Notes under the pieces: generated by a model
Databases searched by the model: none
Told to the model about the DNA's origin: nothing
The model's input: only the letters and a program-made list of their open reading frames with translations
Position numbers and translations under genes: made by a program
Shown: positions 1 through 64,000 of the stretch, one piece after another
Numbering within the stretch: the first letter of the stretch is position 1
Layout: each line of letters starts with the position of its first letter
Virus genome (UHGV): UHGV-0010228
Length of the DNA stretch: 64,000 nt
Strand: one strand, 5' to 3'
DNA from: a virus

Positions 1-1
1 T

Positions 2-502
2 CAATCTAATATAACTAGTGATGATTTTAATACTGTATATTATGCTAATGGTATATGGGTAGCTTGTAGTTATAGTAGTAATGTTATTTATTATTCTACA
101 GATGGTAAAGTATGGTATGAAGCTGATACTAGTGGGTTTGTAATATCTAAAAATCCTAATAGTATTTATAGATCATGCTTAATAGAATCTGATGCTGATG
201 TAGAAATCTATAAATATAACTCTGCAAATCGTGACCTTCTTGGAGAAGTAAAAAGAATATCGCTTCGTGAAAATGGGGATATTATCAATAACTATAAACC
301 AGAAAACACAATAACATATTCAGGTACAAAATTTGTACTAGATAGAACTGAATTATATGATGATGACTTATATGTAAATGGTTCTTATAAACTTATAGTT
401 TGGTATAAGCAAGCGATTGATGAGCCATCACAACCATCACCCGGTGATGATCCTAGTGATAAAGATAAAACCATATACAATTCAGCGTTTTATCATTTTT
501 AA
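2..502 (+). CDS. 5'-truncated CDS; C-terminus of a BNR/Asp-box repeat structural protein, paralog of the downstream giant protein
   Basis: Frame 2 is open from the window edge to TAA at 500-502. Translation contains YYSTDGKVWYE, the same Asp-box motif that recurs in the 797..7300 product. Confidence 0.55.
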   Translation, partial: QSNITSDDFNTVYYANGIWVACSYSSNVIYYSTDGKVWYEADTSGFVISKNPNSIYRSCLIESDADVEIYKYNSANRDLLGEVKRISLRENGDIINNYKPENTITYSGTKFVLDRTELYDDDLYVNGSYKLIVWYKQAIDEPSQPSPGDDPSDKDKTIYNSAFYHF

Positions 503-516
503 AAAAGAAAGATGAG

Positions 517-777
517 GTGAATAATGATATGGCACGTAAAGTTGGAAATATGATCATTAAAAATAATGAAGGTATAACTTTAACTAAAAATTTAACTGCA
601 GGTAGTACATCTTTAGTATTTGAAGATGGGTATATCGGAGTAAACTCAAAAATATCCATATATACAAATAAATATGGATATGGCCCTTCTAATGTAGTTA
701 GTGAAGCAGGTAAAATTACTATGACATTCAGTAAGCTCACAGAAGATCTTGGAGTTATGGTAGAAATTCGAAATTAA
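517..777 (+). CDS. hypothetical small protein (86 aa), likely structural-module gene
   Basis: GAGGTG Shine-Dalgarno 6-8 nt upstream of the ATG. Sits between two structural genes on the same strand. Confidence 0.5.
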   Translation: MNNDMARKVGNMIIKNNEGITLTKNLTAGSTSLVFEDGYIGVNSKISIYTNKYGYGPSNVVSEAGKITMTFSKLTEDLGVMVEIRN

Positions 778-796
778 CATGTGAGGTGAAAGATAT

Positions 797-3700
797 ATGA
801 GTGATGCTTTAAAAAACATTGCAATTCAAGCAGAAGGTTTAATCAGTAAAGTAACCAATAGTATATCTAAATATAAAACCGGGATTACCAATCTCGGATT
901 AAGTAAAGATAGTTCTAAAGATAATAAATTATCTACAGTAATTAATGACTTAGAATCAGGAACTATTGCCCATGCACTTCCATCACCTAATCCAGTATCT
1001 AATGATATGATGAGATATTCGATGGAATTTTATGACCAAAAAAATCCAAATGCATCTATTGCTATAGGTACAAATAATGCATTTAGATTGGGTATTGATT
1101 TTAGAGTATTTAAATATAATTTTTTAGAAAAAATAGAATCCGCAACTTGGGTTCTTAGTGAAAATGATGCAAAAAATGGATATATTTATTGTATATCTGA
1201 AGGTAAACTATATAAGATTACGATATTTAAAGATCGAGCTCCAGATGTAATGGAGCTCGTAATGGGTAAATATACCTTAAAAGGCAGAATTATTCAGTGG
1301 GCAGATGATAATCATCCTAGTAGTAAATTATACCTAGGATTAGTAACTGACAAAAACTTATTAATTGTATTCGATACAACAACTGGAGTGATTGAAGAGT
1401 TAGCAACTCAGCCATCCAGTGAATATATTAGTTATTTAGCTCAGCCATATCCAATAATATCAACACCGTTATCAGATACTGCAATGTTACATGTGTTTGT
1501 ATATAAAGATGCATCTGGCATTTTAAAACTTGGTAGAACTACTGAGACTTTTAGAAATATAACAACCGAAAACTACACTGCATCAAATATTGGATTATAT
1601 TCAATAAATAATATTATTTATTTCTCAATATTAAATAATAATACTACAGAGTTATATACATTTAATAGAACGAATATTGTTCAGCTTGGTAACTATGCAA
1701 ATTCTAATAAATCTATGTATTGGGTAAATAATATCGCATATGGTATAAATGGAACTTCATTGTTTTCATCTACATCCAATACATTTACAAATTTAGGTGG
1801 ATTAAGAGTTGCTAACGATAAATTCGATTTATTTACAATGGTAAATGACCAAATTATTATTGTTGATAAGAGCGGTATTTATTTATCAGGAGATACAAAT
1901 CATCTATCAAATAATCCAACATTATCATATTATGAGATATTAGGATCTAATATTCATATAAATTCAAATAAGAATTATATTGCAATAAATTCTGCAGTTA
2001 AACCATCAATTATAGACAATTATTTTGTAAGTATGATGTATTTAGTTCGTAAGGACGATCCTAATCAATATATATTATACTATAATCCGCTTGATTATGA
2101 AAATATGGGATTAGATGTTAATTTATATATTAGAATTAAAATTAACGGCGAATATAAATTATCTACATATAAAATAAATAATTATGATTATGAATCAACA
2201 TATAATGAAATAACCGAATTTAATCCTTTAGATTCATTGAATGTCATAATTCCGTTAGTTGATGTTAGTCCATATTTAGATTCATTTTCATCAACTGAAA
2301 AAATATATGATATGTGGTGCACATATTCTAATTATAATATAGATTCGTTATATTCAGATATTAATAAAATGGTTATTAATAAGAATTTGCCAGTAAAATC
2401 AAAAGGTGCAACGTCATTTGGTCTCGATGTTACCAGTGGTAACTATTATGAATGGTATAAGCAAATTCGGGGTAATAATGGCAGTATTGGCAGTGCCACA
2501 ATTGATGAATTAAATGGTGAAATTATTCGAATTCTATATGATACTTCTAGATCATTATACTATGCTGTTGGATATAAAAATGATGATGATGGACATTCAA
2601 ATCCATTATTAATTATATATAATGAAAGCGATGATGATAATGGGTGGCAGGAAGTAAAATGGGACGAAAATGATGATGAAATAACATTTTATTCAGCAAC
2701 CAATTTAGAAGGTGAATTATATGATGTATCATGGCAAAGTAATTCACTATTCTGTGTTGGAATATATTATCCAAATTCAAATTCACCAACAGGTTCGTTA
2801 TATATCAGATATGAATTTGACTCTTCAGGTAATTGTAGTAGAAAATACTATATGACTGATTTAATAGATCGAAATCCTGAAAATGTAGATGGAAAATCTA
2901 TAATTAAAACTGGTAATATATTTTTATCATCAATTGATAATATTGATAAAATATATAATAAAATCCCAGGTAAGTATATCAAATCATCAGTTTATGCTAA
3001 TGGTATGGGATTATATGATATATGTGCAAATGATAGTGTATATGTTGCAAGTATTGCAACATCTGCAGCAGCAAATAGTTATCCAGAAAGTTATTACAGT
3101 TATGGTGTAATTCCCCCAATCTCAAGAATATTAGGAATGGGATTACTGTATTCATCTAATGGAATAGATTGGTATCCTTCAAGCATTCAAGCCGGTTTGT
3201 ATCGATCAATCGCAACTGATGGTAAAAATTTTATTGCAGTACCATTCTACAATAAGGATACAACTAAATATAAATTGAAATTCTCAACTGATGGAAAGTA
3301 TTGGAGTGATTTATCAACCACCCCGGATGAAAAATGTACAACAATTTATTATCAAAACAATAGATGGGTTCTTAGAACTGATTCTGGTATATGGTATAAA
3401 ACGGGTTCTATAACCTCAGGTAGTTGGACTAAAGGGACAACTCGTGGTGGAGATTTATATTTCTTAAATAATCGATGGTATCTTATGAATGAATCTGATG
3501 GTGGATCATTATGTTATTCAGAAAATTTATCATCATGGACAGTAATTAAATCATCGAACGCTTATTATACAGACATGGCATATGGTAATGGCATATATGT
3601 TGCAACAACAAATTTATCAGGTTCATCTTCTCCATTTCTATATTCATCAGATGGCATATCATGGTCATATTCAAATTTAGCACAACCTTCGTCATATCAT

Positions 3701-6700
3701 AGTCTTGGAATGAGTGTTGGCTATGGAAATAATATGTTTGTTGCTGCTACAGATAGCTCAATGTATTATTCTACAAACGGAGCCGATTGGACAGCGTGTG
3801 ATGGTAATGGGATAGGACCTGCAACTCAAATCATATATTGTGATGGAGAATGGCTTGCTACTAATTTTAGTAATAGTGGAAGTTATCATTCACTTAGGAA
3901 TTCACATGATGGAAAATGGTGGAATGCGAACATGTATGATGAGGGAGACGATATAGATCAGCATGGTAGATGGATATCTGCTAAGATTTGTAATGGTAAA
4001 TTCTATGGTTTATATGGCAGTGATATGTTTTATAACTGTCATCCAGAATATGCAGTTCCTCCCGAAGGAAATTATCAGTATGCTCTTAAAATTCACAATA
4101 ACGAATTAGTGAAATGCTTTAAAGACTTTACTATAACATGTAATAATAAAGATTACAAATATCAAATTGCAATGACTAAATATAATTTATATTATGAATA
4201 TAATAATGGAATTTCATATTCATCATTTGCTAATGGGCTTGAATTTGAACAAATGGACATTGATTATGAATATAAAACATTAATAGCAGTTGGAGCTTCA
4301 TATAATTATGATAGTACCGAAAAACATGGTGGGGTTGTCGTATGTGTAGGAAATCAAAAGAATGATAATAATCCTCAAGGCCCATGGTATGAAACATCAC
4401 TCTGCAATGAAGATTATTATAAGAAATTTGATAAACCTTTATTATCTGTTAAATGCGTAAATCATCTTTGGGTATTTGGTAGTAATGGTAAAGGATTAGC
4501 ATATTTTGAAGAAATTGAGGAATTAACTGATCAGAAAAATCTCACATTAACGCAATCAAATATTACAGAGGGTGTATTTAAAACTATTGATTACCGTGAT
4601 GGATTATGGGTTGCTGGTAGAAATGATAGTCCTGGCGGGGTATATTATTCTACGGATGGTAAATCATGGACTGCACCATCTGTAACATCGATGTGTGTCA
4701 ACGACATAACTCATTCTGATAAATATTTCGTTGCAGCATGTGAGTTTGGTATTAATCCACCTTCTAAAGCTCCAATTGCATATTCACAAGATGGAAAATT
4801 ATGGAATTTTATTAACCGAAATGATATGTTAACAAAATTAGGCGATGGTAGTCTTAATCATATAGATTGTGATAAAGTATTTAGTTATGGTGATTACGTT
4901 ATTGCTTCTCCTGAATATACTGGAATGAATTATGTATCTGAAAATGGATATCAATGGTATTATACGAACGTATATATTGGGTTTTCTGATGTAATATCTA
5001 ATGGTACTGTAGTTATAGGAATTGGTGGGCAGAATTATCATGGAATTTATTTTTCATCATCCGACTATATAGCATCAAAAATTTCATCATCTAATTATTC
5101 TATAGGATGTTTTTATAGCTCAAAATTTTCATCTATAAATTTCTCTGCAGGTTGTTATGGTGGCAATCTATGGCTACTGGGTAGCGGCTCAAATATATAT
5201 TATTCAACAGAAGCACAGCCTGATAGTGAGAGTGATTGGACGACAAAAACTGCACATAGTGCTCTTACAAACATTTATAAATTATATTGGTATAATAATA
5301 TATATCTTGCATCAGATGAATCAAAGGGTATATTCTATTCTGTAGATGGTAAAACTTCGTGGACATGGAGTAATGTTACTCAAGGAAAATATAAATTCAT
5401 GTATTCTTTAATAGGTCAATATCATTATGCATATAATGACGATGTAAGAAATACTGGTTTATACTATTCGTCGGATGGTAAGTCATGGACAAAAAATCCT
5501 TCAATTGTAGATGTATATGCAATATCTAATGGAATAGCTAATGATGTAGTTGGTGCTTTCAGATATGGCACAAATGCATATTCCACATTAGGGATATATC
5601 ATTCAACTGATGGCAAAAATTGGTTTAAATATAATAATGGTAAAATTAAAAAAGATTCGAATAGAATATTGATTAAAAAACTCAATGATGTTATCGTTAA
5701 CATCGGTGATGGATATATACAATATATGACAAAAAGTAATACTGATTGGAAAGATGCAATTGTGAACTCTGGAGTAGGTGATTTATCAAATATGATATTC
5801 ACTGATATAGAAGCTCATAATGATGTATTTGTGTTAGTAGGTAAGGCTGACAAATCTAAAGATTCAAGTGGAAATCAGGTAATATTAGTATCTAGAGATG
5901 GTATCAATTGGTCTGATGATAAAATTTATTTCGTAGCAAATTCATCATTGGCTGGAGTAGAATATGTTGATGGAAAATTCATAGCAACCAGTGAAGGAGG
6001 ATCCACTTACACCAATAGTTATGGAATATACTACTCAATCAATGCTAGCGAATGGAAGTCGGCACTTTCTACATCGTATCTTGACTCAAATTATAGATTC
6101 AGTAAACCCGTTAAGATTAATGATTACTGGTATACTACAAAATATAATCCAGATACCTACAATCAATATTCAACAAACACTGTTTATTATAGCAAAGATT
6201 TAACAAAATTTAATACTACAGAAACAAATGCTGCACCTATATCAGTATATGATGATACTGAAAATAATCAGTATATTGTAGGATATTCAGATGGTACTAT
6301 ACGATATACCGAAGAGTCGGTAGAAGAGTATATCGATTCTGACTATATATTAATATCTGGATATTTTGAAGGTGGATTATCAACTGATGTATATAATAAA
6401 AAATATATTCCATTTACATATATAATTAATGGATCAAATCTTGAACTTGATGATATTACATTAGATGATGCTAAGAGAATTATTAATTATGATTTTGATA
6501 ATTATTCTTCTGGATATAATTTAGAAGTAATATCATTATCAGGTAGTAAAACTCCTTATAATTATACAGGATATGATTCATTACCAATGACCAAATATTC
6601 ATTCATGACTCTTCAATATCAATACTATGAATTAGATAATAAGATTGGATGGTTCCCTAAAATATTATTATATGATAATGAATTCAATTGTGAAGAAGTT

Positions 6701-7300
6701 GATTTATATAATTTTATTTTAACAGATTTATTAGGTAAAATCCATTTAGATATTAAAGCGATTATAGTTTATGCTGAATCAAACTCTCCAATCCCGATCG
6801 ATGCTGATGTTGTAGGTTCTTATATATCTGAAAATGGAAAATTTGCTATGAAATTTCATCAGATAATATCATCAGACTTAGTTACGCATTTATATGGTAG
6901 TAATACGTGGGTGGAATATCCAGCTAACGGTGGGCATCACAATACAATGTATTATGATATATTCTATGAACCAGCAGGAGGTACAACTTATCCTTGTATT
7001 GTTGATAATATTGATAAAATCGAAAAGATGTTTGGTGGTATTGAACCTAAGTATTTAAATAGGTATTATTTTGATTATGATGCTTCAGTACCTAGCAGTG
7101 GTAAATTGAGTTCTATTGAAATGAATTCTCAATTTGAAGGTGAATTTTACTTACCACCGGTATTGGTATATGAGGGATATAATTATAATGATTATATAAT
7201 ACCAGCTAGTGATAATATAGAAAAGAATAGATATTTTGTTAGAATTTATAATAACTATGAACGTGTTGATAGTGAAATTATGACTATTACACTAAAATAA
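797..7300 (+). CDS. giant (2167 aa) BNR/Asp-box repeat protein; putative tail fiber/receptor-binding or glycan-degrading virion protein
   Basis: GAGGTG RBS. At least 10 S-x-D-x-G-x-(T/S)-W motifs (YSTDGKSWT, YSSDGISWS, YSTNGADWT, FSTDGKYWS, YSQDGKLWN, YSSDGKSWT, HSTDGKNWF, VSRDGINWS and others), typical of sialidase-like beta-propellers. N/S/T/Y-rich beta-type composition. Terminator hairpin directly after the stop. Confidence 0.85.
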   Translation: MSDALKNIAIQAEGLISKVTNSISKYKTGITNLGLSKDSSKDNKLSTVINDLESGTIAHALPSPNPVSNDMMRYSMEFYDQKNPNASIAIGTNNAFRLGIDFRVFKYNFLEKIESATWVLSENDAKNGYIYCISEGKLYKITIFKDRAPDVMELVMGKYTLKGRIIQWADDNHPSSKLYLGLVTDKNLLIVFDTTTGVIEELATQPSSEYISYLAQPYPIISTPLSDTAMLHVFVYKDASGILKLGRTTETFRNITTENYTASNIGLYSINNIIYFSILNNNTTELYTFNRTNIVQLGNYANSNKSMYWVNNIAYGINGTSLFSSTSNTFTNLGGLRVANDKFDLFTMVNDQIIIVDKSGIYLSGDTNHLSNNPTLSYYEILGSNIHINSNKNYIAINSAVKPSIIDNYFVSMMYLVRKDDPNQYILYYNPLDYENMGLDVNLYIRIKINGEYKLSTYKINNYDYESTYNEITEFNPLDSLNVIIPLVDVSPYLDSFSSTEKIYDMWCTYSNYNIDSLYSDINKMVINKNLPVKSKGATSFGLDVTSGNYYEWYKQIRGNNGSIGSATIDELNGEIIRILYDTSRSLYYAVGYKNDDDGHSNPLLIIYNESDDDNGWQEVKWDENDDEITFYSATNLEGELYDVSWQSNSLFCVGIYYPNSNSPTGSLYIRYEFDSSGNCSRKYYMTDLIDRNPENVDGKSIIKTGNIFLSSIDNIDKIYNKIPGKYIKSSVYANGMGLYDICANDSVYVASIATSAAANSYPESYYSYGVIPPISRILGMGLLYSSNGIDWYPSSIQAGLYRSIATDGKNFIAVPFYNKDTTKYKLKFSTDGKYWSDLSTTPDEKCTTIYYQNNRWVLRTDSGIWYKTGSITSGSWTKGTTRGGDLYFLNNRWYLMNESDGGSLCYSENLSSWTVIKSSNAYYTDMAYGNGIYVATTNLSGSSSPFLYSSDGISWSYSNLAQPSSYHSLGMSVGYGNNMFVAATDSSMYYSTNGADWTACDGNGIGPATQIIYCDGEWLATNFSNSGSYHSLRNSHDGKWWNANMYDEGDDIDQHGRWISAKICNGKFYGLYGSDMFYNCHPEYAVPPEGNYQYALKIHNNELVKCFKDFTITCNNKDYKYQIAMTKYNLYYEYNNGISYSSFANGLEFEQMDIDYEYKTLIAVGASYNYDSTEKHGGVVVCVGNQKNDNNPQGPWYETSLCNEDYYKKFDKPLLSVKCVNHLWVFGSNGKGLAYFEEIEELTDQKNLTLTQSNITEGVFKTIDYRDGLWVAGRNDSPGGVYYSTDGKSWTAPSVTSMCVNDITHSDKYFVAACEFGINPPSKAPIAYSQDGKLWNFINRNDMLTKLGDGSLNHIDCDKVFSYGDYVIASPEYTGMNYVSENGYQWYYTNVYIGFSDVISNGTVVIGIGGQNYHGIYFSSSDYIASKISSSNYSIGCFYSSKFSSINFSAGCYGGNLWLLGSGSNIYYSTEAQPDSESDWTTKTAHSALTNIYKLYWYNNIYLASDESKGIFYSVDGKTSWTWSNVTQGKYKFMYSLIGQYHYAYNDDVRNTGLYYSSDGKSWTKNPSIVDVYAISNGIANDVVGAFRYGTNAYSTLGIYHSTDGKNWFKYNNGKIKKDSNRILIKKLNDVIVNIGDGYIQYMTKSNTDWKDAIVNSGVGDLSNMIFTDIEAHNDVFVLVGKADKSKDSSGNQVILVSRDGINWSDDKIYFVANSSLAGVEYVDGKFIATSEGGSTYTNSYGIYYSINASEWKSALSTSYLDSNYRFSKPVKINDYWYTTKYNPDTYNQYSTNTVYYSKDLTKFNTTETNAAPISVYDDTENNQYIVGYSDGTIRYTEESVEEYIDSDYILISGYFEGGLSTDVYNKKYIPFTYIINGSNLELDDITLDDAKRIINYDFDNYSSGYNLEVISLSGSKTPYNYTGYDSLPMTKYSFMTLQYQYYELDNKIGWFPKILLYDNEFNCEEVDLYNFILTDLLGKIHLDIKAIIVYAESNSPIPIDADVVGSYISENGKFAMKFHQIISSDLVTHLYGSNTWVEYPANGGHHNTMYYDIFYEPAGGTTYPCIVDNIDKIEKMFGGIEPKYLNRYYFDYDASVPSSGKLSSIEMNSQFEGEFYLPPVLVYEGYNYNDYIIPASDNIEKNRYFVRIYNNYERVDSEIMTITLK

Positions 7301-7310
7301 ATAAAAAATA

Positions 7311-7337
7311 AAAGAGTATGATAATATCATACTCTTT
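7311..7337. terminator. bidirectional intrinsic terminator between convergent genes
   Basis: aaagagtatgat-aat-atcatactcttt perfect stem flanked by A/T runs. Confidence 0.7.
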
Positions 7338-8374
7338 TATTTAATTTGTAAAATAGAATCTTTAATCCTATCTCTTGGTACGCCATAATCTTTTTCATTT
7401 GGATAGATATTTCTATGAATATATATATGATCAAACCAGATCTTATTATATTTACTTAATAAATATCTCTCATGCTCTTCATTGCTCTTATCATTATCTG
7501 AATATATATGAATATTCAGATTGGTATTAATACCTACGTTTAATAAATATCTCAATATTGTATTATACGAAAATCCACAACATGCATAATATAAATTATT
7601 ATCGTTATTACAATTACACACATTCTCATATATAGATATTATATCAAATGTACCTTCAGCTATATGTATATTCATATCTGAAGTATATAATAAATCAAAA
7701 CTATTAGGTATCATATAGAAGTTATTAGGCGATATATTATAGGGGTCTAAATTAAGTTTTATATAACGATTATAATCAGGATTATTCTTTACACATCTCC
7801 AGGTAATTTTACAATTATTATTAGATAAGAATCCAACATAATTTGAATTAATAAAACTTAAAAACTTTGACGATACATTTGGAATTTCATCTATAGAATT
7901 TGCTTTCATAAAATCATATATATCAAATACAACTTTTAAATCCCTCAATTCTTCATATGATAAATATAATCCTAATCTACTATTAATATATTCTTTTTTG
8001 AAATTTAATCTATTATCAGTTGCTAACGGAACTATATATTTCTTATTTCGAATATTCATAAATGGGTTATTTTGAGTTGAATTCTTATTTGATATATTTA
8101 AATTCTTAGCGAAATCACTATCAACTTTACAACCAATATCATCTAGAACATCTGGTGTTAATATTCCACTAGATGGACATTTAAAACATCTATAGAGCAT
8201 TGGTCCATCAGAATTAACGTCTATTTTTATAGAGAAATGCCCATGGTCTGGGTTTTTTGAATCTCCACAGTATGGGCACCTAACAGTCCATTGTGTTTCT
8301 TGAGAATTTGGTATGCATACAGGTAGTGTTTTTATATATCTAATTACTTCTCTCTTTACTTCTTGATTAGTCAT
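7337..8374 (-). CDS. DnaG-type DNA primase (zinc-ribbon + TOPRIM)
   Basis: CPYCGDSKNPDHGH...YRCFKCPSSG matches the DnaG zinc-binding domain (CPFH...yHCFGCG). IHIAEGTFDI and IYSDNDKSNEE match the TOPRIM E and DxD motifs. AGGAGG RBS. Confidence 0.8.
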   Translation of the reverse strand: MTNQEVKREVIRYIKTLPVCIPNSQETQWTVRCPYCGDSKNPDHGHFSIKIDVNSDGPMLYRCFKCPSSGILTPDVLDDIGCKVDSDFAKNLNISNKNSTQNNPFMNIRNKKYIVPLATDNRLNFKKEYINSRLGLYLSYEELRDLKVVFDIYDFMKANSIDEIPNVSSKFLSFINSNYVGFLSNNNCKITWRCVKNNPDYNRYIKLNLDPYNISPNNFYMIPNSFDLLYTSDMNIHIAEGTFDIISIYENVCNCNNDNNLYYACCGFSYNTILRYLLNVGINTNLNIHIYSDNDKSNEEHERYLLSKYNKIWFDHIYIHRNIYPNEKDYGVPRDRIKDSILQIK

Positions 8375-8395
8375 TTACTTTTCCTCCTATTCATA

Positions 8396-8450
8396 TTTAT
8401 AATATATTACTGATTTTTTCTTTGGTCTTAAATCAGTAATATATTATAAA
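8396..8450. promoter_or_regulatory. perfect 21-bp inverted repeat (13-nt spacer) in the divergent intergenic region between the primase and RNAP beta-prime-fragment genes
   Basis: tttataatatattactgattt (8396-8416) is the exact reverse complement of 8430-8450. Located between the two divergent start codons. Confidence 0.5.
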
Positions 8451-8499
8451 CATGTAGGTATAAAATATACTCAAGGTTTTATTTAAGGAGGTTAAATAG

Positions 8500-9990
8500 A
8501 TGAGTACAAAAAATTATAATCCAATTACCGATTCATTGTTAACTGGAGCAAGAATCACAAAGATCCCTTTAGATCTTGATTGCTGGAATGATTTTCAAAC
8601 TGGTAAGGGAATCAGATTAACTTCAGTTGAAAGTTTTGATAAAAAGAATGAAAAGATTGAAAATGGTCTTCAGTCAGAATTCTTTGGTACAGATTTCGCT
8701 GACGATGAAGCATTTAAAGAAAGATTTAGATGCAAATGTGGTAAATATATAGGATCATCATATCGAGGAATGATATGTGAAAAATGTCAGTCTGAAGTTG
8801 AATATGTTGATATTGATCTTGAAAAGTTTGGATGGATCGTGATGGATCATTTTGTTGTAATAGCTCCTGTATATTATGCTAAGCTTATTGATGCATTAGG
8901 CAAAGTTGATGGTGAACCTGTAATCAATCATATTCTTACAGTAAAATATGATGATACTGATAATGTTGAATATACTGATAAAGAATTGAAGATGTTAAAA
9001 AATCACCCTTACATTAAAAAAGGAATGATTTGGTTTCATGATCATTATAAAGAAGTACTTGAGTATTATATGCGTCAGAAATCAGATAAAAAGACGGCTT
9101 TATTTGAAGAATTAATCAATGAAGTAGATTGCGTATTTACTCATTGTATTCCAGTATTTTCATCAGTATTAAGAACTGAAATGCCTAATGGAGAAAAAGG
9201 ATCTAAATCTTATAAATTAAAGATCAATACTATATATAAATCAATCATTAAACTTTCTAATGCAATAAATAAAACTAATGTTACAGATATGGACGATCAT
9301 GTAATTAATTCTGTAAATATAAAATTAGCTGCAGTGCAGAAAGAGATTGGCGTATTATTTGAAGAAATAGTAAAGACTATGACTTCAAAGACTGGAATAA
9401 TTAATGGTAAAGTATTGGGCGGACGATATAATTTCTCTAGTAGACAGATAATAGTTCCAGCATCAGGTAGAATAAGATCAGATGAAATAGAAATGGGATA
9501 TTTACCATTTCTGGAATTATATAGATACGAAATCATTAACTATTATGCAAAGATCAATAATTGTACTATACAAGAAGCTAGTTATGTATGGAAAAAAGCA
9601 ACCAATCATTTTGATCCAACTATATTTAAAATAATGGAATACATGGTTTCATCTTCAAAGTATAATAAATTTATGTGGGTTATATTAAACAGAAATCCTA
9701 GCATTAATTATGGATCATTTATTTCAGTACGAGTTGCAAGGGTTAAACCTGGATTAAATGATAAAACATTAGGAGTATCTCCACAGGTTATTATACCTAT
9801 GAACGCAGACTTTGATGGTGATGTGTTAAATGTTTATAGAATAGTCGGTGCAGATATGGCTAAAGATATAAGTAAGAATCTTAGGCCTAGTACAAACTTA
9901 TTTGTATCAAGAATGACAGGTAAAGCTAATACTGAAACTCTTCCTAATAAAGAAGAGATAACCTCATTCTGGGCATTTAATAATATCTAA
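8500..9990 (+). CDS. multisubunit RNA polymerase beta-prime subunit, N-terminal fragment (phage-encoded split RNAP)
   Basis: NADFDGD catalytic Mg-binding motif (IIPMNADFDGDVLNVYRI). N-terminal Cys cluster CKCG...CEKC (beta-prime zinc-binding element). RQIIVPASG resembles beta-prime region C. AGGAGG RBS. Confidence 0.85.
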   Translation: MSTKNYNPITDSLLTGARITKIPLDLDCWNDFQTGKGIRLTSVESFDKKNEKIENGLQSEFFGTDFADDEAFKERFRCKCGKYIGSSYRGMICEKCQSEVEYVDIDLEKFGWIVMDHFVVIAPVYYAKLIDALGKVDGEPVINHILTVKYDDTDNVEYTDKELKMLKNHPYIKKGMIWFHDHYKEVLEYYMRQKSDKKTALFEELINEVDCVFTHCIPVFSSVLRTEMPNGEKGSKSYKLKINTIYKSIIKLSNAINKTNVTDMDDHVINSVNIKLAAVQKEIGVLFEEIVKTMTSKTGIINGKVLGGRYNFSSRQIIVPASGRIRSDEIEMGYLPFLELYRYEIINYYAKINNCTIQEASYVWKKATNHFDPTIFKIMEYMVSSSKYNKFMWVILNRNPSINYGSFISVRVARVKPGLNDKTLGVSPQVIIPMNADFDGDVLNVYRIVGADMAKDISKNLRPSTNLFVSRMTGKANTETLPNKEEITSFWAFNNI

Positions 9991-10011
9991 ATTATATGGG
10001 AGGATAAAAAT

Positions 10012-10680
10012 ATGAGTATTGATTGGAATTTTAGTCGCGAATTATCAGCGATTCATATTTATGGAGAAGCTAATTTAGAAAACATTTATGTTGGAGAAGA
10101 TAAGCGTAATTATTTCATATGTAATATTGATGACAGCAATATATCAATAGCAAGAGAAATATTTGATAGATTAGAACCATGTGAAGGATCTATACATAGC
10201 AGTATTGAGATTGAAGATCCAGATGAAAAGTTCAAGAAATGGGTTGAAATTGTGAATTCAAAATTAATTGGACCTCCAGATAGTGAATGTGCAGAAGCAC
10301 TATACGGAAATATGATGCTAGATTTTGTGAAATATACTGAATATGGTGGAGATTGTGTTCATAAGTATCATTTTATGTTACCTAATCATAATATTCCATT
10401 TAATTCTAATAATGTAATTGAGTTAACTTTTGATAAATTATATAAATTGATAACATCAGATTTACCACATAGTGCAATTATATCTATTTTAGTAAGTAGT
10501 GGCATTTGTGGTAAAGTGATGCATCGAGCAGGATTTTATAAAAATCTCACAACCGCAGAAATTGAAGATAAATATATTGAATTAGTTAGTCGATCATATA
10601 TAAAATGGATTAGAACTCATACATTATATGATGAGATTTATTGGAATCTGGCTAAAACTGTCAGGTTGGGATTTAGATAA
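10012..10680 (+). CDS. hypothetical protein
   Basis: GGGAGG RBS, 222-aa ORF, terminator downstream. Confidence 0.6.
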   Translation: MSIDWNFSRELSAIHIYGEANLENIYVGEDKRNYFICNIDDSNISIAREIFDRLEPCEGSIHSSIEIEDPDEKFKKWVEIVNSKLIGPPDSECAEALYGNMMLDFVKYTEYGGDCVHKYHFMLPNHNIPFNSNNVIELTFDKLYKLITSDLPHSAIISILVSSGICGKVMHRAGFYKNLTTAEIEDKYIELVSRSYIKWIRTHTLYDEIYWNLAKTVRLGFR

Positions 10681-10755
10681 ACATCATAGTAAGAGGGCAT
10701 TTAATGGTTCTCTTTAGGTTCATTTAATTTTCCTTTTCATGATTTAACCCGAAAT

Positions 10756-10795
10756 AATAGGAGTATTCTATTTAGAATACTCCTATTATTTTTTA
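10756..10795 (+). terminator. intrinsic terminator
   Basis: aataggagtattct-attt-agaatactcctatt stem followed by attttttat. Confidence 0.7.
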
Positions 10796-10858
10796 TATCG
10801 CTCAGATACCCAAAACATTTCTTTAAATAATTCATTGAAAGGAGATGAACTATGAGCC

Positions 10859-13800
10859 GTGCGAAAGGTTAAATATTATAAATGCCCAGTGTGTGGAATG
10901 AAGTATCAATCATTAACAACCTGGACAAATCATCTTAATAAACAGCACCCGAACCAATTACCAAAAGGTTTCACTCCTGCACAGTATTTTTACTATTTAC
11001 AAACTGGAAAAGATCATGGGACTTGTATAGTATGTAAAAATCCAACTAAGTGGAATGAAGCTACTGGTAAATATGATAGATTCTGTGATAACCCAAATTG
11101 TAAAAAAGAATATCGTGAGTTATTTAAAAAACGAATGATTGGTAAATATGGAAAATCAACACTATTAGATGATCCTGCTCAACAGCGTAAAATGCTAGCC
11201 GGTAAAAAGAATAGTGGAATGTATGAATTTGAAGATGGTGGTAAGGTTGAATTTGTATCTACATACGAAAAAGACTTTTTACAGATGTTAGATAAATTTC
11301 TTCATTTTTCATCTTCTGACATTATGGGTCCATCACCACATACATATTATTATGAATATAAAAATCCTGAAGATTTAGAAAATGAAGGAAAGAAATTCTA
11401 TATCCCAGATTATTATATTCCATCTATTAATCTTGAAATAGAGATAAAGCAAAATACATCTACGCATCCAAAGATTCTTAGAATAGATAAGGTAAAAGAA
11501 AAAGAAAAAGATGCGATGATGAAAACTATAAGAGGTGTTCGTTATATTAAGATAATGGATAAAGATTATAGCAATTTCTTTGATCTTTTACTTAAGTTAA
11601 AAGAAGAGGCTATAGGGGATTCATCTGCATTAGAATTTGTAGTAGAAGATGCAAGATCTAATGGAGAAATCTGTTTAGAAAGTAAACGATCTGAATTACC
11701 TGATAGTGCATTTGGAATATCATCTGAAAGAAAATTTCCATTGGATACTCCGGATCATGTATTATCTGCTATTAAATTTTTTAATTATGCCAAACCTAGT
11801 GAAGAAAAAGAATTAGCCGGTAAAATAATAAAAGCAATTAAAAAATTTAATATCGAAAATGATGTATCGTTTAGTGATAAGAATAGATTCTCCAAATATT
11901 ACAATATGCCAGCAAATGAAATGCTTGGAAATTTTAGTCCTAAGAAGATTATTAAAGGAATTGCTAATCTATTCAACTTAAGTAAACCTATTGAGACTGG
12001 AATTGTTAATACTAGTTACAGCGAAATTCTTGATCTCGGTAAAGGATATGGCTTATATGGTAAACCAGAAGTAAATAAGTATCTTACTTTATCAAAAGTT
12101 CATATTGATAACGTGAATGGTATAATCTCAATTCATAATATTAATTTCAATGAGTTAATATCTAGAATTAGAGATACCTATAAAGAAAGAAGACTTGATA
12201 AACTCTTTGATAGAACATATAAAGGTAGAGATATTAAAAGATTTAATGCTAAGAGGATAAGCAGATCTCAAATGAATATTACATCATTACAAGCACCAAT
12301 CTTTTTTGCATTAGAGTTGGCGGTTTTATTTAAAGAGCTTTATGATAAATATAAAACTCCTTTATACAGTCATATCGTTAAGCAACTTTATGAAAAAACC
12401 TGGTTGAAAGATAGTGATAATAGTGATCCAATTGACAGAACTCAGCCTCAATATGTCACTGATAGATTTAAAAAAGATTATACCTTAAAAGATTATCAGT
12501 TAGAATTTGTAATAAAATATCCTAAACTAAAGCATAAACTTAATTTAGACGGATATATATTAGCATTTGAGCAAGGATTAGGTAAAACTATAACTGCTGT
12601 AGCTTTAGCAGAAGCTATGTCTGATAAAATTAAGCATGTATATATTGTATGCCCTAATACATTAATGTATAATTGGAAGGAAGAAATCGCTAGCTATTTT
12701 GTAAATCCACCTGAATGTATAATATGTGGCAAAGATAAATCAAGTTCTAATACTAAATATTTCATTACTAATAATGAAGGTATTAAGAAAATGATGCCTG
12801 AAATTAAATCTTCAAGTGGTAATATGCTTATAGTTGATGAAATTCACAATTTTAGAAATTATGACGGTAAGAGAACTAAGGAATTATTGGATCTCAAAAA
12901 CAAATTAGGAACACATGATGTATTATTAATGAGTGGTACACCTATAAAAGCATTACCATCAGAAATAGCCCCTGCATTAAAATTAATAGATCCATTATTT
13001 ACAGATGATGCTGCTAAGGCATATACTAATTGCTTTAAATATGATTCATATTTAGCAATGGATATTGTAAATAATAGATTTGGACAGATAATGTATCGTA
13101 AGAAGAAAGATGAAGTTTTAAAATTACCAGAAAAACGAGAAGGCGAATTAAAGTTGGTAATTAAGAATTCTGATAAATATCTTCTTAAAAATGTAAGAGC
13201 AGTAGTAAAAGAGATATTCGAAGACGAATATGCCAAATTAGAAGAAGAAAATAAGAAGATCATACCTGAATTTAGATTTAATATCGAAAGGTATTCATTA
13301 GCTTCTAAGCAACAAACTAAATCTTATTTATCAAAGATATTATATATCAATGATGTAAATAATGATGAAGGATTTGGTGGTATGCATGAGTTAGATCAGA
13401 ACTTTATAGATACCTTTATTGATAATTATATTGCTAATAACACTACAATTCCTAAACCGCTTATAAAGACTCTTAAAGAATATGAAAAGAAATTAATATG
13501 GATGAAACGATCTGCTATGGGTAAAGCCATTGGTAGAGTTTATCCAAAATATAGAGCAGAGATGTTTAATGCTCTATTTGATGAAAATAAAGAGAGAATA
13601 TTTGAAATGATAAATAATAATATTAAAAAGACAGTAATATTCTCTCAGTCATTACCAGTTGTAAAGCACATTTATGAAACTCTTAATGCAAATGGTATAC
13701 CAACAGTTAAAATTGTTGGTGGGGTTAATCCAACTGATAGATCAGATATAATAAATAAATTCAAATACGATGAATCAGTTAGAGTTATCGTTGCAACTTC

Positions 13801-14059
13801 ACAGAGTATGTCAACTGGTGTTACGTTAACATGTGCATCATTAATGTTTTTCTTTGGACCTCCGTATCGAAGTGCAGATTATGATCAATGCTGTGATAGA
13901 ATTCATCGAATTGGACAAGATAGTGATGTTAATATTTATAATGTTACTCTTATGAGTAATGGTAAAAACTTATCTAATCGTATGGATGATATTCTAAAAT
14001 GGTCAAAAGATATGTTTGATGCTGCAATAGATTCAAATATTGATGGAGGTAATGTATAA
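10859..14059 (+). CDS. SNF2-family helicase with N-terminal C2H2 zinc finger and zinc ribbon
   Basis: CPVCGMKYQSLTTWTNHLNKQH is a perfect C-x2-C-x12-H-x4-H finger. Helicase motifs: I (GLGKT), II (LIVDEIHNF), III (LMSGTPI), VI (QCCDRIHRIGQ). Start assigned to GTG; a perfect RBS-ATG at 10852 lies in a different frame (see findings). Confidence 0.8.
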   Translation: MRKVKYYKCPVCGMKYQSLTTWTNHLNKQHPNQLPKGFTPAQYFYYLQTGKDHGTCIVCKNPTKWNEATGKYDRFCDNPNCKKEYRELFKKRMIGKYGKSTLLDDPAQQRKMLAGKKNSGMYEFEDGGKVEFVSTYEKDFLQMLDKFLHFSSSDIMGPSPHTYYYEYKNPEDLENEGKKFYIPDYYIPSINLEIEIKQNTSTHPKILRIDKVKEKEKDAMMKTIRGVRYIKIMDKDYSNFFDLLLKLKEEAIGDSSALEFVVEDARSNGEICLESKRSELPDSAFGISSERKFPLDTPDHVLSAIKFFNYAKPSEEKELAGKIIKAIKKFNIENDVSFSDKNRFSKYYNMPANEMLGNFSPKKIIKGIANLFNLSKPIETGIVNTSYSEILDLGKGYGLYGKPEVNKYLTLSKVHIDNVNGIISIHNINFNELISRIRDTYKERRLDKLFDRTYKGRDIKRFNAKRISRSQMNITSLQAPIFFALELAVLFKELYDKYKTPLYSHIVKQLYEKTWLKDSDNSDPIDRTQPQYVTDRFKKDYTLKDYQLEFVIKYPKLKHKLNLDGYILAFEQGLGKTITAVALAEAMSDKIKHVYIVCPNTLMYNWKEEIASYFVNPPECIICGKDKSSSNTKYFITNNEGIKKMMPEIKSSSGNMLIVDEIHNFRNYDGKRTKELLDLKNKLGTHDVLLMSGTPIKALPSEIAPALKLIDPLFTDDAAKAYTNCFKYDSYLAMDIVNNRFGQIMYRKKKDEVLKLPEKREGELKLVIKNSDKYLLKNVRAVVKEIFEDEYAKLEEENKKIIPEFRFNIERYSLASKQQTKSYLSKILYINDVNNDEGFGGMHELDQNFIDTFIDNYIANNTTIPKPLIKTLKEYEKKLIWMKRSAMGKAIGRVYPKYRAEMFNALFDENKERIFEMINNNIKKTVIFSQSLPVVKHIYETLNANGIPTVKIVGGVNPTDRSDIINKFKYDESVRVIVATSQSMSTGVTLTCASLMFFFGPPYRSADYDQCCDRIHRIGQDSDVNIYNVTLMSNGKNLSNRMDDILKWSKDMFDAAIDSNIDGGNV

Positions 14060-15177
14060 TGGGAAATTATTATACGATTAGACGATATGATACAAATTGT
14101 CATGTATATGAGTTTAATCCGGAAGTTGAACGGCTAGGTATTTCTATTGGAAATAAATTACGATTAACTAAATTATCATCTTTTGGTATAGACGAAGAAG
14201 AAGTTATTGATGAACATATAGTTGCTAAACTAAATGGGGGATTCTTTGATGCTTTAGTTGAAAATAAGTTCGATATCGAATCTTTCTTAGATGACGGATT
14301 ATTCTTTTCAAATTCATTTTCTGAATATCCTATATTATTATACTGGAAAGATTCTAAAAAATTAGAAGTTAAAACTAAGTTAACTAAAAAATTCTGCAAA
14401 GATCATGCTGATGAAATTGAATTTGCAGTTGGAGTTCCATATTCATTAGTAATTGATGGAGAAACTAATTTTTGCTTTTTAACAGATAAACTTAAAAAGA
14501 TATATAAAGAAGATCCATTTCAACGTGCACCAAGAACTATGATCGGCCAGAAACCAAATGGCACAATAGTTTTCGTTGCAGCTGAGGGTCGTTCATCCGA
14601 TTCAGTTGGGTTTACTATTAATCATAGTGCATATTTTATGCAAAATGATTTAGGTTGTACCACTGCTGTTATGGTAGAAGGTGGAGACAAAACTGAATTA
14701 ATGGTAAATAATAGTATAAAAAATAAACTTAGTGATGGTGAAGAAATTCCAATCTCTTCAGCATTTGTTGCTTATAGCACAACCGGCACTGAAAAGATTG
14801 AGTATTCTGGAGTTGGATATATAGTCAATCTTGCTAAAGGACAATTATTAGATTTACATAAATATCCATCTGATAATTCCAAAGTATTACATAAAATCCC
14901 CCTGGGCACACAGATAAATATCACTTCTATAGATATACAGGGACATTGGTATGAGATATCTGTATCAGAGGGGTGTGCAACATATCGCGGTTGGATTCCT
15001 CGGAGATATGTTGAAGATAAAGTTATAACAGTAAAAAATGATAATACACAATATATATCATTTAATAGAGGAATAAATGCAAATACAAACTTCAGGGTTT
15101 TATTTGAGGCTTATGGCTATTATAAGATCATGTATAATGGTGAAGAAGTTTGGATTACTGCTAAAGATGTCAAATAA
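14059..15177 (+). CDS. SH3b-domain protein, putative cell-wall binding/hydrolase-associated
   Basis: Two C-terminal bacterial SH3-like segments (GHWYEISVSEGCATYRGWIPRRYV; GYYKIMYNGEEVWI). ATG overlaps the upstream stop; GGAGG RBS. Confidence 0.65.
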   Translation: MGNYYTIRRYDTNCHVYEFNPEVERLGISIGNKLRLTKLSSFGIDEEEVIDEHIVAKLNGGFFDALVENKFDIESFLDDGLFFSNSFSEYPILLYWKDSKKLEVKTKLTKKFCKDHADEIEFAVGVPYSLVIDGETNFCFLTDKLKKIYKEDPFQRAPRTMIGQKPNGTIVFVAAEGRSSDSVGFTINHSAYFMQNDLGCTTAVMVEGGDKTELMVNNSIKNKLSDGEEIPISSAFVAYSTTGTEKIEYSGVGYIVNLAKGQLLDLHKYPSDNSKVLHKIPLGTQINITSIDIQGHWYEISVSEGCATYRGWIPRRYVEDKVITVKNDNTQYISFNRGINANTNFRVLFEAYGYYKIMYNGEEVWITAKDVK

Positions 15178-15182
15178 ATAAT

Positions 15183-15217
15183 AAAAGGTATGGTTAATAA
15201 TTAACCATACCTTTTAT
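15183..15217. terminator. bidirectional intrinsic terminator
   Basis: aaaaggtatggttaa / ttaaccatacctttt palindrome between convergent genes. Confidence 0.7.
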
Positions 15218-15223
15218 TATACT

Positions 15224-15871
15224 CTACTCTTCAACTCTATATGCACTAATTATAATTGATGAAGACTTCTTCTCATTCATAATAAGTGATATAACTTTTT
15301 TATTTTTATCTATCTCAGTTATTGGAAATATTGATTCTTTTCTAACTCTAGTATTTAATATATCTAAAGAATCTGAATCTTCCCATTCTAATACTGAGAA
15401 TATTTTATATTTATAACTACCAACTTTAGTAGTTAAATATATAGTATCATGCTCATTCAGATATTTTTCGTCGCGATAATGAATTAATCCTTTGAACATA
15501 GATCCATCTATTGGGGCTGATCCCCAAACTATTGAATATGTATCTTTAAAGTTGGAATTACATTTTGAATCTATATATATAGATCCTGTTCTTCCTACTG
15601 ACCCATCCCAGAGTCTTTGACAATACCAATCCTCATTATATGATTTCGTGATTGGATATGATATTCTGGTATTAGGTATATTTATATATCCTATTACATC
15701 ACTATTTACCTCCCTTAATTTAGATATTTTACCATAATTATCATCACCTATTTGAGCAAGTTCAGTTGCTTTGTCATATGTAACTCTGCAGTTGTGAAAA
15801 TCGCCAATTATACAACCAGTGATAACTACACATACTAGAATGATAACAGTTATTATTTTTTTAAATTTCAT
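15224..15871 (-). CDS. putative lipoprotein (signal peptide + lipobox ITGC)
   Basis: N-terminus MKFKKIITVIILVCVVITGC has a positively charged n-region, a hydrophobic core and an L-x-x-C-type lipobox. RBS GAGGT. Remote sortase-fold-like pattern but no TLxTC. Confidence 0.6.
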   Translation of the reverse strand: MKFKKIITVIILVCVVITGCIIGDFHNCRVTYDKATELAQIGDDNYGKISKLREVNSDVIGYINIPNTRISYPITKSYNEDWYCQRLWDGSVGRTGSIYIDSKCNSNFKDTYSIVWGSAPIDGSMFKGLIHYRDEKYLNEHDTIYLTTKVGSYKYKIFSVLEWEDSDSLDILNTRVRKESIFPITEIDKNKKVISLIMNEKKSSSIIISAYRVEE

Positions 15872-15872
15872 A

Positions 15873-17009
15873 TTATTTAACCTCTACATTGATTTCTGCG
15901 ATTCCTCTCCAGACTCTACGGTCAGTTTTATTAACATGATTTAGATGCCGATAATTATTTACTTTATTACACCAATCTAAATGATTAGTAACATTAATTT
16001 TACTTGGATCAATATAGCAACAAGCTGCGACTTTTTCAATATCAGACAACTTATTGAAGTTTCTTGAATCTTTCTTCAATTTCTTGTTAATCTTTCTAGT
16101 CATCTGATTTAGATTGTCATAAAAATCGTTACGTAATCGTCTAATATGCCAGTTCGGTATATTATATCTCTCTATAATTTCTGCAACTGATAAATCACGC
16201 CTGTAAATTCTAACAAGATCCTGAGTTGATAATAAATACTGTTCTATAATATCATTTATCGACTCGCATCTCTGGTGATACGATTTATTTTCGATATTAA
16301 CATTTTTATCATCATCAATATTGCTATTGTTATCATTTTTATCATCCTTTTCTACAACTTCATGATTAATATTTTTTACTTTAATATCTTCATCCTGAAT
16401 TGAATATGAATCGAGCAACTTTTCAGTTGCATTTTTCCTTGCATTATTAAATGCTTCTAATATTGCTGTACCAGTATTAGTATTAAACTGGCCATTTACA
16501 TCATTAGCGGGCTTATCCCCAATCTTAAGATTTGGATGGGTCTGACCAACTAATGTAGTCATGCAGTCCTTACTAATATTCTCACTATTGGCAATTTCAT
16601 ATGATGGTGTAAATAAATATTCCACCGATTTTAAATATGGTGGAACTTCATCCGTTAACCCCATATGAAATGCTAACGCTTTAGTCACAGCCTTCATTGT
16701 AATGGAGTCAAGCGCTCCATTTGTTTTTGTTATATATTTAGAGTTTATTGTAATAGGGCTCCAAGGCTCAATTACAGACTCTCTAAAAATATCCGTCTGC
16801 TCTCCTCTACTCATACCATTAATGCAGACCTTTATTCCAGGTCTCTTCCTTGTAGTTAATGGTACTACAGTTATTGAGTCAAATAACTGATTTGGTTCAG
16901 ATACCACTACGAGTGGTCTATTGTCAAGATACTCAAACTGAGAACCATGTAATCCAGGTTCATTTACATAAACGATTGTACCTTTTGCGAAGAAGTGATT
17001 TGTACTCAT
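15873..17009 (-). CDS. MazF/PemK-like N-terminal domain protein with long C-terminal extension (possible HTH)
   Basis: Start set at the internal ATG with AAGGAGG RBS (MSTNHFFAKGTIVYV...). N-terminus KGTIVYVNEPGLHGSQFEYLDNRPLVVVS...ITVVPLTTRKR follows the MazF/PemK consensus (GdIv.vdf.p..G.E....RP.vVlS....v.v.PlTs). C-terminal DLSVAEIIERYNIPNWHIRRL is HTH-like. Confidence 0.6.
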   Translation of the reverse strand: MSTNHFFAKGTIVYVNEPGLHGSQFEYLDNRPLVVVSEPNQLFDSITVVPLTTRKRPGIKVCINGMSRGEQTDIFRESVIEPWSPITINSKYITKTNGALDSITMKAVTKALAFHMGLTDEVPPYLKSVEYLFTPSYEIANSENISKDCMTTLVGQTHPNLKIGDKPANDVNGQFNTNTGTAILEAFNNARKNATEKLLDSYSIQDEDIKVKNINHEVVEKDDKNDNNSNIDDDKNVNIENKSYHQRCESINDIIEQYLLSTQDLVRIYRRDLSVAEIIERYNIPNWHIRRLRNDFYDNLNQMTRKINKKLKKDSRNFNKLSDIEKVAACCYIDPSKINVTNHLDWCNKVNNYRHLNHVNKTDRRVWRGIAEINVEVK

Positions 17010-17121
17010 AATAAATTCCTCCTTTTTATTATTAATCATATGAGTTGTAACTTCATTATAATAATATATACACTAAAAATCTTTTTTTTTTCGGTGTATG
17101 TTAGAACGGAGGTATTCGTAA

Positions 17122-18048
17122 ATGAAAGTTAATTATAATGCAATAATTCAATCATATGAAAATATTATTAAATGTATTACTAACGATTTCGCTGAATATT
17201 CTTATGCATATGAAGCAGCCGGAGATGAACAGCAAGATATTGATAATAATGAAGCAATGAACGCAAAAAAGAATCCAAATACTCAAATTGGAAAATTAGA
17301 AAAAACCTTTGGTACAACATTAAAAAATATAGTCGATAAAATAGTAACTACATTTAAAAGACTCATTACTAAATTATCAAATAGATTACAGTTGATATGG
17401 GAAAGCGATAAGAGATATAAGAAAGAATTACGAACTGATCAGATATCTATTAAACCGATTAAAGGAGTTCAGGTTATATCATATAGATATAACACAGCAT
17501 ACTTAAAATCTGTTAAGAGTGAACTTCATAATGCATATCAGAAAATAATGATTGGTATGACTAATATGGCACCAACTAACACAGTCGATGAGTTAAAAGA
17601 TCTAAAAAAGAGTAATCCACAAGCAATTATTAATATAATGATACAGAAAGCTACTAAGAATTCATCACTTTCATCAGCATCTGAATTTTATAATGAAATA
17701 AAAAATAAGTTTCGTGGTGAAAAAAAGAAGATGTCATGGACAGTTAATCAATTACAAACTTTAATTGCAGCATCTGAAGAATTAGGTACAGTTAGAGCAA
17801 CGTTAGAAAAATGTAAATCTGATGCTCAGAATTTCCAGAAAAATCTTGAAAGAGTAGTTAAGAATTATCAGCATCAAAATAAAGGGATTACTGATAATCA
17901 GGAAAAAGTAAAATTAATATCTCAAATCACTGAAAGAGGGTTAGTTTTATCAACATTTTACACTACTGCTATGGAATATATTGCAGAATTAGAAACTGAG
18001 AGAGTATTAGCATATAGATCAATAGTAAAAAGATTTTACAATAGATAA
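17122..18048 (+). CDS. hypothetical protein (coiled-coil rich)
   Basis: GGAGG RBS; 308-aa ORF on an otherwise minus-strand-dominated stretch. Confidence 0.65.
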   Translation: MKVNYNAIIQSYENIIKCITNDFAEYSYAYEAAGDEQQDIDNNEAMNAKKNPNTQIGKLEKTFGTTLKNIVDKIVTTFKRLITKLSNRLQLIWESDKRYKKELRTDQISIKPIKGVQVISYRYNTAYLKSVKSELHNAYQKIMIGMTNMAPTNTVDELKDLKKSNPQAIINIMIQKATKNSSLSSASEFYNEIKNKFRGEKKKMSWTVNQLQTLIAASEELGTVRATLEKCKSDAQNFQKNLERVVKNYQHQNKGITDNQEKVKLISQITERGLVLSTFYTTAMEYIAELETERVLAYRSIVKRFYNR

Positions 18049-18092
18049 TAAATCAGGATATATCCTTATGGGATATATCCTAATACTTTTAT

Positions 18093-20516
18093 TTATTTTT
18101 TAATAGTAGATAATTTATCTTTTATACCATTCTTCGTTAAATCTTTAAACATTGAAATGTCATTTTCAGTAAGATCAAGTTTCTTTAATATTTCCTTTAC
18201 AGAATCAGTTTCTTTAATCATATCCCAGCAATAATCTGATTTTTCTCCAGGAGATGATTCTATCATAGTAAATGATTCCATTGCAGAAATATATTCATCA
18301 AATAATTGATTATAATACTGAAGATTCTCATATTTATCGTATATAGTATAACCTCTAATTTGTAATGGCATTGCTATATTAGAATATACTTTATTTTCAA
18401 TATCAGAATCCTTTGCAGTTATGAATTCAATACGGAGACCTATTGCTTTCATATATGCATTTAAAGTATCGGCAGATGAATTTCTATATGCATCTTTAAG
18501 ATTTAACTTCTTTATCTCCAATGGATCACCTTTAGACGCAAGAATCTTTCCAAATTCTTTTCTTCCTATAGGCGAAGTTCTGCCGTACACACCATATGTA
18601 GCTATTATTCTACCCGATATGGCTGGTAATAAACCATGATTCTCAGTTAATCTAACAGGAGTTTTTGCATATGAACTCCTGTTAGTTTTCTTTGCAGAAT
18701 CTTTAGCTGGCTGATTAGTTCTGTTTAAGCTACCGGTTGATCTAGCAGAAAAGTTCTTACTAGAATTCTGTTTTAGAATCATCATATATTCATAACCAAC
18801 TACAGCTTTACGCATAACTTTACGATTTTTTGTGCCAAATAAATTTATATATAACTGTACTGGTTCTATCCATGGAAATTCATCATATAAGGCAGTTATA
18901 TCTTCATATCGTAATGGGGTATGAATCATTCTTACTAAATAAAATCCATCATCTTCAATACTCTTAATAAATTTCTCTTTAGCACCAGGATTTAACATTC
19001 TAAGTTTATAGCCACTAGTTGTTTCTACAGTTTGATCATAGCTATTATATAAATTATGATAGAATGTTGCATGTTCCATATTTACCATTGATAAGAATTT
19101 AAAGATTAAATCTTCTTTTTCTTTCATATCAGTCATTACTTGCAGACGATGTTGAATTCTTTCTGCTATGAAATTCAATTCAACTTCCATCAACTGTGCA
19201 GGATTTAGCCTACGTACACTTCCTGATTGTGATAATAAAATATCAACATTTATTCGTTCTCCAGTATCGGGGTCATAGTAAAATGGCATTCTTTCATCAT
19301 CGATGACTGTGGCTGTAATATTAGGATCTAATCCTATTGCGGGTTCATCCTCATTAAATGATGCGATAACACCTTTATTTCCATAACGTCCAGTGATTTT
19401 TGAACCATGCTCAAGAGGTACTGCAGATTTAACTTTAAATTTAACTATAATGTGTTTGAATGCTTTGTCTTTATTTCTCCACTTATACTCATCATTATTA
19501 TAATTTAAATATTTATCACGATATCTGAGTATATTCATAGTGTATTTAGATTTTGAGTTCTTAATCTTATTACACCATTTGAGTACTTCATATGCATACT
19601 TACAACCAGCTTCATAATACTTCTTAAGTTGTTTATGAAATAAATTATCTGGAAATTCTTCATCACCATTATAGAATACATCTATATCATATACTATAGA
19701 GTTTTTAGATACAAAATATTCCTTATCAGTATCATATGGATGCTTTAAATTATCTGACTGAAAATCATAAATGATATGAGAATTATTAATCCTTCTACTT
19801 GCACAGATTTCAGAATTTTTAACTTTCTCACCTATATCTGGAAATACTTTATAATCATCATTATCTCCATATAGATTTAATAAGATATCATTTGTGTTTA
19901 TAGAAACTTCTACATTATCAACTTCAGTTGATAATACTTTATTAGCCCACGATCTTCTTATAGCAATTGAATCTTCTAATGTATCTGTTGATATCGAATA
20001 TAATACTCTGGCATTCTTACCAAATCTATAATTCATATTATCATCATATGACGTTGATTTATATAAGATATCATCTCTTATAAAATCTCCAACTTTTAAT
20101 GAATCCATACATTCAGTATTATACTCATAACCAAATTTCTCAGTTAAATTTTCTGCTATAGGTCTTTCGATCATATCATACGTTTTAGTTTCTGTATTAT
20201 ATAATACCAGCATATATATTCCTTTATTTTCAAATTTAGGAATTATATCTTTAACTTCCCACTCGCCAGAAAGTTCTTTATATGATTTATTGTATTTACC
20301 TATAGCATTTTCAAACCCAGATGCTAATCTAGGCACATCAGGATTTAATAAAGTGAGGCACTGTTTAATATGCGCAGTAAACATGTAGGCACGGGAAGAG
20401 TCTATATCTCTCCCCCCTGCCAGTAATGAAGGACCGAACATTTTATACATATTATCCCCACTATATTTTTCATCCATTTCCTCAAGTTTCTGTTTTAAAT
20501 GTGTGTCTATTGGCAT
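18093..20516 (-). CDS. multisubunit RNA polymerase beta subunit, C-terminal fragment (phage-encoded split RNAP)
   Basis: TGRYGNKGVIASF matches the beta motif GRHGNKGVISK. The following DILLSQSGSVRRLNPAQLMEVELN parallels [26 protein letters not shown] RBS. Confidence 0.85.
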   Translation of the reverse strand: MPIDTHLKQKLEEMDEKYSGDNMYKMFGPSLLAGGRDIDSSRAYMFTAHIKQCLTLLNPDVPRLASGFENAIGKYNKSYKELSGEWEVKDIIPKFENKGIYMLVLYNTETKTYDMIERPIAENLTEKFGYEYNTECMDSLKVGDFIRDDILYKSTSYDDNMNYRFGKNARVLYSISTDTLEDSIAIRRSWANKVLSTEVDNVEVSINTNDILLNLYGDNDDYKVFPDIGEKVKNSEICASRRINNSHIIYDFQSDNLKHPYDTDKEYFVSKNSIVYDIDVFYNGDEEFPDNLFHKQLKKYYEAGCKYAYEVLKWCNKIKNSKSKYTMNILRYRDKYLNYNNDEYKWRNKDKAFKHIIVKFKVKSAVPLEHGSKITGRYGNKGVIASFNEDEPAIGLDPNITATVIDDERMPFYYDPDTGERINVDILLSQSGSVRRLNPAQLMEVELNFIAERIQHRLQVMTDMKEKEDLIFKFLSMVNMEHATFYHNLYNSYDQTVETTSGYKLRMLNPGAKEKFIKSIEDDGFYLVRMIHTPLRYEDITALYDEFPWIEPVQLYINLFGTKNRKVMRKAVVGYEYMMILKQNSSKNFSARSTGSLNRTNQPAKDSAKKTNRSSYAKTPVRLTENHGLLPAISGRIIATYGVYGRTSPIGRKEFGKILASKGDPLEIKKLNLKDAYRNSSADTLNAYMKAIGLRIEFITAKDSDIENKVYSNIAMPLQIRGYTIYDKYENLQYYNQLFDEYISAMESFTMIESSPGEKSDYCWDMIKETDSVKEILKKLDLTENDISMFKDLTKNGIKDKLSTIKK

Positions 20517-20576
20517 TTTTATTCTCCTATTAAATAAGTATAAACGGATATATTTTTTATAGAGCGAGTAATCTAA

Positions 20577-21401
20577 TTAAGATACGAGATGATCAATGAT
20601 GCTATTATATGATGGTGGAGTAAACGATAATATTGGTGTGTAATCAACAATATCACCATTATCATCAACGTTAAACTCTATCCTAGCATAACCAAATTTG
20701 AGTAGATCACCCACACTAAGTTTTCTAGAATCGAATTCCTCGATATATTCATCAGATATATTCATCAATTCTTTCATGCTATGAAAATATACAATTCCCT
20801 TCAACTCATTTCTATCATGAATTATAATCACTGACGATTTTGCATCTTCAATTACATTTTGTATGACATTTATATAGTTCGCTTCTGAATGATATTTATT
20901 TGAATCTATAGATACTCTATGTATAGTTAATATTCTAGGGGTCACAATATTCATACATACTACTCTGTTAAAGTTCATAGAATTATTACTGTGTGAACCA
21001 TCTGAACATCTATCTGGTAATGTAATCCACAATCTAACACCATTACTATTACTTCCATAATCGCAAGAATAGTATAATGTTGGATATTCGTCATCCATTG
21101 TAGATATACCGTCATACACCCCCTCATAATAAATTTTAGGAGTATATCTTGTCATTTTTTCTTCAATTTTAATTGCATCTGAATATGCAAAACTTAAAGA
21201 TCTCCAATCATCGGCGTATGATATAAGCTCTTTGATATACTCTAAGCTAACAGAATCACCGAGGCTTCCATATAATGGGTATAAATTCATCGTATCAAGA
21301 TCAATAAGCATCTCAATTGTATCATACTTAACTAGCAATAATGAAAATCTTAAGGCTTTGGGATTATTCTGCAATTCCTTTACTGCTTCTACAAATTTCA
21401 T
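20577..21401 (-). CDS. hypothetical protein
   Basis: GGGAGGAG RBS, 274-aa ORF. Confidence 0.65.
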   Translation of the reverse strand: MKFVEAVKELQNNPKALRFSLLLVKYDTIEMLIDLDTMNLYPLYGSLGDSVSLEYIKELISYADDWRSLSFAYSDAIKIEEKMTRYTPKIYYEGVYDGISTMDDEYPTLYYSCDYGSNSNGVRLWITLPDRCSDGSHSNNSMNFNRVVCMNIVTPRILTIHRVSIDSNKYHSEANYINVIQNVIEDAKSSVIIIHDRNELKGIVYFHSMKELMNISDEYIEEFDSRKLSVGDLLKFGYARIEFNVDDNGDIVDYTPILSFTPPSYNSIIDHLVS

Positions 21402-21419
21402 TTATATATCTCCTCCCAA

Positions 21420-22631
21420 TTAATAATTAAGTGAAATGTCTCCAAATCGAATTATATTAGATTTATCTTTAGCGGATAATATTTCTGGTTGATCACTTAA
21501 TAACCCTTCTAAATATGGGCGTAAAATTGATAAGACTGCTTCTCTGAATGGTTCTTCTTCAACAAATTTACGTCTAAAATCTTTTCTATTAAACTTAAAT
21601 GTGTCTAAACCTTCAAAGTATAGATAAGGGTTTCTACCAGATATTATTCCTATCTCCTGAGCAAATTCGTATAATGTATATACTGGATCATAACCGACAT
21701 CACTAATAAATGCTACAGGGAATTTAACACCAACAGTATTCTGTTTTGATTTTGCTAATTCAAATATACATTTATAACCTTTAAATCCATTATCATCTAA
21801 AGTATATGAATCAGATTTTTTAGAATTAATTCTAATCACCCATTGACTATAAAACTGAGCGACTGATCCTCTAGGAAGTGTTTCCTGAGGACCGAGCATC
21901 ATTAATCCTCTAGGTGGTGCAGCATATGGATTCGTATCTGCTTTAGGTCTAATATGGTTTACCACAATAAATGAAATATTATAATGCCAAGCTCTATCTA
22001 AGCAATTTGTATAGAAACGAGTAACATCCTTTGCTGCTCTCATTTGATCGATATTATTACCGAGATCTTCTACATTATAATCTTTACTATTAAATGCTGG
22101 CAATGAATCAATGATAAATACTGTAGGTACATAAACCTCCATTGGTTTACCGTTAAAACTTCTATCTTCTATTTTATATTTGTAAGCATTTCCACCAGCT
22201 TCTTTTGCATTACAGATATCATTAATTAAATTCAAAACATCTTCAATCGTTGTTGCAGTTTTGATAATTTTGATTCTAGGATCATCATAATCTGCACCAG
22301 TAATCTGTATTACTCTTTGTCTTAATGCAGTTTTCTCAGTATCAATATAATACATAACACCATCTTCAAATTTTCTTATAATGCTATACCCTAACTGCAT
22401 TGCGAATGTTGATTTACCAGATCCAGTTGTACCTATTACCTGTCCAAATGTACCTCCCATTATTCCTAATGATGGTACATTTCTAACATTACCTTCTGAA
22501 TCTGTAATTGTCTGCCAAAATCCATTAGCATAATCTAATGGAAGTATTCCCGTAGGATATGTAACATATTCATCATTACCTCGGAATACTCCTTTTTTGT
22601 CTTTCGCTTCAAGATCTGATATCAGTCCCAT
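21420..22631 (-). CDS. RecA/UvsX-like recombinase (RecA-fold ATPase)
   Basis: Collinear with RecA: LPLD, Walker A GTTGSGKST, YIDTE, Walker B VFIIDSLPAF, and a QMRAAKDVTRF...ISFIVVNHIR loop region. AGGAGG RBS. Confidence 0.8.
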   Translation of the reverse strand: MGLISDLEAKDKKGVFRGNDEYVTYPTGILPLDYANGFWQTITDSEGNVRNVPSLGIMGGTFGQVIGTTGSGKSTFAMQLGYSIIRKFEDGVMYYIDTEKTALRQRVIQITGADYDDPRIKIIKTATTIEDVLNLINDICNAKEAGGNAYKYKIEDRSFNGKPMEVYVPTVFIIDSLPAFNSKDYNVEDLGNNIDQMRAAKDVTRFYTNCLDRAWHYNISFIVVNHIRPKADTNPYAAPPRGLMMLGPQETLPRGSVAQFYSQWVIRINSKKSDSYTLDDNGFKGYKCIFELAKSKQNTVGVKFPVAFISDVGYDPVYTLYEFAQEIGIISGRNPYLYFEGLDTFKFNRKDFRRKFVEEEPFREAVLSILRPYLEGLLSDQPEILSAKDKSNIIRFGDISLNY

Positions 22632-22706
22632 TTGTTTTCCTCCTTTAAATATATATTACTGCAATTGTCATTGAAATAATATATATCTAAATATTATATG
22701 CAAAAA

Positions 22707-22736
22707 ATATAGAGAAACCATTCGGTTTCTCTATAT
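22707..22736 (-). terminator. intrinsic terminator
   Basis: atatagagaaacc-attc-ggtttctctatat stem. Confidence 0.65.
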
Positions 22737-22740
22737 TATA

Positions 22741-23050
22741 CTATATCAGAAGATCTATATCACCCTCAACAGCTCTTCTTTCTAATACATTTTTATATCT
22801 TTCAAGAATTTCTAACTGTTTCATCACGGCATCTTTGCTACAAGTAGGAAGTAAATCCTGATTACTATATGATATTTCATCCCATCTATATAGCATTTTC
22901 TTTATCTGAAAATATCTATACATCACTAAATAATATTCACCAATTAATGCTTCTTCTGGTGATGATGATACGATCATTTTCGCACCACGATTAAGCCATT
23001 CATCTGTAATACCTAATGCAGTATTAATCTTATCTATTACCATTTTAATA
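22741..23050 (-). CDS. hypothetical small protein (start chosen at the ATG overlapping the upstream stop, TAAAATG)
   Basis: The ORF track shows a 164-aa ORF whose 5' part overlaps the 23045..24031 gene in another frame. Truncated here to the non-overlapping part. Confidence 0.45.
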
Positions 23051-24031
23051 TTCCTCTTCATAATTATATTTATCAATTTTATGTTTTGAATTCCTAATAG
23101 GAATTTCCTGTCTAATACCATTCTTATTTGTAGTAATATAATAATCCCCTGATCGATATCCACCTGATGACTTCTTACCCCCACCACGCTTCTGCTTCTT
23201 ATGCTTAGATTTATCATTATAGTGAGTATCATCATTTTTCATTGAAAATGCTGGTGATTTAAAAGATGTATTTGTATATTTATCTTCTCTAGCGCTATTA
23301 CCATCATTTGAAGCTTCGTTATGTTCTTTCGCTTCACGATCTTCTTTTTTCTCAAACTTAAATGTCTGCCATATTGCTTTCTTATTATCCTGATCAGGAA
23401 TATACCAATCATCCGGCTGAGTTTTACAAGTTTCACCCGTAAATTCACTATATTGTACAGCGCCGTTTTCATCAAATCTAATAGTTGTAGTTGTGCGCGT
23501 ATATCCATATTTGGAATGATCATAAGTGTCAATGTCGATTTTAATTTCATCACAATGATACTTATGCTCAGGATTAAATAATTTGAGATTTGGTTCTACT
23601 ATTAAATAGAGACACTTGAAATATTTTGAGAAATTACAATTAAATCCGGATCTTGAAGTTATCATTAAACCTTTGTATATTCTATATTTTGGATCTAATT
23701 CAATTGGCTTGATAATTCCATTAAATGGAATAGCTAAGAGATATGTATTTGTATAATCCCTATCCGAATTCTTTAATGCTGTCATTGTAAATTTAGGAAT
23801 TCCCTTTTCATCATCATATAACTTAAACTTCGTAGGAAGATCATATGACGATTCTAATATAAAATCTCCAGCATCAGAAAATTTGAAATTCATTATATCT
23901 CTACGATATTTCTTAACTTCTTTAGTTTCAAGACGCTTTTCAATATCCATAGATTCGATATAGAATACCTTATCATTTCCCTGAATAACTTCCTTAATAT
24001 TAACTAAATCCGGATTAACAATTTTAAACAT
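23045..24031 (-). CDS. hypothetical protein with Gly/Lys-rich basic C-terminus
   Basis: AAAGGAAA RBS; 328-aa ORF; KKQKRGGGKKSSGGYRSG tail. Confidence 0.65.
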   Translation of the reverse strand: MFKIVNPDLVNIKEVIQGNDKVFYIESMDIEKRLETKEVKKYRRDIMNFKFSDAGDFILESSYDLPTKFKLYDDEKGIPKFTMTALKNSDRDYTNTYLLAIPFNGIIKPIELDPKYRIYKGLMITSRSGFNCNFSKYFKCLYLIVEPNLKLFNPEHKYHCDEIKIDIDTYDHSKYGYTRTTTTIRFDENGAVQYSEFTGETCKTQPDDWYIPDQDNKKAIWQTFKFEKKEDREAKEHNEASNDGNSAREDKYTNTSFKSPAFSMKNDDTHYNDKSKHKKQKRGGGKKSSGGYRSGDYYITTNKNGIRQEIPIRNSKHKIDKYNYEEEY

Positions 24032-24283
24032 TTAATTTTCCTTTCTGGCATTGTATACCATTGATCGAATTCGATCACTCAAATAAGCACCATCAACATT
24101 AGCAAGTGCTTCAAAATACTGAGACTTAAAGAAATTCTCTAAAACTGGAACAGTTTGACCATATTCTCTTGGATGTACGTCACGTTTTTCCATTTCTAAT
24201 GCTGTAATATAATCCTCAACTGCCTGTTCAACAATAGCGGCTGCTAACATTCTATATGGTTCATCCTTGATTGGTCTTATCAT
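24032..24283 (-). CDS. hypothetical small protein
   Basis: AAGGAGA RBS; 83-aa ORF; stop overlaps the next start. Confidence 0.6.
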   Translation of the reverse strand: MIRPIKDEPYRMLAAAIVEQAVEDYITALEMEKRDVHPREYGQTVPVLENFFKSQYFEALANVDGAYLSDRIRSMVYNARKEN

Positions 24284-24302
24284 AATAATCTCCTTTAAAA
24301 AA

Positions 24303-24324
24303 TAAGGGGCAAAATATTGCCCCC
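24303..24324 (-). terminator. intrinsic terminator
   Basis: ggggcaaaatattgcccc GC-rich stem with a T-run on the minus strand. Confidence 0.7.
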
Positions 24325-24343
24325 TCAGCTATAATTATATTTT

Positions 24344-25345
24344 TTATTTTATTTTTCTAATCTCTTTAATTTTATCAGTATATGAAGATACTGATTTAAT
24401 TAAATTATTAAATCTTGATGGTAACTTAAGAATATCGACTCTTAAATCGTAAGTGTTATTCTTAAACATCGCATCTAACTTCTTAACATAGAGATCAAGC
24501 ATATGTGTTCTAACATGCTCAGGTGCTCGATCTAACTGCTCTAATGCAAAATCCGTTAACGATGTCCAGAAGAAATGTACATTATCATATCCTGGAGCAT
24601 CCTTATATTTATCTATTCTATTTACACCTTCAAGTAATATTGCTGTTGCTGTATCAGCAATATTATTCTTTCCAAATATAAATGAGAAGAATAAATACCA
24701 CTTAACTTTGCCATATGATAATCTTGCTTCATTCTGTGAAGCTTTTTCATATATATCTGCAAGTACAGCATTCAGGTAGAACTGTACTTTATTATGTGGA
24801 ATTAAATCAGTATCTGGAACCATCAACATTGCTGAATAACAAATCTCTTTAGGAAGATTTGTACTCTTGGATAATGTCTTTGCATCTCCCTTAATAATCT
24901 TCTTAGCAGTCTTCATACATTTCTCTATAAGAGGAATATACTTTTCAAGATTTTCCTTAATCTTTCTCGCCTCACTAGAAGACATTTCACCACTCTTTAA
25001 CTGATCTCTCACATCATCAGCAGTTTTATTATTTCTATCAGTTGCATGTTCTGCAATTGAATTTAAGAATACTGCCGATGATCTTGTATATTCATCATAA
25101 CCTTCATCTTCTATTATAGTTATGATCATCTTTAACACATCTGGCATTGTCAATGCATTATAAAGATCAGTAACCATATCAGCAGTGATTACAGGAATAT
25201 TTTTATCTTTATTGCGGCCATAATCAAATAACCATACATAAAGATCTTCATTATAGAAAAGATTCTTAATGAACTTTTCCTGCTTTCTCTTTGGATACTC
25301 TGCGAATTTATTAAGTTTCTTCAGAGTTTTTTCGTAGTCAAACAT
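24344..25345 (-). CDS. hypothetical protein
   Basis: Start moved to the internal ATG (MFDYEK...) preceded by AGGAGG at 8-nt spacing. Confidence 0.65.
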   Translation of the reverse strand: MFDYEKTLKKLNKFAEYPKRKQEKFIKNLFYNEDLYVWLFDYGRNKDKNIPVITADMVTDLYNALTMPDVLKMIITIIEDEGYDEYTRSSAVFLNSIAEHATDRNNKTADDVRDQLKSGEMSSSEARKIKENLEKYIPLIEKCMKTAKKIIKGDAKTLSKSTNLPKEICYSAMLMVPDTDLIPHNKVQFYLNAVLADIYEKASQNEARLSYGKVKWYLFFSFIFGKNNIADTATAILLEGVNRIDKYKDAPGYDNVHFFWTSLTDFALEQLDRAPEHVRTHMLDLYVKKLDAMFKNNTYDLRVDILKLPSRFNNLIKSVSSYTDKIKEIRKIK

Positions 25346-25418
25346 TTTATTGTCCTCCTTTAAATACAACTACAATTATGTTATTTACATTTTAATAATA
25401 TATCCATGTAGATCAAAT

Positions 25419-26048
25419 CTATAAAGTTCCAGACACTTCATGACTACCATATCCGGTTCCTATTCTATCAGAATATATATCAAAATGAAGTTTTAATACT
25501 TTCTTAATTGGTTTTGGTTCATCATCGGCATCTTTAAACATATTTAAACTGATTGTAAATGGAGTATCAATACTAAAATATGCTTTTGGATACTTTGCTT
25601 TTACAGCACCCTTAATTGCTGCTATAAACCAATTATATGATGAATTATAATCTTCATTATCATAGTACTCAAATATAGTACTTGTATATGATATTAATTG
25701 CTTATGTGGATTAACTGAATATTTTACATTACCAAATACTGGATTACACATTTCGCGTATTTTAGAATATTGCTTTGTATGAATAAACTCTAAGATAATA
25801 CTTTCAGTGAAATCTTTAGCATTGATAAATTCGCTGGCATTATCATTTGCAATAGTTGAAACTGATTTTGTATATTCAGCAGCAGCCTGTTTAAGAGCTT
25901 CTTGTGCTTTAGCTCTCCGAGCTTTTTCCTCTTCTTCTTTAGCTCGTTTAGCTTCAGCCTTAGCCCTTCTTTCAGCTCTAGCTTCTTTACTAAAATATGC
26001 TTTAATTCGTTCAACTACCCAATTGATAGCTCTAAATATAATATTCAT
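25419..26048 (-). CDS. hypothetical protein with highly charged E/R/K/A-rich N-terminal helix
   Basis: GGAGGTGG RBS. N-terminus ERRAKAEAKRAKEEEEKARRAKAQEALKQAAAE. Locally GC-richer codons. Confidence 0.65.
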   Translation of the reverse strand: MNIIFRAINWVVERIKAYFSKEARAERRAKAEAKRAKEEEEKARRAKAQEALKQAAAEYTKSVSTIANDNASEFINAKDFTESIILEFIHTKQYSKIREMCNPVFGNVKYSVNPHKQLISYTSTIFEYYDNEDYNSSYNWFIAAIKGAVKAKYPKAYFSIDTPFTISLNMFKDADDEPKPIKKVLKLHFDIYSDRIGTGYGSHEVSGTL

Positions 26049-26160
26049 TATTCCACCTCCTTTCTATTTAATAGAAAGATATAACTTATATTTTTTCATA
26101 TAGCATTACTACATTCTCGTGCTCACCTGAATAATATATCGTTATATAATAAAAAGAAAT

Positions 26161-26198
26161 AAAATACAAGATTAGGTTAAACCTAATCTTGTATTTTA
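26161..26198. terminator. intrinsic terminator
   Basis: aaaatacaagattaggtt-aa-acctaatcttgtatttt perfect 18-bp stem. Confidence 0.7.
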
Positions 26199-26214
26199 TT
26201 GTTGAATAAAGACA

Positions 26215-27429
26215 TTATTTAAAGAAGGTGTCTAAGACATTCTGTTTTGCATCTAACGTATCTTCAGCATCACTCATTAATCTAGAATTTGTTGAAGTTT
26301 TCTTTATGAAATCAAATTCGTTTACATCATTTGCTAAATTGATTTCTTTCTGTCGTTTAATTCTTTCTTCAGCTTCCTTAATAACTTCTTTGCATTTTAA
26401 TAATCTTGCATATGGAAGATTCATTCCTGAAAGAATTAAAATAAACTGTCCTAATGTAGTGTTACTTATAGAATAGTTTTCAAATATAGCTAATGGGGTA
26501 CCGATATAATCGGTAAGTTCAGAATAGTTACCAGATTTGGTAGCTTCAGCCATTTCTTCTGGACAATTGACAATAACACCCATCTGCTTAACAATACTAT
26601 CACGATTCATATCTGCCGCTGGTGATCTTCTTATCTTATCGATCATATACTTCTGTATTGAAGCTTTATCAACCTGCTCCTGAGTGACTTTATCTATCAT
26701 ATATACTGCACCGTAACCAGGTTCGCCAACAATAACTCTCATATCATTCTCATCTATCATGCCATTTTTAGATGCATTAAGATATTTACCAGCGATAGTA
26801 TTGATTGATGTTATAATATTATCAGCAACACCTGCATACGCAATATCATTTGAATCTTCTTCATAATACGATAAATCTGCAAGCATATATGATACACCTT
26901 TAATTTCACTTATTTCATTAATACAGTCTAATGTATTATACTGTGCCTGAATACTATCTGAAAGTTTAGGGAGTATCCCATAATACTTTATTATCTTAGA
27001 TGGATACATCTGTGTTAATAAAGATACGACAACTGGCGATATTCCAGATCCTGTACCTCCAGCAGTACTAGACACTACAAATACAATATCTGCACTTTCT
27101 ATAATCTTTGAGAATTCTGCATTAGTAAATAATTCTTTGCCATTATAATTGAAGATCTTCTTAGCATATTCTCTATTCTTACCTGCACCTCTTGCCTCTT
27201 TACCAGCAATAAATGAAGGTATATGTTCATTAACTACAGTATCATTTAAATCTTTTAATGATGAATTAATTGCAAATACACTATATCCTTCTCTATATGC
27301 TCTTGCAACTATTTGATTACCAGCATTTCCAATACCTATAACTGCAATTGACAATTTAACTTTATTTTCAAGATTTTCTCTTACATCAAGTATTGGACTG
27401 GCAGTTTTTATGTTATCTTCATATTCCAT
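26215..27429 (-). CDS. tubulin/FtsZ-superfamily GTPase (PhuZ/TubZ-like phage tubulin)
   Basis: T1-like loop IGIGNAGNQI near the N-terminus and tubulin signature VVSSTAGGTGSGISP (GGGTGSG with one substitution). 404 aa. GGAGG RBS. Confidence 0.8.
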   Translation of the reverse strand: MEYEDNIKTASPILDVRENLENKVKLSIAVIGIGNAGNQIVARAYREGYSVFAINSSLKDLNDTVVNEHIPSFIAGKEARGAGKNREYAKKIFNYNGKELFTNAEFSKIIESADIVFVVSSTAGGTGSGISPVVVSLLTQMYPSKIIKYYGILPKLSDSIQAQYNTLDCINEISEIKGVSYMLADLSYYEEDSNDIAYAGVADNIITSINTIAGKYLNASKNGMIDENDMRVIVGEPGYGAVYMIDKVTQEQVDKASIQKYMIDKIRRSPAADMNRDSIVKQMGVIVNCPEEMAEATKSGNYSELTDYIGTPLAIFENYSISNTTLGQFILILSGMNLPYARLLKCKEVIKEAEERIKRQKEINLANDVNEFDFIKKTSTNSRLMSDAEDTLDAKQNVLDTFFK

Positions 27430-27456
27430 TATTTAATACCTCCAAAATAATAAATA

Positions 27457-27486
27457 AAGACAATAACTTGATTAGGTCATTGTCTT
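27457..27486 (-). terminator. weak hairpin / possible terminator
   Basis: aagacaat...attgtctt 8-bp stem with a long loop. Confidence 0.3.
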
Positions 27487-27496
27487 ATAAACTATA

Positions 27497-28237
27497 TTAT
27501 TTTACTTTATCATTACCTCTAGGACCATTAATTTCTCCAAGATCAGTAATGAGATTTGTAGAAATACCTTGCATTGCAAAATATACATCTAATGTATTAA
27601 GAGCGACCTTATTATATGGATCATTATCTAAATCCTGAAGGCTTACATAACCATCTTTAGATATACTCTTATACATTTCAGCTTTAGCCTTAGTATCATC
27701 TGCTCTAGGTCCCATAAATTCTTTTAATGCATTATCAGCACCTAATGCTATAAGTGAATAAGTTTCAGTATCAGTATTTCTAGCATTCTTATCATGTCCA
27801 GTTACCTGACCAGTTAATGAACTTCTAGATTCAATTTCAATAGAACCTGCAGATTTCTTTAATAATGTCTGAGGCATTCGTTTCTCATGAATATATCCAA
27901 CTGGAACTGGGGTTGGAGTAACTGTCACTACATTAGGATCTTCACTATTATATGGTAATGCAACTCGTTCATATAATGGAACTTTCATAAATTTAGCACA
28001 GTTTTCTAAATCCTTCATTGTAAATACTCTTTCAAATTCTATTATCTCTAAATAGAATTGGGCATTATCATCATTAAAGAATTCCCTTATATGTCTATCA
28101 AATTCTTGATCAGTCATTTTATCATATTTCTCATGATATATCTTCGAATTATCACCAGTTGGATCTAATAGGTCCATAACCGAGGTTAAATAATTCATAA
28201 ATTCTTTACGCTTTTGTGCGATTGACTTCACTACCAT
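27497..28237 (-). CDS. hypothetical protein
   Basis: Start moved to the ATG (MVVKSIAQ...) preceded by GGAGGTG. Confidence 0.65.
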   Translation of the reverse strand: MVVKSIAQKRKEFMNYLTSVMDLLDPTGDNSKIYHEKYDKMTDQEFDRHIREFFNDDNAQFYLEIIEFERVFTMKDLENCAKFMKVPLYERVALPYNSEDPNVVTVTPTPVPVGYIHEKRMPQTLLKKSAGSIEIESRSSLTGQVTGHDKNARNTDTETYSLIALGADNALKEFMGPRADDTKAKAEMYKSISKDGYVSLQDLDNDPYNKVALNTLDVYFAMQGISTNLITDLGEINGPRGNDKVK

Positions 28238-28697
28238 AATTTTTAATAACACCTCCTATATCAATATCACATGATATTGTGGCATATTTAGATATCTCAC
28301 AAAATAACTCATATGATTTTTCAAATACCGAATCATTTCTATACAAAAAACAAGCAATGATATCATAGAACCAATGATCGTTCTCATCATCAATTGTTTT
28401 AAGATATGGATATTTTAATATATTGTGCTCTGTATCATATTTTGGTACATTTCTTTTATATTCATCATGATATGTCAATTCTAAGCAATATTGATATATA
28501 GAATTAGTTGTTTCATATAATTGCTCGGCAATTATTCTAGCGTTTGGATAATTAGCAACTCTGGATAAAATAGTTTTTCTTATATAGAATACATTAGCAA
28601 GATATTTATCAATCCATGCATATTCCGATAAACCACTTCGTACAAGATTTGCTTCAAATTCTTGTATAAAAATTCCAATAAATGCCATATTTATCAC
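28206..28697 (-). CDS. hypothetical protein
   Basis: 163-aa ORF; 3' end overlaps the next gene start. Confidence 0.6.
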   Translation of the reverse strand: MINMAFIGIFIQEFEANLVRSGLSEYAWIDKYLANVFYIRKTILSRVANYPNARIIAEQLYETTNSIYQYCLELTYHDEYKRNVPKYDTEHNILKYPYLKTIDDENDHWFYDIIACFLYRNDSVFEKSYELFCEISKYATISCDIDIGGVIKNYGSEVNRTKA

Positions 28698-28738
28698 CTC
28701 AATAGATTGTTGTGATCTATTGAGGTGATGGTTTCTAC

Positions 28739-29407
28739 TTATTCAGGACGTACATATGCTACTAAGGTATATATATCTACAGATGAATATGATACTTTAA
28801 ATAGCATATAATCTTTCCATATATCATCAATATCTAAATGCATCCAATAAGCTGAATTAGCTTTAGAAAGATCTAATATTGCTCTACTAATATATACTTC
28901 ATTATTGATCATTATAGCTTCTTTATTCACTATAGTATTGAATTCGTCATTAGTAAATTTAGTAAATTGATCCATAAAATAATCTTCATTAAGGATTATT
29001 TTAAATAATCTAGGCAGTATTTCTATTAATTCAGGGTTATGATAAAATTCTATCATTAGATTATCTAATTGCTGATCATTTAATGTAGATAATTCAATAT
29101 TTATATCTTTCTTACTATCTTCTAATACTAATTTACCATTTGAAATTTTTCCCTCAGTATTAGTTTTGGTGTATTTAGTACAGAATGTTGTCATATTGAC
29201 AGCACTTATTAAATAGCAATGATACAACGATACATCACAATCATCATGGTTAATTTTACCTATCCTAATAATATTAGGATTATTAGCTCTCATTAATATA
29301 TAATTTTCTCTATCAATATAATATTCTGTACAGTTTAGCTTTAAGAATTTATTAAGATCTTTAAGATCTGAAAGTTGAGATACTAATGGTGAATATGATT
29401 TAGCCAT
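28739..29407 (-). CDS. hypothetical protein
   Basis: GAGGAGG RBS; start overlaps the upstream stop (TAATATG). Confidence 0.65.
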   Translation of the reverse strand: MAKSYSPLVSQLSDLKDLNKFLKLNCTEYYIDRENYILMRANNPNIIRIGKINHDDCDVSLYHCYLISAVNMTTFCTKYTKTNTEGKISNGKLVLEDSKKDINIELSTLNDQQLDNLMIEFYHNPELIEILPRLFKIILNEDYFMDQFTKFTNDEFNTIVNKEAIMINNEVYISRAILDLSKANSAYWMHLDIDDIWKDYMLFKVSYSSVDIYTLVAYVRPE

Positions 29408-29408
29408 A

Positions 29409-31289
29409 TTACTTTAAAACCTCCTCAATATGCTTGTCTAATTCTTCAAATACTTCAGAAGGTGATGGTAAATCTAAAAATATTCTACCAAATTCAAGAT
29501 ATTCTTTTTCAGCATATGAATCAATTAAGAAATTACTTTTATTTATTTTATATTTTGAATATTCATCACCCTTAAATTCAAAACTATCATAAATAGGTAT
29601 ATCAATATCATCTTCATTATCTAAGAATACCTTACCAACTAAAGTTTCATTACATATATTATCAATAGAAGTTGCAGTCGGATATTCTGATCCTATATCT
29701 TCATCTGCGACAAATTGGTGTACATATTTTGCATCTTTACCTAATATCTTAGTACCGGTTGGTTGCATATATAATGGATTCATTACATATGCACCTTGAT
29801 ATTTTTTCTTTTTCTTATCAGAATTATCTTCTTCCTCAGATTCATCATCTTCTAAATCGACAAGATCTTCAATATCAATCTCTCCGATATTAGGATCTAT
29901 TTTATCTAATAATGCTTCATAGTTACTAACTTTCTTGATATTCTTAAGCTTATTTTTATTAGTACCTAATACATATCCTCTTTGAAAAGCAAATAATGCG
30001 AATGAATATAATACAATAAGTGTCGTTGTAAATGATTGATGTGGTAAACACATATTCTTATATAATCTACTATATATAGTATTCATATCTTTAGTATGAG
30101 TTTCAATACCATACTGAAGTAAAACGTCTTTGAGGTTATATATAACAGCAGTTTCAAAATCCACATAATATAAATATCTTAATTCTGCAGATTCAGAATA
30201 ATCTAACTTAGTATCTCTAAGTTCTTTTTGAGCTATATAATTTAACTTTGTAGACTGCAATTTACCTCGACCTGACCTTATACCTGCATATTGAACCATA
30301 TCATCAACAAACGTACACATTGTATTAAGCTTTGCTAAATGTTTTCTTTTATGTACAACTGGATTTGTATCCTCATAAAATGATATAGGACTTCTCAATT
30401 CTATTCTATCATCAGGAATTATATCATTAGGATCGTATCCTAATTCTGATAATCTCAGGATTAAGTTCTGTAAATCATAAGGTTCGTTCCATATCTCAAC
30501 ATAATCGTTATCACATGCATGGATTACATCCCATAAAGTTCTTAATAGATCAATTTCAGTATCGAATAGTAAGAAGTTATATTCAAAATCAGACCCATAA
30601 GATTCATCAAACATTTCATGAACCTTTTTTTGCAATTCAGGGCCAGATTTCTTAAACTTATCGATCTGACTATACAATGCAGATCTTAAACCATCTTCAG
30701 TATATATTGGTTTTAATGAAGGTAATCTCTTTCCTTCAGGAATATCGTCTTTACATAATATAAACGTATACGCATTCTTAGTTGATCCATCTATATAAGT
30801 TACTAAGTTAATTGGATGCTTACCAGCTTCTGGAAATTTATCAGTTCGTATAATATCATTTTCTATATCGAGGTATCCTATACTTAATTCTATTGCTTTA
30901 TCAGTTGGATATTCATGAATAAAATTTAAGATATAATAATTCTCAATATTTAAGTCTGCATTAAATACATAAGGTGAAACTCTAGCTTCATCTTTACTAA
31001 TTCCCATTATCTTTCCAATTTCAGACCATCTAGATCTATAGTGTACTTTATGTTTAGTACAATCTTCGATCTTAAACCAATCTCTGAAGTGAGTATAATT
31101 TCTAAGTTCAGGCTTGCATATATAGACTTCTATTTCAGGTCTCTCTATTTGTAAAACACCCTTTTGTCCCGTATCAATATCCTTATATATAAATGTCAAT
31201 ACATCTGGTTTACTAAAATCATCCCCAGAATATATTACATTCAATGGAATTATGTTGTTATGATACTGATCTTCTGGTAAAAATTTCAT
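29409..31289 (-). CDS. hypothetical 626-aa protein with internal acidic patch (candidate major non-virion protein)
   Basis: AAAGGAGG RBS. DLVDLEDDESEEEDNSDKKKKK patch. Length is in the range of chimallin-type nucleus-shell proteins, but no sequence evidence supports that. Confidence 0.7.
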   Translation of the reverse strand: MKFLPEDQYHNNIIPLNVIYSGDDFSKPDVLTFIYKDIDTGQKGVLQIERPEIEVYICKPELRNYTHFRDWFKIEDCTKHKVHYRSRWSEIGKIMGISKDEARVSPYVFNADLNIENYYILNFIHEYPTDKAIELSIGYLDIENDIIRTDKFPEAGKHPINLVTYIDGSTKNAYTFILCKDDIPEGKRLPSLKPIYTEDGLRSALYSQIDKFKKSGPELQKKVHEMFDESYGSDFEYNFLLFDTEIDLLRTLWDVIHACDNDYVEIWNEPYDLQNLILRLSELGYDPNDIIPDDRIELRSPISFYEDTNPVVHKRKHLAKLNTMCTFVDDMVQYAGIRSGRGKLQSTKLNYIAQKELRDTKLDYSESAELRYLYYVDFETAVIYNLKDVLLQYGIETHTKDMNTIYSRLYKNMCLPHQSFTTTLIVLYSFALFAFQRGYVLGTNKNKLKNIKKVSNYEALLDKIDPNIGEIDIEDLVDLEDDESEEEDNSDKKKKKYQGAYVMNPLYMQPTGTKILGKDAKYVHQFVADEDIGSEYPTATSIDNICNETLVGKVFLDNEDDIDIPIYDSFEFKGDEYSKYKINKSNFLIDSYAEKEYLEFGRIFLDLPSPSEVFEELDKHIEEVLK

Positions 31290-31386
31290 TGTCTTTATCC
31301 TCCTTTATCAAATAAATAATATATCTATTTATAGATTTTATTTATATTTTAACAGATTATTAATCGTAAGAAATCATGAAAGGACG

Positions 31387-32430
31387 ATGAATATTATGGA
31401 CTTAAGTAAAAAACTTTCATTTCTAGTAAATGAAAAAACATCCCTTGATGTTACGTTTGATAATAATAATCCTGAGGATTCATCTATTGAAGACACAATA
31501 GTAGAGAAACCAAAAAAGAGAAAGAAAGATTCAGAATTTATAAATTCTCTTAAAGAGTCTGATATAGATGAAGATTCAAAATCTCTTTCAGCAGCAACTA
31601 AATTACTTGATCAATTTGAATCTGAAGATTTAGCAGCTGAATTTGATATGTTTTTAGATAACGATTTCGATGAAGAAGATATTGAATTAAAGAATTCATT
31701 AATCTCATTAGGACGTAAGTATGCAAGAGAAACTACAGTTACTGCTGAAACTTCAGAGATAATACAAGCATTCTCAGGATCAGAGAAATATTTAAGAAAT
31801 TTATATGATGAAATCGAAACTGATAAATCTAAAATTCAAAAAGATTTGGATCAAATGAGAATGAGCAGGAGTCGTAACTATAAAACTATTGCAGAATTAA
31901 ATGAACAAAAAAATTCATATATTAATTCTCAGATAAGCATTGTTAAAGAACTTAACTCTATTAAGAAATCACAATTTGATCTTAAATATAAAGATCAGAA
32001 AGCTAAAAATGGAACTGAAGATGGAAATAATGATATTTCATCATCAATGATAAAGAATCTTTTCAGCATTGGTAAAGGTGGAATGATTGATGCTTTAGGT
32101 GGTTATGAAGAAATATCTGGTGCTAGTGATGCTGGCATTCATAGCGAAATTTATGATGATGATAAAATTCATGACAAATATTTTAGTTCTGACGAGGAAG
32201 AATCTGAGGGTGATTTATATTTAAAATATGAAAATATGAACATTGAATTGATCATGCTTATAGATGAGGATGATAATATATTAAATATTATCGCTGAAGA
32301 TGATGATGGAAATGTGATACCTGATTATCCTGTACCTGAAATTAATGATGGGATGGGGTGCACATTCAATAAAACAGTTATGACTGCAGAAGATGGTTAT
32401 CATCGAAAATATAAATTACGGATTGTATAA
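31387..32430 (+). CDS. hypothetical acidic protein (D/E-rich)
   Basis: 347-aa ORF; followed by a strong terminator. Confidence 0.65.
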   Translation: MNIMDLSKKLSFLVNEKTSLDVTFDNNNPEDSSIEDTIVEKPKKRKKDSEFINSLKESDIDEDSKSLSAATKLLDQFESEDLAAEFDMFLDNDFDEEDIELKNSLISLGRKYARETTVTAETSEIIQAFSGSEKYLRNLYDEIETDKSKIQKDLDQMRMSRSRNYKTIAELNEQKNSYINSQISIVKELNSIKKSQFDLKYKDQKAKNGTEDGNNDISSSMIKNLFSIGKGGMIDALGGYEEISGASDAGIHSEIYDDDKIHDKYFSSDEEESEGDLYLKYENMNIELIMLIDEDDNILNIIAEDDDGNVIPDYPVPEINDGMGCTFNKTVMTAEDGYHRKYKLRIV

Positions 32431-32440
32431 AAAAAAAATA

Positions 32441-32466
32441 AAAGGGGATTCGTTTGAATCCCCTTT
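32441..32466. terminator. bidirectional intrinsic terminator
   Basis: aaaggggattc-gttt-gaatcccctttt. Confidence 0.8.
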
Positions 32467-32489
32467 TTAACTGTGTATACGAGCTGCAT

Positions 32490-33119
32490 CTATATAGTTG
32501 CAGCTTTTTTCTGAGTCTTATTATTGACCCCTTCTTTTATGGAGTCAATAACAGATCTCTCAGCGTTCTTGTTCTTATGAACACTCTTTGCGGCCTTCTT
32601 CATAGCCGCATTATATGCCGCGGCATTTCTAGCCGTAGCCTTAGATACGGCTTTGCGACCGTACTTTTCAGCAGCGCTGAGATATTTCATCTCAGCGTCA
32701 CATTTATCGGCTTTATCGCCATAATCTGACGACTCGACAGTATTTGTATTAACAACAAATCTGTCGTATGAATCCTCCCAAAGAGGATTCTCCATTATGC
32801 TCATATTGAGCATATGAATCAGCGAAAGCAACTGCTTTCTCTGAAATATATTATTCAGAGAAAGCAGTTGCTTGCCTATGACAATGCCATAGTCCCCGAT
32901 CATAAGATCGAGATTGTTAATTTCAAATATTCCGATTGGAATATCGATCGGAATATTTGAATTCTTTTCCTTCTTAGAGTTAAACGATGTTAACTCTAAG
33001 ATTTTATCCTCTGTAGTAAACAGAGGATAAAATCTTTTGCCATCAGCAACATATCCTTTTATTGACACAGGCTTAAGCTTGCCTGTGTTTTCTTTTTTAA
33101 AATTAAAAATCTTTAACAT
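32490..33119 (-). CDS. hypothetical protein with GC3-rich Ala/Lys-rich C-terminal region
   Basis: GGAGG RBS. The 3' roughly 270 nt (32490-32760) is markedly GC-richer than the genome. Contains a 20-bp perfect inverted repeat at 32826-32873. Confidence 0.6.
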   Translation of the reverse strand: MLKIFNFKKENTGKLKPVSIKGYVADGKRFYPLFTTEDKILELTSFNSKKEKNSNIPIDIPIGIFEINNLDLMIGDYGIVIGKQLLSLNNIFQRKQLLSLIHMLNMSIMENPLWEDSYDRFVVNTNTVESSDYGDKADKCDAEMKYLSAAEKYGRKAVSKATARNAAAYNAAMKKAAKSVHKNKNAERSVIDSIKEGVNNKTQKKAATI

Positions 33120-33207
33120 ATATTTACCTCCATGTTAAATAATACTAGAAGCATTATTGCTTCTAGTATTTTCTAATTATATTTTATTCACTTAAATAAT
33201 ATATTGG

Positions 33208-33516
33208 TTAAAAATCATACAATCTCGATAAATTATCAGTACTACGATATTCCATTCCAGTAATGCAATTCTTATAATATGTAAGAATATCATCAGCATT
33301 ATATCTACGTATTGTGTGCGATACTATCTTATCATTATCGCGTTTAATGCATAGTATTGGTCTATTCTGATCATCATATTCTCTTTCATATGCAATACCT
33401 GTAGAATTCCAATAGAATATTTCATTACCATTATCATCATATCGATATGATTCTGAAAATCCCTTACCATTTTCAAATTCAAGTATTCTTCCATGTTCAT
33501 CATATATTTTACCCAT
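33208..33516 (-). CDS. YD-repeat (RHS-repeat-like) small protein
   Basis: YDEHGRILEFENG, YRYDDNGNEIFYW, REYDDQNRPILCI and RLYDF fit the Y-x-YD-x-x-G/N-R-L/I repeat. AGGAGG RBS. Confidence 0.65.
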   Translation of the reverse strand: MGKIYDEHGRILEFENGKGFSESYRYDDNGNEIFYWNSTGIAYEREYDDQNRPILCIKRDNDKIVSHTIRRYNADDILTYYKNCITGMEYRSTDNLSRLYDF

Positions 33517-33541
33517 TTTTTTTTAACCTCCTACATAAAAA

Positions 33542-33576
33542 ATAAGTCTATACATTATAGAAATGTATAGACTTAT
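33542..33576 (-). terminator. intrinsic terminator
   Basis: ataagtctatacat-tatagaa-atgtatagacttat stem. Confidence 0.7.
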
Positions 33577-33595
33577 TTAATTTATTAAGACTTAT

Positions 33596-35005
33596 TTACT
33601 TAAAGAATAATTCTGAGAGTGAATCAGCTATATCATCCTGTAATGATCCTGTTGTAACATTATTCTTTAAAGCTGTACATATATTTTCAGCCGCTTTAAG
33701 AATATTATCATCTACTGTAACTGGACGAGCTGGACGCTTAGAGAATATTTCAACTCTACGTTCATTACCAATTGGTGGATACGTCTTGCGGATAGAGCTA
33801 TAATCACCAAAGTGATTAGTATTCGTTCTAACACCCGTAATATCACTTATTTCTTCACAATAAGATGTTGGCTTAAGATACTGCTTAATAGCATTCATAT
33901 CAACATCTTCTGATATAATTTCATCATAATGAGATATATCAATAATACCCTCATAGAACATATTAATCTTATTAGGAATCAATTCGTATTCCTCCTGATC
34001 AAATATTTCTTCAAGATATGCTTCAATTGACTCATCTGATATATTGCATGATAAATGAATTGTGAGATAATCAATCGTCATCTCTTTCTCAAATTTAATG
34101 AGCTTACCATTTCTGGTAGTATGCCAGATATAACCTCCATTATAATCTCTTCTACGAGTAATTATATTATCATCATCAGTAGTATCTGCCATATAAATGA
34201 GACTATGATTCTCGTCGTAAGCATTAATAAGGCATCTATGTGAATTAAATATGCCGTCGCTAGATACATTGCCATGATAAATATGCTCTAATTCATAGTC
34301 ATCTTTATCATAGAGATATTCATGAGTGTTAACAACTTTGCCATTTACGTAATATGTAATATTATACTTCTTGGCACCGTCATTAAGATATGATATTTCT
34401 TCTTCCTTTATGATATTATTATACTGCAGATATGCAGTATATATCAGACGATCATTATCGTCATATTTATATATTTCACTAGCACCTTTATTATTTTTAG
34501 TCATCAATAATCGATGCTTATTGTCATAATGATTTTCGATCAGTCTTACACTCGGAAAATCACCATCCTCTATACCATCATGGCAATCACTCCAATATCT
34601 TTCAATAATAGTTTCTTTAGTACCATTATGATTGATATATGTGTCACGCTGAAAAGTACTTTCATCAATAGCTGCATTATTCTCATCATTAGTTACTGAA
34701 ATCTTTCTATAGAATGAAGTACCGTAGTTATACGAGATAGTCTTCTCGTATGATTTTTCATTTTCTGAGTTAGTCTTATATGACTCAAATGAAAGATCGC
34801 CCTTCTCATTATAATTTCTTTTAAGGACTGATAATCCATCCGCATCATTTATAGTCCTAGAGAATAAACGAGGATTCATCTGATCTGGGTCAGATGCATC
34901 TTCAATATTAATGATCGTTTCTGTAATAGCATCATCCCCAGTAATTCTCATCAATTTCTCAACTGACTTTGCTTCTTCCATAAACTTTTCAAAATTAAAA
35001 CCCAT
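33596..35005 (-). CDS. YD-repeat (RHS-repeat-like) protein
   Basis: HYDNKHRLLMT, YKYDDNDRLIYTAY, YLYDKDDYELEHIY, AYDENHSLIYMAD and RRDYNGGYIWHT repeats. AAGGAGG RBS. Confidence 0.7.
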   Translation of the reverse strand: MGFNFEKFMEEAKSVEKLMRITGDDAITETIINIEDASDPDQMNPRLFSRTINDADGLSVLKRNYNEKGDLSFESYKTNSENEKSYEKTISYNYGTSFYRKISVTNDENNAAIDESTFQRDTYINHNGTKETIIERYWSDCHDGIEDGDFPSVRLIENHYDNKHRLLMTKNNKGASEIYKYDDNDRLIYTAYLQYNNIIKEEEISYLNDGAKKYNITYYVNGKVVNTHEYLYDKDDYELEHIYHGNVSSDGIFNSHRCLINAYDENHSLIYMADTTDDDNIITRRRDYNGGYIWHTTRNGKLIKFEKEMTIDYLTIHLSCNISDESIEAYLEEIFDQEEYELIPNKINMFYEGIIDISHYDEIISEDVDMNAIKQYLKPTSYCEEISDITGVRTNTNHFGDYSSIRKTYPPIGNERRVEIFSKRPARPVTVDDNILKAAENICTALKNNVTTGSLQDDIADSLSELFFK

Positions 35006-35077
35006 AGTAAAATGTCCTCCTTTTAAATAGGTGAGCTATAAATTATCATATAAATAATATATAGCTCTAAATAAAAC

Positions 35078-37735
35078 TTAATATAACCGATATATCGTTT
35101 GATTAGAATTCTTATCAATAACTTCTTCTGTTGTCATAATTATATTTACTGGATTTCCATCAAATGAATTATGATTATGAGTTATTAAGAATACTTGCTT
35201 AGCCTTAATATCATGTAATTGCTTATATAAAATATCAATAAAATGATCTTTATCTTTCTTATATAATGGACCATCCATTTCATCTAATAGCATTATATTA
35301 TAAGGTATTTCAACTTTCTGATTTAATTGGAATTGCCTTATCAATGCAAATGATAATGCGATACTAATAATAGCTTTTTGTCCCTGTGATGCAGATTCTA
35401 TATCATCTACTACTATATCATTAGATGCAAATGGAATCTTAAACTCATTTTCTGTGATTACAAAATCTAAAATTTCTAATCCATCATTAAATACATCAGA
35501 TATTAATTCATTAACAATTTCTCTGCAATTATCAAGAAATAATTTGATTAATACTAACGGAATTCCATCTTTAGCGGATGATGCTGCTAATATATCACGT
35601 AATAATTCTCGTTCTTCTAATGCTTCATCATACTCGTGTTGAGTATAATCAATATCCATTAAAAGATGAACTAACGATCTATGACGTTGCTCCTTTATAT
35701 CATATTCTAATTTAATATTATTAACTTCACGATATAAATCATTTACTTGGATAATATTATTCTTTGCAATTTCTAAATTTTTAGAAAGATTAACGATATT
35801 ATCAGATAATGTTTTATGCTGAACATCATATTCACGAATATCATTCTTAATAGAATCAATATTTAATGAGATCGTATATAATTCACTGGAACTTTCATAT
35901 TTTTTATTAATTTCAGTTCGTTCAGAATCTTTGACCTCTAACTGAGATATTAATGATCTATGTAAAGATTCACAATTTAAAATTTTCTCATCTATATTAC
36001 CTGAAGATTCCAATTGGCTCATTTCATATTTGATAGACTTTAATCTCTCAGAGAGATCATATAATGATTCTCTCATTTGACATAGCTCTAAAATATTGAT
36101 TAATTTAGAATGATCATACCAATTATAATTTGATCTATCAATAAGAATCATTTTTAGATTTTCTTGATTTAAAACTCCAAGGTCTTTTAGTGGAGTTTTA
36201 ATTGATTTCCACATTTCTTTTAATCCAATAATTCTCTTATATAAATATGGAAGATCTTGATATTTTGATATTTCAATATCAATAGAATCTATCTCATTTA
36301 AAATGCTATGTAATTCAGTATCATTCCTATTATTTTTATTTATATTAATTGGATGAGATATATAATATGGGCATGATTTAGTTGGACACAATGGTGCTCT
36401 ATACATTGGAATTGTGGGTGAATAAGTTTCTGAAAATTTTATATTATTTATTTGCTTCTGAAGATTTACCTTTCTACCAGTGAGCATAGATACTTTCTTA
36501 GATGCTACTGTAGATATTGTTGCATCTGAATTATATGCTGCAATTATCGATTCCTTAGAATACGACGTTATCTCATTAATTGAAGTTTTTATAATTTCAA
36601 GATCATCTATAAATTTAGCTAAATTTATATAACTATATGAGCATTTGAATCCTTTTAACTTGCGACTGTATTCATTATATTTAGTCTCAATATCTAAATA
36701 TTGTTGTTTTAATAAAGCTAAATGTGACTCTGATCCTGATATCTTTTTCATATCACGATATTTATTTAAATCAGCTTTATTATTCTTTATAGATTCTTCT
36801 AAATTCATTATTTCTTCATCAAGAGATTTTTTTCTATATAATAATACAGATATTTCATTACCTAGCTTTGTGCTATCTACACCATCGTATGCTTCTACTT
36901 TAGATCGGAGATTATCAATCTCTTTATTTAAATCTGATATCTGACCATTTAATATGCTCAATTGATCTTCAGTTTCTTCTATACTATGATTATTCAATAA
37001 GATATTATTAGCAGTTGATAGTTCTACGATCTTAGACTTAAGTGTAGAACTATCTTTCTCTAATTCAGATAATCGAGTTCCCAATTCATCTCGTTCCTGT
37101 ATCATTTCATCATATTTATCAGCAGATAATGACATAAGTTTATTTGTAAGCATTGTCATCTTAGCATTCATAGCTCTCATATCATCTGATACTTTCTTAT
37201 ATATATCAAGATATATATCTGCCTCCGGTAATTGCGCTGCTATATATGATTTCCTATCTGTAGATTTCATATTAATAAGATTTGTAACATTAGGTCCTAA
37301 TCTTAATAATCTTAAGAAATTTTGCTCTATACCCATCTCATCCTTTACGATCTCTTTAAAGGCTCCAGTATTACCATTAGGATTTAACTCAACACCATTT
37401 AATTTAATATATGATTTGGTATTATGAGTTTGACCATTTTTATTCCATGTATACTTATGCTGTATCGAATATACATCTTCGCCTCGGATGATATCAATCT
37501 CTTTAAGTCCATCCTTTTCTGGTAATATTTGCTTATCTTGATTTCTAGAATCCAATGAACCATACGTTGAGAATGGCTGTAAGTGTCCTAATATAGCCGT
37601 CTTACCAGATCCCATCTTTCCTATAAATATATTTATAGGATTATCATTATCAAAAATGATTTCTATCTCATTTTTATTCATTCCTGAATATATATGAGCA
37701 AAGTTCTTTAAATAAAGTCTATGTATTTTCCACAT
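35078..37735 (-). CDS. SbcC/Rad50-like SMC-family ATPase
   Basis: N-terminal Walker A GKMGSGKT. Long coiled-coil middle. C-terminal signature SQGQ, Walker B MLLDEMD and H-loop LITHN. Confidence 0.8.
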   Translation of the reverse strand: MWKIHRLYLKNFAHIYSGMNKNEIEIIFDNDNPINIFIGKMGSGKTAILGHLQPFSTYGSLDSRNQDKQILPEKDGLKEIDIIRGEDVYSIQHKYTWNKNGQTHNTKSYIKLNGVELNPNGNTGAFKEIVKDEMGIEQNFLRLLRLGPNVTNLINMKSTDRKSYIAAQLPEADIYLDIYKKVSDDMRAMNAKMTMLTNKLMSLSADKYDEMIQERDELGTRLSELEKDSSTLKSKIVELSTANNILLNNHSIEETEDQLSILNGQISDLNKEIDNLRSKVEAYDGVDSTKLGNEISVLLYRKKSLDEEIMNLEESIKNNKADLNKYRDMKKISGSESHLALLKQQYLDIETKYNEYSRKLKGFKCSYSYINLAKFIDDLEIIKTSINEITSYSKESIIAAYNSDATISTVASKKVSMLTGRKVNLQKQINNIKFSETYSPTIPMYRAPLCPTKSCPYYISHPININKNNRNDTELHSILNEIDSIDIEISKYQDLPYLYKRIIGLKEMWKSIKTPLKDLGVLNQENLKMILIDRSNYNWYDHSKLINILELCQMRESLYDLSERLKSIKYEMSQLESSGNIDEKILNCESLHRSLISQLEVKDSERTEINKKYESSSELYTISLNIDSIKNDIREYDVQHKTLSDNIVNLSKNLEIAKNNIIQVNDLYREVNNIKLEYDIKEQRHRSLVHLLMDIDYTQHEYDEALEERELLRDILAASSAKDGIPLVLIKLFLDNCREIVNELISDVFNDGLEILDFVITENEFKIPFASNDIVVDDIESASQGQKAIISIALSFALIRQFQLNQKVEIPYNIMLLDEMDGPLYKKDKDHFIDILYKQLHDIKAKQVFLITHNHNSFDGNPVNIIMTTEEVIDKNSNQTIYRLY

Positions 37736-37789
37736 TATTCTTTTCTCCTTTTCAAAAGAATAATATATAGTTTGATAAAAAATAAAGAA

Positions 37790-37818
37790 AAAAGAGAAGG
37801 TTAATAACCTTCTCTTTT
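37790..37818 (-). terminator. intrinsic terminator
   Basis: aaagagaaggtt-aat-aaccttctcttt. Confidence 0.7.
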
Positions 37819-37834
37819 TATTGATTTTATCTTT

Positions 37835-38275
37835 CTATTTATCTTTCTCTTTATCTGGATCGACAAAGTATTTTTTGGTAAGCTTTTCAATGAGCTTAGC
37901 CTGAATATCATTGCCAATATCACATAAAGCATCACTTGGTGGCACTGATGATGAGCATGATATTAATAATATTGGATTGTTATCATTTGGTTTTACTAGA
38001 GAGATATATACTTCACCAACTACAGCTTTTATACAATGCTCCTGAAATGAATATTTCAGATTATATTTCGCATCAATGATATATTTAATATCATCTATAT
38101 TAAAGCTTGTAGTTGTCCTTGATGGGAAATATATATCTGAATTAAACTTCCCAGTAGTATGCTTACTAATATTATCAGTAAGCATACGCTGCATTACAAT
38201 ATTAACCTCAGATGCAATCTTAATTATTTCTGAAGCATACAATATTATACCATTTTTTGCAATTTCTTTAGACAT
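37835..38275 (-). CDS. hypothetical protein
   Basis: AAGGAGA RBS; 146 aa. Confidence 0.65.
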   Translation of the reverse strand: MSKEIAKNGIILYASEIIKIASEVNIVMQRMLTDNISKHTTGKFNSDIYFPSRTTTSFNIDDIKYIIDAKYNLKYSFQEHCIKAVVGEVYISLVKPNDNNPILLISCSSSVPPSDALCDIGNDIQAKLIEKLTKKYFVDPDKEKDK

Positions 38276-38485
38276 AGTTATTCTCCTTTATATCCTATGT
38301 AACTATAATTTATTCGTTTAAATAATATATCTATATAAATTATTTTTTATATCTCGGTATAAACATAAAAGTAAAGGTGATTGATTACTAACCTTTTTGT
38401 CAAAATTCATTTTATGTATGTTATTTTAATAATAACATACACCTCCAATTAAATAAGGCTGAAAAATATTGTGATTAACGGCAAT

Positions 38486-38513
38486 AAAAGAGAGTGCATT
38501 TGCACTCTCTTTT
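38486..38513 (-). terminator. intrinsic terminator within the 372-bp non-coding gap
   Basis: aaaagagagtgca-tt-tgcactctctttt. Confidence 0.6.
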
Positions 38514-38533
38514 ATTGTATATATATATATATT

Positions 38534-38574
38534 AATTAATGCTATATATCCATTATGGATATATAGCATTAATT
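38534..38574. repeat. perfect 19-bp inverted repeat (3-nt spacer) in non-coding region
   Basis: aattaatgctatatatcca-tta-tggatatatagcattaatt. Confidence 0.5.
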
Positions 38575-38647
38575 GCAGGAATAGGCAATTCATTGAGTAA
38601 AACCATTAGCACATGATTTTACACTTATGTTTATTAGATATAAAAAA

Positions 38648-39388
38648 TTACCAATAATATATTGCATCAGTATCAAGATTATACCCTTCGTTATCCCAAG
38701 TTTCAAGAAGCTGCTTCTTTTCATCGTGAGCATTTTGCCATTCATCAATCTTTAATGATATTGTACCAACACCTACTTCTAACTGATCTTTTCTCTTTAA
38801 TTGATTATAAAGAAATTCTTCTAAGTCTAATACGGTCAATTGCCTTAAGTGAGTCATAGCTCTAGGTGGTATTGTTGATAATGATAAATCATGAGTTAAT
38901 GCTATTTCACATCTATAAATACCACCATTCCATCCATTAAATATTGCTAATTTATTAGGTGGAATAAATCTAAATGTTGGTGATTTCTGCATATTTCTAG
39001 ATAATGCTGATGCCATCTGAATATCCGCAACTGTTTCCATTATTACATCAGCACCACCTAATGCTAATGAAGGGAAGTATAAATCATCAGTTCCTCCGCC
39101 ATATGATCCAGCTTCAATATTAAGAACTCCTAATATTGTAGAATCTTGATATTCCTTATATGGAATTTCATAAGTAACTGATCTATCAAAATATCTCATA
39201 GAATCATCTACTATCATATTTGGAGTAATCTGTATCATCTTTATATATGGTGAACGTTGTGAAAATTCTTTTAATGCAGATTGCTGAAATCTCTGTATTA
39301 ATCTAGTATCATCTACCGGTAATGGGATATCTTTTATTCCCATGTCTTCCTTGCATAATGTTAAAAATTCCGAAAGGTTATAAAACAT
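38648..39388 (-). CDS. hypothetical protein
   Basis: AAAGGAGA RBS; 246 aa. Confidence 0.65.
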   Translation of the reverse strand: MFYNLSEFLTLCKEDMGIKDIPLPVDDTRLIQRFQQSALKEFSQRSPYIKMIQITPNMIVDDSMRYFDRSVTYEIPYKEYQDSTILGVLNIEAGSYGGGTDDLYFPSLALGGADVIMETVADIQMASALSRNMQKSPTFRFIPPNKLAIFNGWNGGIYRCEIALTHDLSLSTIPPRAMTHLRQLTVLDLEEFLYNQLKRKDQLEVGVGTISLKIDEWQNAHDEKKQLLETWDNEGYNLDTDAIYYW

Positions 39389-39437
39389 ATATATCCATCT
39401 CCTTTCACAAGATTAACGAGTTGTTAAAAAAATAAAT

Positions 39438-39464
39438 AACCCATATGATATAATCATATGGGTT
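39438..39464 (-). terminator. intrinsic terminator / attenuator hairpin
   Basis: aacccatatgat-ata-atcatatgggtt, T-run on the minus strand. Confidence 0.6.
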
Positions 39465-39477
39465 ATAGAAAAAGTGA

Positions 39478-40125
39478 TTATAAAGTATGCGTATCAGCTG
39501 ATGACGCAGTTATACCGGTTGTAAGGGGTAAACCAATAATGAGATTGTCGGGGTCGGCTTCCTCGACAATGATCGTGTACTTTAAATTAAATGCGTCCAT
39601 TCCACGATCAAATAATAACATTGATACTCTACCATCACCCTTAATCACTTGTTTAAAATTGAATAAAGCGTTCTTATCAACAAATCTAGATTTATATAAA
39701 TCTATATTTATCTGCTTCTGCTGCAATGCTTCTTTAATTAATCTCTTTAATATATCGTCATTATCTTTTATTTCTGGTATAGCCGATCCTTCTGTATCTG
39801 GGAAATTAACAATAACTACCTCTTTATTATTAATCATATTTACTATTTCATCAGGATTTAATGTGCCAACTTTATTTTCCCATTTATATTCATCATCATC
39901 AGGATCTGCTTCAACTAATATGTATTTCTCAATCCTAGTATCAAACCATATCCCTGGTTTTGTTGGATCAAGTGAAGTTTCGCCATTATATAGATAAAAC
40001 TGATCCCCTTTTAAATATGCAGTATCTTCACTAAAATATGTATCTTTATCATTATATAATTTAATAAAATATACACCCGTTTTAGTTACGATTCTAGACT
40101 CATTTGTGAAAACATTCTTTTCCAT
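39478..40125 (-). CDS. hypothetical protein
   Basis: Start placed at the second ATG (MEKNVF), giving 9-nt spacing from AAAGGAGA. Confidence 0.6.
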   Translation of the reverse strand: MEKNVFTNESRIVTKTGVYFIKLYNDKDTYFSEDTAYLKGDQFYLYNGETSLDPTKPGIWFDTRIEKYILVEADPDDDEYKWENKVGTLNPDEIVNMINNKEVVIVNFPDTEGSAIPEIKDNDDILKRLIKEALQQKQINIDLYKSRFVDKNALFNFKQVIKGDGRVSMLLFDRGMDAFNLKYTIIVEEADPDNLIIGLPLTTGITASSADTHTL

Positions 40126-40127
40126 CT

Positions 40128-40763
40128 TTACCATTCTCCTTTATTAAATCCTATACGTTTACGATATTCATCTTCATTCATGTATGAAGATGTATTAATT
40201 GAGTGCTTTAACACTTCTAAACATAATATCATTTCATTAGTGAAATTAAAATCTGATAATATATCATATAATCTCACTAATTCATTTACGGATAAGTCTA
40301 TCCTATTTTCTAATAAATTTATAAATAAATATACACCAGGTGTATATTTATTATTTGCTATCTCTAACACACATGGTGTTATCTTTAATAACTGATCTTC
40401 AAAATAAGATCTATCTGTAGTTGAATATAGCTGTTTATAATCAGCATTTAATAATAAAATACCATCATCAGTTTCAACATACATGTCTTTATATAACTCT
40501 CCACCGAACCATTTTATTGCTCTTTCAATGGTTCTTAATACATCTTTAAAATTAGCTGTAGTTATTTTAAATGAACGATACTTTAGCATTTCACTTGCAA
40601 TTCCAGTTTGATATGGTAACGCTAAATATAATATACCATTAGAATTTACATTGTATATTTTATTTAAATCATATGCTGAAACTGGAGGAAAATAAAATTG
40701 AAGATTATATTTCTTCGTTTTATATATCATTCTTTTTATTGGGTAATTATTTAGTATACTCAT
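40128..40763 (-). CDS. hypothetical protein
   Basis: Start moved to MSILNNYP, preceded by GGAGG. Confidence 0.6.
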   Translation of the reverse strand: MSILNNYPIKRMIYKTKKYNLQFYFPPVSAYDLNKIYNVNSNGILYLALPYQTGIASEMLKYRSFKITTANFKDVLRTIERAIKWFGGELYKDMYVETDDGILLLNADYKQLYSTTDRSYFEDQLLKITPCVLEIANNKYTPGVYLFINLLENRIDLSVNELVRLYDILSDFNFTNEMILCLEVLKHSINTSSYMNEDEYRKRIGFNKGEW

Positions 40764-40790
40764 TTTATCCTCCAAAATTTAAGAAAAAGT

Positions 40791-40822
40791 TTGATTCTGT
40801 GTAAAATTTTACACAGAATCAA
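40791..40822 (-). terminator. palindromic hairpin overlapping the helicase gene stop
   Basis: ttgattctgtgtaaaa / ttttacacagaatcaa perfect palindrome. Confidence 0.5.
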
Positions 40823-42290
40823 AATCAACTACAAAGCAATCTTTAATTTTGGTTTTATTAAGATATTTCAAACGCTGCTTTAATTTTTTCTTACAATACG
40901 GAAATCCATTATCAGTTACAATAAAGTATATTGCATCTTTACCATCTTTTAATGGTCTGGATCTACCTGCAGCCTGATTATCTTCTACTTTATTACTTTG
41001 ATTTAATCCTACTACATAGCGTATATCATCAACATCAATACCTGTGCTAAATGATTTATATGTAGAGACAATAACATTTGCTTCATTCTTTGCAAATTCT
41101 TTTTCTTCTGCAGGTACTTTACTATGATATCTTCCAAATGTAAATTTATCTTTCCATACACCTTTAAGATACATTGTGATTTCATCTACATGCGCTATCT
41201 GGGTTACAAGTATTAATGCTCTGTGATCATCTTGAATAGCACTCATTATAAAATCTAGCACTTTAAATATAATACCTTTTCGAATTTGATATCGCATATA
41301 ATTATCAGCACTATATCCATATCTATTATATATTGCCATAGATTCTGCTGTTGATGGGTGACTATCATATGTAATATTGATGATCTTTGTATATTTCATT
41401 GTCTTACTAATATCTTCAGATGGAGTAATTATTTTACACTTATTAAAGATCTGATAATATAATTTTTCTTTCTTTCTATCTCCTTGAGCATAGTCTGCTG
41501 ACATATATATCGTTTTATCTACATTTGATAATGCATTTATCTTTACTATATTAGACATGTTACGATGACTCTCATCAAATATTAATAACCCTATACCAAA
41601 ACCATTCATGATTCTCTCTAATCTAGAATAATCTGTACGTTTAAGATATGATGTTATAATACCTGGTGTTGATAGATAAATATCGTAATCATTATATGCT
41701 TCTGGCTCTTCATATACTTTATCTAATATTTCTGATGATGAGATTATCATTATTTTATTAGAATCTTTATTAGTCTTATTAATAAATGTAGATTTCCATT
41801 GATTAAGAATTTCAGTTGAAAAGCATAGTATCATAGTTTTACACTGTAATACTGATGTTATATATACTCCTAATACAGTTTTACCAGATCCTGTTTGAGC
41901 ATTAACAAAGAATTCTTTATAATAATCGTCAAGTAATATTGATTCAGATATTTCACCCTGCATATCTCTTAATACAATATCGTTATTTAATTTAAAGAAT
42001 TGAGATTGCTTTTTAGATCTTGTAGATCGCATATTTCTTACAAGATAATCGCCAAAATTAAATGTTAGCATTTCCGATGATTGATTGTGGGTAATAAAAG
42101 CCGGTAATCCATTATAGTTATCAACATAGAATCCTGTAACTTCATTTCGTTTATGATATACTTTATCATATATTGAAGTTACATTTTCAAGAGTTCGACA
42201 CTGATGTTTTTTATATGGTGATATTATAGTGCCATTTTTTGATTTAATTATTTCTCCCATAATATTTATTTTCCTTTCATAATAATCCAT
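40809..42290 (-). CDS. SF2 DNA helicase (DEAD/DExH-box; UvsW/RAD25-like)
   Basis: Walker A AQTGSGKT, DExH LLIFDESHRN, motif VI QAAGRSRP. The first ATG lacks an RBS; an in-frame ATG 30 nt downstream has AAAGGAAA. Confidence 0.75.
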   Translation of the reverse strand: MDYYERKINIMGEIIKSKNGTIISPYKKHQCRTLENVTSIYDKVYHKRNEVTGFYVDNYNGLPAFITHNQSSEMLTFNFGDYLVRNMRSTRSKKQSQFFKLNNDIVLRDMQGEISESILLDDYYKEFFVNAQTGSGKTVLGVYITSVLQCKTMILCFSTEILNQWKSTFINKTNKDSNKIMIISSSEILDKVYEEPEAYNDYDIYLSTPGIITSYLKRTDYSRLERIMNGFGIGLLIFDESHRNMSNIVKINALSNVDKTIYMSADYAQGDRKKEKLYYQIFNKCKIITPSEDISKTMKYTKIINITYDSHPSTAESMAIYNRYGYSADNYMRYQIRKGIIFKVLDFIMSAIQDDHRALILVTQIAHVDEITMYLKGVWKDKFTFGRYHSKVPAEEKEFAKNEANVIVSTYKSFSTGIDVDDIRYVVGLNQSNKVEDNQAAGRSRPLKDGKDAIYFIVTDNGFPYCKKKLKQRLKYLNKTKIKDCFVVDFDSV

Positions 42291-42359
42291 CTAAATAATA
42301 TATCTTCTAATATAGATCAATCAAAAAACACAAACTTAAATGAGGGGAGGCGAATTTAA

Positions 42360-44510
42360 TTGTCAATTTATTCTAAGATTTTAGACTTATTGAAATATTA
42401 TCGAGATCGGCATTTTCGATTAAATACTATTGCTAAAGATAATCATATTATTAATGAAAATAAAACGATCAGTGAAATAGGTGAGACCTTTAGTACAATA
42501 ACTAAATTAACTCCTTCTAGATCTCCAGAATCAGTCTCACCAGAATTTCCATTAGGACATCAAACTATACATGATGATGGTACAAGAGTTAATGGTATTG
42601 GATTAGGATACGAATTCTGTATAACAACAGCTGATACTCCTCCTAATATAAGTAAAATATCATCTGACTGTATCTTTAGATACAGTCCTAACAAATCATA
42701 TTCTAACCGTAATGGTCAAGGAGGTTATATAACTCTTAGAAATAATTCGATAAAGTATAATAGTTTAGAAATTATAAGTAATTCTAATGGTATTGATAAA
42801 AACGCATATTATTCTTTATCACAACCCGGGCCTGAAAAATACCAGTTTAATCGCATATCTCGCGATCCAATTACATCATATAAAGTGGTGAATACTGTAG
42901 CCTGTAAAAACTACATGTGTTGGTCTAATGGGGACAATGCTGATCTGACAAATATCAACATCATGAGCTTAGATGGTGCGATAATACTCAGTAATTACCG
43001 TCCAACAAGCTCGGCTAACACCTATAATGAAATATTAGATATGAGTCCAGGAAACGATAATGAAGTTTATGTATTATATAGAATCAATAAAAATACTACA
43101 GGATCAAACTCATATTCAATAATGAAGATCAACACTGCTCCAACAACACCAAACAATATAATTATTTCTGAAACTATAATTGATAAATGTAGTTATTGCA
43201 ATTCAGAAATAAAATATACTGAAGTTAAAAATATTAGTGGATCGTCTGATGGGTGCTATGCGGGTGTTTATATAAAGAATTCCGCTTCAGGTTTTATTTA
43301 TATAAAGAATGATTCACATAAAGTTTATAAAAATGAAAGAGCTCCAGTTTCAACTGGGAATTTTAAAGTTTCATATTCAGTTTCATATAAACGATTTAAT
43401 ATATATTCAAATACGCTATCATTATTAGGGTTTACGTATTTTAATTATGAAATAATTGACTATTATGGAAATACTGATACTTTTTATATTCTATATACAA
43501 ATAACGATAAATATTTTATTAGAAAATATAGAATAAATTCTCCAGTAAGTACAACAGCTGAGTTTGTATTGGAATGGACAACATGTATTGATTTGCCATT
43601 TTACAATATTCATACTGCAAATAAAACTAATAATTGTTTTGTATCATTCGATAATGATAATATGTATATTGCTTATGATGGTATAACAACATTTATTGAT
43701 ATAACATCTGGACGCATAGTGTCTAAATGTTCTGGTCATGTTATATGCATCAATAAATCTAAATATACTGATATATTAGACGAAAATAACAGTATTTCAA
43801 CCTATAGCTTAGGAACTGTAACTTCATTTATATATGAGATCAATAGAAGTTTAGGTGGTTATCTTATTAGTAATGATGAAAACATTTATGTTTCACAAAA
43901 TTTAACTAATTGGAGCTATATTATAGATACAAAGTATAAAGTAAGCTCTAGGCGATTAATATTTATGGATAATAACGGTATTATATATATCGCAAATAAT
44001 ATTGGTTCTACATCTAATAATATTATATATTTAGATTTATATTCAATTGATGGGATATTCTTAACGAGTTTTAAATTACCATCACAATCAACATTTTCAT
44101 CTGACAACACATTCTTCATATGCACTAACAAAGAAAAGAGTTCAAATATTGATGTATATTTTATAAATTACACATCTGCATTTCATATAACGAATGCAAA
44201 TGAATATAAAGTTAATCAAACTACTAGTATTGAAGTGCCTAAACTGATTAGAGGGACTAGCGTGATCTCATCTAATAGGATTCAATTATTAAATTTGGAT
44301 TTTATCCCTGAAAAAGTAATTATATCAATAAACGATTCTGTTACTATTGAAAGTACATATAATGGAACCATTAAATCATCAGATTCAGATTTTGCATCAC
44401 TAAATGCAGATGGAATTAATAATAATAATGTAGATATAATTGTCCCAGAAAAATATAATGGATTTAATTATACGTATGCTATATTTGGTAGATATTGTAA
44501 ATCCGTATAA
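42360..44510 (+). CDS. hypothetical N/S/T/Y-rich protein, probably virion structural (TTG start)
   Basis: GAGGGGAGG RBS 7 nt upstream of TTG. Beta-rich composition and Ig-like C-terminal segment. Confidence 0.6.
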   Translation: MSIYSKILDLLKYYRDRHFRLNTIAKDNHIINENKTISEIGETFSTITKLTPSRSPESVSPEFPLGHQTIHDDGTRVNGIGLGYEFCITTADTPPNISKISSDCIFRYSPNKSYSNRNGQGGYITLRNNSIKYNSLEIISNSNGIDKNAYYSLSQPGPEKYQFNRISRDPITSYKVVNTVACKNYMCWSNGDNADLTNINIMSLDGAIILSNYRPTSSANTYNEILDMSPGNDNEVYVLYRINKNTTGSNSYSIMKINTAPTTPNNIIISETIIDKCSYCNSEIKYTEVKNISGSSDGCYAGVYIKNSASGFIYIKNDSHKVYKNERAPVSTGNFKVSYSVSYKRFNIYSNTLSLLGFTYFNYEIIDYYGNTDTFYILYTNNDKYFIRKYRINSPVSTTAEFVLEWTTCIDLPFYNIHTANKTNNCFVSFDNDNMYIAYDGITTFIDITSGRIVSKCSGHVICINKSKYTDILDENNSISTYSLGTVTSFIYEINRSLGGYLISNDENIYVSQNLTNWSYIIDTKYKVSSRRLIFMDNNGIIYIANNIGSTSNNIIYLDLYSIDGIFLTSFKLPSQSTFSSDNTFFICTNKEKSSNIDVYFINYTSAFHITNANEYKVNQTTSIEVPKLIRGTSVISSNRIQLLNLDFIPEKVIISINDSVTIESTYNGTIKSSDSDFASLNADGINNNNVDIIVPEKYNGFNYTYAIFGRYCKSV

Positions 44511-44555
44511 ATGTATTAACAGATCTTTATATTAAGAGGAGGACGATAGTCGTTT

Positions 44556-45080
44556 ATGAATTATTCGGTTATAAAAAAACATGATGTAGCAAATGGTCCT
44601 GGAGTTAGAGTTTCACTTTATGTGTCTGGATGTTCGCATCATTGTAAAAATTGTTTTAATCCTGAGACTTGGGATAAAAATTATGGTTCAATATTTACTT
44701 TAAAAGAAAGAATTGAAATAATTGATGCATTAAGACCTGATTATATTGAAGGTCTAACAATATTAGGCGGAGATCCAATTGAACCTTATAATATTTCTGA
44801 AGTTATTAAACTTATAAAGAGTGTAAAGGTTGTGTATCCAGATAAATCTATTTGGTTATATACTGGATATAAATTTGAAGATCTATTATCTGAGAAATTA
44901 ATCCCCGATCGTAGTATTAGAGATGATATTACAAGATATATTGATGTTATTGTAGATGGAGAGTTCGAAGAAGAAAATAAAGTTATTGATTTAAGATTTA
45001 GGGGATCTACAAATCAAAGAATCATCGATGTTAAAAAGAGTGTTAAAGAAGATTCCATTATATTATGGACAGATAAATAA
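44556..45080 (+). CDS. nrdG: anaerobic ribonucleotide reductase activating protein (radical SAM)
   Basis: GPGVRVSLYVSGCSHHCKNCFNPETW matches the NrdG G-x-G-x-R...GC-x3-C-x2-C-x-N signature. GAGGAGG RBS. Confidence 0.85.
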   Translation: MNYSVIKKHDVANGPGVRVSLYVSGCSHHCKNCFNPETWDKNYGSIFTLKERIEIIDALRPDYIEGLTILGGDPIEPYNISEVIKLIKSVKVVYPDKSIWLYTGYKFEDLLSEKLIPDRSIRDDITRYIDVIVDGEFEEENKVIDLRFRGSTNQRIIDVKKSVKEDSIILWTDK

Positions 45081-45104
45081 GGATAATGCATATGCATTAT
45101 CCTT
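45079..45104. terminator. bidirectional intrinsic terminator
   Basis: aaggataatgca-tatg-cattatcctt palindrome between convergent genes. Confidence 0.7.
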
Positions 45105-45111
45105 ATTAATT

Positions 45112-45654
45112 TTACATAATCCGCTTATATACAAAATTGTGATATAAGTGACCATTAGCATCAACTTTCTGAGGATCATCTGGATTTTCACACTCCCATC
45201 TTGGATCTTTATTAGTAATAAGATTCATAAATAGATTTACAAATGTATCACAAGCACCATTTACATTTGTAAATTTTGTTAAATAAACTTTTTCAGCATC
45301 ATTTGCGAATGCATCATATAATGTAGCCCCTCCAATAATCCAAACATCACCATATTCAAGATATGTGTCGATAAGATCTCTAAGAGCAGATTCATTGTTA
45401 ACAAATATTGACATAGTTTTCTCATCTTCAATTTGATTACAAGGCCTATATTTAGTAGATATAACAACATTCGTTCTATTCTTTAATGGTTTAGAACCTA
45501 TAGATTCCCAGGTTTTTCTACCCATAACTACTACTGATCCTGTAGTCATCATTTTAAAATATTTTAAATCTTCAGGTGATTTACAAAAGAGCTCACCTTT
45601 ATTACCAATACCGCCTATAACATTAGACGCTGCTATCATTTTAATTGTTCCCAT
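45112..45654 (-). CDS. frd: dihydrofolate reductase
   Basis: MIAASNVIGGIGNKGELFCKSPEDLKYFKMMTTG...VVMGRKTWESIG matches the DHFR N-terminal and GRKT motifs. Confidence 0.85.
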   Translation of the reverse strand: MGTIKMIAASNVIGGIGNKGELFCKSPEDLKYFKMMTTGSVVVMGRKTWESIGSKPLKNRTNVVISTKYRPCNQIEDEKTMSIFVNNESALRDLIDTYLEYGDVWIIGGATLYDAFANDAEKVYLTKFTNVNGACDTFVNLFMNLITNKDPRWECENPDDPQKVDANGHLYHNFVYKRIM

Positions 45655-45665
45655 TTTATTCTCCT

Positions 45666-46496
45666 TTATTCTGCCACTGGAATATTTTTTATCTGAGGGT
45701 TTGCCTCATAATTTGGAATATGAATATCATCTATAGTAAAATCATAAAAATCCTTTATATCAGGATTAATTAGTACTTGTGGCGCTGGATAAGTTTTTCT
45801 AGATATCATTTCTTTTACGATTGGTATGTGTCTATCATAAATATGTGCATCCGCAATACAATGAATTAGTGTACCAGCTTCATAACCAGTAACCTGTGCT
45901 AATAATTTTAATAATAACGAATACTGAAATACATTAAATGCATTTGCAACTAATACATCTTGTGATCTTTGATTTAATATAGCATTTAATTTATTTCCAG
46001 TAACATTAAATGTCATACTATAAGCGCATGGTGCTAAATTCATTTCATGTAGATCTTCAAAATTATATATATTAGTTATCATACGTCTACTCTGTGGAGT
46101 ATTCTTTAATTGCCATATGATATTATCAACCTGATCCATTTCTCCCTGTGGGAATAAATATTTCTTACCTAATTGATACCCATAGGCTTTACCTATAGTA
46201 CCATCTTCGCCTTCCCACTGATCCCATATATGATTTCCTAATTCCGAAACCTTATTGGATTTCTTCTGCCATATCCATAATAATTCTTGTGTTGCAGTTT
46301 TCCATGCGGTTGGTCTTAGTGTGCATAATGGCATTTCTTTACCAACATCATAGACATTTACTGCACCAAATATTTTTATAGTATGGGCTGGTGTTCCATC
46401 TTCCCATTTAGCTCTAACAACTGACCCTTCAGTTGAATATCCGTAATCAATAATATGATTACATAACGTAATTAAGCTATCATCATATTTACTCAT
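45666..46496 (-). CDS. thymidylate synthase (ThyA) family enzyme (thymidylate synthase or dUMP/dCMP hydroxymethylase)
   Basis: Start at the internal ATG with AGGAGG. Catalytic-Cys region NLAPCAYSMTFNV resembles LPPCHxxxQFYV. IFGAVNVYD resembles the ThyA N-terminal block. Confidence 0.75.
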   Translation of the reverse strand: MSKYDDSLITLCNHIIDYGYSTEGSVVRAKWEDGTPAHTIKIFGAVNVYDVGKEMPLCTLRPTAWKTATQELLWIWQKKSNKVSELGNHIWDQWEGEDGTIGKAYGYQLGKKYLFPQGEMDQVDNIIWQLKNTPQSRRMITNIYNFEDLHEMNLAPCAYSMTFNVTGNKLNAILNQRSQDVLVANAFNVFQYSLLLKLLAQVTGYEAGTLIHCIADAHIYDRHIPIVKEMISRKTYPAPQVLINPDIKDFYDFTIDDIHIPNYEANPQIKNIPVAE

Positions 46497-46601
46497 TTTA
46501 TTAACCTCCTTAAAATAAGTATCCATATAACTTTATAGATAAGTTAGATAAGGAATACTAAAAAACAAAATCGTAATTTTATAGAAAGGGTGGGTAAAGA
46601 C

Positions 46602-47810
46602 ATGGATACTATCCCTGAAAATTTAAAAAAAGAACTATTAGCACTAGATGCTAAAACTATAACAGTTTCTCAGATATCATCTTTATTTGGTTATACAATG
46701 GATAAAGAATCTGGAGATCCTTTTAAAGTTAAACCTCCGAAATTTGATACTACATGGAAAATGCATTTAAATGCCGGAGAATATATCAACAAAGAAGCTG
46801 TAGATACTCATGTTGGAATATTTTTATTTAATAAACTTCTTATTGAGGGAAATGTTGAAGATGCAATTCCAAATGGTTACTATAATGAAGTAATGACCGC
46901 AAAGAAAATGAAAAAGTTACTTTCAATGATTGCAAATGCCTTATTAAATAATATTGTAACAATAAAGCCTCAAGTATATCATTTTCTAAGAAATTATGAA
47001 TTTTGGTCTCTTAAATTAGTATCTATATTCTCTGCATCATATACGCCTAAGTTATTAGATATGAACACTAAAATTGAGGCTGAAAAGAAGAGAGTTCTGA
47101 ATGATCTCGATTCAATGACTATGGTTGATATGGTAAATGCTGAAGATAAGTTAGTTGATATGGCTAACCAGGTAGTTGGAAACGATCCAGGTAAGGCAAT
47201 ATTTAATTCTGGAGCAAGAGGTTCATTTGAAAACGACTATAAGAACATGATGTTATCTGTAGGACCTACAATGAATCCAACTACAGGGGAATACGATTTT
47301 ATCAAATCTTCTTATTTAGGTGGTATTAGCAAAGAGGATTTAGCTGCCGCAGGAAATATAATTATTAATGCAGAATATCCTAAAGCAATTGGTACTGCTA
47401 AAGGTGGATACTTGGTAAAGCAGTTCTATGCAGTATTTCAGAATGTAGTCTTCGGAGAACCAGGCTCTGATTGTAAAACTAAAGAAGGACTTATAGTAAA
47501 GATTGATAATGATAATGTAAATGAGTATATCGATCAATATGCATTTGGTAAAAGTGGGCCAGTTTTAATTACTGAAGAAAATGCAAAGAATTGGATTGGT
47601 AGAACTATAAAAATTAGATCACCGATGTTTTGTACTGCAGAGCATATTTGTAATAAGTGTGCTGGAGAGAGATTTTATAAATTAGGAATTAGAAATGCAG
47701 GATTAACTGCAATAAATATTGGTTCTAAAATCTTAAATGCCGGAATGAAAAACCGTCACTCTCTTAAAATTAAACTCGATACGGTTGATATTAATAAGGT
47801 GCTAAAATAG
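46602..47810 (+). CDS. multisubunit RNA polymerase beta-prime subunit, C-terminal (trigger-loop region) fragment, copy 1
   Basis: IRSPMFCTAEHICNKCAGERF...GLTAINIGSKILNAGMKNRH parallels the beta-prime VRSVVSC...GVCAHCYGRDL...[23 protein letters not shown] region. Confidence 0.8.
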   Translation: MDTIPENLKKELLALDAKTITVSQISSLFGYTMDKESGDPFKVKPPKFDTTWKMHLNAGEYINKEAVDTHVGIFLFNKLLIEGNVEDAIPNGYYNEVMTAKKMKKLLSMIANALLNNIVTIKPQVYHFLRNYEFWSLKLVSIFSASYTPKLLDMNTKIEAEKKRVLNDLDSMTMVDMVNAEDKLVDMANQVVGNDPGKAIFNSGARGSFENDYKNMMLSVGPTMNPTTGEYDFIKSSYLGGISKEDLAAAGNIIINAEYPKAIGTAKGGYLVKQFYAVFQNVVFGEPGSDCKTKEGLIVKIDNDNVNEYIDQYAFGKSGPVLITEENAKNWIGRTIKIRSPMFCTAEHICNKCAGERFYKLGIRNAGLTAINIGSKILNAGMKNRHSLKIKLDTVDINKVLK

Positions 47811-47821
47811 GAGGTTTAATT

Positions 47822-48007
47822 ATGATAAAAAATGATTCATTAAAGGATATGATGTTTCAAACATCAGCATTCGCACAACTATGTGAAAGATCACGAAATA
47901 AGCAGAATCGGCCATTATCAAATGGATCTACCAGAGTACAAGAATCAACAGAGGCTATTAATAATTTAATAGGTCATTGCATTAAGTATTCAAAAAAATA
48001 TATTTAA
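47822..48007 (+). CDS. hypothetical small protein (61 aa)
   Basis: Strong TAGGAGG RBS 7 nt upstream; followed by a terminator. Confidence 0.4.
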   Translation: MIKNDSLKDMMFQTSAFAQLCERSRNKQNRPLSNGSTRVQESTEAINNLIGHCIKYSKKYI

Positions 48008-48012
48008 TAAAT

Positions 48013-48040
48013 AGGATATGAACTTTAAAGTTCATATCCT
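48013..48040. terminator. bidirectional intrinsic terminator between the two convergent beta-prime C-fragment genes
   Basis: aggatatgaacttt / aaagttcatatcct perfect palindrome. Confidence 0.7.
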
Positions 48041-48049
48041 ATAATATTT

Positions 48050-50065
48050 TTATACATATTTAGCTAATACAGGGGCATACATTGTATCGAGATGTGATGG
48101 GGCACTCTTCTTATATAATTCAGTAGATAAGATTTGTCTCTTTAAGAATCCGTATGGCATACTAACTAATGCACTTGGATGATACTGTAAAGCAGTATCA
48201 AGTCTTAATATTTGATAATCATTAGGATCTCCATTAGCACTAAAATCTGGAAATTCTAATATATTAGATTTCTTTCTTAAAAGTCCTCTAATGATTAATT
48301 CACCATGAACTAAATCATATTTCTGACCCATACTTATTAATGATTCTGCAAATTTCTGACACATCTCGCTAACAGTTCTTACTCCCATATGCTCGTTGGT
48401 ATTTAAGAGTTTCTTAAATATTTCAATAGGTTCTGTCAGCTCTTTATTCTTAACCTCAACTAAGAATAAAGACATTGTTTCATCAAAATTCTCTAATGAT
48501 ATAGGAGTAGATTTATCACGAAGCTTTTTATATTGATCAATAATCTGATCGTTGAGATATAACTTAGCTTCACTTTCTTCATATATATGATATATCTCAT
48601 TATTAGCTGCATCTTGTATTTTAAATCCATATGTATAATAGAAAATTTTATCGTCTAATTCTTCTTCTATTACATCATCTAATACAATATACAAATCAGC
48701 ATCAAGATCTGAATCTTCTTTAAGACTCATTTCAGATGATTCTAATTCAAATAATTCATCAAATCCTTTACTGAATTTAATCTGATTAGAATGTGTAGTC
48801 TGAGAATGCTTTGTTGATAATACACCTTGCTGTGCTGGCTCTGATTCTTTAAGTGCAGCAATTGCACCTACACTAAACAAACTTGAATTAATATCAAATA
48901 ATTTACCATAGCAGTATTTACAAATGCCATCTTTACCACAGCATGTTGCCGGTGATTTAAACCTAACAATCTTACCAATAAGATCTTTATCTTTCTTATA
49001 ATCAACGCATTTTAAATGACCATGACTATCATAATAGAATCGACCATTTAATAATGATAAGAAATTGTCATCTAATATATGATAATCAACCGTTGCAACA
49101 CTATTACACATCTCACCTGACTGTGATAATATACCTGATGAAGTTGAAACCTGACATAATTTCTTAGCGAATGCACCCGGAATTCCCATTCCCTGCTTAA
49201 CAGCAATTAATGCTTTTCTACCTGACAGTGCATTAATATAGAATAATGATGGCTTATATAATCCGTCTAATAAGAATGATCCATTTATCATTACCGGAAT
49301 TACGTTGCCTGATAAGTCAGCTTTAAGTCCTATCTTAATCATAAACTCTTTTAACTGTGCAGGTTTTATTCCAGCACCAGATGCGTATGAAGATCTAAAA
49401 TCATTATCTTTACCAGGTTCTGCAGGTAAATCATTCTTCATTATATCAATTAATCTTGAAGTACGTCTACTTAACTCATCTTCAATCTCATTAGGCTCAA
49501 GAGTTTCATCAACATCTTTATACATTATATCATGAACTTCAGGTATACGCTTTTCTAAATCATATATGTTATGAATTGACACACCGTTACCAATCAATAA
49601 ACAAAAAGCATGAGCTATAGCAATGATTGAATAATATATATCATCAATCATTGTATTCTTTGATGCAAAGTCATCATCATTTATTGGTAGTAACTTTTCA
49701 TTTATATATTCTAATAAAGTTATTGAACTGAATTTAGTAAAATCAAATATATATGATTCATCTAATAATTCTACTTTATCCATATATATAAATGGTTTCC
49801 ACAATATTAAGTTAGATAGTAAATGACGAAGTTCCATAGTTTTAAATTCTTTATCTTCAGAATGGAATTTATAATGAACTAATCTACTTCTAATTTCCTT
49901 GTACTCAAACCCATATTTGAGTATATCTAATAGATCCTGAAAGATTACATTGTAAGTTTTATTGGATTCCAATATTTCTTCAATAATCAGAAAATGCTCA
50001 TCGTTATAAATTGCATCTAATTCTTCTGGAGTTTTCTTTGGATGCCCATTAAAGTCAATTTTCAT
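48050..50065 (-). CDS. multisubunit RNA polymerase beta-prime subunit, C-terminal (trigger-loop region) fragment, copy 2 (paralog)
   Basis: FKSPATCCGKDGICKYCYGKLF...VGAIAALKESEPAQQGVLSTKHS is collinear with the beta-prime region around CxxCYG and [21 protein letters not shown]. Start placed at the ATG after GGGAGG. Confidence 0.8.
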   Translation of the reverse strand: MKIDFNGHPKKTPEELDAIYNDEHFLIIEEILESNKTYNVIFQDLLDILKYGFEYKEIRSRLVHYKFHSEDKEFKTMELRHLLSNLILWKPFIYMDKVELLDESYIFDFTKFSSITLLEYINEKLLPINDDDFASKNTMIDDIYYSIIAIAHAFCLLIGNGVSIHNIYDLEKRIPEVHDIMYKDVDETLEPNEIEDELSRRTSRLIDIMKNDLPAEPGKDNDFRSSYASGAGIKPAQLKEFMIKIGLKADLSGNVIPVMINGSFLLDGLYKPSLFYINALSGRKALIAVKQGMGIPGAFAKKLCQVSTSSGILSQSGEMCNSVATVDYHILDDNFLSLLNGRFYYDSHGHLKCVDYKKDKDLIGKIVRFKSPATCCGKDGICKYCYGKLFDINSSLFSVGAIAALKESEPAQQGVLSTKHSQTTHSNQIKFSKGFDELFELESSEMSLKEDSDLDADLYIVLDDVIEEELDDKIFYYTYGFKIQDAANNEIYHIYEESEAKLYLNDQIIDQYKKLRDKSTPISLENFDETMSLFLVEVKNKELTEPIEIFKKLLNTNEHMGVRTVSEMCQKFAESLISMGQKYDLVHGELIIRGLLRKKSNILEFPDFSANGDPNDYQILRLDTALQYHPSALVSMPYGFLKRQILSTELYKKSAPSHLDTMYAPVLAKYV

Positions 50066-50337
50066 TTTTCTTTTTCCTCCCAGCAAATAATAACATCATC
50101 ACTTCTATCATCAGTATTATTAGTATACAATACAACATTATATTTACATTTATCTTTTAATGATAAATCCTCTATGGGATATACATTAACACAATCATAA
50201 AAAGCACCATTACCGGGAATATTTGGCTGATTATTATAATATTCCATTTCAACAGTATAAGTTAATTGTGAATACGATAAACTCGTAAACAGTGTAAATA
50301 ATAATAAAGTTTTCATATTATTGTCCTCAATTGTCAT
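50062..50337 (-). CDS. small secreted protein (signal peptide)
   Basis: MKTLLLFTLFTSLSYSQ N-terminus; GAGGA RBS; stop overlaps the next start (ATGA). Confidence 0.55.
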   Translation of the reverse strand: MTIEDNNMKTLLLFTLFTSLSYSQLTYTVEMEYYNNQPNIPGNGAFYDCVNVYPIEDLSLKDKCKYNVVLYTNNTDDRSDDVIICWEEKEK

Positions 50338-50341
50338 GATA

Positions 50342-50377
50342 AAAGCGATATACTATCAATTGATAGTATATCGCTTT
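50342..50377. terminator. intrinsic terminator
   Basis: aaagcgatatactatcaa / ttgatagtatatcgcttt 18-bp palindrome followed by a T-run. Confidence 0.7.
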
Positions 50378-50402
50378 GTTTTTGTTATTTTAAGATTCTA
50401 GG

Positions 50403-51302
50403 TTATTCAATTACAACTTTACCATCTTTCCAATCAACTTTCTTACCAAGAGCTTCGGCAATCTGTCTGATTGAGCAATAATTGGTACCATTTCCTTTGA
50501 AGCCTTTAATCTTCATATCTTTGCCATTAACACGAACATTAACTTCTCCGACATCGATAATCGGTGTACTGCCGGATGATGTGACACTTAAGCCAAGACC
50601 TTCACCGATTGGTCTGACCGCAAGATAGTTGGATCCCTCCTTCATAATACCCTTGACTGTAACTTCTTTACCAAGTAATATTATTTTACGATCTTCTACC
50701 ACTTCGTCATCCACCTCCTTTGTTGGTGTTGCTGATGTCTTTCCATTATATGCATCTGCAAGTTTCTTTTTGAACGCTTTCCAATTTGCTTCGCCTGCTG
50801 CAGTGTAGCACATTGGCTCCGGACATCTCTTTGCAGTTACATCATAATGTCTATAAACGTTTTCTAATGGAATATTATATTTTTTCATTAAATATACTCC
50901 CAACTCAATCGCATTTGCTTGAGTTTCTTCAGGAATATAATAATGCCCTTTACCTACGACTGGATTTGGAGTTGTTGATCTAGATACCATTTCAATAGAT
51001 ATTGAATTAGTATTGGTAATTTTACCTTTCATCTTACCGATACCCTTATCACCAACTGAATATCCAACATTCGTATCAGGTACACAATTGTATACAGTCT
51101 TACTATTATCAACACAGTAATGTGCAGAAGCTGCTCTAGGACTATTCTTAAAGTAATTTGCATTACCTTTAGCTGTTGCATTCTTTCCAGAAGCAGTGGT
51201 TCCATTAGCAGTATAATGATAAATCAGATACTTTGGCGTTCCTCTTTGTCCGCCATAATATTTAGCTCTTATTGAGGAGTCTATCTTTAGTGTGAGTGCC
51301 AT
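50403..51302 (-). CDS. endolysin: N-acetylmuramoyl-L-alanine amidase (Amidase_2/PGRP) with C-terminal Cu-amine-oxidase-N-like cell-wall-binding repeats
   Basis: YHYTA...SAHYCVD and ENVYRHYDVTAKRCP match the Amidase_2 zinc-ligand pattern. C-terminal repeated GSNYLAVRPIGEGLG / GTNYCSIRQIAEALG modules. AAAGGAGG RBS. Confidence 0.8.
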   Translation of the reverse strand: MALTLKIDSSIRAKYYGGQRGTPKYLIYHYTANGTTASGKNATAKGNANYFKNSPRAASAHYCVDNSKTVYNCVPDTNVGYSVGDKGIGKMKGKITNTNSISIEMVSRSTTPNPVVGKGHYYIPEETQANAIELGVYLMKKYNIPLENVYRHYDVTAKRCPEPMCYTAAGEANWKAFKKKLADAYNGKTSATPTKEVDDEVVEDRKIILLGKEVTVKGIMKEGSNYLAVRPIGEGLGLSVTSSGSTPIIDVGEVNVRVNGKDMKIKGFKGNGTNYCSIRQIAEALGKKVDWKDGKVVIE

Positions 51303-51326
51303 GTCAATCCTCCTTTCATAAAATAT

Positions 51327-51356
51327 AGGTTAATGTAGTATATACTACATTAACCT
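51327..51356. terminator. intrinsic terminator
   Basis: aggttaatgtagta-ta-tactacattaacct. Confidence 0.7.
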
Positions 51357-51368
51357 AATTGTTAGTTA

Positions 51369-52274
51369 TTATTCATCTTCATCTCTCACATACCATAATA
51401 AAGCTTTCATTAATGTATCAACATTTCTATCTACAACTTCATCCATTTTCTCAGGATCATCACAGAATTCCATATCGATTACATCTATCATATATCCAGC
51501 TTTATCGGCATAATGCAATAATAAAGCAAAATCATCTTCAGCATATCGCATCTCATCAAGCTTTGCATATTCCGGAGAATTTTCTATTGTATATTCCCCA
51601 AATGGAAGATACTTCCACATATTAGATACTATATTCATATACGAATCATTTGATTCATGCAGATCTTTATTCTCTTTAGTATCTAAGGTGTTTTTATCAT
51701 CTGGAAATCTTAAATAGAAATTCATCTGATATCCTGGAATATCTTTTAGCATACTTGGTTCAATAAGAATTTGGCTCCTTAAATATTCTATGAGATACAT
51801 ATAGATATTTTCAAGTTCATCCGGATTCTTTTGCTGCTCTATATAGAAGGAATTTACAATCTTAGCACCCTGATATAAGAAATTAGATAAAAATGATCTA
51901 TCATTAACCATATAGTGTGCAATTTTATAATCAGAAGATTCAACTCTAAGACGTCTATCTAAGACATATAATAATGAAGAAGTTATATAATCAAGTTCTG
52001 TTGGATCAGTATTATTTAATTCCCCATTAAGATATTGCTTAATCATTTTACCCATAGAAGATTCATAGTCAGGATAATGTTGATATATAGCAACATCTTC
52101 AATTCCTTTTTCTAAAATTGCATTTCTTATTTCATCAGGAAGTCTATCTATAATAGTTCTATTAGCAGCATTTAATCTTTCAACTATTCTCTTAGCAATA
52201 GTTGATTTACCAACACCATCTGCACCTTCGATATTAATTACAATATGTAATAATTCTTTTGATTCATTTTCCAT
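51369..52274 (-). CDS. thymidylate (dNMP) kinase-like protein
   Basis: NIEGADGVGKSTIAKRI matches the Tmk P-loop (IEGxxGxGKST). 301 aa with a C-terminal extension. Confidence 0.7.
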   Translation of the reverse strand: MENESKELLHIVINIEGADGVGKSTIAKRIVERLNAANRTIIDRLPDEIRNAILEKGIEDVAIYQHYPDYESSMGKMIKQYLNGELNNTDPTELDYITSSLLYVLDRRLRVESSDYKIAHYMVNDRSFLSNFLYQGAKIVNSFYIEQQKNPDELENIYMYLIEYLRSQILIEPSMLKDIPGYQMNFYLRFPDDKNTLDTKENKDLHESNDSYMNIVSNMWKYLPFGEYTIENSPEYAKLDEMRYAEDDFALLLHYADKAGYMIDVIDMEFCDDPEKMDEVVDRNVDTLMKALLWYVRDEDE

Positions 52275-52279
52275 ATCAT

Positions 52280-53986
52280 CTATTCCTCTCCGCTCATTGA
52301 AGTTAATATATTTGTATCTTCTTTTTCAACAATCTCAATTTTTTCATATTTAAGATATTCCTTAAAAGGATCGTCTTTATATTTAGATTCGATCCAAGAA
52401 TCAAATGATTTCTTCTTGGTTTTCTTAGTTTCAACTTCAAATAAATACTGATTATGACACGGTTCACGATCTGGAGTAAAGTAGAATCTATCATATAATT
52501 TAGCAAATGGAACTAAACTTCCAGACATACCAACATCTGAATTTGATGATACATTTAAATCTAATATTCCAACCATAGATGGATGAAGATATCTATATTT
52601 AACAGATATTTTCTTATTGTTAGAATCACCAATAGACTGGAAGCCTTTTCCTGAATATGCGATATCCATTAAGAAATTCATATCATTTACAATATCATCA
52701 GTCTTAACTAAGTCATTTAAATTTCTCATACCACTAATAATAATATCGGAAGGGAAATTAAATAACTCCATTAAGGTATCCATTGTATTCATACGTGATT
52801 TACCACGTTTTTCAATGAATTTATTAATGTTTTCATTAATCTTCTTACCTAATGAAGATAATACGATATATTCATTACGTCTAATACGTTTATTGCACAT
52901 ATCAATATTTGAATGAGCTCTTAACTCTTCAAAATTAGTCATTATCCAATACATCAAATAATAGATATTCTGTTTATAATATAATGGTAATCTTAGATTA
53001 TTAATTGTAACTTGATCCAATAATCTTTCAATCATCAATAATGTGGTATAACCTTTTTCTCTGAAAGAAAGAATATTTTTATTTTTTGCAGTACCAACCA
53101 TTCCAATTCTGCAGATCCAATATTCTTTATCTTCAATATTATGAGAGCTTACTGGAAAATCTTTATTTCTAGTACTACAAAGCATAGTTACAAATGCTCT
53201 GACCATGTTATATTTTTCAAACATATCAGATTTTACTTTTACATATAATTCATCAAGCTGGAAAATCTCATATTTATCTAATTCAGATTCTTTATAATCT
53301 GAATCAATGAATACAATACCTTCCATATCAAAGAATTTTAGTGTGTTTGCTAATCCCATTTTAGAGCTATAAATTAATATTGGATTTATAAATCTTGGTT
53401 TACTTTTAGCGCCAGGTTTTCTAGTTTTAGTATTAAGTGCATATGAATAAGAAGGTGTAACGTGTGTAGTACCAGTTACATCTTCTATCATACGATTTTT
53501 ATTCTGATATATAACAATTGGCATCCTAGATTTGATAGTAGTTTTACCTCTTTGAGAATAGGTTGAAGCATCTAGTAACTGCCATATTGCTTTCATTTTC
53601 TTACCATTATTATAATAAAAACCATCAATCTCTATTGGGTATAATATATGCTTCTTAATAATTTTCTTATTAAGATTAGTCTCTACTTTTATTGTAAAGA
53701 TTATCTCTCCATAAAAATTATCATTCATATATTTAAATTTAGGAAATTCAAGATTTGATAGATCTTTCTTCTTATAATTGATATTTATTGTATGCATATT
53801 AATATCAACTTCATCAGGTCTATCAACCACTTCTATATTAAGAATTTCGATATTTTCTATAGCCTCTAATTCTTTCATTGAGGTGATTATGAAGTCTTCT
53901 AATGAATCATCCTGATTACCCACAATAATATCATCATTAAATTCTTCGGTGTATTTATTTGGATATAATCCTACATAGTCTATCAT
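52280..53986 (-). CDS. hypothetical protein; possible RNA polymerase beta-subunit N-terminal/middle fragment
   Basis: Start moved to the ATG after AAGGAGG (MIDYVGLYPN...). RYLHPSMVGILDLNVSSNSDVGMSGSLVPFAKL loosely parallels the beta [29 protein letters not shown]. Functional call is tentative. Confidence 0.5.
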   Translation of the reverse strand: MIDYVGLYPNKYTEEFNDDIIVGNQDDSLEDFIITSMKELEAIENIEILNIEVVDRPDEVDINMHTININYKKKDLSNLEFPKFKYMNDNFYGEIIFTIKVETNLNKKIIKKHILYPIEIDGFYYNNGKKMKAIWQLLDASTYSQRGKTTIKSRMPIVIYQNKNRMIEDVTGTTHVTPSYSYALNTKTRKPGAKSKPRFINPILIYSSKMGLANTLKFFDMEGIVFIDSDYKESELDKYEIFQLDELYVKVKSDMFEKYNMVRAFVTMLCSTRNKDFPVSSHNIEDKEYWICRIGMVGTAKNKNILSFREKGYTTLLMIERLLDQVTINNLRLPLYYKQNIYYLMYWIMTNFEELRAHSNIDMCNKRIRRNEYIVLSSLGKKINENINKFIEKRGKSRMNTMDTLMELFNFPSDIIISGMRNLNDLVKTDDIVNDMNFLMDIAYSGKGFQSIGDSNNKKISVKYRYLHPSMVGILDLNVSSNSDVGMSGSLVPFAKLYDRFYFTPDREPCHNQYLFEVETKKTKKKSFDSWIESKYKDDPFKEYLKYEKIEIVEKEDTNILTSMSGEE

Positions 53987-54024
53987 TTTTGTGTGTACCT
54001 CCTTAAAATAATTATATAATTTTT

Positions 54025-54059
54025 GAGAGAGCCATAGCATAATACACTATGGCTCTCTC
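54025..54059 (-). terminator. intrinsic terminator
   Basis: gagagagccatag-(9 nt)-ctatggctctctc, T-run on the minus strand. Confidence 0.7.
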
Positions 54060-54068
54060 TTAATATAA

Positions 54069-54542
54069 TTAATAATTCATTTCAGTAATTGTTAAATACT
54101 GCTTATCATTATCAACGTCACACTTAATATCATGATTTACTATGTTTACAATGTCAAAATCAAATGTAATATTATCTAATGATATCTTAAACGAATATCT
54201 TCCACTAGGATATTCATTTATTTCTGCACTATCTAACTGATTTAGAAGTTCATGCTTTCCAATATTCAGTTTAAGTAGAGCAAATTTATATCCTAATAAG
54301 ATATCGAGCAATGATCCATTCGCAGTTTCATTAAATATATCAGTCTTAGCTAATTCATTTAAGACAACTTCAACTGCAGATAATTCATCTAATGTAAATA
54401 TATCAAAATGTAGATCTAATTTTAATTCTTCATTCGGATCTACCTTTGAGACTTCGTATGCCTTATACAAGCATACGAAGTCTAATTTCTTATTTTCTTT
54501 ACGAATTCTATCTTCAATAACTTCTCTTAATTCTTTACTCAT
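54069..54542 (-). CDS. hypothetical protein
   Basis: 157-aa ORF; start overlaps the upstream stop (TAATGA). Confidence 0.6.
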   Translation of the reverse strand: MSKELREVIEDRIRKENKKLDFVCLYKAYEVSKVDPNEELKLDLHFDIFTLDELSAVEVVLNELAKTDIFNETANGSLLDILLGYKFALLKLNIGKHELLNQLDSAEINEYPSGRYSFKISLDNITFDFDIVNIVNHDIKCDVDNDKQYLTITEMNY

Positions 54543-55288
54543 TAGTATTCATCATCTCCCTCATATACAGCATCAAATTTAATTGTTAATTTAGCAACTA
54601 AACCTGGATTCATATTAATCACGATCTCACCCTGATCATTATATCTAGCATGAATTTCAATAACATCATTGAAATTGACTGTCTGCATAGTACCGTCAGG
54701 ATCATTCTTAAGGTCTATTACTAATTTCTTAAATAAATTCTCAAAGAATACATATGTTATTCCCAATACTGCATATTTATCCTTATCAGCTAACACGATT
54801 GAGAAATTCTGCGATAACGCATATCTTGCAAATGTATCTACATTCTCATAGAATTTATCAATATCTGGAAGTCCTGTAAGAAAATACTCACTTGCTGGCA
54901 TTAACTCATATTCTTTTTCATTTTCTGGGATATCAATATCATCAATTATCTTCTGAGCTCCACTTCCAGCTCCAAATACAATATTGATATTTCCTTCCTT
55001 TTCAGCTTTAGGAGTTTTTCTATACGAAACACTAAGACTGAATAAATTGAAGAAGTTAATTGCTTTAATATTATTATTAGCACTAGAATTAAATCCAAGT
55101 GCCGTAATAATACTTTCAATTACCTGATTAGCAATTGTATTACAACGCCAATCCATATTGGTCATAAGACCAAATCTAGCTTCTACATCACCTTTGGTCT
55201 TACGATCAACTGCTAACAGAAAATCTCTGTCTCTAGGCTCCTGTGGAACTACTAACACCTGCTGATTTGAAAAATCGAATGAATTCAT
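54542..55288 (-). CDS. hypothetical protein
   Basis: AAAGGAGG RBS; 248 aa. Confidence 0.65.
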   Translation of the reverse strand: MNSFDFSNQQVLVVPQEPRDRDFLLAVDRKTKGDVEARFGLMTNMDWRCNTIANQVIESIITALGFNSSANNNIKAINFFNLFSLSVSYRKTPKAEKEGNINIVFGAGSGAQKIIDDIDIPENEKEYELMPASEYFLTGLPDIDKFYENVDTFARYALSQNFSIVLADKDKYAVLGITYVFFENLFKKLVIDLKNDPDGTMQTVNFNDVIEIHARYNDQGEIVINMNPGLVAKLTIKFDAVYEGDDEY

Positions 55289-55323
55289 TTTATTTCCTCC
55301 TTTATCATGTGAATAATATATGA

Positions 55324-57327
55324 TTATAATTTAGATAGTTCATTATAAAGCTTTTCAATATCATGAATATCAATAATTGAAACACCTTTACGAATTGCTG
55401 CTTTACATTTAGTTGAAGTTGTACTACCAGATGTAATAACTGCGAATGTACTACTTGTAACTGACTGACCAACATCTATTCCTATAGATTTAAACTTAGC
55501 CTCCCATTCAGGATTTCTAAATCCAGTAAATACAACACTTCCTTTATATGATGCATCATCTACGATATTCATATTATTAAGAAGAAACTCTATAAGATCT
55601 CTATTTTCATCTACAAAATCTGCAAAGACCATTGCAGTATTTGTTCCAATACCATCTGCCTGAACAGCTTTCTTTACAATCTTTTTATTACTCATATCCA
55701 TTAATTTATCTAATGATATAACTTCAAATATCTTTCTACATTTCTTCTCTTTTATTAATGTTATTCCTAAAGCTCCAAATAATTTTGAAGATGAAATCGG
55801 CTTATTCTTTATAGATTCTATCTGTGATAATATCTTACTTTCAGATTTATCACTAAATCCATCTAACCTAGCAATACTACCGGGTTCTATAAAGAATAGT
55901 GATTTAATATCATGAATTACTCCAGCTTTATATAATGTTTCTATTGATGTATCTGAGAAATCTACTATACCCATCTGATCGAGGAAGTTTGCAATTCTTC
56001 CTGTATTAACTCTAATGCAATCTGGATTTTTACATTTATATTCAGTTCCATATCGAGTTAATTTTTCTCCACAATAAGGACATATTTTAGGAATCTTTAG
56101 TTCATCTCTTCGATACATTTCATTTCTACTAGGAATTACCTTTGCCTGCGGAATTACATCGCCTGCAGAATATGCTATGATTTCTTCACCTTCATATAAA
56201 TTCATTGAAAGAAACTTATCATACGAACCTAATGAAATATCTGTAACTATAGTTTCATTAACCTCACATGGTTTAACTTTTAACATTGGAATTGCATTTC
56301 CTAATCTACCAACTGACATATATCCATATTCAATAGTTGTGATTGCTTCATTAGTATTGATCTTATATGCAACTGCTTCATCCATAAAATCATATTTATT
56401 AACCGGCATACCTTTTATTACTGGATAAATAACAATTCCATCTACACGATATTGAAATTGATGATCTTTATATTTAGTCATCATTTTTTCAATATCGTTC
56501 ATCATATCTCTCGGATGATAATAATCTCCGATTTTAGCATGTAATGGAATATATTTAATTCTATCATTATTGTAGTATAATAATGGAATCAATGTTAAAT
56601 ATCTTCCATAACTTACATTCTTAGGAGTTCCTATTATACCAGAGGTTGCAGATCTTCTATTAGCATAATTCTTATGTTTTATTAGTTTATTGAAATCATC
56701 AGTTGATACGACTATTTCACATTTATAGTATCCATCTAATAGTCCCTTATCAGTCATAAATTTTGATGCAATTTCTGGATCAAAAGATATTCTAGCTCTT
56801 CTAATTAATTCAGTTATATCCTGTCCTTTGATACCATCATACCTTGTTAATGCAAGATCGATCATTCCATCTTCAACTTTCATTCCACAAGATATTCCAT
56901 CGTATTTTGGTGCTAAGATATATTTTGTAATTGGTTTATTCTTATTAAAGAAATCTTTCAATTCATCATATTCATATATCTTAGATATAGAGCCGACTAA
57001 TCCTGGTTCTTCATGATCAACAAAATCCCACTGAGTTATGTCTAAGATATTATCCGGAAATATTATCATATCATTATTTCCATATGACATATACGATCTC
57101 ATGCACTCATCATAATTTCTATCGGGAATTAATACCTGACCAGTTTTACTAAACGCATAATAATCGAGGCAGAGAATTATGAAATCTTCTAATTCCATAA
57201 CTTTAAACTTTCTATTATTCATTATTCGTAATGAATAATTCAGAAAATCATCTTTATATTCATAAAGATCTTCTACGGTTATTTTTTTCTCAATTAAATT
57301 ATTTCTTAAACTTGAAAAATCTATCAT
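55324..57327 (-). CDS. ligA: NAD-dependent DNA ligase
   Basis: Adenylation Lys motif EPKYDGISCGM (KxDG). RVDGIVIY. CPYCGEKL...C zinc finger. HhH and C-terminal BRCT-like region. 667 aa. GGAGG RBS. Confidence 0.85.
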   Translation of the reverse strand: MIDFSSLRNNLIEKKITVEDLYEYKDDFLNYSLRIMNNRKFKVMELEDFIILCLDYYAFSKTGQVLIPDRNYDECMRSYMSYGNNDMIIFPDNILDITQWDFVDHEEPGLVGSISKIYEYDELKDFFNKNKPITKYILAPKYDGISCGMKVEDGMIDLALTRYDGIKGQDITELIRRARISFDPEIASKFMTDKGLLDGYYKCEIVVSTDDFNKLIKHKNYANRRSATSGIIGTPKNVSYGRYLTLIPLLYYNNDRIKYIPLHAKIGDYYHPRDMMNDIEKMMTKYKDHQFQYRVDGIVIYPVIKGMPVNKYDFMDEAVAYKINTNEAITTIEYGYMSVGRLGNAIPMLKVKPCEVNETIVTDISLGSYDKFLSMNLYEGEEIIAYSAGDVIPQAKVIPSRNEMYRRDELKIPKICPYCGEKLTRYGTEYKCKNPDCIRVNTGRIANFLDQMGIVDFSDTSIETLYKAGVIHDIKSLFFIEPGSIARLDGFSDKSESKILSQIESIKNKPISSSKLFGALGITLIKEKKCRKIFEVISLDKLMDMSNKKIVKKAVQADGIGTNTAMVFADFVDENRDLIEFLLNNMNIVDDASYKGSVVFTGFRNPEWEAKFKSIGIDVGQSVTSSTFAVITSGSTTSTKCKAAIRKGVSIIDIHDIEKLYNELSKL

Positions 57328-57862
57328 ATATTTTCCTCCATATCGGTTTTCTCTTAAATGAATCTATCATACTATCCTTATTAGTTCCTATATCATATCT
57401 TCGCATATTTTCATAAAATATGCCCTGTTTATTTGGGTGATATGCTGGTTGTCTATACCATAATACTGGTATTTTATCACATAATTCTAACATTATCTTA
57501 TTATCTAATTCTACGAATAAATAATCATACTCTTTTGACAAGCTAAGGGCTTTAAGAAATGCATATCCATAACCCTGATTACGATATTCCTTACATATCT
57601 CGAAATCACATAGCATCTTATAATTCCCATGATATGTAAATGCACACGTTCCAATAACATTTTCAAGATCATCAATCAATACTCCTTCATAATGCATTAT
57701 GAAATCATTTAATACATATGAATATACTGCATATTTATATATGCATATTTTAGCAGCTAAATTTGGAATATTTGTCGTATAGTTATCAAGTTTAATTCCA
57801 TTTATTGGATTTGCATTCTCATAATTCAAACCAATCTTTTTGCAGTATTCATTTAATTTCAT
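57299..57862 (-). CDS. GNAT-family N-acetyltransferase
   Basis: YRNQGYGYAFLKAL matches GNAT motif A (Q/R-x-x-G-x-G/A). Start moved to the ATG after GAGGAGG. Confidence 0.65.
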   Translation of the reverse strand: MKLNEYCKKIGLNYENANPINGIKLDNYTTNIPNLAAKICIYKYAVYSYVLNDFIMHYEGVLIDDLENVIGTCAFTYHGNYKMLCDFEICKEYRNQGYGYAFLKALSLSKEYDYLFVELDNKIMLELCDKIPVLWYRQPAYHPNKQGIFYENMRRYDIGTNKDSMIDSFKRKPIWRKIYDRFFKFKK

Positions 57863-57963
57863 ATTATGCCTCCTCATAACAACTTTAAAATAATAATAGA
57901 GAAGAATTCATCATTATTGAATTCTTCTCTTTAATAATATATCAACTTGGATTAAATCATTTT

Positions 57964-58410
57964 TTACTTATATCCAGTTGACCCAAAACCGCCTCTATTA
58001 TTATTGCTGAGTTTTTCAACGATCTTAAACTTTGTGCGTGGCATCTTTTCAAGAATTTCGCACTGACAAATTCTTTCATCAAATGGGATTACTGTGTCCC
58101 TGAGGGCAAGAACTCCAAATTTTATAATATCACCATCACCACAATACGATTCGTCAATAACCCCACTACTAACCATAATAATTCCATATTTTTTATAAGT
58201 ACTACTTCTAGGATATAATTGCATTCTACATCCATTAGGAAGTCTTACCGATATTCCAAGTGATATTTCATAATAATCGCCCTTCTTAAGCACTAGATCA
58301 TGCTCAGCACAACGTAAGTCTATCATATCACCACGTCTAGTCTGCTCGATCGGTGTAATTCCTTCATGATACTTAATATCAACATAATATGTCTTATTGA
58401 TTGAACTCAT
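57964..58410 (-). CDS. dut: dUTP diphosphatase
   Basis: YPRSST (motif 2), SGVIDESYCGD (motif 3, G-x-ID-x-D/E-Y-R/C-G). 148 aa. AAGGAGG RBS. Confidence 0.85.
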   Translation of the reverse strand: MSSINKTYYVDIKYHEGITPIEQTRRGDMIDLRCAEHDLVLKKGDYYEISLGISVRLPNGCRMQLYPRSSTYKKYGIIMVSSGVIDESYCGDGDIIKFGVLALRDTVIPFDERICQCEILEKMPRTKFKIVEKLSNNNRGGFGSTGYK

Positions 58411-58471
58411 TTTGTCCTCCTTATAACAAATAAAGTCTGTATTTAATTTATAAAAAAGTTAAATAAAATAT

Positions 58472-58502
58472 AAAAAAGAAAACCATAATGGTTTTCTTTT
58501 TT
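58472..58502 (-). terminator. intrinsic terminator
   Basis: aaaaagaaaacc-ataat-ggttttcttttt. Confidence 0.65.
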
Positions 58503-58503
58503 T

Positions 58504-58542
58504 GTCTGTAATCGTAATTAATCAACAATTACGATTACAGAC
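58504..58542. repeat. perfect 16-bp inverted repeat (7-nt spacer) embedded in an SD-preceded 18-codon micro-ORF (58518..58574, minus strand)
   Basis: gtctgtaatcgtaatt-aatcaac-aattacgattacagac. Minus strand reads AGGAGGTGG-6nt-ATG AAA AAA AGA... (MKKRDTSRDGMSVIVIVD*). Confidence 0.45.
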
Positions 58543-58614
58543 ATTCCGTCTCTTGACGTATCTCTTTTTTTCATGTTATCCACCTCCTGTTCACTTAAAT
58601 AATATATCAATGTA

Positions 58615-59091
58615 TTATTTAAGTTTGACAGTCAGCATTGTGTTGTCAGGTACTTTACGTCCATAATTCGCATATTGATCTGCAAGCATATTTCCGGGTA
58701 TATTGGAATGACCTTTTACCCACTGAAAGGAAACATTCATTCCTGATGATTTATATTGATTAACTAATGCTTTATAACTTGCAGTAGCAGGTTTATTAGT
58801 CTTCCATTTTCCATTTACCCAAAATCCTAAACCATTATAATCATGATATATGATTATATTATTGAAGCTATTTTCTGCGCAATATTTAAGAGCAACTTCA
58901 ACAGCTTTAATTTCACCGCCAACATTCCACATGTCAACAAGCTCTTTATCAGTGACCTTACCATATATTACCCTTTCAGACCTTATTCCTTCTTTATCAG
59001 GAATATTACATTTTATAACTGCAGCATAACCACAGGTCTTATCTCTTCTAAGATAAGACCCATCAGTATATATTTCATAATCATAAGTCAT
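58615..59091 (-). CDS. rnh: ribonuclease H
   Basis: MTYDYEIYTDGS (RNase H DGS motif) and C-terminal VKGHSNIPGNMLADQYA (VKGHxGxxxNExxDxLA). Start moved to the ATG after AAGGAGA. Confidence 0.85.
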   Translation of the reverse strand: MTYDYEIYTDGSYLRRDKTCGYAAVIKCNIPDKEGIRSERVIYGKVTDKELVDMWNVGGEIKAVEVALKYCAENSFNNIIIYHDYNGLGFWVNGKWKTNKPATASYKALVNQYKSSGMNVSFQWVKGHSNIPGNMLADQYANYGRKVPDNTMLTVKLK

Positions 59092-59111
59092 TTTTTTAAT
59101 AATCTCCTTAT

Positions 59112-60308
59112 TTAATAATACCAATATGATCTAGTTGGTTTATTGTATTGAATACATATGGATTTTTTAGCTCTGGTGATTCCAGTATACCTTAACCGTC
59201 TCATAAAATCTTCATCGCCAAAATATTCATCTATTAATAAAACTCTTGGATATTCGCTACCTTGTGATAAATGCACCGTTATTGCATATCCATATTCAAA
59301 TTTTTCATATTTACTCATTCCCCAATTCTTACGTGCTTCATGATTCGCCATAATATACTTTATATCCATTTTAACATCAGAAAAACATTCATCCATAAAA
59401 TCTGGTTCAAAGCAAATATTATAATATCCTCTACTAGCAGTGGATCTACTAATGTCAACAATATCTCCAATTAATCCATTGGTTAGATATATACCATTAA
59501 CAGAAGTGTCCCAATTATTCTGCCGGCAAATTATTTTATCACCCAATGATGGAGAATCAGATCTTCTACCAAGTATATCCTTTCTAATTGTATTATTTAT
59601 CTCGTCTCTAGTTTTATTTTTACCGCATATTATTTGATCAAAATCAGTTAATATTTTATCAGTAATTTCATACGATTCAACTACAGATGATAATCCATAA
59701 TCACCATATTCTATTGGTTCATCATGAAGCACCATCTGAGATAATCTAACTATCGGATCATCTTCTGCTTGACGCATTATTTTAGTTAAAGTAAAATCAG
59801 GATATTTCATTACTGATGAAATCCCAAATACTGGAGGAAGCTGATTCATATCTCCGATAAATACTATAGGAATATGGAATGACAATAGTTCTCTTACCAT
59901 TTCATCATTAACCATAGTTGCTTCATCAACAATTATTAATTTATAAGGATGCTCTAAAGCATCTTTTAATACGAATTCCATTTTATACTTCTTCTTTTCA
60001 TTACCATATTCATCAATAAGTATATCCTTAACCCTAGTTGGATAGTAAATTAATGAATGTATAGTCTTAGCTACAATTCCATGCTGTAGTAAATTTAATA
60101 CCGCCTTACCAACATAAGCACATGCAATATAATCATTGTTGATACTAGATAAACCTAATTGGTTTATAACTTCCTGTATTACTGATGTTTTCCCAGATCC
60201 CGCAGGACCGGAATAACTAAAATATGGTTTTTGTGATGTATCATACATAAACCAATGTTTTATTTTATCTATGAGCATTTCTTGCTCATCTGTATATACT
60301 AGATTCAT
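59112..60308 (-). CDS. Dda/RecD-like SF1 DNA helicase
   Basis: GPAGSGKTS (motif I), IIVDEATMV (motif II), AITVHLSQGSEY (motif V/VI-like TVHKSQGSE). AAGGAGG RBS. Confidence 0.85.
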   Translation of the reverse strand: MNLVYTDEQEMLIDKIKHWFMYDTSQKPYFSYSGPAGSGKTSVIQEVINQLGLSSINNDYIACAYVGKAVLNLLQHGIVAKTIHSLIYYPTRVKDILIDEYGNEKKKYKMEFVLKDALEHPYKLIIVDEATMVNDEMVRELLSFHIPIVFIGDMNQLPPVFGISSVMKYPDFTLTKIMRQAEDDPIVRLSQMVLHDEPIEYGDYGLSSVVESYEITDKILTDFDQIICGKNKTRDEINNTIRKDILGRRSDSPSLGDKIICRQNNWDTSVNGIYLTNGLIGDIVDISRSTASRGYYNICFEPDFMDECFSDVKMDIKYIMANHEARKNWGMSKYEKFEYGYAITVHLSQGSEYPRVLLIDEYFGDEDFMRRLRYTGITRAKKSICIQYNKPTRSYWYY

Positions 60309-60348
60309 AAAACCTCCTTACAATTATTTAAATTAGTCTAAAGAGAGG

Positions 60349-60759
60349 ATGATATATATGTCAGTTAATATTGAAAATACAAATTTAACAAAATGGGAAT
60401 TAAATGATACTGAAATAGCATATTATGTTAATTCTCCATATGGATCATCAAGTGGATCTCTCCCATTATATATACCAAAACTTATGCCAAACATATCAAT
60501 GGGTAAAGCTAGATCTACGAGAGTCAATTTAAATAAATCATGTTATTGCAATGATTCTGGATGTAAGCCACCAGTTTCTTCACAGTTATCATCCCAAAAC
60601 TACTTAACTATTAGTCCTCAGCAGAATAGATCATTCAGAGAACCACATTTTAGATATGGTGCTAAAATACAAATTGAAGTTCACAATCAAAACGATGATG
60701 AAATGTATATCACTACTAAAATTGATAATTCAACTACAGTTAAGAAGAAGAAAGGGTGA
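60349..60759 (+). CDS. hypothetical protein
   Basis: GAGAGGA RBS; 136 aa. Confidence 0.6.
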   Translation: MIYMSVNIENTNLTKWELNDTEIAYYVNSPYGSSSGSLPLYIPKLMPNISMGKARSTRVNLNKSCYCNDSGCKPPVSSQLSSQNYLTISPQQNRSFREPHFRYGAKIQIEVHNQNDDEMYITTKIDNSTTVKKKKG

Positions 60760-60765
60760 TTTTAA

Positions 60766-61224
60766 ATGGCACAAAGCATAATGAATGCTGGTAAAGATAG
60801 TACAATTCAGATTTTTATCAATAGTTACTCCATAGATACTATGACTTTTAAGAAAATGTATATGCAAGAAGTTATGGAATTTAATTCTGGTAGAAAAATT
60901 ATTGTTAATTCAGAATCTTTAATTGATAGATATGTTAATGAACTTGCTGATTATAAAATGAAACTATCAATGACTGATGAAGAGAAACGAAAATATCGAT
61001 TCAACCCGAAATCACTATCATTTGATCTATATGGCACAACTGAATTGTGGAATTTATTATTACATGCAAATGAAATGTTTTCAGTCGCTGAATTTGAGAC
61101 TATGGATGATGACGTGTATGTATATTCGGGTAGTGTGCTTCAGTTTATAAATAAAGTTATAGATCTGGAAAAGAATTATGTTGACTACAATGAATCACTA
61201 AATCAGAAAATATTAGATAAATAA
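60766..61224 (+). CDS. hypothetical protein
   Basis: AAAGGGTG RBS; 152 aa. Confidence 0.6.
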   Translation: MAQSIMNAGKDSTIQIFINSYSIDTMTFKKMYMQEVMEFNSGRKIIVNSESLIDRYVNELADYKMKLSMTDEEKRKYRFNPKSLSFDLYGTTELWNLLLHANEMFSVAEFETMDDDVYVYSGSVLQFINKVIDLEKNYVDYNESLNQKILDK

Positions 61225-61231
61225 ATAAAGA

Positions 61232-61266
61232 AAGAAGATATATAGTTACATACTATATATCTTCTT
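61232..61266. terminator. bidirectional intrinsic terminator
   Basis: aagaagatatatagt-tacat-actatatatcttctt. Confidence 0.7.
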
Positions 61267-61276
61267 TAATCTATAT

Positions 61277-62971
61277 TTAAACTCCCTTAGGAAGCATTGA
61301 ATTTAATGGTATAGAATTTATAACCTGACTTATCTGTTGTGCTTTTAAGTCTTTCGGTGTTATTCTATGATGCTTGTTTTCACCATCTAATTCATTGTTC
61401 TTTTCCTCAATACTTTCTAAATCAGATGCAATTGAAATTATTGATACTGGCTTTTCTTTATCAATATCAACTTCTAATCTTATGTTCTTTTCATTTGTAA
61501 AAGGATGATTAAAATAATCAACTGCAGTTCTGTCTGATTTACCTCTTATCTTTAAGCGCTTAAATGTAAGATAAGTCTGCCCACTAGACTTTTGCTTTTC
61601 TAAGTTAATTAGGCATATCCAGTCAGCATCTTCTGCAATTTCCCATGAATTGCCTATTGATGAAGTACCTACGAATCTCGCAACATCTTCTTTACCATCT
61701 CTAGATGCGGCATCGATAATTCCATTACCATCACGATTTAACTGCATTGCTGATATAACTGGAATTTGTAGATCCTGTGCAATATTCTTCAATTCTTTAC
61801 TTACATAACCAATTCTAACTCTTTCATCACCATTTGAAGGATGAATTGAATCTATTCGCTTAATATAGTCAAGTACTATTGCTATGGGTTCTTTCCCTTT
61901 ATCATTTAAAGATCTTACAATATTGTATATTTCAGAAGTATTAATTTCCAAGTTACCATAATATCTCATTTCTATATCTATACCATTATCAGCATCAAAT
62001 TCAAACTTTCCTGACTCTTTTAATGTATTATATACATCTTTAATAGTCTTATCTCGCATCTCATCTTCAACATCAGAATACATATCATACAAACGTTCAA
62101 CTGTTTCTTCAATTGAGTTTTCCATAGTTATGAATAAGATACATTTGCGTCTTCCATTTTCATATGGAATTATTTGTGGATTATATCTACGAATCTGATC
62201 TGTTATATTAAGTAAAGTGCCCGATTTAAATTTTCCTGTTCCACCCAATATTACATAGAATCTGCCAGATTTAAATCCTGGAGATAGTATGGCATTTAAT
62301 TGTCTTATGCCAGTCTGTAATATTGACGATGGCTTCTTAGCTTTATTAACTACTGTACCTAATAGATTAGCATAGTCATCATCTGAAAAGCTAAATTGCC
62401 TTAATAAACCCTGTGATGCATTACTATTATGAAGATCCATCAGTAAAGATGACATTACGTCTTTTAATTCATTTATTAGAGATGTATATGAAGTTTCGTA
62501 TGATGTACCATCAATATTCTCTAATAAACGTATTAAATTATCCTTTGTTTTATATATCGCGATAGTTTGAAGACGCTCGTTGATCATTTTAGTCATAACA
62601 TCACATTCGGACTGAGATAATTTATTTTTTCCTATTTCTAAATTTGATGATAATTCTATAATATTAGAATCTCCTGATTCGTTTATTTTCATCTGAATTA
62701 TATCAGATGAAACTACATTATTAGTTACTATAGTATCCAGCATTAATTCTAATAATTTTAATCTATTATATATATCAGGATTGACTTTATTAGTCTCAAT
62801 ATCGAGATATTGCAATAATTTATTTAAATTTGATTTGTAATTTAGAGATACATATTCGCATTGAACATATTTGATCATTGCGTTCAATGTTGGTACATCT
62901 AAAGCCATATTTATTTTATCGTTAGATTTAGATTTACGCTTTGGGATATTAGCCAACGTATTCACCCCCAT
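61277..62971 (-). CDS. DnaB-like replicative DNA helicase
   Basis: Walker A ILGGTGKFKSGT, Walker B IAIVLDYIKRI, VISAMQLNRDGN (DnaB motif H4 QLNR). 564 aa. Confidence 0.8.
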   Translation of the reverse strand: MGVNTLANIPKRKSKSNDKINMALDVPTLNAMIKYVQCEYVSLNYKSNLNKLLQYLDIETNKVNPDIYNRLKLLELMLDTIVTNNVVSSDIIQMKINESGDSNIIELSSNLEIGKNKLSQSECDVMTKMINERLQTIAIYKTKDNLIRLLENIDGTSYETSYTSLINELKDVMSSLLMDLHNSNASQGLLRQFSFSDDDYANLLGTVVNKAKKPSSILQTGIRQLNAILSPGFKSGRFYVILGGTGKFKSGTLLNITDQIRRYNPQIIPYENGRRKCILFITMENSIEETVERLYDMYSDVEDEMRDKTIKDVYNTLKESGKFEFDADNGIDIEMRYYGNLEINTSEIYNIVRSLNDKGKEPIAIVLDYIKRIDSIHPSNGDERVRIGYVSKELKNIAQDLQIPVISAMQLNRDGNGIIDAASRDGKEDVARFVGTSSIGNSWEIAEDADWICLINLEKQKSSGQTYLTFKRLKIRGKSDRTAVDYFNHPFTNEKNIRLEVDIDKEKPVSIISIASDLESIEEKNNELDGENKHHRITPKDLKAQQISQVINSIPLNSMLPKGV

Positions 62972-63554
62972 TTAAATCATTATCAGTCAATCCTAATAAT
63001 CCAGCGATTTCTGGATATTTAGTTGCCATTATTGATAATATTCTAGGGGTAAAATTTTCTACATATACAATAGTATTTGGATCTAAATCTAATGCATAAC
63101 ATATTAAATCTTCATCAGGATCTTTAATATATTGGATATTTGCAGGATTCTCATCTATTTTAGATATTAAATAATCTTTATCTATATTTGCATAATTGAT
63201 CATTAATGATGGGTCAATATCAAATGCGTCTTTATATATTTCTTTTGTCTTAATATTATCTGGTAAATTCAATAGTGATTCTGGATTTGATTTTATAGCT
63301 TTCAAAGCCATATCTTTTGTAATTCTTATTCCCTTATCATTTAAATAATTCACATTATTTCCATCTAAATCTAACACAAACTCACAGAGCTCATCAGATG
63401 GGTCATTTAAATATTGAAATAATGCGGGTTCTTTTGCTAAGCATACTTTCCACATCTCATCTGTACGATATTTATTTTTTAATAATAATATCAGTGATGG
63501 ATATATCGAAAGTATCTCCAATAATTTTTCATTTCTTACATTTTCTGTAATCAT
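62949..63554 (-). CDS. hypothetical protein with two internal tandem ~60-aa repeats
   Basis: DPSDELCEFVLDLDGNNVNYLNDKGIRI...A repeated as DPDEDLICYALDLDPNTIVYVENFTPRI. AGGAGA RBS. Confidence 0.65.
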   Translation of the reverse strand: MITENVRNEKLLEILSIYPSLILLLKNKYRTDEMWKVCLAKEPALFQYLNDPSDELCEFVLDLDGNNVNYLNDKGIRITKDMALKAIKSNPESLLNLPDNIKTKEIYKDAFDIDPSLMINYANIDKDYLISKIDENPANIQYIKDPDEDLICYALDLDPNTIVYVENFTPRILSIMATKYPEIAGLLGLTDNDLNGGEYVG

Positions 63555-63559
63555 ATTAC

Positions 63560-64000
63560 TTATTCTCCTATATATTTTGATAATATCTTATTAATATTAT
63601 CGATTGGAATTGATTTGTTTTTATTTTCATATATCCATTGCTGATACTTTTCTGCAATAGATATATTTGGATCGAATATAAATCCATATTTATTAGTTAA
63701 ATCAACTAATTGATTTTTCTTTTTTGTCTTTTCCTTCTTCTTTTCTAAGTCTTTAACTTCAATTTTAACATTTTTATTATTTATAAAATATTTCTTGAAT
63801 GTATTAATTAAATCATCATCAGTTTCGGTTGATGTTGATTTAAGTATTTTTACTCTAAGTCTATTATTTTCAAGATCATATTTTTCTTCTATATTACTTA
63901 TTAATTCTGCATAATCTGCTGTTGTTGTAATATTACTAGTGTCAACGATAATAGTATCATATCTTTTAGCTTTTGTATTTTCAATTTGTATATATGAATA
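63560..64000 (-). CDS. 3'-end of a hypothetical CDS (5' end lies beyond the window)
   Basis: Minus-strand frame is open for 146 codons from the window edge to a TAA at 63560-63562 that overlaps the RBS of the next gene. Confidence 0.5.
   Translation of the reverse strand, partial: YSYIQIENTKAKRYDTIIVDTSNITTTADYAELISNIEEKYDLENNRLRVKILKSTSTETDDDLINTFKKYFINNKNVKIEVKDLEKKKEKTKKKNQLVDLTNKYGFIFDPNISIAEKYQQWIYENKNKSIPIDNINKILSKYIGE

Follow-up and report, generated by a model that had tools for sequence, protein, structure and literature searches.

Gene content of the locus

The window, the whole stretch of DNA analysed here (64,000 nucleotides), belongs to a ~235-kb uncultivated human-gut metagenomic phage with <30% identity to any cultured phage protein. 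The gene at 8500..9990 on the plus strand starts with ATG, fills exactly this span, encodes a product of 496 aa, and is intact and without an intron. Its neighbors are phage replication and structural genes, and a megablast search of positions 7000-15000 for nucleotide similarity to known phages gave no match. The features of the locus and of the related genes elsewhere in the window are listed in Table 1.

Table 1. Coordinates of the features discussed in the text, given as positions in the window
Feature	Position	Strand	Basis or remark
Primase gene	7337..8374	-	
Predicted early promoter for the primase gene, divergent twin of the promoter at 8439..8454	8392..8407	-	Early motif
Predicted AR9-type early (virion-RNAP) promoter ATATATTATAAACATG, predicted start G8454	8439..8454	+	Consensus match
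AR9-late-like motif AACATGTAGGTA (AACA-N6-TA), putative, overlapping the early promoter	8449..8460	+	Single short motif
Ribosome-binding site AGGAGG, 8 nt before the ATG	8486..8491	+	Sequence reading
RNAP beta' N-terminal fragment (beta'N) gene, 496 aa, assigned to the phage non-virion RNAP (nvRNAP)	8500..9990	+	ORF, PHROG, Pfam, PDB, Foldseek
Zinc-finger cysteine codons, C78-x-C80...C93-x-x-C96	8731..8787	+	Homologue invariance; E. coli beta' alignment
Catalytic NADFDGD codons, aa 435-441, Mg-binding Asp triad D437/D439/D441	9802..9822	+	Motif; alignment
222-aa ORF, no assigned function	10012..10680	+	Starts 21 nt after the beta'N gene
nvRNAP beta C-terminal fragment (betaC), 807 aa	18093..20516	-	7S00_C (AR9 gp089) E=1.8e-76; PHROG 3295 E=9e-84; Pfam Rpb2_6
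Small virion-RNAP beta C-terminal piece, 251 aa	27497..28252	-	tblastn AR9 g078 exons; PHROG 3233 E=2.7e-39
Virion-RNAP beta' C-terminal fragment, 406 aa	46590..47810	+	tblastn AR9 g264 E=1e-56; PHROG 2962 E=9e-59
nvRNAP beta' C-terminal fragment (beta'C), 678 aa	48050..50086	-	7S00_D (AR9 gp154) E=3.3e-48; phiKZ gp74 E=1.6e-8; PHROG 3015
nvRNAP beta N-terminal fragment (betaN), 586 aa	52280..54040	-	7S00_c (AR9 gp105) E=2.2e-36
Predicted early promoter heading the betaN operon	55306-55321	-	AR9-type motif

The gene that follows at 10012..10680 is unrelated, as the initial annotation had stated. Its product has no Pfam or PHROG match and no similarity to AR9, including AR9 gp269, or to phiR1-37 g273 (the genes that come after beta'N in those phages), and among IMG/VR relatives the ORF is not a conserved neighbor of beta'N. 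Given this lack of profile match, similarity and synteny, it was rejected both as an unrecognized part of the RNAP and as a conserved partner of it. No terminator was found between the two genes, which are probably co-transcribed.

The SH3_3 and amidase lysins, a TubZ gene and a GC content of 29% make a Firmicutes host plausible. The tubulin of the window is nearest to TubZ (4XCQ/3V3T) and not to PhuZ. Neither tRNAs nor a chimallin-like ORF were detected in the window, and a 716-aa ORF (42360..44510) considered as chimallin or NrdD had no match in PDB, Pfam or PHROG.

Identification of the beta' N-terminal fragment

Profiles, PDB alignments and the predicted fold all support the earlier proposal that the 496-aa protein is the N-terminal part of RNA polymerase beta'. 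Searches with Pfam, PHROG and NCBIfam models matched the N-terminal region of the RNAP largest subunit. PHROG 2987 aligned over profile positions 26-470 of 478 (E=1.1e-64), and PF00623 (RNA_pol_Rpb1_2) scored 34.3 bits, passing its gathering cutoff of 25.3, while the NCBIfam rpoC, gamma and A' models all matched below their full-length cutoffs, which is expected because the protein is a fragment. In a phmmer search of the PDB, AR9 gp270 (7S00_d; E=3e-41) and phiKZ gp55 (E=2.7e-17) proved co-terminal with the query, the AR9 alignment extending to the final residue on both sides, and bacterial beta' was matched at the Zn-finger and active-site regions. Foldseek analysis of an AlphaFold model (pLDDT 80.8) retrieved 7S01_d as the best match (E=2.3e-28), together with cyanobacterial gamma, phiKZ gp55 and bacterial beta'. 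TM-scores against the solved structures were modest, at 0.40-0.55, which is to be expected when an extended subunit is modelled on its own.

The catalytic motif NADFDGD and the beta'-type N-terminal Cys cluster, both of which had been read from the translation, proved to be conserved. Cysteines 78, 80, 93 and 96 form a CxC-N12-CxxC pattern that is invariant in two alignments of homologues (91/91 and 58/58). Query residues 75-115 align with E. coli beta' 67-107 by phmmer at a constant offset of 8, so that the four cysteines fall on C70/C72/C85/C88, which we take to be the zinc-finger cysteines of E. coli beta'. Across the 58 homologues (alignment A1), R309, R315, R398, P400 and the triad D437/D439/D441 are invariant along with the four cysteines. 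Both the zinc finger of beta' and its double-psi beta-barrel (DPBB), with the Mg-binding Asp triad, are present. The protein stops soon after the active site, as had been noticed, 55 aa past NADFDGD, and nearly all close homologues share the same tail. This end is the family-typical split site, right behind the DPBB; a split after the DPBB has been described for the jumbo-phage family and coincides with that of cyanobacterial gamma (PMC7598289).

In AR9 the protein matches gp270 alone, which carries the annotation of a non-virion RNAP subunit. The product of 8500..9990 is very probably the beta' N-fragment of the phage nvRNAP and an orthologue of AR9 gp270 and phiKZ gp55. It is a known kind of subunit and a divergent member of it, in this case from an uncultivated phage of the human gut. 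The link that had been drawn to phages with two RNAPs stands in a refined form, with the gene encoding the non-virion paralogue, made after infection, and not the virion one.

Partner subunits and the second polymerase

Separate genes for betaC, beta'C and betaN of the non-virion set all lie within the 64-kb window, and the UvsX...betaC synteny near 18093..20516 matches that of AR9 g086-g089. Two further genes belong to the virion RNAP. The product of 46590..47810 corresponds to AR9 g264, a virion RNAP subunit by annotation, and its gene has the late-like AACA-N6-TA motif 26 nt upstream. The product of 27497..28252 is homologous to the RNAP domain of AR9 g078, without the HD-hydrolase part of g078, and weakly matches E. 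coli beta 1223-1311. The window does not include the beta'N and main beta fragments of the virion RNAP.

Predicted promoters and expression signals

The early consensus of AR9 was defined experimentally as AAATATATATTAT-(6N)-G+1 (PMC5312081), and a match to it precedes the beta'N gene, with the predicted start G8454 located 46 nt ahead of the ATG. The full motif, ATATATTAT-N5-TG, has 13 exact copies in the window against 1.21 expected, a number that none of 100 shuffles reached. All 13 copies lie upstream of ORFs and are co-oriented with them, and the motif is also present upstream of beta'N in distant IMG/VR relatives. The loose motif TATATATTAT, with one mismatch allowed, is not enriched in the window (117 vs 110 expected); the enrichment is limited to the full motif with its spaced TG. 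Together, the promoters at 8392..8407 and 8439..8454 form a ~20-nt inverted repeat (CAGTAATATATTATAAA). Sigma70-type promoters are not enriched around 8500..9990 (32 vs 32.6 expected), so host-RNAP promoters are not indicated.

The late-like motif at 8449..8460 is possibly a second, nvRNAP-driven promoter, a putative arrangement that resembles AR9, where a tandem of early and late promoters keeps gp270 "continuously expressed" (PMC5312081). Across the window, six AACA-N6-TA sites were found at -20..-50 against 0.77 expected, a significant excess in a position range chosen after the data were seen; the count over all intergenic DNA did not differ significantly from shuffles (19 observed vs 14.4). 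Six genes without the early motif have a candidate site of this type at a distance of 26-45 nt upstream.

Proposed transcription program

By analogy with AR9 and phiKZ, a virion-packaged RNAP would be injected with the DNA and recognize ATATATTAT-N5-TG (start G8454) at infection, and would transcribe the beta'N gene and the replication genes. The four nvRNAP fragments would then assemble into a catalytically active core without alpha or omega, to which the beta'N fragment would supply the active-site Mg2+ ligands. This core, joined by a phage sigma-like specificity subunit, would transcribe the late genes, including those for virion proteins and virion-RNAP subunits, with AACA-N6-TA sites as candidate AR9-type late promoters. 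Late transcription by the nvRNAP would make the phage independent of the host RNAP. The initial annotation had called such polymerases sigma-independent, and this holds with respect to the host sigma only, as the nvRNAPs of AR9 and phiKZ depend on a sigma-like fifth subunit encoded by the phage (PMC7598289).

Fifth subunit, DNA base and alternative readings

Searches for the fifth subunit covered the window, which is ~27% of the genome, and its ~19-kb flanks (~35% together). Neither phmmer nor blastp with AR9 gp226 found a match in the window, HMMs of the gp226/gp68 family (7 and 28 members) found none in the window or flanks, and a database search with profile A2 gave no match to the window, flanks or clade contigs. 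A scan of the IMG/VR clade contigs with two short peptide patterns (A3) was also negative. To our knowledge, phiKZ gp68 has no obvious sequence similarity to AR9 gp226, and the relatives of gp226 are notoriously divergent. A 469-aa ORF at 33596..35005, a candidate by its size, was set aside because nothing in PDB, Pfam or PHROG matched it.

The window encodes ThyA (TIGR03284, 179.8 bits vs a cutoff of 108), DHFR, a dTMP-kinase-like protein and dUTPase, and no Ugi homologue is among its AR9 matches. The ThyA, DHFR and dUTPase genes imply thymine rather than uracil DNA, and the phage DNA, read from its genes alone, apparently contains thymine. AR9/PBS1-like (Takahashivirus-type) phages have dU in place of dT, genes that support it (Ugi, dCMP deaminase and dTMP-ase, without ThyA) and dU-dependent late promoters, and the genes of the window do not fit this group.

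These observations bear on an alternative in which the gene does encode an nvRNAP beta'N, but as part of a holoenzyme unlike that of AR9, one reading T-containing promoters with a specificity subunit unrelated to, or unrecognizably diverged from, gp226/gp68. We regard this as possible but somewhat unlikely. The nucleotide genes are the opposite of the AR9 dU-DNA toolkit, no gp226-family gene was detected in the window, flanks and IMG/VR clade contigs, and the nvRNAP of AR9 does not accept promoters with thymine at -11 and -10 (PMC7598289). However, the search reached only about a third of the genome, the family is highly divergent, the IMG/VR scan consisted of short patterns, and the base composition of the DNA is deduced from genes.

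In a related and tentative proposal, which we hold to be the less probable outcome, the gut clade would consist of AR9-lineage, two-RNAP, non-nucleus jumbo phages with ordinary thymine DNA, which would use an AACA-N6-TA late promoter in the T form, unacceptable to the AR9 enzyme, and a re-engineered or non-homologous specificity subunit. Uracils in the template strand are a strict requirement of the AR9 nvRNAP, so the gut clade could reveal how this recognition is rewired. If true, it would provide a natural experiment on template-strand promoter recognition against changing DNA chemistry, and it would break the dichotomy reported among RNAP-encoding jumbo phages between uracil DNA without a nucleus and thymine DNA with a nucleus.

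It is very improbable that the protein is instead the beta'N of the virion-packaged RNAP (vRNAP), injected to transcribe early genes. The vRNAP and nvRNAP paralogues do share the Zn finger, DPBB and split site (PMC7598289), and the protein has a secondary match to phrog_2986, another "RNAP beta subunit" family (E=6e-11). Yet its best matches, AR9 gp270 and phiKZ gp55, are all non-virion; tblastn found no match in the AR9 vRNAP beta'N gene g145, where even E=10 gave only a 13-residue chance match; the three best-matching partners in the window form the non-virion set; and the gene lies behind a predicted early promoter, whereas the AR9 vRNAP genes are late (PMC5312081). A non-working, decaying or fortuitous fragment, either a truncated cellular rpoC remnant or bacterial contamination, is effectively refuted, for although only about the first third of bacterial beta' is covered and the scores fall far below the NCBIfam rpoC full-length cutoffs, the protein has 437 homologues (E<=1e-5) of very uniform length that end 55 aa past the motif, its catalytic and Zn residues are invariant, the same protein recurs without change, in phage context, on 13 contigs representing several samples, its end coincides with that of the crystallised AR9 subunit, and the complementary beta'C gene is present.

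Comparison with known systems

The assignment to the phage nvRNAP makes the beta'N gene a textbook component of jumbo-phage transcription, and it therefore serves mainly to classify the contig, marking the ~235-kb gut phage as a presumably host-RNAP-independent, two-polymerase member of the AR9/phiR1-37 lineage. Gut metagenomes appear to contain many phages of this lineage, as there are >400 homologues, many on contigs of 200-260 kb. The statement that such a system is sparsely described in AT-rich Firmicutes phages was too strong, because annotated homologues exist in AR9/PBS1, BpSp, Listeria LPJP1 and ~10 Staphylococcus jumbo phages, and crystal structures are available for AR9 (7S00/7S01).

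Among cellular enzymes, bacterial beta' aligns in two regions, E. coli 67-107 (Zn finger) and M. tuberculosis 406-582 (DPBB/NADFDGD), while its bridge helix and trigger loop are absent from the 496-aa protein and lie on the separate beta'C protein. Cyanobacterial gamma (RpoC1) is a naturally split beta' whose N-fragment also ends after the DPBB, and it gave the third-best fold match (9dvs_D, E=1.5e-20). Gamma differs in being cellular, ~620 aa long, sigma70-dependent and associated with alpha2 and omega, and is ~17% identical, whereas the gut-phage gene stands in phage context; the gamma equivalog TIGR02387 scored 38 bits against a cutoff of 976, which places the protein outside cyanobacterial RpoC1.

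The nvRNAP beta'N of phiKZ, gp55 (7OGP/8QUE chain A), has the same role and split architecture (fold E=2.3e-20), but it is a much more distant relative. phiKZ is a nucleus-forming chimallivirus with PhuZ, in contrast to the window, where the tubulin is TubZ-type and no chimallin was detected, and its late promoters (TATG) are unlike AACA-N6-TA (PMC7598289). The best match in a cultured phage is g274, the RpoC N-terminus of Yersinia phage phiR1-37 (E=4e-39, with 29.5% identity across 83% of the query). The CxC...C..C cluster is retained in g274, whose tail after the motif, at 53 aa, is similar to the 55 aa of the gut phage, but its motif is GADYDGD, and phiR1-37 has a Gram-negative host and is a dU-DNA phage (PMC7598289, PMC5312081).

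AR9/PBS1 gp270 (7S00/7S01 chain d) is the best solved-structure match, with the same C-terminal split point and ~28% identity. The two phages are alike in their four-fragment core from dispersed genes, early-promoter consensus and UvsX-betaC synteny. They differ in that the AR9 gp270 gene has an intron with an HNH endonuclease, whereas the gut-phage gene is uninterrupted; in that AR9 has uracil DNA, Ugi and dCMP deaminase, whereas the gut phage has ThyA, DHFR and dUTPase genes; and in the AR9 fifth subunit gp226, which has no detectable homologue in the gut-phage window. AR9 gp270 has also lost the Zn-finger cysteines and carries SGDYDGD, while the gut-phage protein, with an intact Zn finger and the canonical NADFDGD, is the more ancestral-looking of the two. 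What sets the gut phage apart is the combination of this ancestral-looking subunit, a fully conserved AR9 early consensus and nucleotide genes that point to thymine.

Identity of the beta'N product

The beta'N ORF lies exactly where the initial annotation had placed it and is preceded by an AGGAGG ribosome-binding site 8 nt 5' of its ATG, in a window that is AT-rich throughout (GC, ~26 to 32%). As claimed there, the product carries NADFDGD (residues 435-441) and an N-terminal cluster of four cysteines (C78-x-C80-N12-C93-x-x-C96), stops soon after the active site (55 residues beyond NADFDGD), and is followed by an unrelated gene (10012..10680, 222 aa, after a 21-nt gap) without a Pfam or PHROG match. 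The four cysteines, R309, R315, R398, P400, and D437/D439/D441 are invariant in an alignment of 58 homologues.

The profile HMM, alignment, and structural comparisons proposed with that annotation were all run, and all were positive. Pfam RNA_pol_Rpb1_2 matches beta'N at 34.3 bits (gathering cutoff, 25.3), and the hit to PHROG 2987 ("RNA polymerase beta subunit") has an E of 1.1e-64 and spans profile positions 26-470 of 478. The best match among PDB sequences is the beta' N-terminal subunit (gp270) of the non-virion RNA polymerase (nvRNAP) of AR9, a Bacillus phage with uracil DNA (7S00/7S01 chain d, E=3e-41), followed by gp55, the nvRNAP beta'N of the Pseudomonas phage phiKZ (7OGP_A, E=2.7e-17). 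Bacterial beta' ranks after both and matches in two regions, with beta'N 75-115 pairing with Escherichia coli beta' 67-107 and beta'N 294-487 with Mycobacterium tuberculosis beta' 406-582. Given the constant offset of 8 to E. coli beta', C78/C80/C93/C96 fall on its zinc-finger cysteines C70/C72/C85/C88. The alignment with AR9 gp270 reaches the final residue of each protein, so the split point is common to both. The AlphaFold2 prediction (58 homologues; mean pLDDT, 80.8) retrieved 7S01_d (E=2.3e-28) and 7S00_d as the top Foldseek matches in the PDB, ahead of cyanobacterial gamma (9dvs_D), phiKZ gp55 (8QUE_A), and numerous beta' chains from bacteria. These results show that the product consists of the beta' zinc finger and the DPBB catalytic module and ends at the family split site, which confirms the original observation and supports its interpretation as a split beta' of the AR9 and phiKZ type.

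Assignment to the non-virion polymerase and partner subunits

The only AR9 locus matched by beta'N is gp270, annotated by the AR9 authors as the beta' N terminus of the non-virion RNAP. The window protein has no real similarity to g145, which encodes the virion beta'N of AR9; the ORF is therefore the non-virion paralogue. All four nvRNAP core fragments are encoded within the 64-kb window, and the second, virion polymerase (vRNAP) is represented there by two pieces. The vRNAP beta C-terminal piece stands alone here, whereas in AR9 g078 it is fused behind an HD phosphohydrolase and is intron-split. Searches for the sigma-like fifth subunit (AR9 gp226) in the window plus ~19 kb of flanks (about one third of the genome) and on the clade contigs in IMG/VR yielded no homologue. 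The nvRNAP betaC product has a ~100-aa C-terminal extension (residues ~700-807) past the part aligned with AR9 gp089 (665 aa). A 163-aa ORF without a match (28206..28697, -) lies upstream of the vRNAP beta C-terminal piece and overlaps it.

Coordinates of polymerase genes, promoter-like motifs, and nucleotide-metabolism genes in the window
Feature	Position	Strand	Remarks
beta'N ORF	8500..9990	+	ATG start, 496 aa
nvRNAP betaC	18093..20516	-	7S00_C (AR9 gp089), E=1.8e-76
nvRNAP beta'C	48050..50086	-	7S00_D (AR9 gp154), E=3.3e-48
nvRNAP betaN	52280..54040	-	7S00_c (AR9 gp105), E=2.2e-36
vRNAP beta'C	46590..47810	+	AR9 g264 (virion RNAP subunit), E=1e-56
vRNAP beta C-terminal piece	27497..28252	-	251 aa; RNAP domain of AR9 g078 (virion RNAP subunit)
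Early-promoter motif	8439-8454	+	ATATATTAT-N5-TG
Early-promoter motif	8392-8407, 17054, 22669, 25388, 26124, 31309, 33189, 35047, 37753, 42288, 55306, 58592	-	ATATATTAT-N5-TG
Late-like motif	10814, 31351, 42327, 44518, 46564	+	AACA-N5-(T/G)TA, 26-45 nt upstream of genes
Late-like motif	39425	-	AACA-N5-(T/G)TA, 26-45 nt upstream of gene
Nucleotide-metabolism genes	45112..46526, 51369..52274, 57964..58410	-	
Nucleotide-metabolism gene	44556..45080	+	

Distribution of beta'N homologues

Thirteen metagenomic contigs encode an identical beta'N protein; Hadza human-gut assemblies are represented, and one of the 13 contigs (ERZ27286939:k141_489957) spans 235,396 bp. Deposited phages gave no nucleotide-level match, and the best beta'N proteins of cultured phages (phiR1-37, AR9/PBS1, BpSp, LPJP1, and Staphylococcus S6-like phages) are less than 30% identical. 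A search of a large protein database gave 437 homologues at E<=1e-5, with many showing 45-66% identity and located on 200- to 256-kb contigs, and IMG/VR contains more clade members (e.g., a 236,671-bp contig). The beta'N frame of many relatives ends before NADFDGD while the tblastn match runs on along the locus (IMG/VR loci L020, L022, L039, L041, L056, L059-L061, and L063), and many database homologues are only 395-460 aa long. This pattern suggests that introns or inteins interrupt the gene close to the active site, as in AR9 gp270; in contrast to gp270, the window beta'N is an uninterrupted reading frame.

Early and late promoter motifs

The AR9 early promoter was defined by experiment as AAATATATATTAT-(6N)-G+1 and ascribed to the virion RNAP (PMC5312081); across the 33 AR9 sites that are annotated as early promoters, the consensus is AAATATATATTAT-N5-TGA. 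This consensus is kept in the window despite the <30% protein identity to AR9: ATATATTAT-N5-TG occurs in 13 exact copies against 1.21 expected, a number reached in none of 100 shuffles (highest, 6). Twelve of the 13 sites lie no more than about 76 nt 5' of a co-oriented ORF start, one of them overlapping the listed start of its ORF, and downstream of the thirteenth are a ribosome-binding site and the ATG of a short unlisted ORF. The plus-strand copy lies 46 nt before the beta'N ATG, and its mirror image at 8392-8407 faces the divergent primase gene. The motif also precedes beta'N in several distant IMG/VR relatives, as an identical 16-mer in one. Sigma70-like promoters are not enriched. From these data, beta'N is predicted to be an early gene that the injected virion polymerase transcribes, as is the case in AR9.

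The AR9 late consensus, AACA-(6N)-TA/G, applied without change, occurs six times against 0.77 expected (Poisson p ~1.5e-4) in a 20- to 50-nt interval 5' of start codons that was picked after data inspection. All six genes lack the early motif; one codes for a virion structural protein and another for vRNAP beta'C. Because the interval was chosen post hoc and a whole-intergenic shuffle test was not significant, late-promoter use at these sites is suggestive only. A further late-like motif (8449-8460) overlaps the beta'N early promoter, an arrangement resembling the tandem promoters of the "continuously expressed" AR9 gp270 (PMC5312081).

By analogy with AR9 and phiKZ, the injected virion RNAP would transcribe beta'N from the early promoter, the four nvRNAP fragments would assemble into an active core without alpha or omega, and this core with a phage specificity subunit would transcribe the late genes, leaving the phage free from the host RNAP.

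Gene content of the remaining window

Outside the polymerase genes, the window is made up of a jumbo-phage replication module encoding primase, SNF2 helicase, UvsX, a split family-B DNA polymerase, SbcC, NAD ligase, and Dda-like and DnaB-like helicases. Seventeen window ORFs have AR9 counterparts, and the gene order from UvsX to betaC is that of AR9 g086-g089. In a 1,066-aa protein (10859..14059, +), an SNF2-type helicase is preceded by a fused Zn-finger endonuclease domain at the N terminus; the endonuclease, a separate gene in AR9, is 48% identical to AR9 g233 and is the best-conserved segment common to AR9. A tubulin/FtsZ-family GTPase (26215..27429, -), with no annotated counterpart in AR9, has its closest matches in the TubZ entries 4XCQ and 3V3T (E~1e-18), not in PhuZ, and may act in phage DNA positioning or segregation.

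A giant 2,167-aa protein (797..7300, +) has no family match but contains 12 Asp-box-like repeats (S-x-D/N-G-x-x-W); together with its neighbors of 1,423 aa (faint BNR_2) and 964 aa (376..4647 and 6524..9418 of the flanking locus L016), it is probably a receptor-binding or tail-fiber protein. A perfect 17-bp hairpin with flanking T/A runs (7306..7342), between the convergent 2,167-aa and primase genes, is probably a bidirectional terminator. Directly after an early promoter lies the gene for a 388-aa protein (15873..17039, -) that begins with a PemK/MazF-like toxin domain and may serve as an RNase in host takeover. Two candidate cell wall hydrolases carry NAGPA phosphodiester glycosidase and SH3_3 domains (14059..15177, +) and Amidase_2 (50403..51302, -, flanked by the genes for nvRNAP betaN and beta'C); the wall-binding SH3_3 hints at a Gram-positive host.

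Comparison with AR9 and related phages

AR9 gp270 lacks the N-terminal Cys cluster and reads SGDYDGD, whereas the window beta'N has a zinc finger and the canonical NADFDGD; the zinc finger is also kept in g274, the RpoC N terminus of Yersinia phage phiR1-37. The window encodes a thymidylate synthase (above the TIGR03284 cutoff) along with DHFR, dUTPase, NrdG, and a P-loop protein resembling dTMP kinase, with NrdD just beyond the window end in the flanking locus L017. As a set, these genes would imply thymine DNA and an anaerobic host. They serve to produce dTTP and eliminate dUTP, the reverse of what is seen in the uracil-DNA phages AR9, PBS1, and phiR1-37. AR9 nvRNAP strictly requires template-strand uracils at -11 and -10 (PMC7598289), so promoter recognition in a phage with apparently thymine DNA would have to differ in detail. 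Collectively, beta'N is a divergent addition to a well-characterized family rather than a novel type of system; the remaining interest lies in the size of this uncultivated gut clade and in the apparent co-occurrence of thymine DNA and a TubZ-type tubulin with polymerases and promoters of the AR9 type.

What the first reader, a model, noticed from the sequence alone, without database searches (positions are those of the whole stretch)
18093..20516. Stand-alone RNA polymerase beta-subunit C-terminal fragment
TGRYGNKGVIASF plus the downstream DILLSQSGSVRRLNPAQLMEVELN stretch align to the beta-subunit active-site-proximal segment (GRHGNKGVISK ... [20 protein letters not shown]). At 807 aa it covers only the C-terminal half of a beta subunit, again implying a split-gene RNAP. 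It sits about 8 kb from the beta-prime N-fragment and more than 25 kb from the beta-prime C-fragments, so the RNAP subunit genes are dispersed rather than operonic.
Basis: partly seen in the sequence, partly recalled or inferred. Interest (0 to 1): 0.75.

Follow-up and report, generated by a model that had tools for sequence, protein, structure and literature searches.

The report
Jumbo-phage split RNA polymerase βC subunit
This gene encodes the C-terminal half of the β subunit of a phage's own split multisubunit RNA polymerase, a well-documented arrangement in jumbo phages, here in an uncultured human-gut phage related to Bacillus phage AR9.

Summary
The ORF is real: 18093..20516, minus strand, 807 aa. 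It is the ortholog of the βC subunit (gp089) of the Bacillus phage AR9 non-virion RNA polymerase (nvRNAP): PDB 7S00 chain C E=1.8e-76, Foldseek E~1e-48, reciprocal best hit, about 30% identity. It covers E. coli RpoB from about residue 650 to the C-terminus and keeps the conserved β motifs. A piece of a second, virion-type RNAP lies at 46590..47810. The gene is the last of a three-gene unit (UvsX-like, orf274, βC). That unit follows an AR9-type early promoter motif, ATATATTAT-N6-G (16 copies against 2.9 expected), and ends in a hairpin. Split, dispersed RNAP genes are the documented norm for these phages, so this is a new member of a known kind. The host genome is an uncultured human-gut phage (contigs up to about 256 kb) with hundreds of relatives near 50% identity. 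Two things are less ordinary. The clade has a C-terminal domain of about 95 aa with no detectable sequence or fold relative. No gp226-like specificity subunit was found in the window.

The parts
18093..20516 (-). βC subunit gene of the phage non-virion multisubunit RNAP (807 aa), ortholog of AR9 gp089
   Evidence: ORF found. Pfam Rpb2_6. PHROG 3295 at 9e-84. PDB 7S00_C at 1.8e-76. Foldseek 7S01_C/7S00_C at E~1e-48, TM 0.74-0.76. Reciprocal best hit at 4.6e-81.
19368..19391 (-). GRYGNKGV motif (residues 376-383), equivalent to E. coli β 1064-1071 GRHGNKGV
   Evidence: G376, R377, G379, K381 and G382 are invariant or nearly invariant in 64 homologs.
19173..19244 (-). DILLSQSGSVRRLNPAQLMEVELN (residues 425-448), equivalent to E. 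coli β ~1090-1113 [20 protein letters not shown]
19302..19361 (-). Clade-variable insertion after the GRYGNKGV motif (residues ~386-405). It is absent in AR9 and modelled with low confidence.
   Evidence: alignment; pLDDT below 50
18096..18383 (-). Clade-specific C-terminal extension domain (residues ~712-807): a β-hairpin plus four helices, with invariant Y735 and W764. It is absent from AR9 gp089 and S6 βC.
   Evidence: Alignments. AF2 domain model with pLDDT 87. No fold match in PDB or BFVD. No Pfam match. Found only on βC proteins among 1.84 billion cluster representatives.
22669..22684 (-). Early-promoter-like motif ATATATTATTTCAATG (ATATATTAT-N6-G), 53 nt upstream of the first gene of the unit that contains βC
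   Evidence: It matches the AR9 early promoter AAATATATATTAT-(6N)-G(+1) (PMC5312081).
21420..22631 (-). UvsX-like recombinase, first gene of the inferred unit. UvsX-to-βC synteny is shared with AR9 and two gut relatives.
   Evidence: PHROG 97; AR9 synteny; relatives
20577..21401 (-). orf274, second gene of the unit, with no family match
18052..18084 (-). Terminator-like hairpin (GGATATATCC arms) followed by a T-rich tract, just after the βC stop codon. It also reads as a hairpin on the + strand for the convergent gene 17122..18048.
8500..9990 (+). β'N subunit of the same nvRNAP (496 aa), with the catalytic NADFDGD at residues 435-441
   Evidence: PDB 7S00_d at 3e-41; Pfam Rpb1_2; motif
48050..50086 (-). 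β'C subunit of the same nvRNAP (678 aa)
   Evidence: PDB 7S00_D at 3.3e-48
52280..54040 (-). βN subunit of the same nvRNAP (586 aa), the missing N-terminal half of β
   Evidence: PDB 7S00_c at 2.2e-36; weak match to RpoB 482-592
46590..47810 (+). β'-like piece of the second (virion) RNAP, the enzyme inferred to transcribe the βC gene. It is not a subunit of the same enzyme.
   Evidence: 30.6% identity, E=1e-52, to an AR9 gene annotated 'virion RNAP subunit'; Staphylococcus phage homologs are annotated 'viral RNA polymerase beta-prime subunit'

Best explanation
The ORF encodes the βC subunit of a jumbo-phage non-virion RNA polymerase (nvRNAP) of the AR9 type. The polypeptide supplies the C-terminal half of a bacterial-type β subunit, from about E. 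coli RpoB residue 650 to the end. That includes the second-largest-subunit side of the active centre (GRxGNKG, the PxRxN segment and ARSTG). It is inferred to assemble with three separately encoded partners found in the same window: βN at 52280..54040, β'N at 8500..9990 (which carries the NADFDGD Mg2+ site), and β'C at 48050..50086. Together they would form an α-less, ω-less catalytic core. By analogy with AR9 and phiKZ, the gene would be expressed early. It would be read as the last cistron of a UvsX-like/orf274/βC transcript started by the injected virion RNAP at an ATATATTAT-N6-G promoter and ended at a hairpin. The assembled nvRNAP would then transcribe late genes, probably from AACA-N6-TA promoters, with help from a specificity subunit that has not been identified. 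Shown here: homology, fold, domain extent, motif conservation, presence of all four core genes, and promoter-motif enrichment and placement. Inferred: assembly, timing of expression, which polymerase reads which promoter, and the role of the clade-specific C-terminal domain.
For: Identity: Pfam Rpb2_6 above cut-off. PHROG 3295 at 9e-84. PDB phmmer gives AR9 nvRNAP chain C at 1.8e-76, collinear over residues 16-700, and phiKZ nvRNAP chain C at 9e-10. The AF2 model (pLDDT 79.7) gives Foldseek matches to AR9 nvRNAP βC at E~1e-48 (TM 0.74-0.76), then phiKZ nvRNAP βC at ~2e-33, then bacterial β at ~1e-25. AR9 gp089 hits only this ORF in the window, at 4.6e-81. The AR9 record annotates its gene as 'non-virion RNAP subunit; beta subunit, C-terminus'. 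Staphylococcus phage homologs are annotated 'non-viral RNA polymerase beta subunit'.

Extent: the family profile aligns with RpoB 659-709, 1054-1080, 1083-1145 and 1222-1249 in order.

Partners.

Selection: the ORF is intact, there are hundreds of homologs near 50% identity, and the active-centre residues are invariant.

Expression: ATATATTAT-N6-G occurs 16 times against 2.87±1.77 expected, and no shuffle out of 100 reached 16. Fifteen copies are intergenic and all of those point at the downstream gene. The core and spacing equal the experimentally mapped AR9 early promoter (PMC5312081). The same promoter/UvsX/βC layout occurs in the 53%-identical relative L014.

Late promoters: AACA-N6-TA gives 8 sense hits against 2 antisense in upstream windows, with shuffle p~0.003. 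The hits include the virion-RNAP β' gene and a virion structural gene.
Against: No gp226/gp68-like fifth subunit was detectable in the window, using a single sequence, a 7-member family profile and the conserved 2.1bis motif. A database search with the family profile recovered only close relatives of the known gp226 proteins. Identity to AR9 is only about 30%. The protein has about 140 extra residues of unknown role. The lysine equivalent to E. coli β K1073 is Ser here (GVIAS against GVISK) and is variable across the clade. AR9 βN residues that form the -10 uracil pocket (R363, K375) align to K407 and T419, so promoter recognition may differ from AR9. Everything about assembly, timing and activity is inferred. 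The promoter classes rest on sequence motifs alone, and the late-promoter sample is small.
Confidence: 0.9

Rival explanations
1. It is the βC subunit of the virion-packaged RNAP (vRNAP), not of the non-virion enzyme.
For: The genome encodes a second RNAP set: 46590..47810 matches an AR9 virion RNAP subunit. No virion proteome exists for this uncultured phage.
Against: All best hits are to nvRNAP βC subunits, namely AR9 gp089 and phiKZ PHIKZ071. tblastn finds a single place per AR9-type genome at E<=1e-5, and it is the nvRNAP gene, so the vRNAP paralog is far more distant. The only other PHROG of possible β type scored 19.5 bits against 283 bits. There is no N-terminal HD domain, which Bacillus-phage vRNAP βC proteins have (PMC7598289; Pfam). 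The gene sits behind an early-type promoter, as AR9 nvRNAP genes do.
Confidence: 0.04
2. It is a decayed or non-functional remnant of an rpoB-like gene, or a piece of a gene interrupted by an intron or intein, and not a working subunit.
For: βC genes of some Staphylococcus jumbo phages are broken into 2-3 pieces in their annotations. The K1073-equivalent residue is not conserved.
Against: The reading frame is uninterrupted over 807 aa, with an RBS. The length is collinear with the solved AR9 subunit. Sixty-eight columns are invariant across 64 homologs, including the active-centre motifs. The βN partner lies 32 kb away with many unrelated genes in between, so this is not an intron-split gene. 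All four core genes are intact.
Confidence: 0.02
3. It is a genuine nvRNAP βC subunit, but the holoenzyme works differently from AR9. It would lack a gp226-type σ-like subunit, and the clade-specific C-terminal domain, or an unrelated factor, would take over promoter specificity or assembly.
For: No gp226 homolog was found in the window or recovered for this clade. A conserved, confidently folded C-terminal domain exists with no known relative. The uracil-pocket residues of βN are not conserved. ThyA, DHFR and a TMP-kinase-like gene suggest thymine DNA.
Against: The window covers only about a quarter of a genome of about 250 kb. gp226 and gp68 diverge beyond sequence recognition even between AR9 and phiKZ (PMC9209446). 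The AR9 late-promoter pattern AACA-N6-TA appears enriched upstream of late-type genes here, which points to AR9-like specificity.
Confidence: 0.15

Closest known systems
Bacillus phage AR9 nvRNAP βC subunit gp089 (PDB 7S00/7S01 chain C; RefSeq BI022_gp088)
   Same: It is a full-length collinear homolog (E=1.8e-76) with the same fold (Foldseek TM 0.74-0.76). It covers the same part of β and is a stand-alone gene with separate βN, β'N and β'C genes dispersed in the genome. A UvsX-like gene lies upstream. The same early-promoter core and spacing occur in the genome.
   Different: Identity is only about 30%. The protein is 807 aa against 665 aa, with an insertion after GRYGNKGV and a C-terminal domain of about 95 aa that AR9 lacks. 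AR9's 61-aa downstream ORF is unrelated to that domain. No gp226 partner has been found so far. The host phage encodes ThyA, DHFR and a tubulin, whereas AR9 is a uracil-DNA phage (the AR9 statement comes from the literature).
Pseudomonas phage phiKZ nvRNAP β-like C-terminal subunit (PHIKZ071, gp71-73; PDB 7OGP/8QUE chain C)
   Same: It plays the same structural role and has the same fold (Foldseek E~2e-33; phmmer 9e-10). Both belong to a five-subunit α-less RNAP.
   Different: It is much more distant, at about 16% structural-alignment identity. phiKZ belongs to the nucleus-forming Chimalliviridae and uses gp68 and TATG-type late promoters.
Staphylococcus jumbo phage 'non-viral RNA polymerase beta subunit' (S6, PALS_2, UFV_DC4, Machias, etc.)
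   Same: Identity is about 30% over 91% of the query, in the same subunit family.
   Different: In several of these phages the gene is annotated in 2-3 pieces. S6 βC (713 aa) does not match the C-terminal extension profile.
Bacterial RNAP β subunit (E. coli RpoB), C-terminal half
   Same: It retains the conserved segments equivalent to RpoB 659-709, 1054-1145 and 1222-1249 and the overall fold.
   Different: It is a separate polypeptide beginning near RpoB residue 650. Identity is about 16%. H1237 and K1073 are replaced by Ser. The lineage-specific inserts differ. No α or ω partners are expected (PMC7598289).
Naturally split cellular RNAP large subunits (archaeal B'/B'', cyanobacterial γ/β')
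   Same: The concept is the same: a large subunit encoded as two genes that assemble into one functional module.
   Different: According to the review, the jumbo-phage β split sites match neither the archaeal split nor each other (vRNAP against nvRNAP), so they arose independently (PMC7598289). This was not tested here.

Membership tests
Jumbo-phage non-virion RNAP βC subunit (AR9 gp089 / phiKZ gp71-73 family) | Full-length sequence and fold homology to the solved nvRNAP βC subunits | tested here: met
   phmmer against 7S00_C at 1.8e-76 over residues 16-700. Foldseek 7S01_C/7S00_C at E~1e-48 and 7OGP_C at 1.8e-33. Reciprocal best hit.
Jumbo-phage non-virion RNAP βC subunit (AR9 gp089 / phiKZ gp71-73 family) | Contains the conserved C-terminal β regions (Rpb2 domain 6, GRxGNKG, PxRxN, ARSTG) | tested here: met
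   Pfam PF00562 at 31.3 bits against a cut-off of 23.4. Motif alignment to RpoB. The motifs are invariant across 64 homologs.
Jumbo-phage non-virion RNAP βC subunit (AR9 gp089 / phiKZ gp71-73 family) | Encoded separately from a βN partner, with split β'N and β'C genes also present | tested here: met
   βN at 52280..54040, β'N at 8500..9990 with NADFDGD, and β'C at 48050..50086
Jumbo-phage non-virion RNAP βC subunit (AR9 gp089 / phiKZ gp71-73 family) | Closer to nvRNAP than to vRNAP paralogs; a second (virion) RNAP set coexists | tested here: met
   There is a single tblastn place per AR9-type genome, and it is the nvRNAP gene. The vRNAP β' piece at 46590..47810 is shown. No explicit phylogeny was built.
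Jumbo-phage non-virion RNAP βC subunit (AR9 gp089 / phiKZ gp71-73 family) | Early gene transcribed by the virion RNAP; product absent from virions; enzyme transcribes late genes | not testable with these tools
   Support is indirect only: an AR9-type early promoter motif heads the unit, and AACA-N6-TA lies upstream of late-type genes.
Jumbo-phage non-virion RNAP βC subunit (AR9 gp089 / phiKZ gp71-73 family) | Holoenzyme includes a σ-like fifth subunit (AR9 gp226 / phiKZ gp68) | tested here: inconclusive
   None was found in the 64-kb window with a single sequence, a 7-member family profile or the motif, nor for this clade in the large database. The window is only about a quarter of the genome, and this subunit diverges beyond sequence detection.
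Bacterial-type full-length RNAP β subunit (RpoB) | A single polypeptide containing both the N-terminal (protrusion/lobe/fork) and C-terminal halves | tested here: not met
   The protein aligns only to RpoB 659-1249 and beyond. The N-terminal half is a separate gene 32 kb away.
Virion RNAP βC subunit of AR9-like phages | N-terminal HD phosphohydrolase domain fused to the β C-terminal fragment (Bacillus phages) | tested here: not met
   No HD domain appears in Pfam at E<=10. The feature is described in PMC7598289.
Chimalliviridae (nucleus-forming jumbo phages) | Encodes chimallin (nuclear shell protein) and PhuZ | tested here: inconclusive
   A PhuZ/TubZ-like tubulin is present at 26215..27429. 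No ORF in the window matched a chimallin-type family, and the 716-aa and 2167-aa ORFs have no hits at all. The rest of the genome was not examined.

The most novel reading that the evidence does not exclude
This abundant, uncultured human-gut jumbo-phage lineage is a thymine-DNA, tubulin-encoding sister of the uracil-DNA AR9/PBS1/S6 group. It keeps AR9-type early (ATATATTAT-N6-G) and late (AACA-N6-TA) promoter grammar. If so, its nvRNAP would be a natural thymine-tolerant version of the template-strand-reading polymerase. The βC-specific C-terminal domain, which has no fold match and occurs only in this clade, would be a new docking or assembly module. It could act for a highly diverged or replaced σ-like specificity subunit, or compensate for the missing α and ω subunits.
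Probability: 0.2. Interest if true: 0.6.

Novelty: new member of a known kind. Interest (0 to 1): 0.3.

Why it matters
The finding adds no new principle. Split, dispersed, α-less multisubunit RNAPs are established for phiKZ- and AR9-type jumbo phages, with solved structures. Its value is contextual. It shows that the AR9-type transcription system, down to the early-promoter core and spacing, extends into a large clade of uncultured human-gut jumbo phages: hundreds of cluster representatives on contigs of 220-280 kb. It also gives a complete four-gene core set for that clade that could be reconstituted. The clade-specific C-terminal domain on βC and the missing specificity subunit are concrete handles. 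They bear on how these α-less enzymes assemble and how promoter recognition moves between uracil and thymine DNA.

Tried and rejected
1. DNA-level search of 24 kb of the window against 50,697 phage records found no match. There is no close cultured relative.
2. gp226-like fifth subunit in the window: the 469-aa ORF at 33596..35005 was tested against the PDB and gave nothing. AR9 gp226 by phmmer --max and tblastn gave noise. A 7-member family HMM gave a best E of 0.19 (an earlier run, used wrong frames for the Staphylococcus loci and was redone). The motif Y[SNK]D.V[IM]W is absent in all six frames. A database search with the family alignment returned only close relatives. Its most distant hit, P0187, matches nothing in the window.
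3. The idea that the C-terminal extension equals AR9's 61-aa ORF abutting gp089 was rejected: the extension profile finds nothing in the AR9 locus. It does not match S6 βC either.
4. Fold searches of the extension domain found no significant match in the PDB (best E 0.68) or in BFVD (best E 0.37). The afdb50 library was unavailable. There is no Pfam match.
5. ORF 27497..28252 hits PHROG 3233, labelled 'RNA polymerase beta subunit'. I rejected it as an RNAP piece because its AR9 homolog is annotated 'hydrolase' and its phiR1-37 homolog 'structural protein'.
6. σ70-type promoters around the gene are fewer than in shuffles (34 against 46), so there is no support for host-RNAP promoters.
7. There are no tRNAs and no Rfam families in the window.
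8. The AR9 genome paper (PMC13189113) is not held. Whether AR9-type phages lack ThyA was therefore not verified here.
Full report
**Observation.** The window has a single long ORF on the minus strand from 20516 to 18093, ATG-initiated and 807 aa long. An AGGAG ribosome-binding site lies about 7 nt upstream of the ATG. The window is AT-rich (26-32% G+C) and gene-dense, and most genes are on the minus strand.

**What it is.**
- Pfam RNA_pol_Rpb2_6 scores 31.3 bits against a gathering cut-off of 23.4.
- PHROG 3295 'RNA polymerase beta subunit' matches at E=9.1e-84.
- Among solved structures, the best hit is chain C of the Bacillus phage AR9 non-virion RNA polymerase (7S00), at E=1.8e-76 and collinear over residues 16-700. 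Next is chain C of the phiKZ non-virion RNAP (E=9e-10), then bacterial β subunits over residues 365-470.
- An AlphaFold2 model built on 64 homologs (mean pLDDT 79.7) gives the same ranking by fold: AR9 nvRNAP βC at E~1e-48 (TM 0.74-0.76 normalised by target), phiKZ nvRNAP βC at E~2e-33, then full-length bacterial β at E~1e-25.
- The AR9 gene under the hit is annotated 'non-virion RNAP subunit; DNA-directed RNA polymerase beta subunit, C-terminus'.
- Staphylococcus jumbo-phage homologs are annotated 'non-viral RNA polymerase beta subunit'.
- AR9 gp089 hits only this ORF in the window, at 4.6e-81.
- tblastn finds a single place per AR9-type genome at E<=1e-5, so the virion-RNAP paralog is much more distant.

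**How much of β it covers.** A profile of 64 family members aligns collinearly with E. coli RpoB at an overall E of 3.1e-15:
- profile 22-72 with RpoB 659-709;
- profile 361-387 with RpoB 1054-1080 (GRHGNKGVISK);
- profile 424-485 with RpoB 1083-1145 (EDMPY...[20 protein letters not shown]);
- profile 577-604 with RpoB 1222-1249 (...ARSTG).

The C-terminal part of the βN protein weakly matches RpoB 482-592. The split therefore lies between about RpoB 592 and 659, and this protein supplies roughly the C-terminal 52% of β. Active-centre residues are invariant in 64 homologs, for example R42, Q52, R377, K381, G382, R435, R436, R592 and S593. Two E. coli crosslinking residues, K1073 and H1237, are Ser here. 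H1237 is also Ser in AR9, and the K1073 position varies within the clade.

**Partners.** All four catalytic-core pieces of an AR9-type nvRNAP lie in this 64-kb window.
- β'N is at 8500..9990 (7S00 chain d, 3e-41). It carries a canonical NADFDGD at residues 435-441.
- βC is the ORF under study.
- β'C is at 48050..50086 (chain D, 3.3e-48).
- βN is at 52280..54040 (chain c, 2.2e-36).

A further β'-like ORF at 46590..47810 is 30.6% identical (E=1e-52) to an AR9 gene annotated 'virion RNAP subunit'. The phage therefore has the usual two polymerase sets.

AR9's σ-like fifth subunit, gp226, was not found in the window. I searched with the single sequence, with a 7-member family profile and with its conserved 2.1bis-helix motif. 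A database search with the family alignment recovered only close relatives of the known proteins. This is weak negative evidence. The window is about a quarter of the genome, and this subunit is known to diverge beyond sequence recognition (PMC9209446).

**Expression unit.** The k-mer ATATATTAT is concentrated in intergenic DNA: 15 of its 27 copies fall in the 9% of the window that is intergenic. All 15 intergenic copies point at the downstream gene, lie 13-91 nt from its start codon, and have G exactly 6 nt after the motif. Only 1 of the 12 intragenic copies has that G. ATATATTAT-N6-G occurs 16 times against 2.87±1.77 expected, and none of 100 shuffles reached 16. The tighter form ATATATTATW-N4-TG occurs 13 times against 0.67 expected. 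This is the core and spacing of the experimentally mapped AR9 early (virion-RNAP) promoter, AAATATATATTAT-(6N)-G(+1) (PMC5312081; annotated AR9 examples).

One copy, at 22669-22684 on the minus strand, follows a terminator-like hairpin (22706-22737). It precedes a UvsX-like gene (21420..22631), then orf274 (20577..21401), then βC. A GGATATATCC hairpin with a T-rich tail (18052-18084) follows the βC stop codon. σ70-like promoters are not enriched in this region.

UvsX-to-βC synteny is shared with AR9 and with two gut relatives. The 53%-identical relative L014 also has an exact ATATATTAT-N6-G copy 53 nt upstream of its UvsX gene. The other relative, L015, lacks the motif. I infer that βC is the last cistron of an early transcript made by the injected virion RNAP, as in AR9 and phiKZ.

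The AR9 late-promoter pattern AACA-N6-TA, taken from the literature before I looked, lies 26-45 nt upstream of six genes that lack the early motif. These include the virion-RNAP β' piece and a virion structural protein. Across all upstream windows there are 8 sense hits against 2 antisense, shuffles give 2.4±1.5 (p~0.003), and the density is 7.6-fold the window average. This is suggestive only, because the sample is small.

**Source and clade.** The exact protein occurs on 14 contigs from human-gut metagenomes, including Hadza samples. Near-identical members of its 90% cluster sit on contigs up to 256.5 kb. No DNA-level match exists among 50,697 phage records. The large protein database holds hundreds of homologs at 44-55% identity, 810-930 aa long, many on contigs of 220-280 kb. 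The closest cultured relatives, at about 30% identity, are AR9/PBS1, BpSp, Listeria phage LPJP1, Staphylococcus S6/PALS_2 and phiR1-37. That group contains all known uracil-DNA phages (PMC7598289).

**What differs from AR9.** The gut-clade proteins share a variable insertion after GRYGNKGV (residues ~386-405, low model confidence). They also share a conserved C-terminal extension (residues ~712-807, with invariant Y735 and W764) that AR9 gp089 lacks. Modelled alone, the extension folds confidently into a β-hairpin plus four helices (pLDDT 87.1). It has no significant fold match in the PDB (best E 0.68) or in BFVD (best E 0.37). It has no Pfam match. It bears no relation to AR9's small ORF downstream of gp089 or to the S6 βC tail.

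An exhaustive profile search of 1.84 billion cluster representatives found only 30 matches. Those of 831-860 aa carry the domain at the extreme C-terminus, as here. All seven shorter hits I inspected are truncated βC gene calls that begin inside the conserved core. The function of the domain is unknown. A role in subunit assembly or factor docking is speculation.

**Comparison with what is known, and verdict.** Split β and β' genes scattered around the genome, two RNAP sets and the absence of α and ω are the defining and well-reviewed features of RNAP-encoding jumbo phages (PMC7598289). The AR9 and phiKZ nvRNAP structures are solved. The window also carries the group's core genes: a DnaB-like helicase, a family B DNA polymerase-like ORF, SbcC, RNase H, an NAD-dependent ligase and a primase. 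The ORF meets every testable membership criterion for the nvRNAP βC family. The one unmet item, a fifth subunit, is inconclusive. The finding is therefore a correctly read but ordinary feature: a new, divergent member of a known kind from an uncultured gut lineage. Residual interest lies in three things: the clade-specific C-terminal domain, the missing specificity subunit, and the combination of AR9-like promoters with ThyA, DHFR, a TMP-kinase-like gene and a PhuZ-like tubulin. That combination hints at a thymine-DNA relative of the uracil-DNA phages. In line with that, AR9 βN residues R363 and K375, which form the uracil pocket, align to K407 and T419 here. That alignment is tentative because identity is low.

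Noticed in passing
window, 16 sites, e.g. 8392-8407(-), 8439-8454(+), 17054-17069(-), 22669-22684(-), 31309-31324(-), 55306-55321(-), 58592-58607(-): A conserved promoter-like motif, ATATATTAT-N6-G, matches the AR9 early (virion-RNAP) promoter in both core and spacing. There are 16 copies against 2.9 expected. Fifteen are intergenic and point at the downstream gene. One back-to-back pair drives the primase and β'N genes divergently.
   Followed up: yes
window upstream of 10859(+), 31387(+), 38648..39388(-), 42360(+), 44556(+), 46590(+), 8500(+), 32490..33119(-): The AR9 late-promoter pattern AACA-N6-TA lies 26-45 nt upstream of genes that lack the early motif, including the virion-RNAP β' piece and a virion structural protein. 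There are 8 sense hits against 2 antisense, with shuffle p~0.003. The β'N gene has both motif types, like AR9 'continuously expressed' genes.
   Followed up: partly
window 46590..47810 (+): A 406-aa β'-like piece of a second, virion-type RNAP. It is 30.6% identical to the AR9 'virion RNAP subunit', so the phage has two multisubunit RNAPs.
   Followed up: yes
window 26215..27429 (-): A PhuZ/TubZ-like tubulin (Pfam Tubulin 3e-18; PHROG 'tubulin PhuZ' 5e-11). The 2020 review ties PhuZ to the pseudo-nucleus of thymine-DNA jumbo phages, which the uracil-DNA group lacks. No chimallin-like ORF was recognised in the window.
   Followed up: partly
window 45112..45654 (-), 45666..46526 (-), 51369..52274 (-), 44556..45080 (+): DHFR, thymidylate synthase (Pfam 7.6e-83), a thymidylate-kinase-like protein and an anaerobic RNR activase. 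ThyA plus DHFR argues for thymine DNA, although the closest cultured relatives are uracil-DNA phages. Whether AR9-type phages lack ThyA was not verified here.
   Followed up: partly
window 797..7300 (+) and 42360..44510 (+): A 2167-aa ORF and a 716-aa ORF have no PHROG or Pfam match at all.
   Followed up: no
window 15873..17039 (-): A 388-aa ORF with an N-terminal PemK/MazF-like toxin domain (Pfam 3.8e-07) sits behind an early-promoter motif. Its long C-terminal part has no match.
   Followed up: no
window 27497..28252 (-): This ORF hits PHROG 3233, labelled 'RNA polymerase beta subunit' (2.7e-39). Its AR9 homolog is annotated 'hydrolase' and its phiR1-37 homolog 'structural protein', so the PHROG label is probably a propagated mis-annotation.
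   Followed up: partly
window 52280..54040 (-), residues K407 and T419: In the pairwise alignment, AR9 βN gp105 residues R363 and K375, which form the -10 uracil pocket, align to Lys and Thr. Promoter-base recognition may therefore differ from AR9. Identity is low, so this is tentative.
   Followed up: partly
L014:3676-5913 (relative contig, 245.9 kb): The UvsX-like gene upstream of βC in a 53%-identical relative carries an insertion of about 340 aa right after the P-loop GxGK, with a faint LAGLIDADG hit. This looks like an intein. The window's copy has no such insertion.
   Followed up: partly
P0187 (ENA contig, 3.3 kb; not in the window): The most distant gp226-family protein recovered has Thr in place of AR9's uracil-discriminating V206 (YSDCTIW). 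That position is Val in all seven cultured-phage homologs I aligned.
   Followed up: no
window 10859..14059 (+): A 1066-aa fusion of an N-terminal endonuclease-like domain (PHROG 15137, 6.6e-60) with a helicase (PHROG 62, 1.7e-80).
   Followed up: no

Follow-up and report, generated by a model that had tools for sequence, protein, structure and literature searches.

The window analyzed here, a 64-kb stretch of a jumbo phage genome of at least 200 kb, encodes a tubulin of the TubZ type known from Clostridium botulinum phage c-st. On balance, and judging from sequence comparisons, we favour the reading that this is a functional, GTP-dependent, filament-forming tubulin that would form a two-gene cytomotive module with an all-alpha protein and act early in infection, and that its gene is a conserved part of the transcription/replication module in a large lineage of uncultured jumbo phages from gut and rumen. 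Two settings are known for phage tubulins: as PhuZ they build the spindle by which the chimallin nucleus is centred, and as TubZ they serve as motors for the partition of plasmid-prophages. The window tubulin is a third situation, outside both the PhuZ and the tubRZ alternatives first raised for it.

The first-pass annotation had called the protein a tubulin/FtsZ-superfamily GTPase from its GIGNAGNQ and AGGTGSG motifs, and this held: both are present, and the protein matches Pfam PF00091 (Tubulin/FtsZ GTPase domain; E 3e-18, 67 bits, cutoff 33) and PF13809 (Tubulin_2; 31.9 bits, cutoff 27). Its T1, T4 and T7 elements are intact (Table 1). Among 70 homologues, T1 residues G34 and G37 and the T4 glycines G124 and G125 are invariant, and G32, N35, A36 and Q39 are conserved in at least 90%. 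The acidic residues of T7 complete the GTPase site of the adjacent subunit in filaments of the tubulin/FtsZ family. In the reference sequences, c-st TubZ carries the same AGGTGSG signature as the window tubulin, while the PhuZ counterpart reads GGxSGS. The protein had also been placed closer to tubulin, PhuZ and TubZ than to FtsZ, and the part of that claim setting it apart from FtsZ orthologues stands, as it scores 50.4 bits with the NCBIfam ftsZ model TIGR00065, far under the equivalog cutoff of 295.2. The protein consists of a globular core (aa ~26–360), a variable charged linker (aa ~360–391) and a conserved C-terminal tip (aa 392–404). An AlphaFold2 model (pLDDT 88, pTM 0.83) predicts the two-domain tubulin fold, with an N-terminal Rossmann-like GTPase domain, core helix H7 and a C-terminal activation domain, and 296–332 of its residues superpose on TubZ structures at 2.3–2.8 Å.

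Table 1. Positions of the tubulin locus and of other features discussed, in window coordinates.
Feature	Position	Strand	Basis
Partner gene, all-alpha protein, 333 aa from ATG 25345	24344..25345	(-)	ATG agrees with metagenome gene calls
AR9-type early promoter motif for the partner gene (core ATATATTAT, G at +15)	25385..25408	(-)	Weight matrix, 23.9 bits
Non-conserved coiled-coil gene, 209 aa, between tubulin and partner	25419-26048
Predicted intrinsic terminator: perfect 21-bp-stem hairpin, 1-nt loop, then T-run	26158..26200	(-)	Inverted repeat I1, 100% complementary
Tubulin gene, c-st-TubZ-like tubulin/FtsZ-superfamily GTPase, 404 aa	26215..27429	(-)	ATG-initiated ORF at exactly these coordinates
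C-terminal tail tip, aa 392-404 (...AKQNVLDTFFK), short amphipathic helix after variable linker	26218..26256	(-)	F403 invariant in 70 homologues
T7 loop MIDENDM, aa 224-230	26740..26760	(-)	D226, E227, N228 and D229 invariant in 70 homologues
T4 tubulin signature AGGTGSG, aa 122-128	27046..27066	(-)	Translation
T1 nucleotide-binding loop GIGNAGNQ, aa 32-39	27313..27336	(-)	Translation
Ribosome-binding site GGAGG, 9 nt upstream of tubulin ATG	27439..27443	(-)	Sequence read
Virion RNA polymerase piece, 251 aa, upstream neighbour of tubulin	27497..28252	(-)	phrog_3233, E 2.7e-39
AR9-type early promoter, nearest upstream on the tubulin strand	31306..31329	(-)	Weight matrix, 21.4 bits
Thymidylate synthase	45666-46526		Window annotation

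The window tubulin belongs to a large unnamed metagenomic family of at least 376 homologous clusters, on contigs of up to 520 kb, and a megablast search with the tubulin region gave no match among deposited phages. By both sequence and structure its nearest relation is c-st TubZ (hhalign E 6e-40 over 301 columns), although the two are only ~25% identical. The c-st-group HMM gave 181 bits for the family against 42 bits for the PhuZ HMM, and both HMM scores and structural comparison put PhuZ among the superfamily members farthest from the family. The phylogeny proposed as a check gave a partial answer: in a neighbour-joining tree the family fell outside the PhuZ clade, with 100% bootstrap for each of the two clades, but its sister grouping with c-st TubZ reached only 42% (13% for family plus PhuZ). 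Since these deep nodes are unresolved, the placement was rested on the HMM, hhalign and structural comparisons instead.

The C-terminal tail agrees with this placement in its pattern. Of 121 family members, 117 carry a hydrophobic motif, [ILVMA]xx[FLYWM][FLYWM], within their final 14 aa, and the ends of distant members (ELDLDDIFNKYK) are near-identical in pattern to the end of c-st TubZ (EIDINDFFSKYM), suggesting that the two tail tips are homologous in pattern. PhuZ tails (...SSGLVFD, ...DDGFVV, ...DDNGMFL, ...DDDGMM) differ from the ...L[DN]xFF[KN] of the window family. The PhuZ tail is reportedly an acidic "knuckle" with an acidic-G-hydrophobic end that inserts into the next subunit, a description that goes back to Kraemer et al. 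in 2012; the first-pass annotation had proposed looking for such a knuckle, and in its place we found a tail of the c-st type. The tip of the c-st TubZ tail makes contact with the upper subunit, and TubRC and TubY bind to it as well (PMC5322520).

The genomic setting is that of a phage with split virion and non-virion multisubunit RNAPs, as had been supposed at first reading, with six RNAP pieces in the window. Its RNAP beta is nearest to those of Internexus, PBS1, AR9, Staphylococcus S6 and LPJP1 (~30% identity, E ~1e-75), and judged by RNAP beta similarity the genome is AR9/PBS1-like, with the chimallin-less AR9/PBS1/S6 group as its nearest cultured relatives. Like the AR9/PBS1-like phages (Takahashivirus and relatives), the window has the backbone order virion RNAP piece, UvsX, non-virion RNAP beta. 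It also shares their early-promoter motif (ATATATTAT, G at +15), which stands ahead of about 15 window genes; the G is invariant across 14–15 intergenic sites of the window and 5 annotated AR9 promoters. For the AR9 early-promoter core, 14 of 27 matches fall within the 6.1% of the DNA that is intergenic and just upstream of genes. The RNAP piece next to the tubulin gene is 36% identical to AR9 gp077 (E 4.6e-17) and is an orthologue of the gp077 C-terminal RNAP domain; unlike the window, AR9 has neither a tubulin nor a partner gene between gp077 and UvsX. AR9 and PBS1 use uracil DNA, whereas the window encodes a thymidylate synthase, which hints at thymine DNA in this phage. No tRNAs were found in the 64-kb window, and a scan of IMG/VR with the gp55-like RNAP piece gave no relatives.

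We compared the locus with 46 related loci of ~20 kb. The order RNAP piece, tubulin, partner, UvsX, RNAP beta is kept down to 31–33% tubulin identity and across a GC content of 28–45%, with the RNAP piece found upstream of the tubulin in loci L006, L008, L024–L033, L063 and L064. An all-alpha protein of ~330–410 aa follows the tubulin gene in all 44 informative loci (41/41 from IMG/VR plus L006–L008). In the window its open reading frame extends beyond the ATG to a TTG at 25369 (341 aa). It is a lineage-specific protein without known relatives, and its fold gave no functional clue. The tubulin and the partner are complementary in charge, with a pI of ~5 for the tubulin (4.5 for its tail) and a family median of 8.9 for the partner. 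An HMM of the partner family matched neither c-st TubY at E ≤ 1 nor any ORF at the c-st locus. Orthology to AR9 gp079 and gp080 was considered for the partner (341/333 aa) and a 328-aa gene and rejected, as no BLAST or HMM similarity was found. The 209-aa coiled-coil gene was likewise rejected as a TubY analogue, having no similarity to it and being missing from the relatives.

The predicted transcription signals would fit early expression of both genes. A weight-matrix scan of positions 27430–29450 gave no promoter site above 2 bits, and we predict that the promoter at 31306..31329 drives a putative operon of DNA polymerase, a 222-aa and a 163-aa gene, the virion RNAP piece and the tubulin. 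The hairpin that starts 15 nt past the tubulin stop codon is predicted to end this transcription unit. Since the tubulin and the partner each have their own promoter and are split by the terminator and the non-conserved 209-aa gene, they are linked but not strictly co-transcribed in the window.

Taken together with what is known of c-st TubZ, a mechanism can be proposed in which the tubulin would be made early, from the final gene of a predicted early operon that begins with the DNA polymerase gene, and would polymerise head-to-tail, each subunit using its T7 loop to activate GTP hydrolysis on the next one. The resulting filaments may be dynamic, either treadmilling or unstable. By analogy with c-st TubZ, the tail, which is flexible and acidic and ends in a conserved hydrophobic tip, could both stabilise the longitudinal contact and dock a partner. 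Because no TubR, TubY or centromere repeats were found at these loci, the all-alpha protein, itself mildly basic, is the most likely candidate for this partner, and it might serve as a cargo adaptor or a filament regulator. In a lytic infection the filaments would then position or transport phage material, whether replicating DNA, a replication/transcription factory or capsids. PhuZ (phiKZ gp39, 201phi2-1 gp59, Goslar) is also a phage tubulin of split-RNAP jumbo phages, and its C-terminal tail serves filament contacts as we propose for the window tubulin. The two likely have analogous roles in intracellular organisation, but the role of the window tubulin would be evolutionarily separate and independent of a chimallin shell.

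Homology favours a different role, since the nearest characterised homologue, c-st TubZ (PDB 3V3T/4XCQ), is a partition motor, part of the type III partition system TubRZY. The window tubulin could accordingly serve the partition of a prophage that behaves like a plasmid, or of a pseudolysogen, its filaments pushing or pulling genome copies into daughter cells or spores, with the all-alpha partner replacing TubR as DNA or centromere adaptor and a centromere that is unrecognised or outside the window. We consider this unlikely, even though the relatives nearest to it among characterised proteins are TubZs of type III partition systems from Clostridium and Bacillus plasmid-prophages, the all-alpha partner is mildly basic, the window family shares the tail-tip motif to which the TubR-centromere complex binds in c-st (PMC5322520), and the literature links jumbo-phage tubulins to pseudolysogeny (PMC7824862). 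No TubR homologue (four TubR-position proteins as queries), no homologue of TubY (MerR-type HTH plus coiled coil) and no iterons were found in the window or the 46 related loci. A centromere search yielded nothing beyond two-copy repeats at chance level and tandem rows of low score, with neither a direct-repeat family nor a tandem array in or near the tubulin flanks. The first-pass annotation had noted that no small TubR-like gene precedes the tubulin, had doubted a classical tubRZ cassette for that reason and had advised a search of the flanks for iterated repeats; it was right on the first two counts, the upstream gene being the 251-aa RNAP piece, and the search found none. Neither outcome that it had set against its own reading beforehand was seen, the protein showing no FtsZ clustering or tail loss and the locus no TubR or centromere.

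The comparison with other TubZ loci points the same way. In c-st, phage G and the B. pumilus plasmid, a TubR-position gene abuts the tubulin gene, whereas the window tubulin lacks an upstream tubR, a downstream tubY and centromere iterons, and is coupled to an unrelated all-alpha partner that c-st TubZ does not have. The top family-HMM scores, 112 and 132 bits, belong to the tubulin homologue of Bacillus phage G (CL58_gp632) and to TubZ-like proteins of B. pumilus and B. velezensis plasmids. The phage G tubulin aligns with the window family over its full length (93% coverage), and phage G is also a Firmicute jumbo phage, but it has no split RNAP block around its tubulin gene. Unlike in the window, a 98-aa TubR-like gene abuts the tubulin start in both phage G and the Bacillus plasmid (the two genes are homologous, E 1.5e-7), and both loci are without the all-alpha partner. 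The plasmid TubZ/RepX proteins of Bacillus (pBtoxis and pXO1; PDB 3M8K and 4EI7) show almost no similarity, scoring 8 bits against the family HMM; at 484 aa they are longer, and they function together with TubR and tubC, both absent at the window locus. The setting argues against partition as well: c-st TubZ lies in a plasmid-prophage maintenance region, while the window tubulin lies inside an AR9-like RNAP/replication module behind early promoters and not beside a replicon or lysogeny module, and no integrase or repressor is found among the 41 annotated window genes. Furthermore, among 185,579 species genomes the family occurs on 3 MAG contigs only and in no isolate genome (the bins, assigned to Akkermansia, Bacilli and Lachnospiraceae, conflict and are uninformative on the host), and plasmid matches are limited to distant TubZ-like proteins, at most 30% identical.

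It is highly improbable that the window tubulin is a true PhuZ analogue, with filaments that would centre and rotate a proteinaceous nucleus built from a shell protein either too divergent to be detected or encoded beyond the window. PhuZ of the chimalliviruses is represented by the structures PDB 3ZBQ, 3RB8 and 9PM9. The window covers 64 kb of the genome, phrog_4733 ("tubulin PhuZ") matches the window tubulin at 5e-11, limited to aa 27–231, and all chimalliviruses have split virion and non-virion RNAPs, with which tubulin correlates across jumbo phages (PMC7824862). Against this, the distance from PhuZ, the PhuZ clade that excludes the window family and the unlike tail motif have been given above, and a 7-sequence chimallin HMM found no match in the window or the 46 related loci. 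In phiKZ, RAY, Goslar, RP12 and DT01, chimallin is located upstream of the gp55-type RNAP piece, and the sole candidate in that position on the same strand, a 716-aa ORF at 42360-44510(+), was rejected as a divergent chimallin because it is not lineage-wide; it has only 4 close homologues, is an ORFan with 1 match among 1.84 billion representatives, and gave no Pfam, PHROG, phage-tblastn or chimallin-HMM match. Moreover, the nearest cultured relatives, PBS1 and PALS_2, are published RNAP-encoding phages without chimallin (PMC10299810). The initial leaning towards PhuZ and a chimallivirus is thus not supported, given the c-st-type tail, the AR9/PBS1-like genome and the lack of a chimallin match in the window and the related loci.

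A takeover of host division, in which an FtsZ-C-terminal-peptide-like tail (phi-D-phi-x-x-phi-F-x-K) would bind or sequester FtsA, SepF, ZapA or EzrA, or the tubulin would co-assemble with host FtsZ, is also very doubtful, as would be its outcome of a division block or membrane anchoring of phage filaments: the tail tips of c-st TubZ and distant family members do resemble the E. coli FtsZ peptide YLDIPAFLRK, giving a tail-tip motif common to c-st TubZ, the window family and FtsZ, and FtsZ is the next-best sequence relative behind the c-st group (34 bits), but the resemblance is a short motif, the tubulin core is clearly TubZ-like and not FtsZ-like, and the strictly linked, phage-encoded partner suggests that the ligand of the tail is phage-encoded too.

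Returning to the early two-gene module that we favour, it is possible, though we put this forward tentatively, that it represents a third independent phage tubulin system, in which a TubZ-derived motor lost TubR and its centromere, recruited an all-alpha adaptor, and became an early cytoskeleton, either for trafficking capsids or for organising a replication/transcription compartment that is independent of chimallin. At this locus, a motor of the TubZ type has become a fixed, conserved component of the transcription/replication module in a jumbo-phage lineage that is wholly uncultured and common in the guts of humans and animals. No shell protein and no partition accessories were found with it in the window or the related loci, and it is always coupled to a previously undescribed helical protein. 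This strictly linked partner offers a concrete handle on how tubulin tails recruit cargo. If the tubulin does organise infection, cytoskeletal organisation in jumbo phages would extend beyond the chimalliviruses, and separate branches of the tubulin superfamily would have given rise to it on at least two occasions.

Translation and Pfam searches confirmed the position, strand and 404-aa length of the ORF and both of the motifs reported in the first-pass annotation, and its placement in the tubulin/FtsZ superfamily of GTPases held. The PF00091 Tubulin/FtsZ GTPase domain matched with an E-value of 3e-18 (67 bits vs a cutoff of 33), Tubulin_2 also passed (31.9 bits vs 27), and a match to TubZ_C_3 fell below threshold. 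The glycines of T1 and T4 and the T7 residues D226-E227-N228-D229 were invariant in an alignment of 70 homologues, so the residues for nucleotide binding and polymerisation-activated hydrolysis are under selection. The AlphaFold2 model was confident (pLDDT 88, pTM 0.83) and showed a two-domain tubulin fold; beyond it a long helix leads into a linker modelled at low confidence (aa ~360-391), and a short helix (aa 392-403) lies at the C-terminus.

Positions of features in the window
Feature	Position	Strand	Remarks
Tubulin ORF	26215..27429	minus	ATG start, 404 aa
Ribosome-binding site GGAGG	9 nt 5' of tubulin ATG	minus	from sequence
T1 loop GIGNAGNQ	aa 32-39 of tubulin		from translation
T4 signature AGGTGSG	aa 122-128 of tubulin		from translation
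Hairpin	26158-26200		
209-aa gene	25419-26048	minus	non-conserved; between tubulin terminator and partner; promoter 26121-26144
Partner gene	24344-25345	minus	333 aa from ATG at 25345 (more likely start)
Split RNAP pieces	8500-9990, 18093-20516, 27497-28252, 46590-47810, 48050-50086, 52280-54040		phiKZ/AR9-type; 27497-28252 is the 251-aa piece
716-aa ORF	42360-44510	plus	same strand as and upstream of gp55-type RNAP piece, three smaller genes between
Early-promoter sites	8399, 17061, 22676, 25395, 26131, 31316, 33196, 35054, 37760, 38322, 42295, 55313, 57934, 58599	minus	
Early-promoter site	8439	plus	
Inverted repeat	28693-28729		
Thymidylate synthase	45666-46526	minus	
2167-aa ORF	797-7300	plus	
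388-aa protein	15873-17039	minus	
100-aa gene	22741-23043	minus	

The annotation had leaned towards PhuZ, but independent measures concur that the window tubulin is a relative of c-st-type TubZ and not PhuZ. The best PDB sequence matches were to TubZ of Clostridium botulinum phage c-st (4XCQ/3V3T, E 2e-18), with CetZ and FtsZ next and PhuZ absent among the best 60; 3V3T was also the top Foldseek structure (TM 0.85 on target), with no PhuZ among the best 50. Scores with an HMM built from 121 members of the family (the metagenomic homologues of the tubulin) were highest for a Bacillus pumilus plasmid protein (132 bits), followed by the phage G homologue (112) and c-st TubZ (100), and were weaker for E. 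coli FtsZ (34 bits), five PhuZs (13-22) and pBtoxis TubZ (8). Using hhalign, the family aligned with the c-st group over both domains (301 columns, E 6e-40) and with PhuZ over the GTPase domain only (184 columns, E 6e-11). The NCBIfam FtsZ equivalog model gave 50 bits vs a cutoff of 295, so the protein is not an FtsZ orthologue, in keeping with the annotation, which had set it closer to tubulin/PhuZ/TubZ than to FtsZ. In tblastn searches of deposited phages, phage G and c-st/D-1873 were the sole matches (~26% identity), and plasmid matches were limited to Bacillus and Clostridium TubZ-like genes at ≤30% identity. The NJ tree separated the family from PhuZ, each being monophyletic with 100% bootstrap, but its deep nodes were weakly supported (family + c-st 42%, family + PhuZ 13%).

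The window (GC ~29%, standard stop-codon usage) belongs to the part of a jumbo phage genome devoted to transcription and replication, and the proposed split-RNAP setting was borne out by six pieces of the multisubunit enzyme; DNA polymerase, primase, DnaB, Dda, SbcC, UvsX, NAD ligase, thymidylate synthase and an amidase endolysin are also encoded. The closest cultured relatives of its RNAP beta are in the Firmicutes jumbo phages Internexus, PBS1, AR9, BpSp, Staphylococcus S6/PALS_2 and Listeria LPJP1 (~30% identity, E ~1e-75), whereas chimalliviruses match at 22-24% identity (E 1e-8 to 1e-12). AR9 has the same backbone, running from the virion-RNAP subunit gp077 (36% identical to the 251-aa RNAP piece) through UvsX to nvRNAP beta, but lacks a tubulin at the corresponding place. 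AR9 and PBS1, the closest cultured relatives, have uracil DNA; the thymidylate synthase (phrog_160, E 6e-82) suggests thymine or a thymine derivative in the DNA of this lineage, although its transcription machinery resembles that of AR9. Elsewhere in the window, a giant 2167-aa ORF had no PHROG match, its one BLAST match being weak (26%) and confined to a single related locus (L025). A 388-aa protein with an early promoter in front carries a PemK/MazF toxin domain in its N-terminal ~120 aa (Pfam E 3.8e-7, above cutoff), and joins this endoribonuclease-toxin-like domain to a long, uncharacterised C-terminal region.

Near-identical DNA was not found in deposited phages, and the identical tubulin protein is present in metagenomes from human gut (Hadza) and other sources, on contigs some of which are in the 0.2-1 Mb class. 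The family comprises at least 376 clusters, many on 200-520-kb contigs and labelled at source merely as 'hypothetical protein' or 'cell division GTPase FtsZ', with 43 loci (27-55% identity) contributed by IMG/VR. Among 185,579 species-representative genomes it was never in an isolate and appeared on just three MAG contigs, one of 258 kb. Across relatives the genes run RNAP piece, tubulin, 341-aa gene, 328-aa gene, UvsX, RNAP beta, an order that is retained at tubulin identities as low as 31-33% and at GC contents of 28-45%. The 100-aa gene between the 328-aa gene and UvsX matched PF21825 barely over cutoff (25.6 vs 24.8 bits), a family named crAss001_48-related in the Pfam copy used and 'Sequestin' in metagenome annotation. 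Mobile elements break up core genes in relatives: one related locus (L006 968-3946, 16165-18498) has an intein in a gyrase A/topo IV subunit and a Hom_end/LAGLIDADG insertion in its UvsX homologue, and AR9 gp077 is interrupted by a group I intron with an HNH endonuclease (L067 1234-4329).

The AR9 early-promoter core ATATATTAT had 27 matches in the window, and 14 of these fell in the intergenic DNA that makes up 6.1% of the window, in the correct orientation and with a start codon <100 nt away. Each of the 14 has a G at +15, as do five annotated AR9 early promoters, and with the enrichment this indicates an AR9-like transcription system. The full motif, ATATATTAT-T-N-A-N-a-T-G with the invariant G at +15, is an AR9-type early (virion-RNAP) promoter with an architecture identical to those five, and provides a ready-made early-gene map of an uncultured phage. 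From the tubulin start up to 29450 the promoter scan found no match; the closest early promoter 5' on that strand (31306-31329) lies ahead of the DNA polymerase gene. Since a perfect 21-bp-stem hairpin and then a T-run lie just past the tubulin stop codon, we predict from sequence that the tubulin is the final gene of an early operon. Within this predicted DNA-polymerase-to-tubulin operon, a perfect 15-bp inverted repeat lies in the short spacer that separates the 222-aa gene from the 163-aa gene, possibly an internal attenuator or RNA-processing site. Three relatives (L028, L032, L064) have the early-promoter motif directly 5' of the tubulin.

The key new element of the locus is the gene downstream, which we call the partner. 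Its 341-aa gene call more likely begins at the later ATG, as metagenome gene calls use this start and the partner's own early promoter (25385-25408) is upstream of it. The protein is all-alpha with a confident AF2 model, and neither sequence nor structural relatives were found. With a profile iterated from 12 homologues, a single member turned up in each of 41 IMG/VR loci (out of 43) and in each of L006-L008, always as the next same-strand gene past the tubulin, usually after a gap of 35-160 nt; the two remaining loci are contigs ending at the tubulin gene. The partner is thus a new protein family strictly linked to the tubulin gene throughout the lineage. In relatives the two genes are adjacent, and in the window the 209-aa gene is inserted with its own early promoter; its product carries an amphipathic helix at the N-terminus, plus a coiled coil very rich in charged residues.

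The annotation raised the PhuZ-type acidic knuckle as a check, but the tubulin tail has a c-st-type tip. PhuZ tails end acidic-G-hydrophobic (...SSGLVFD, ...DDGFVV, ...DDNGMFL, ...DDDGMM), unlike the window C-terminus ...DAKQNVLDTFFK, and the last 14 residues of 117 of the 121 family members hold a hydrophobic-x-x-aromatic-aromatic tip after acidic residues. Distant members end in ...ELDLDDIFNKYK and ...EIDLDDVFNLYVKK, on which the c-st TubZ end ...EIDINDFFSKYM is nearly superimposable, and these tails recall the E. coli FtsZ C-terminal peptide ...YLDIPAFLRK. In c-st TubZ the tip touches the upper subunit of the filament, and the TubR-centromere complex and TubY both bind there (PMC5322520). 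Conservation of the tip implies a conserved ligand; the partner is the most plausible candidate and would serve as an adaptor for cargo or a regulator of the filament. The best-supported reading is that, early in lytic infection, the tubulin would form a TubZ-type cytomotive filament driven by GTP and act jointly with this all-alpha protein.

The main rival is a c-st-like partition role during a carrier state, with the partner in TubR's place, which homology favours but which the genomic context, the lack of a centromere and the family's absence from isolate genomes argue against. A small gene (81-98 aa) abuts the tubulin start in c-st, phage G and the B. pumilus plasmid (124 kb); the 98-aa proteins of the latter two (L016 3689-3985, L021 2208-2504) are mutually homologous (E 1.5e-7) and weakly TubR-like, suggesting unrecognised tubRZ-type cassettes in both replicons. 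No TubR-like small gene or TubY was found in the window or 46 related loci, in line with the annotation's remark on the missing TubR-like neighbour, and the centromere-like repeats it proposed searching for did not appear, as neither iterons nor tandem arrays flank the tubulin gene. Less likely is a cryptic nucleus-forming lifestyle; neither a phiKZ chimallin query nor an unfiltered 7-sequence chimallin HMM matched anything in the window six-frame translation or the 46 loci (~20 kb each), and PBS1 and PALS_2 carry the RNAPs without chimallin (Prichard et al., PMC10299810). The chimallin gene lies directly 5' of the gp55-type RNAP piece in reference chimalliviruses, and the 716-aa ORF, a candidate by position, was rejected as an ORFan: Pfam, PHROG, phage tblastn and the chimallin HMM all gave no match, and it has only 4 close homologues and 1 match in 1.84 billion representative proteins. 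Takeover of host division through the FtsZ-like tail is also less likely.

In the reviews and surveys searched, phage tubulins figure solely as chimallin-associated PhuZ or as the TubZ of partition/pseudolysogeny (PMC12625630, PMC13282480, PMC7824862, PMC7162821), and we found there no description of a c-st-type TubZ conserved in AR9-like metagenomic jumbo phages or of a tubulin-linked partner family. The early lytic filament that we favour would likely position or move phage DNA, the replication/transcription factory or capsids, a role analogous to that of PhuZ but filled by a tubulin from a different superfamily branch, independent of detectable chimallin.
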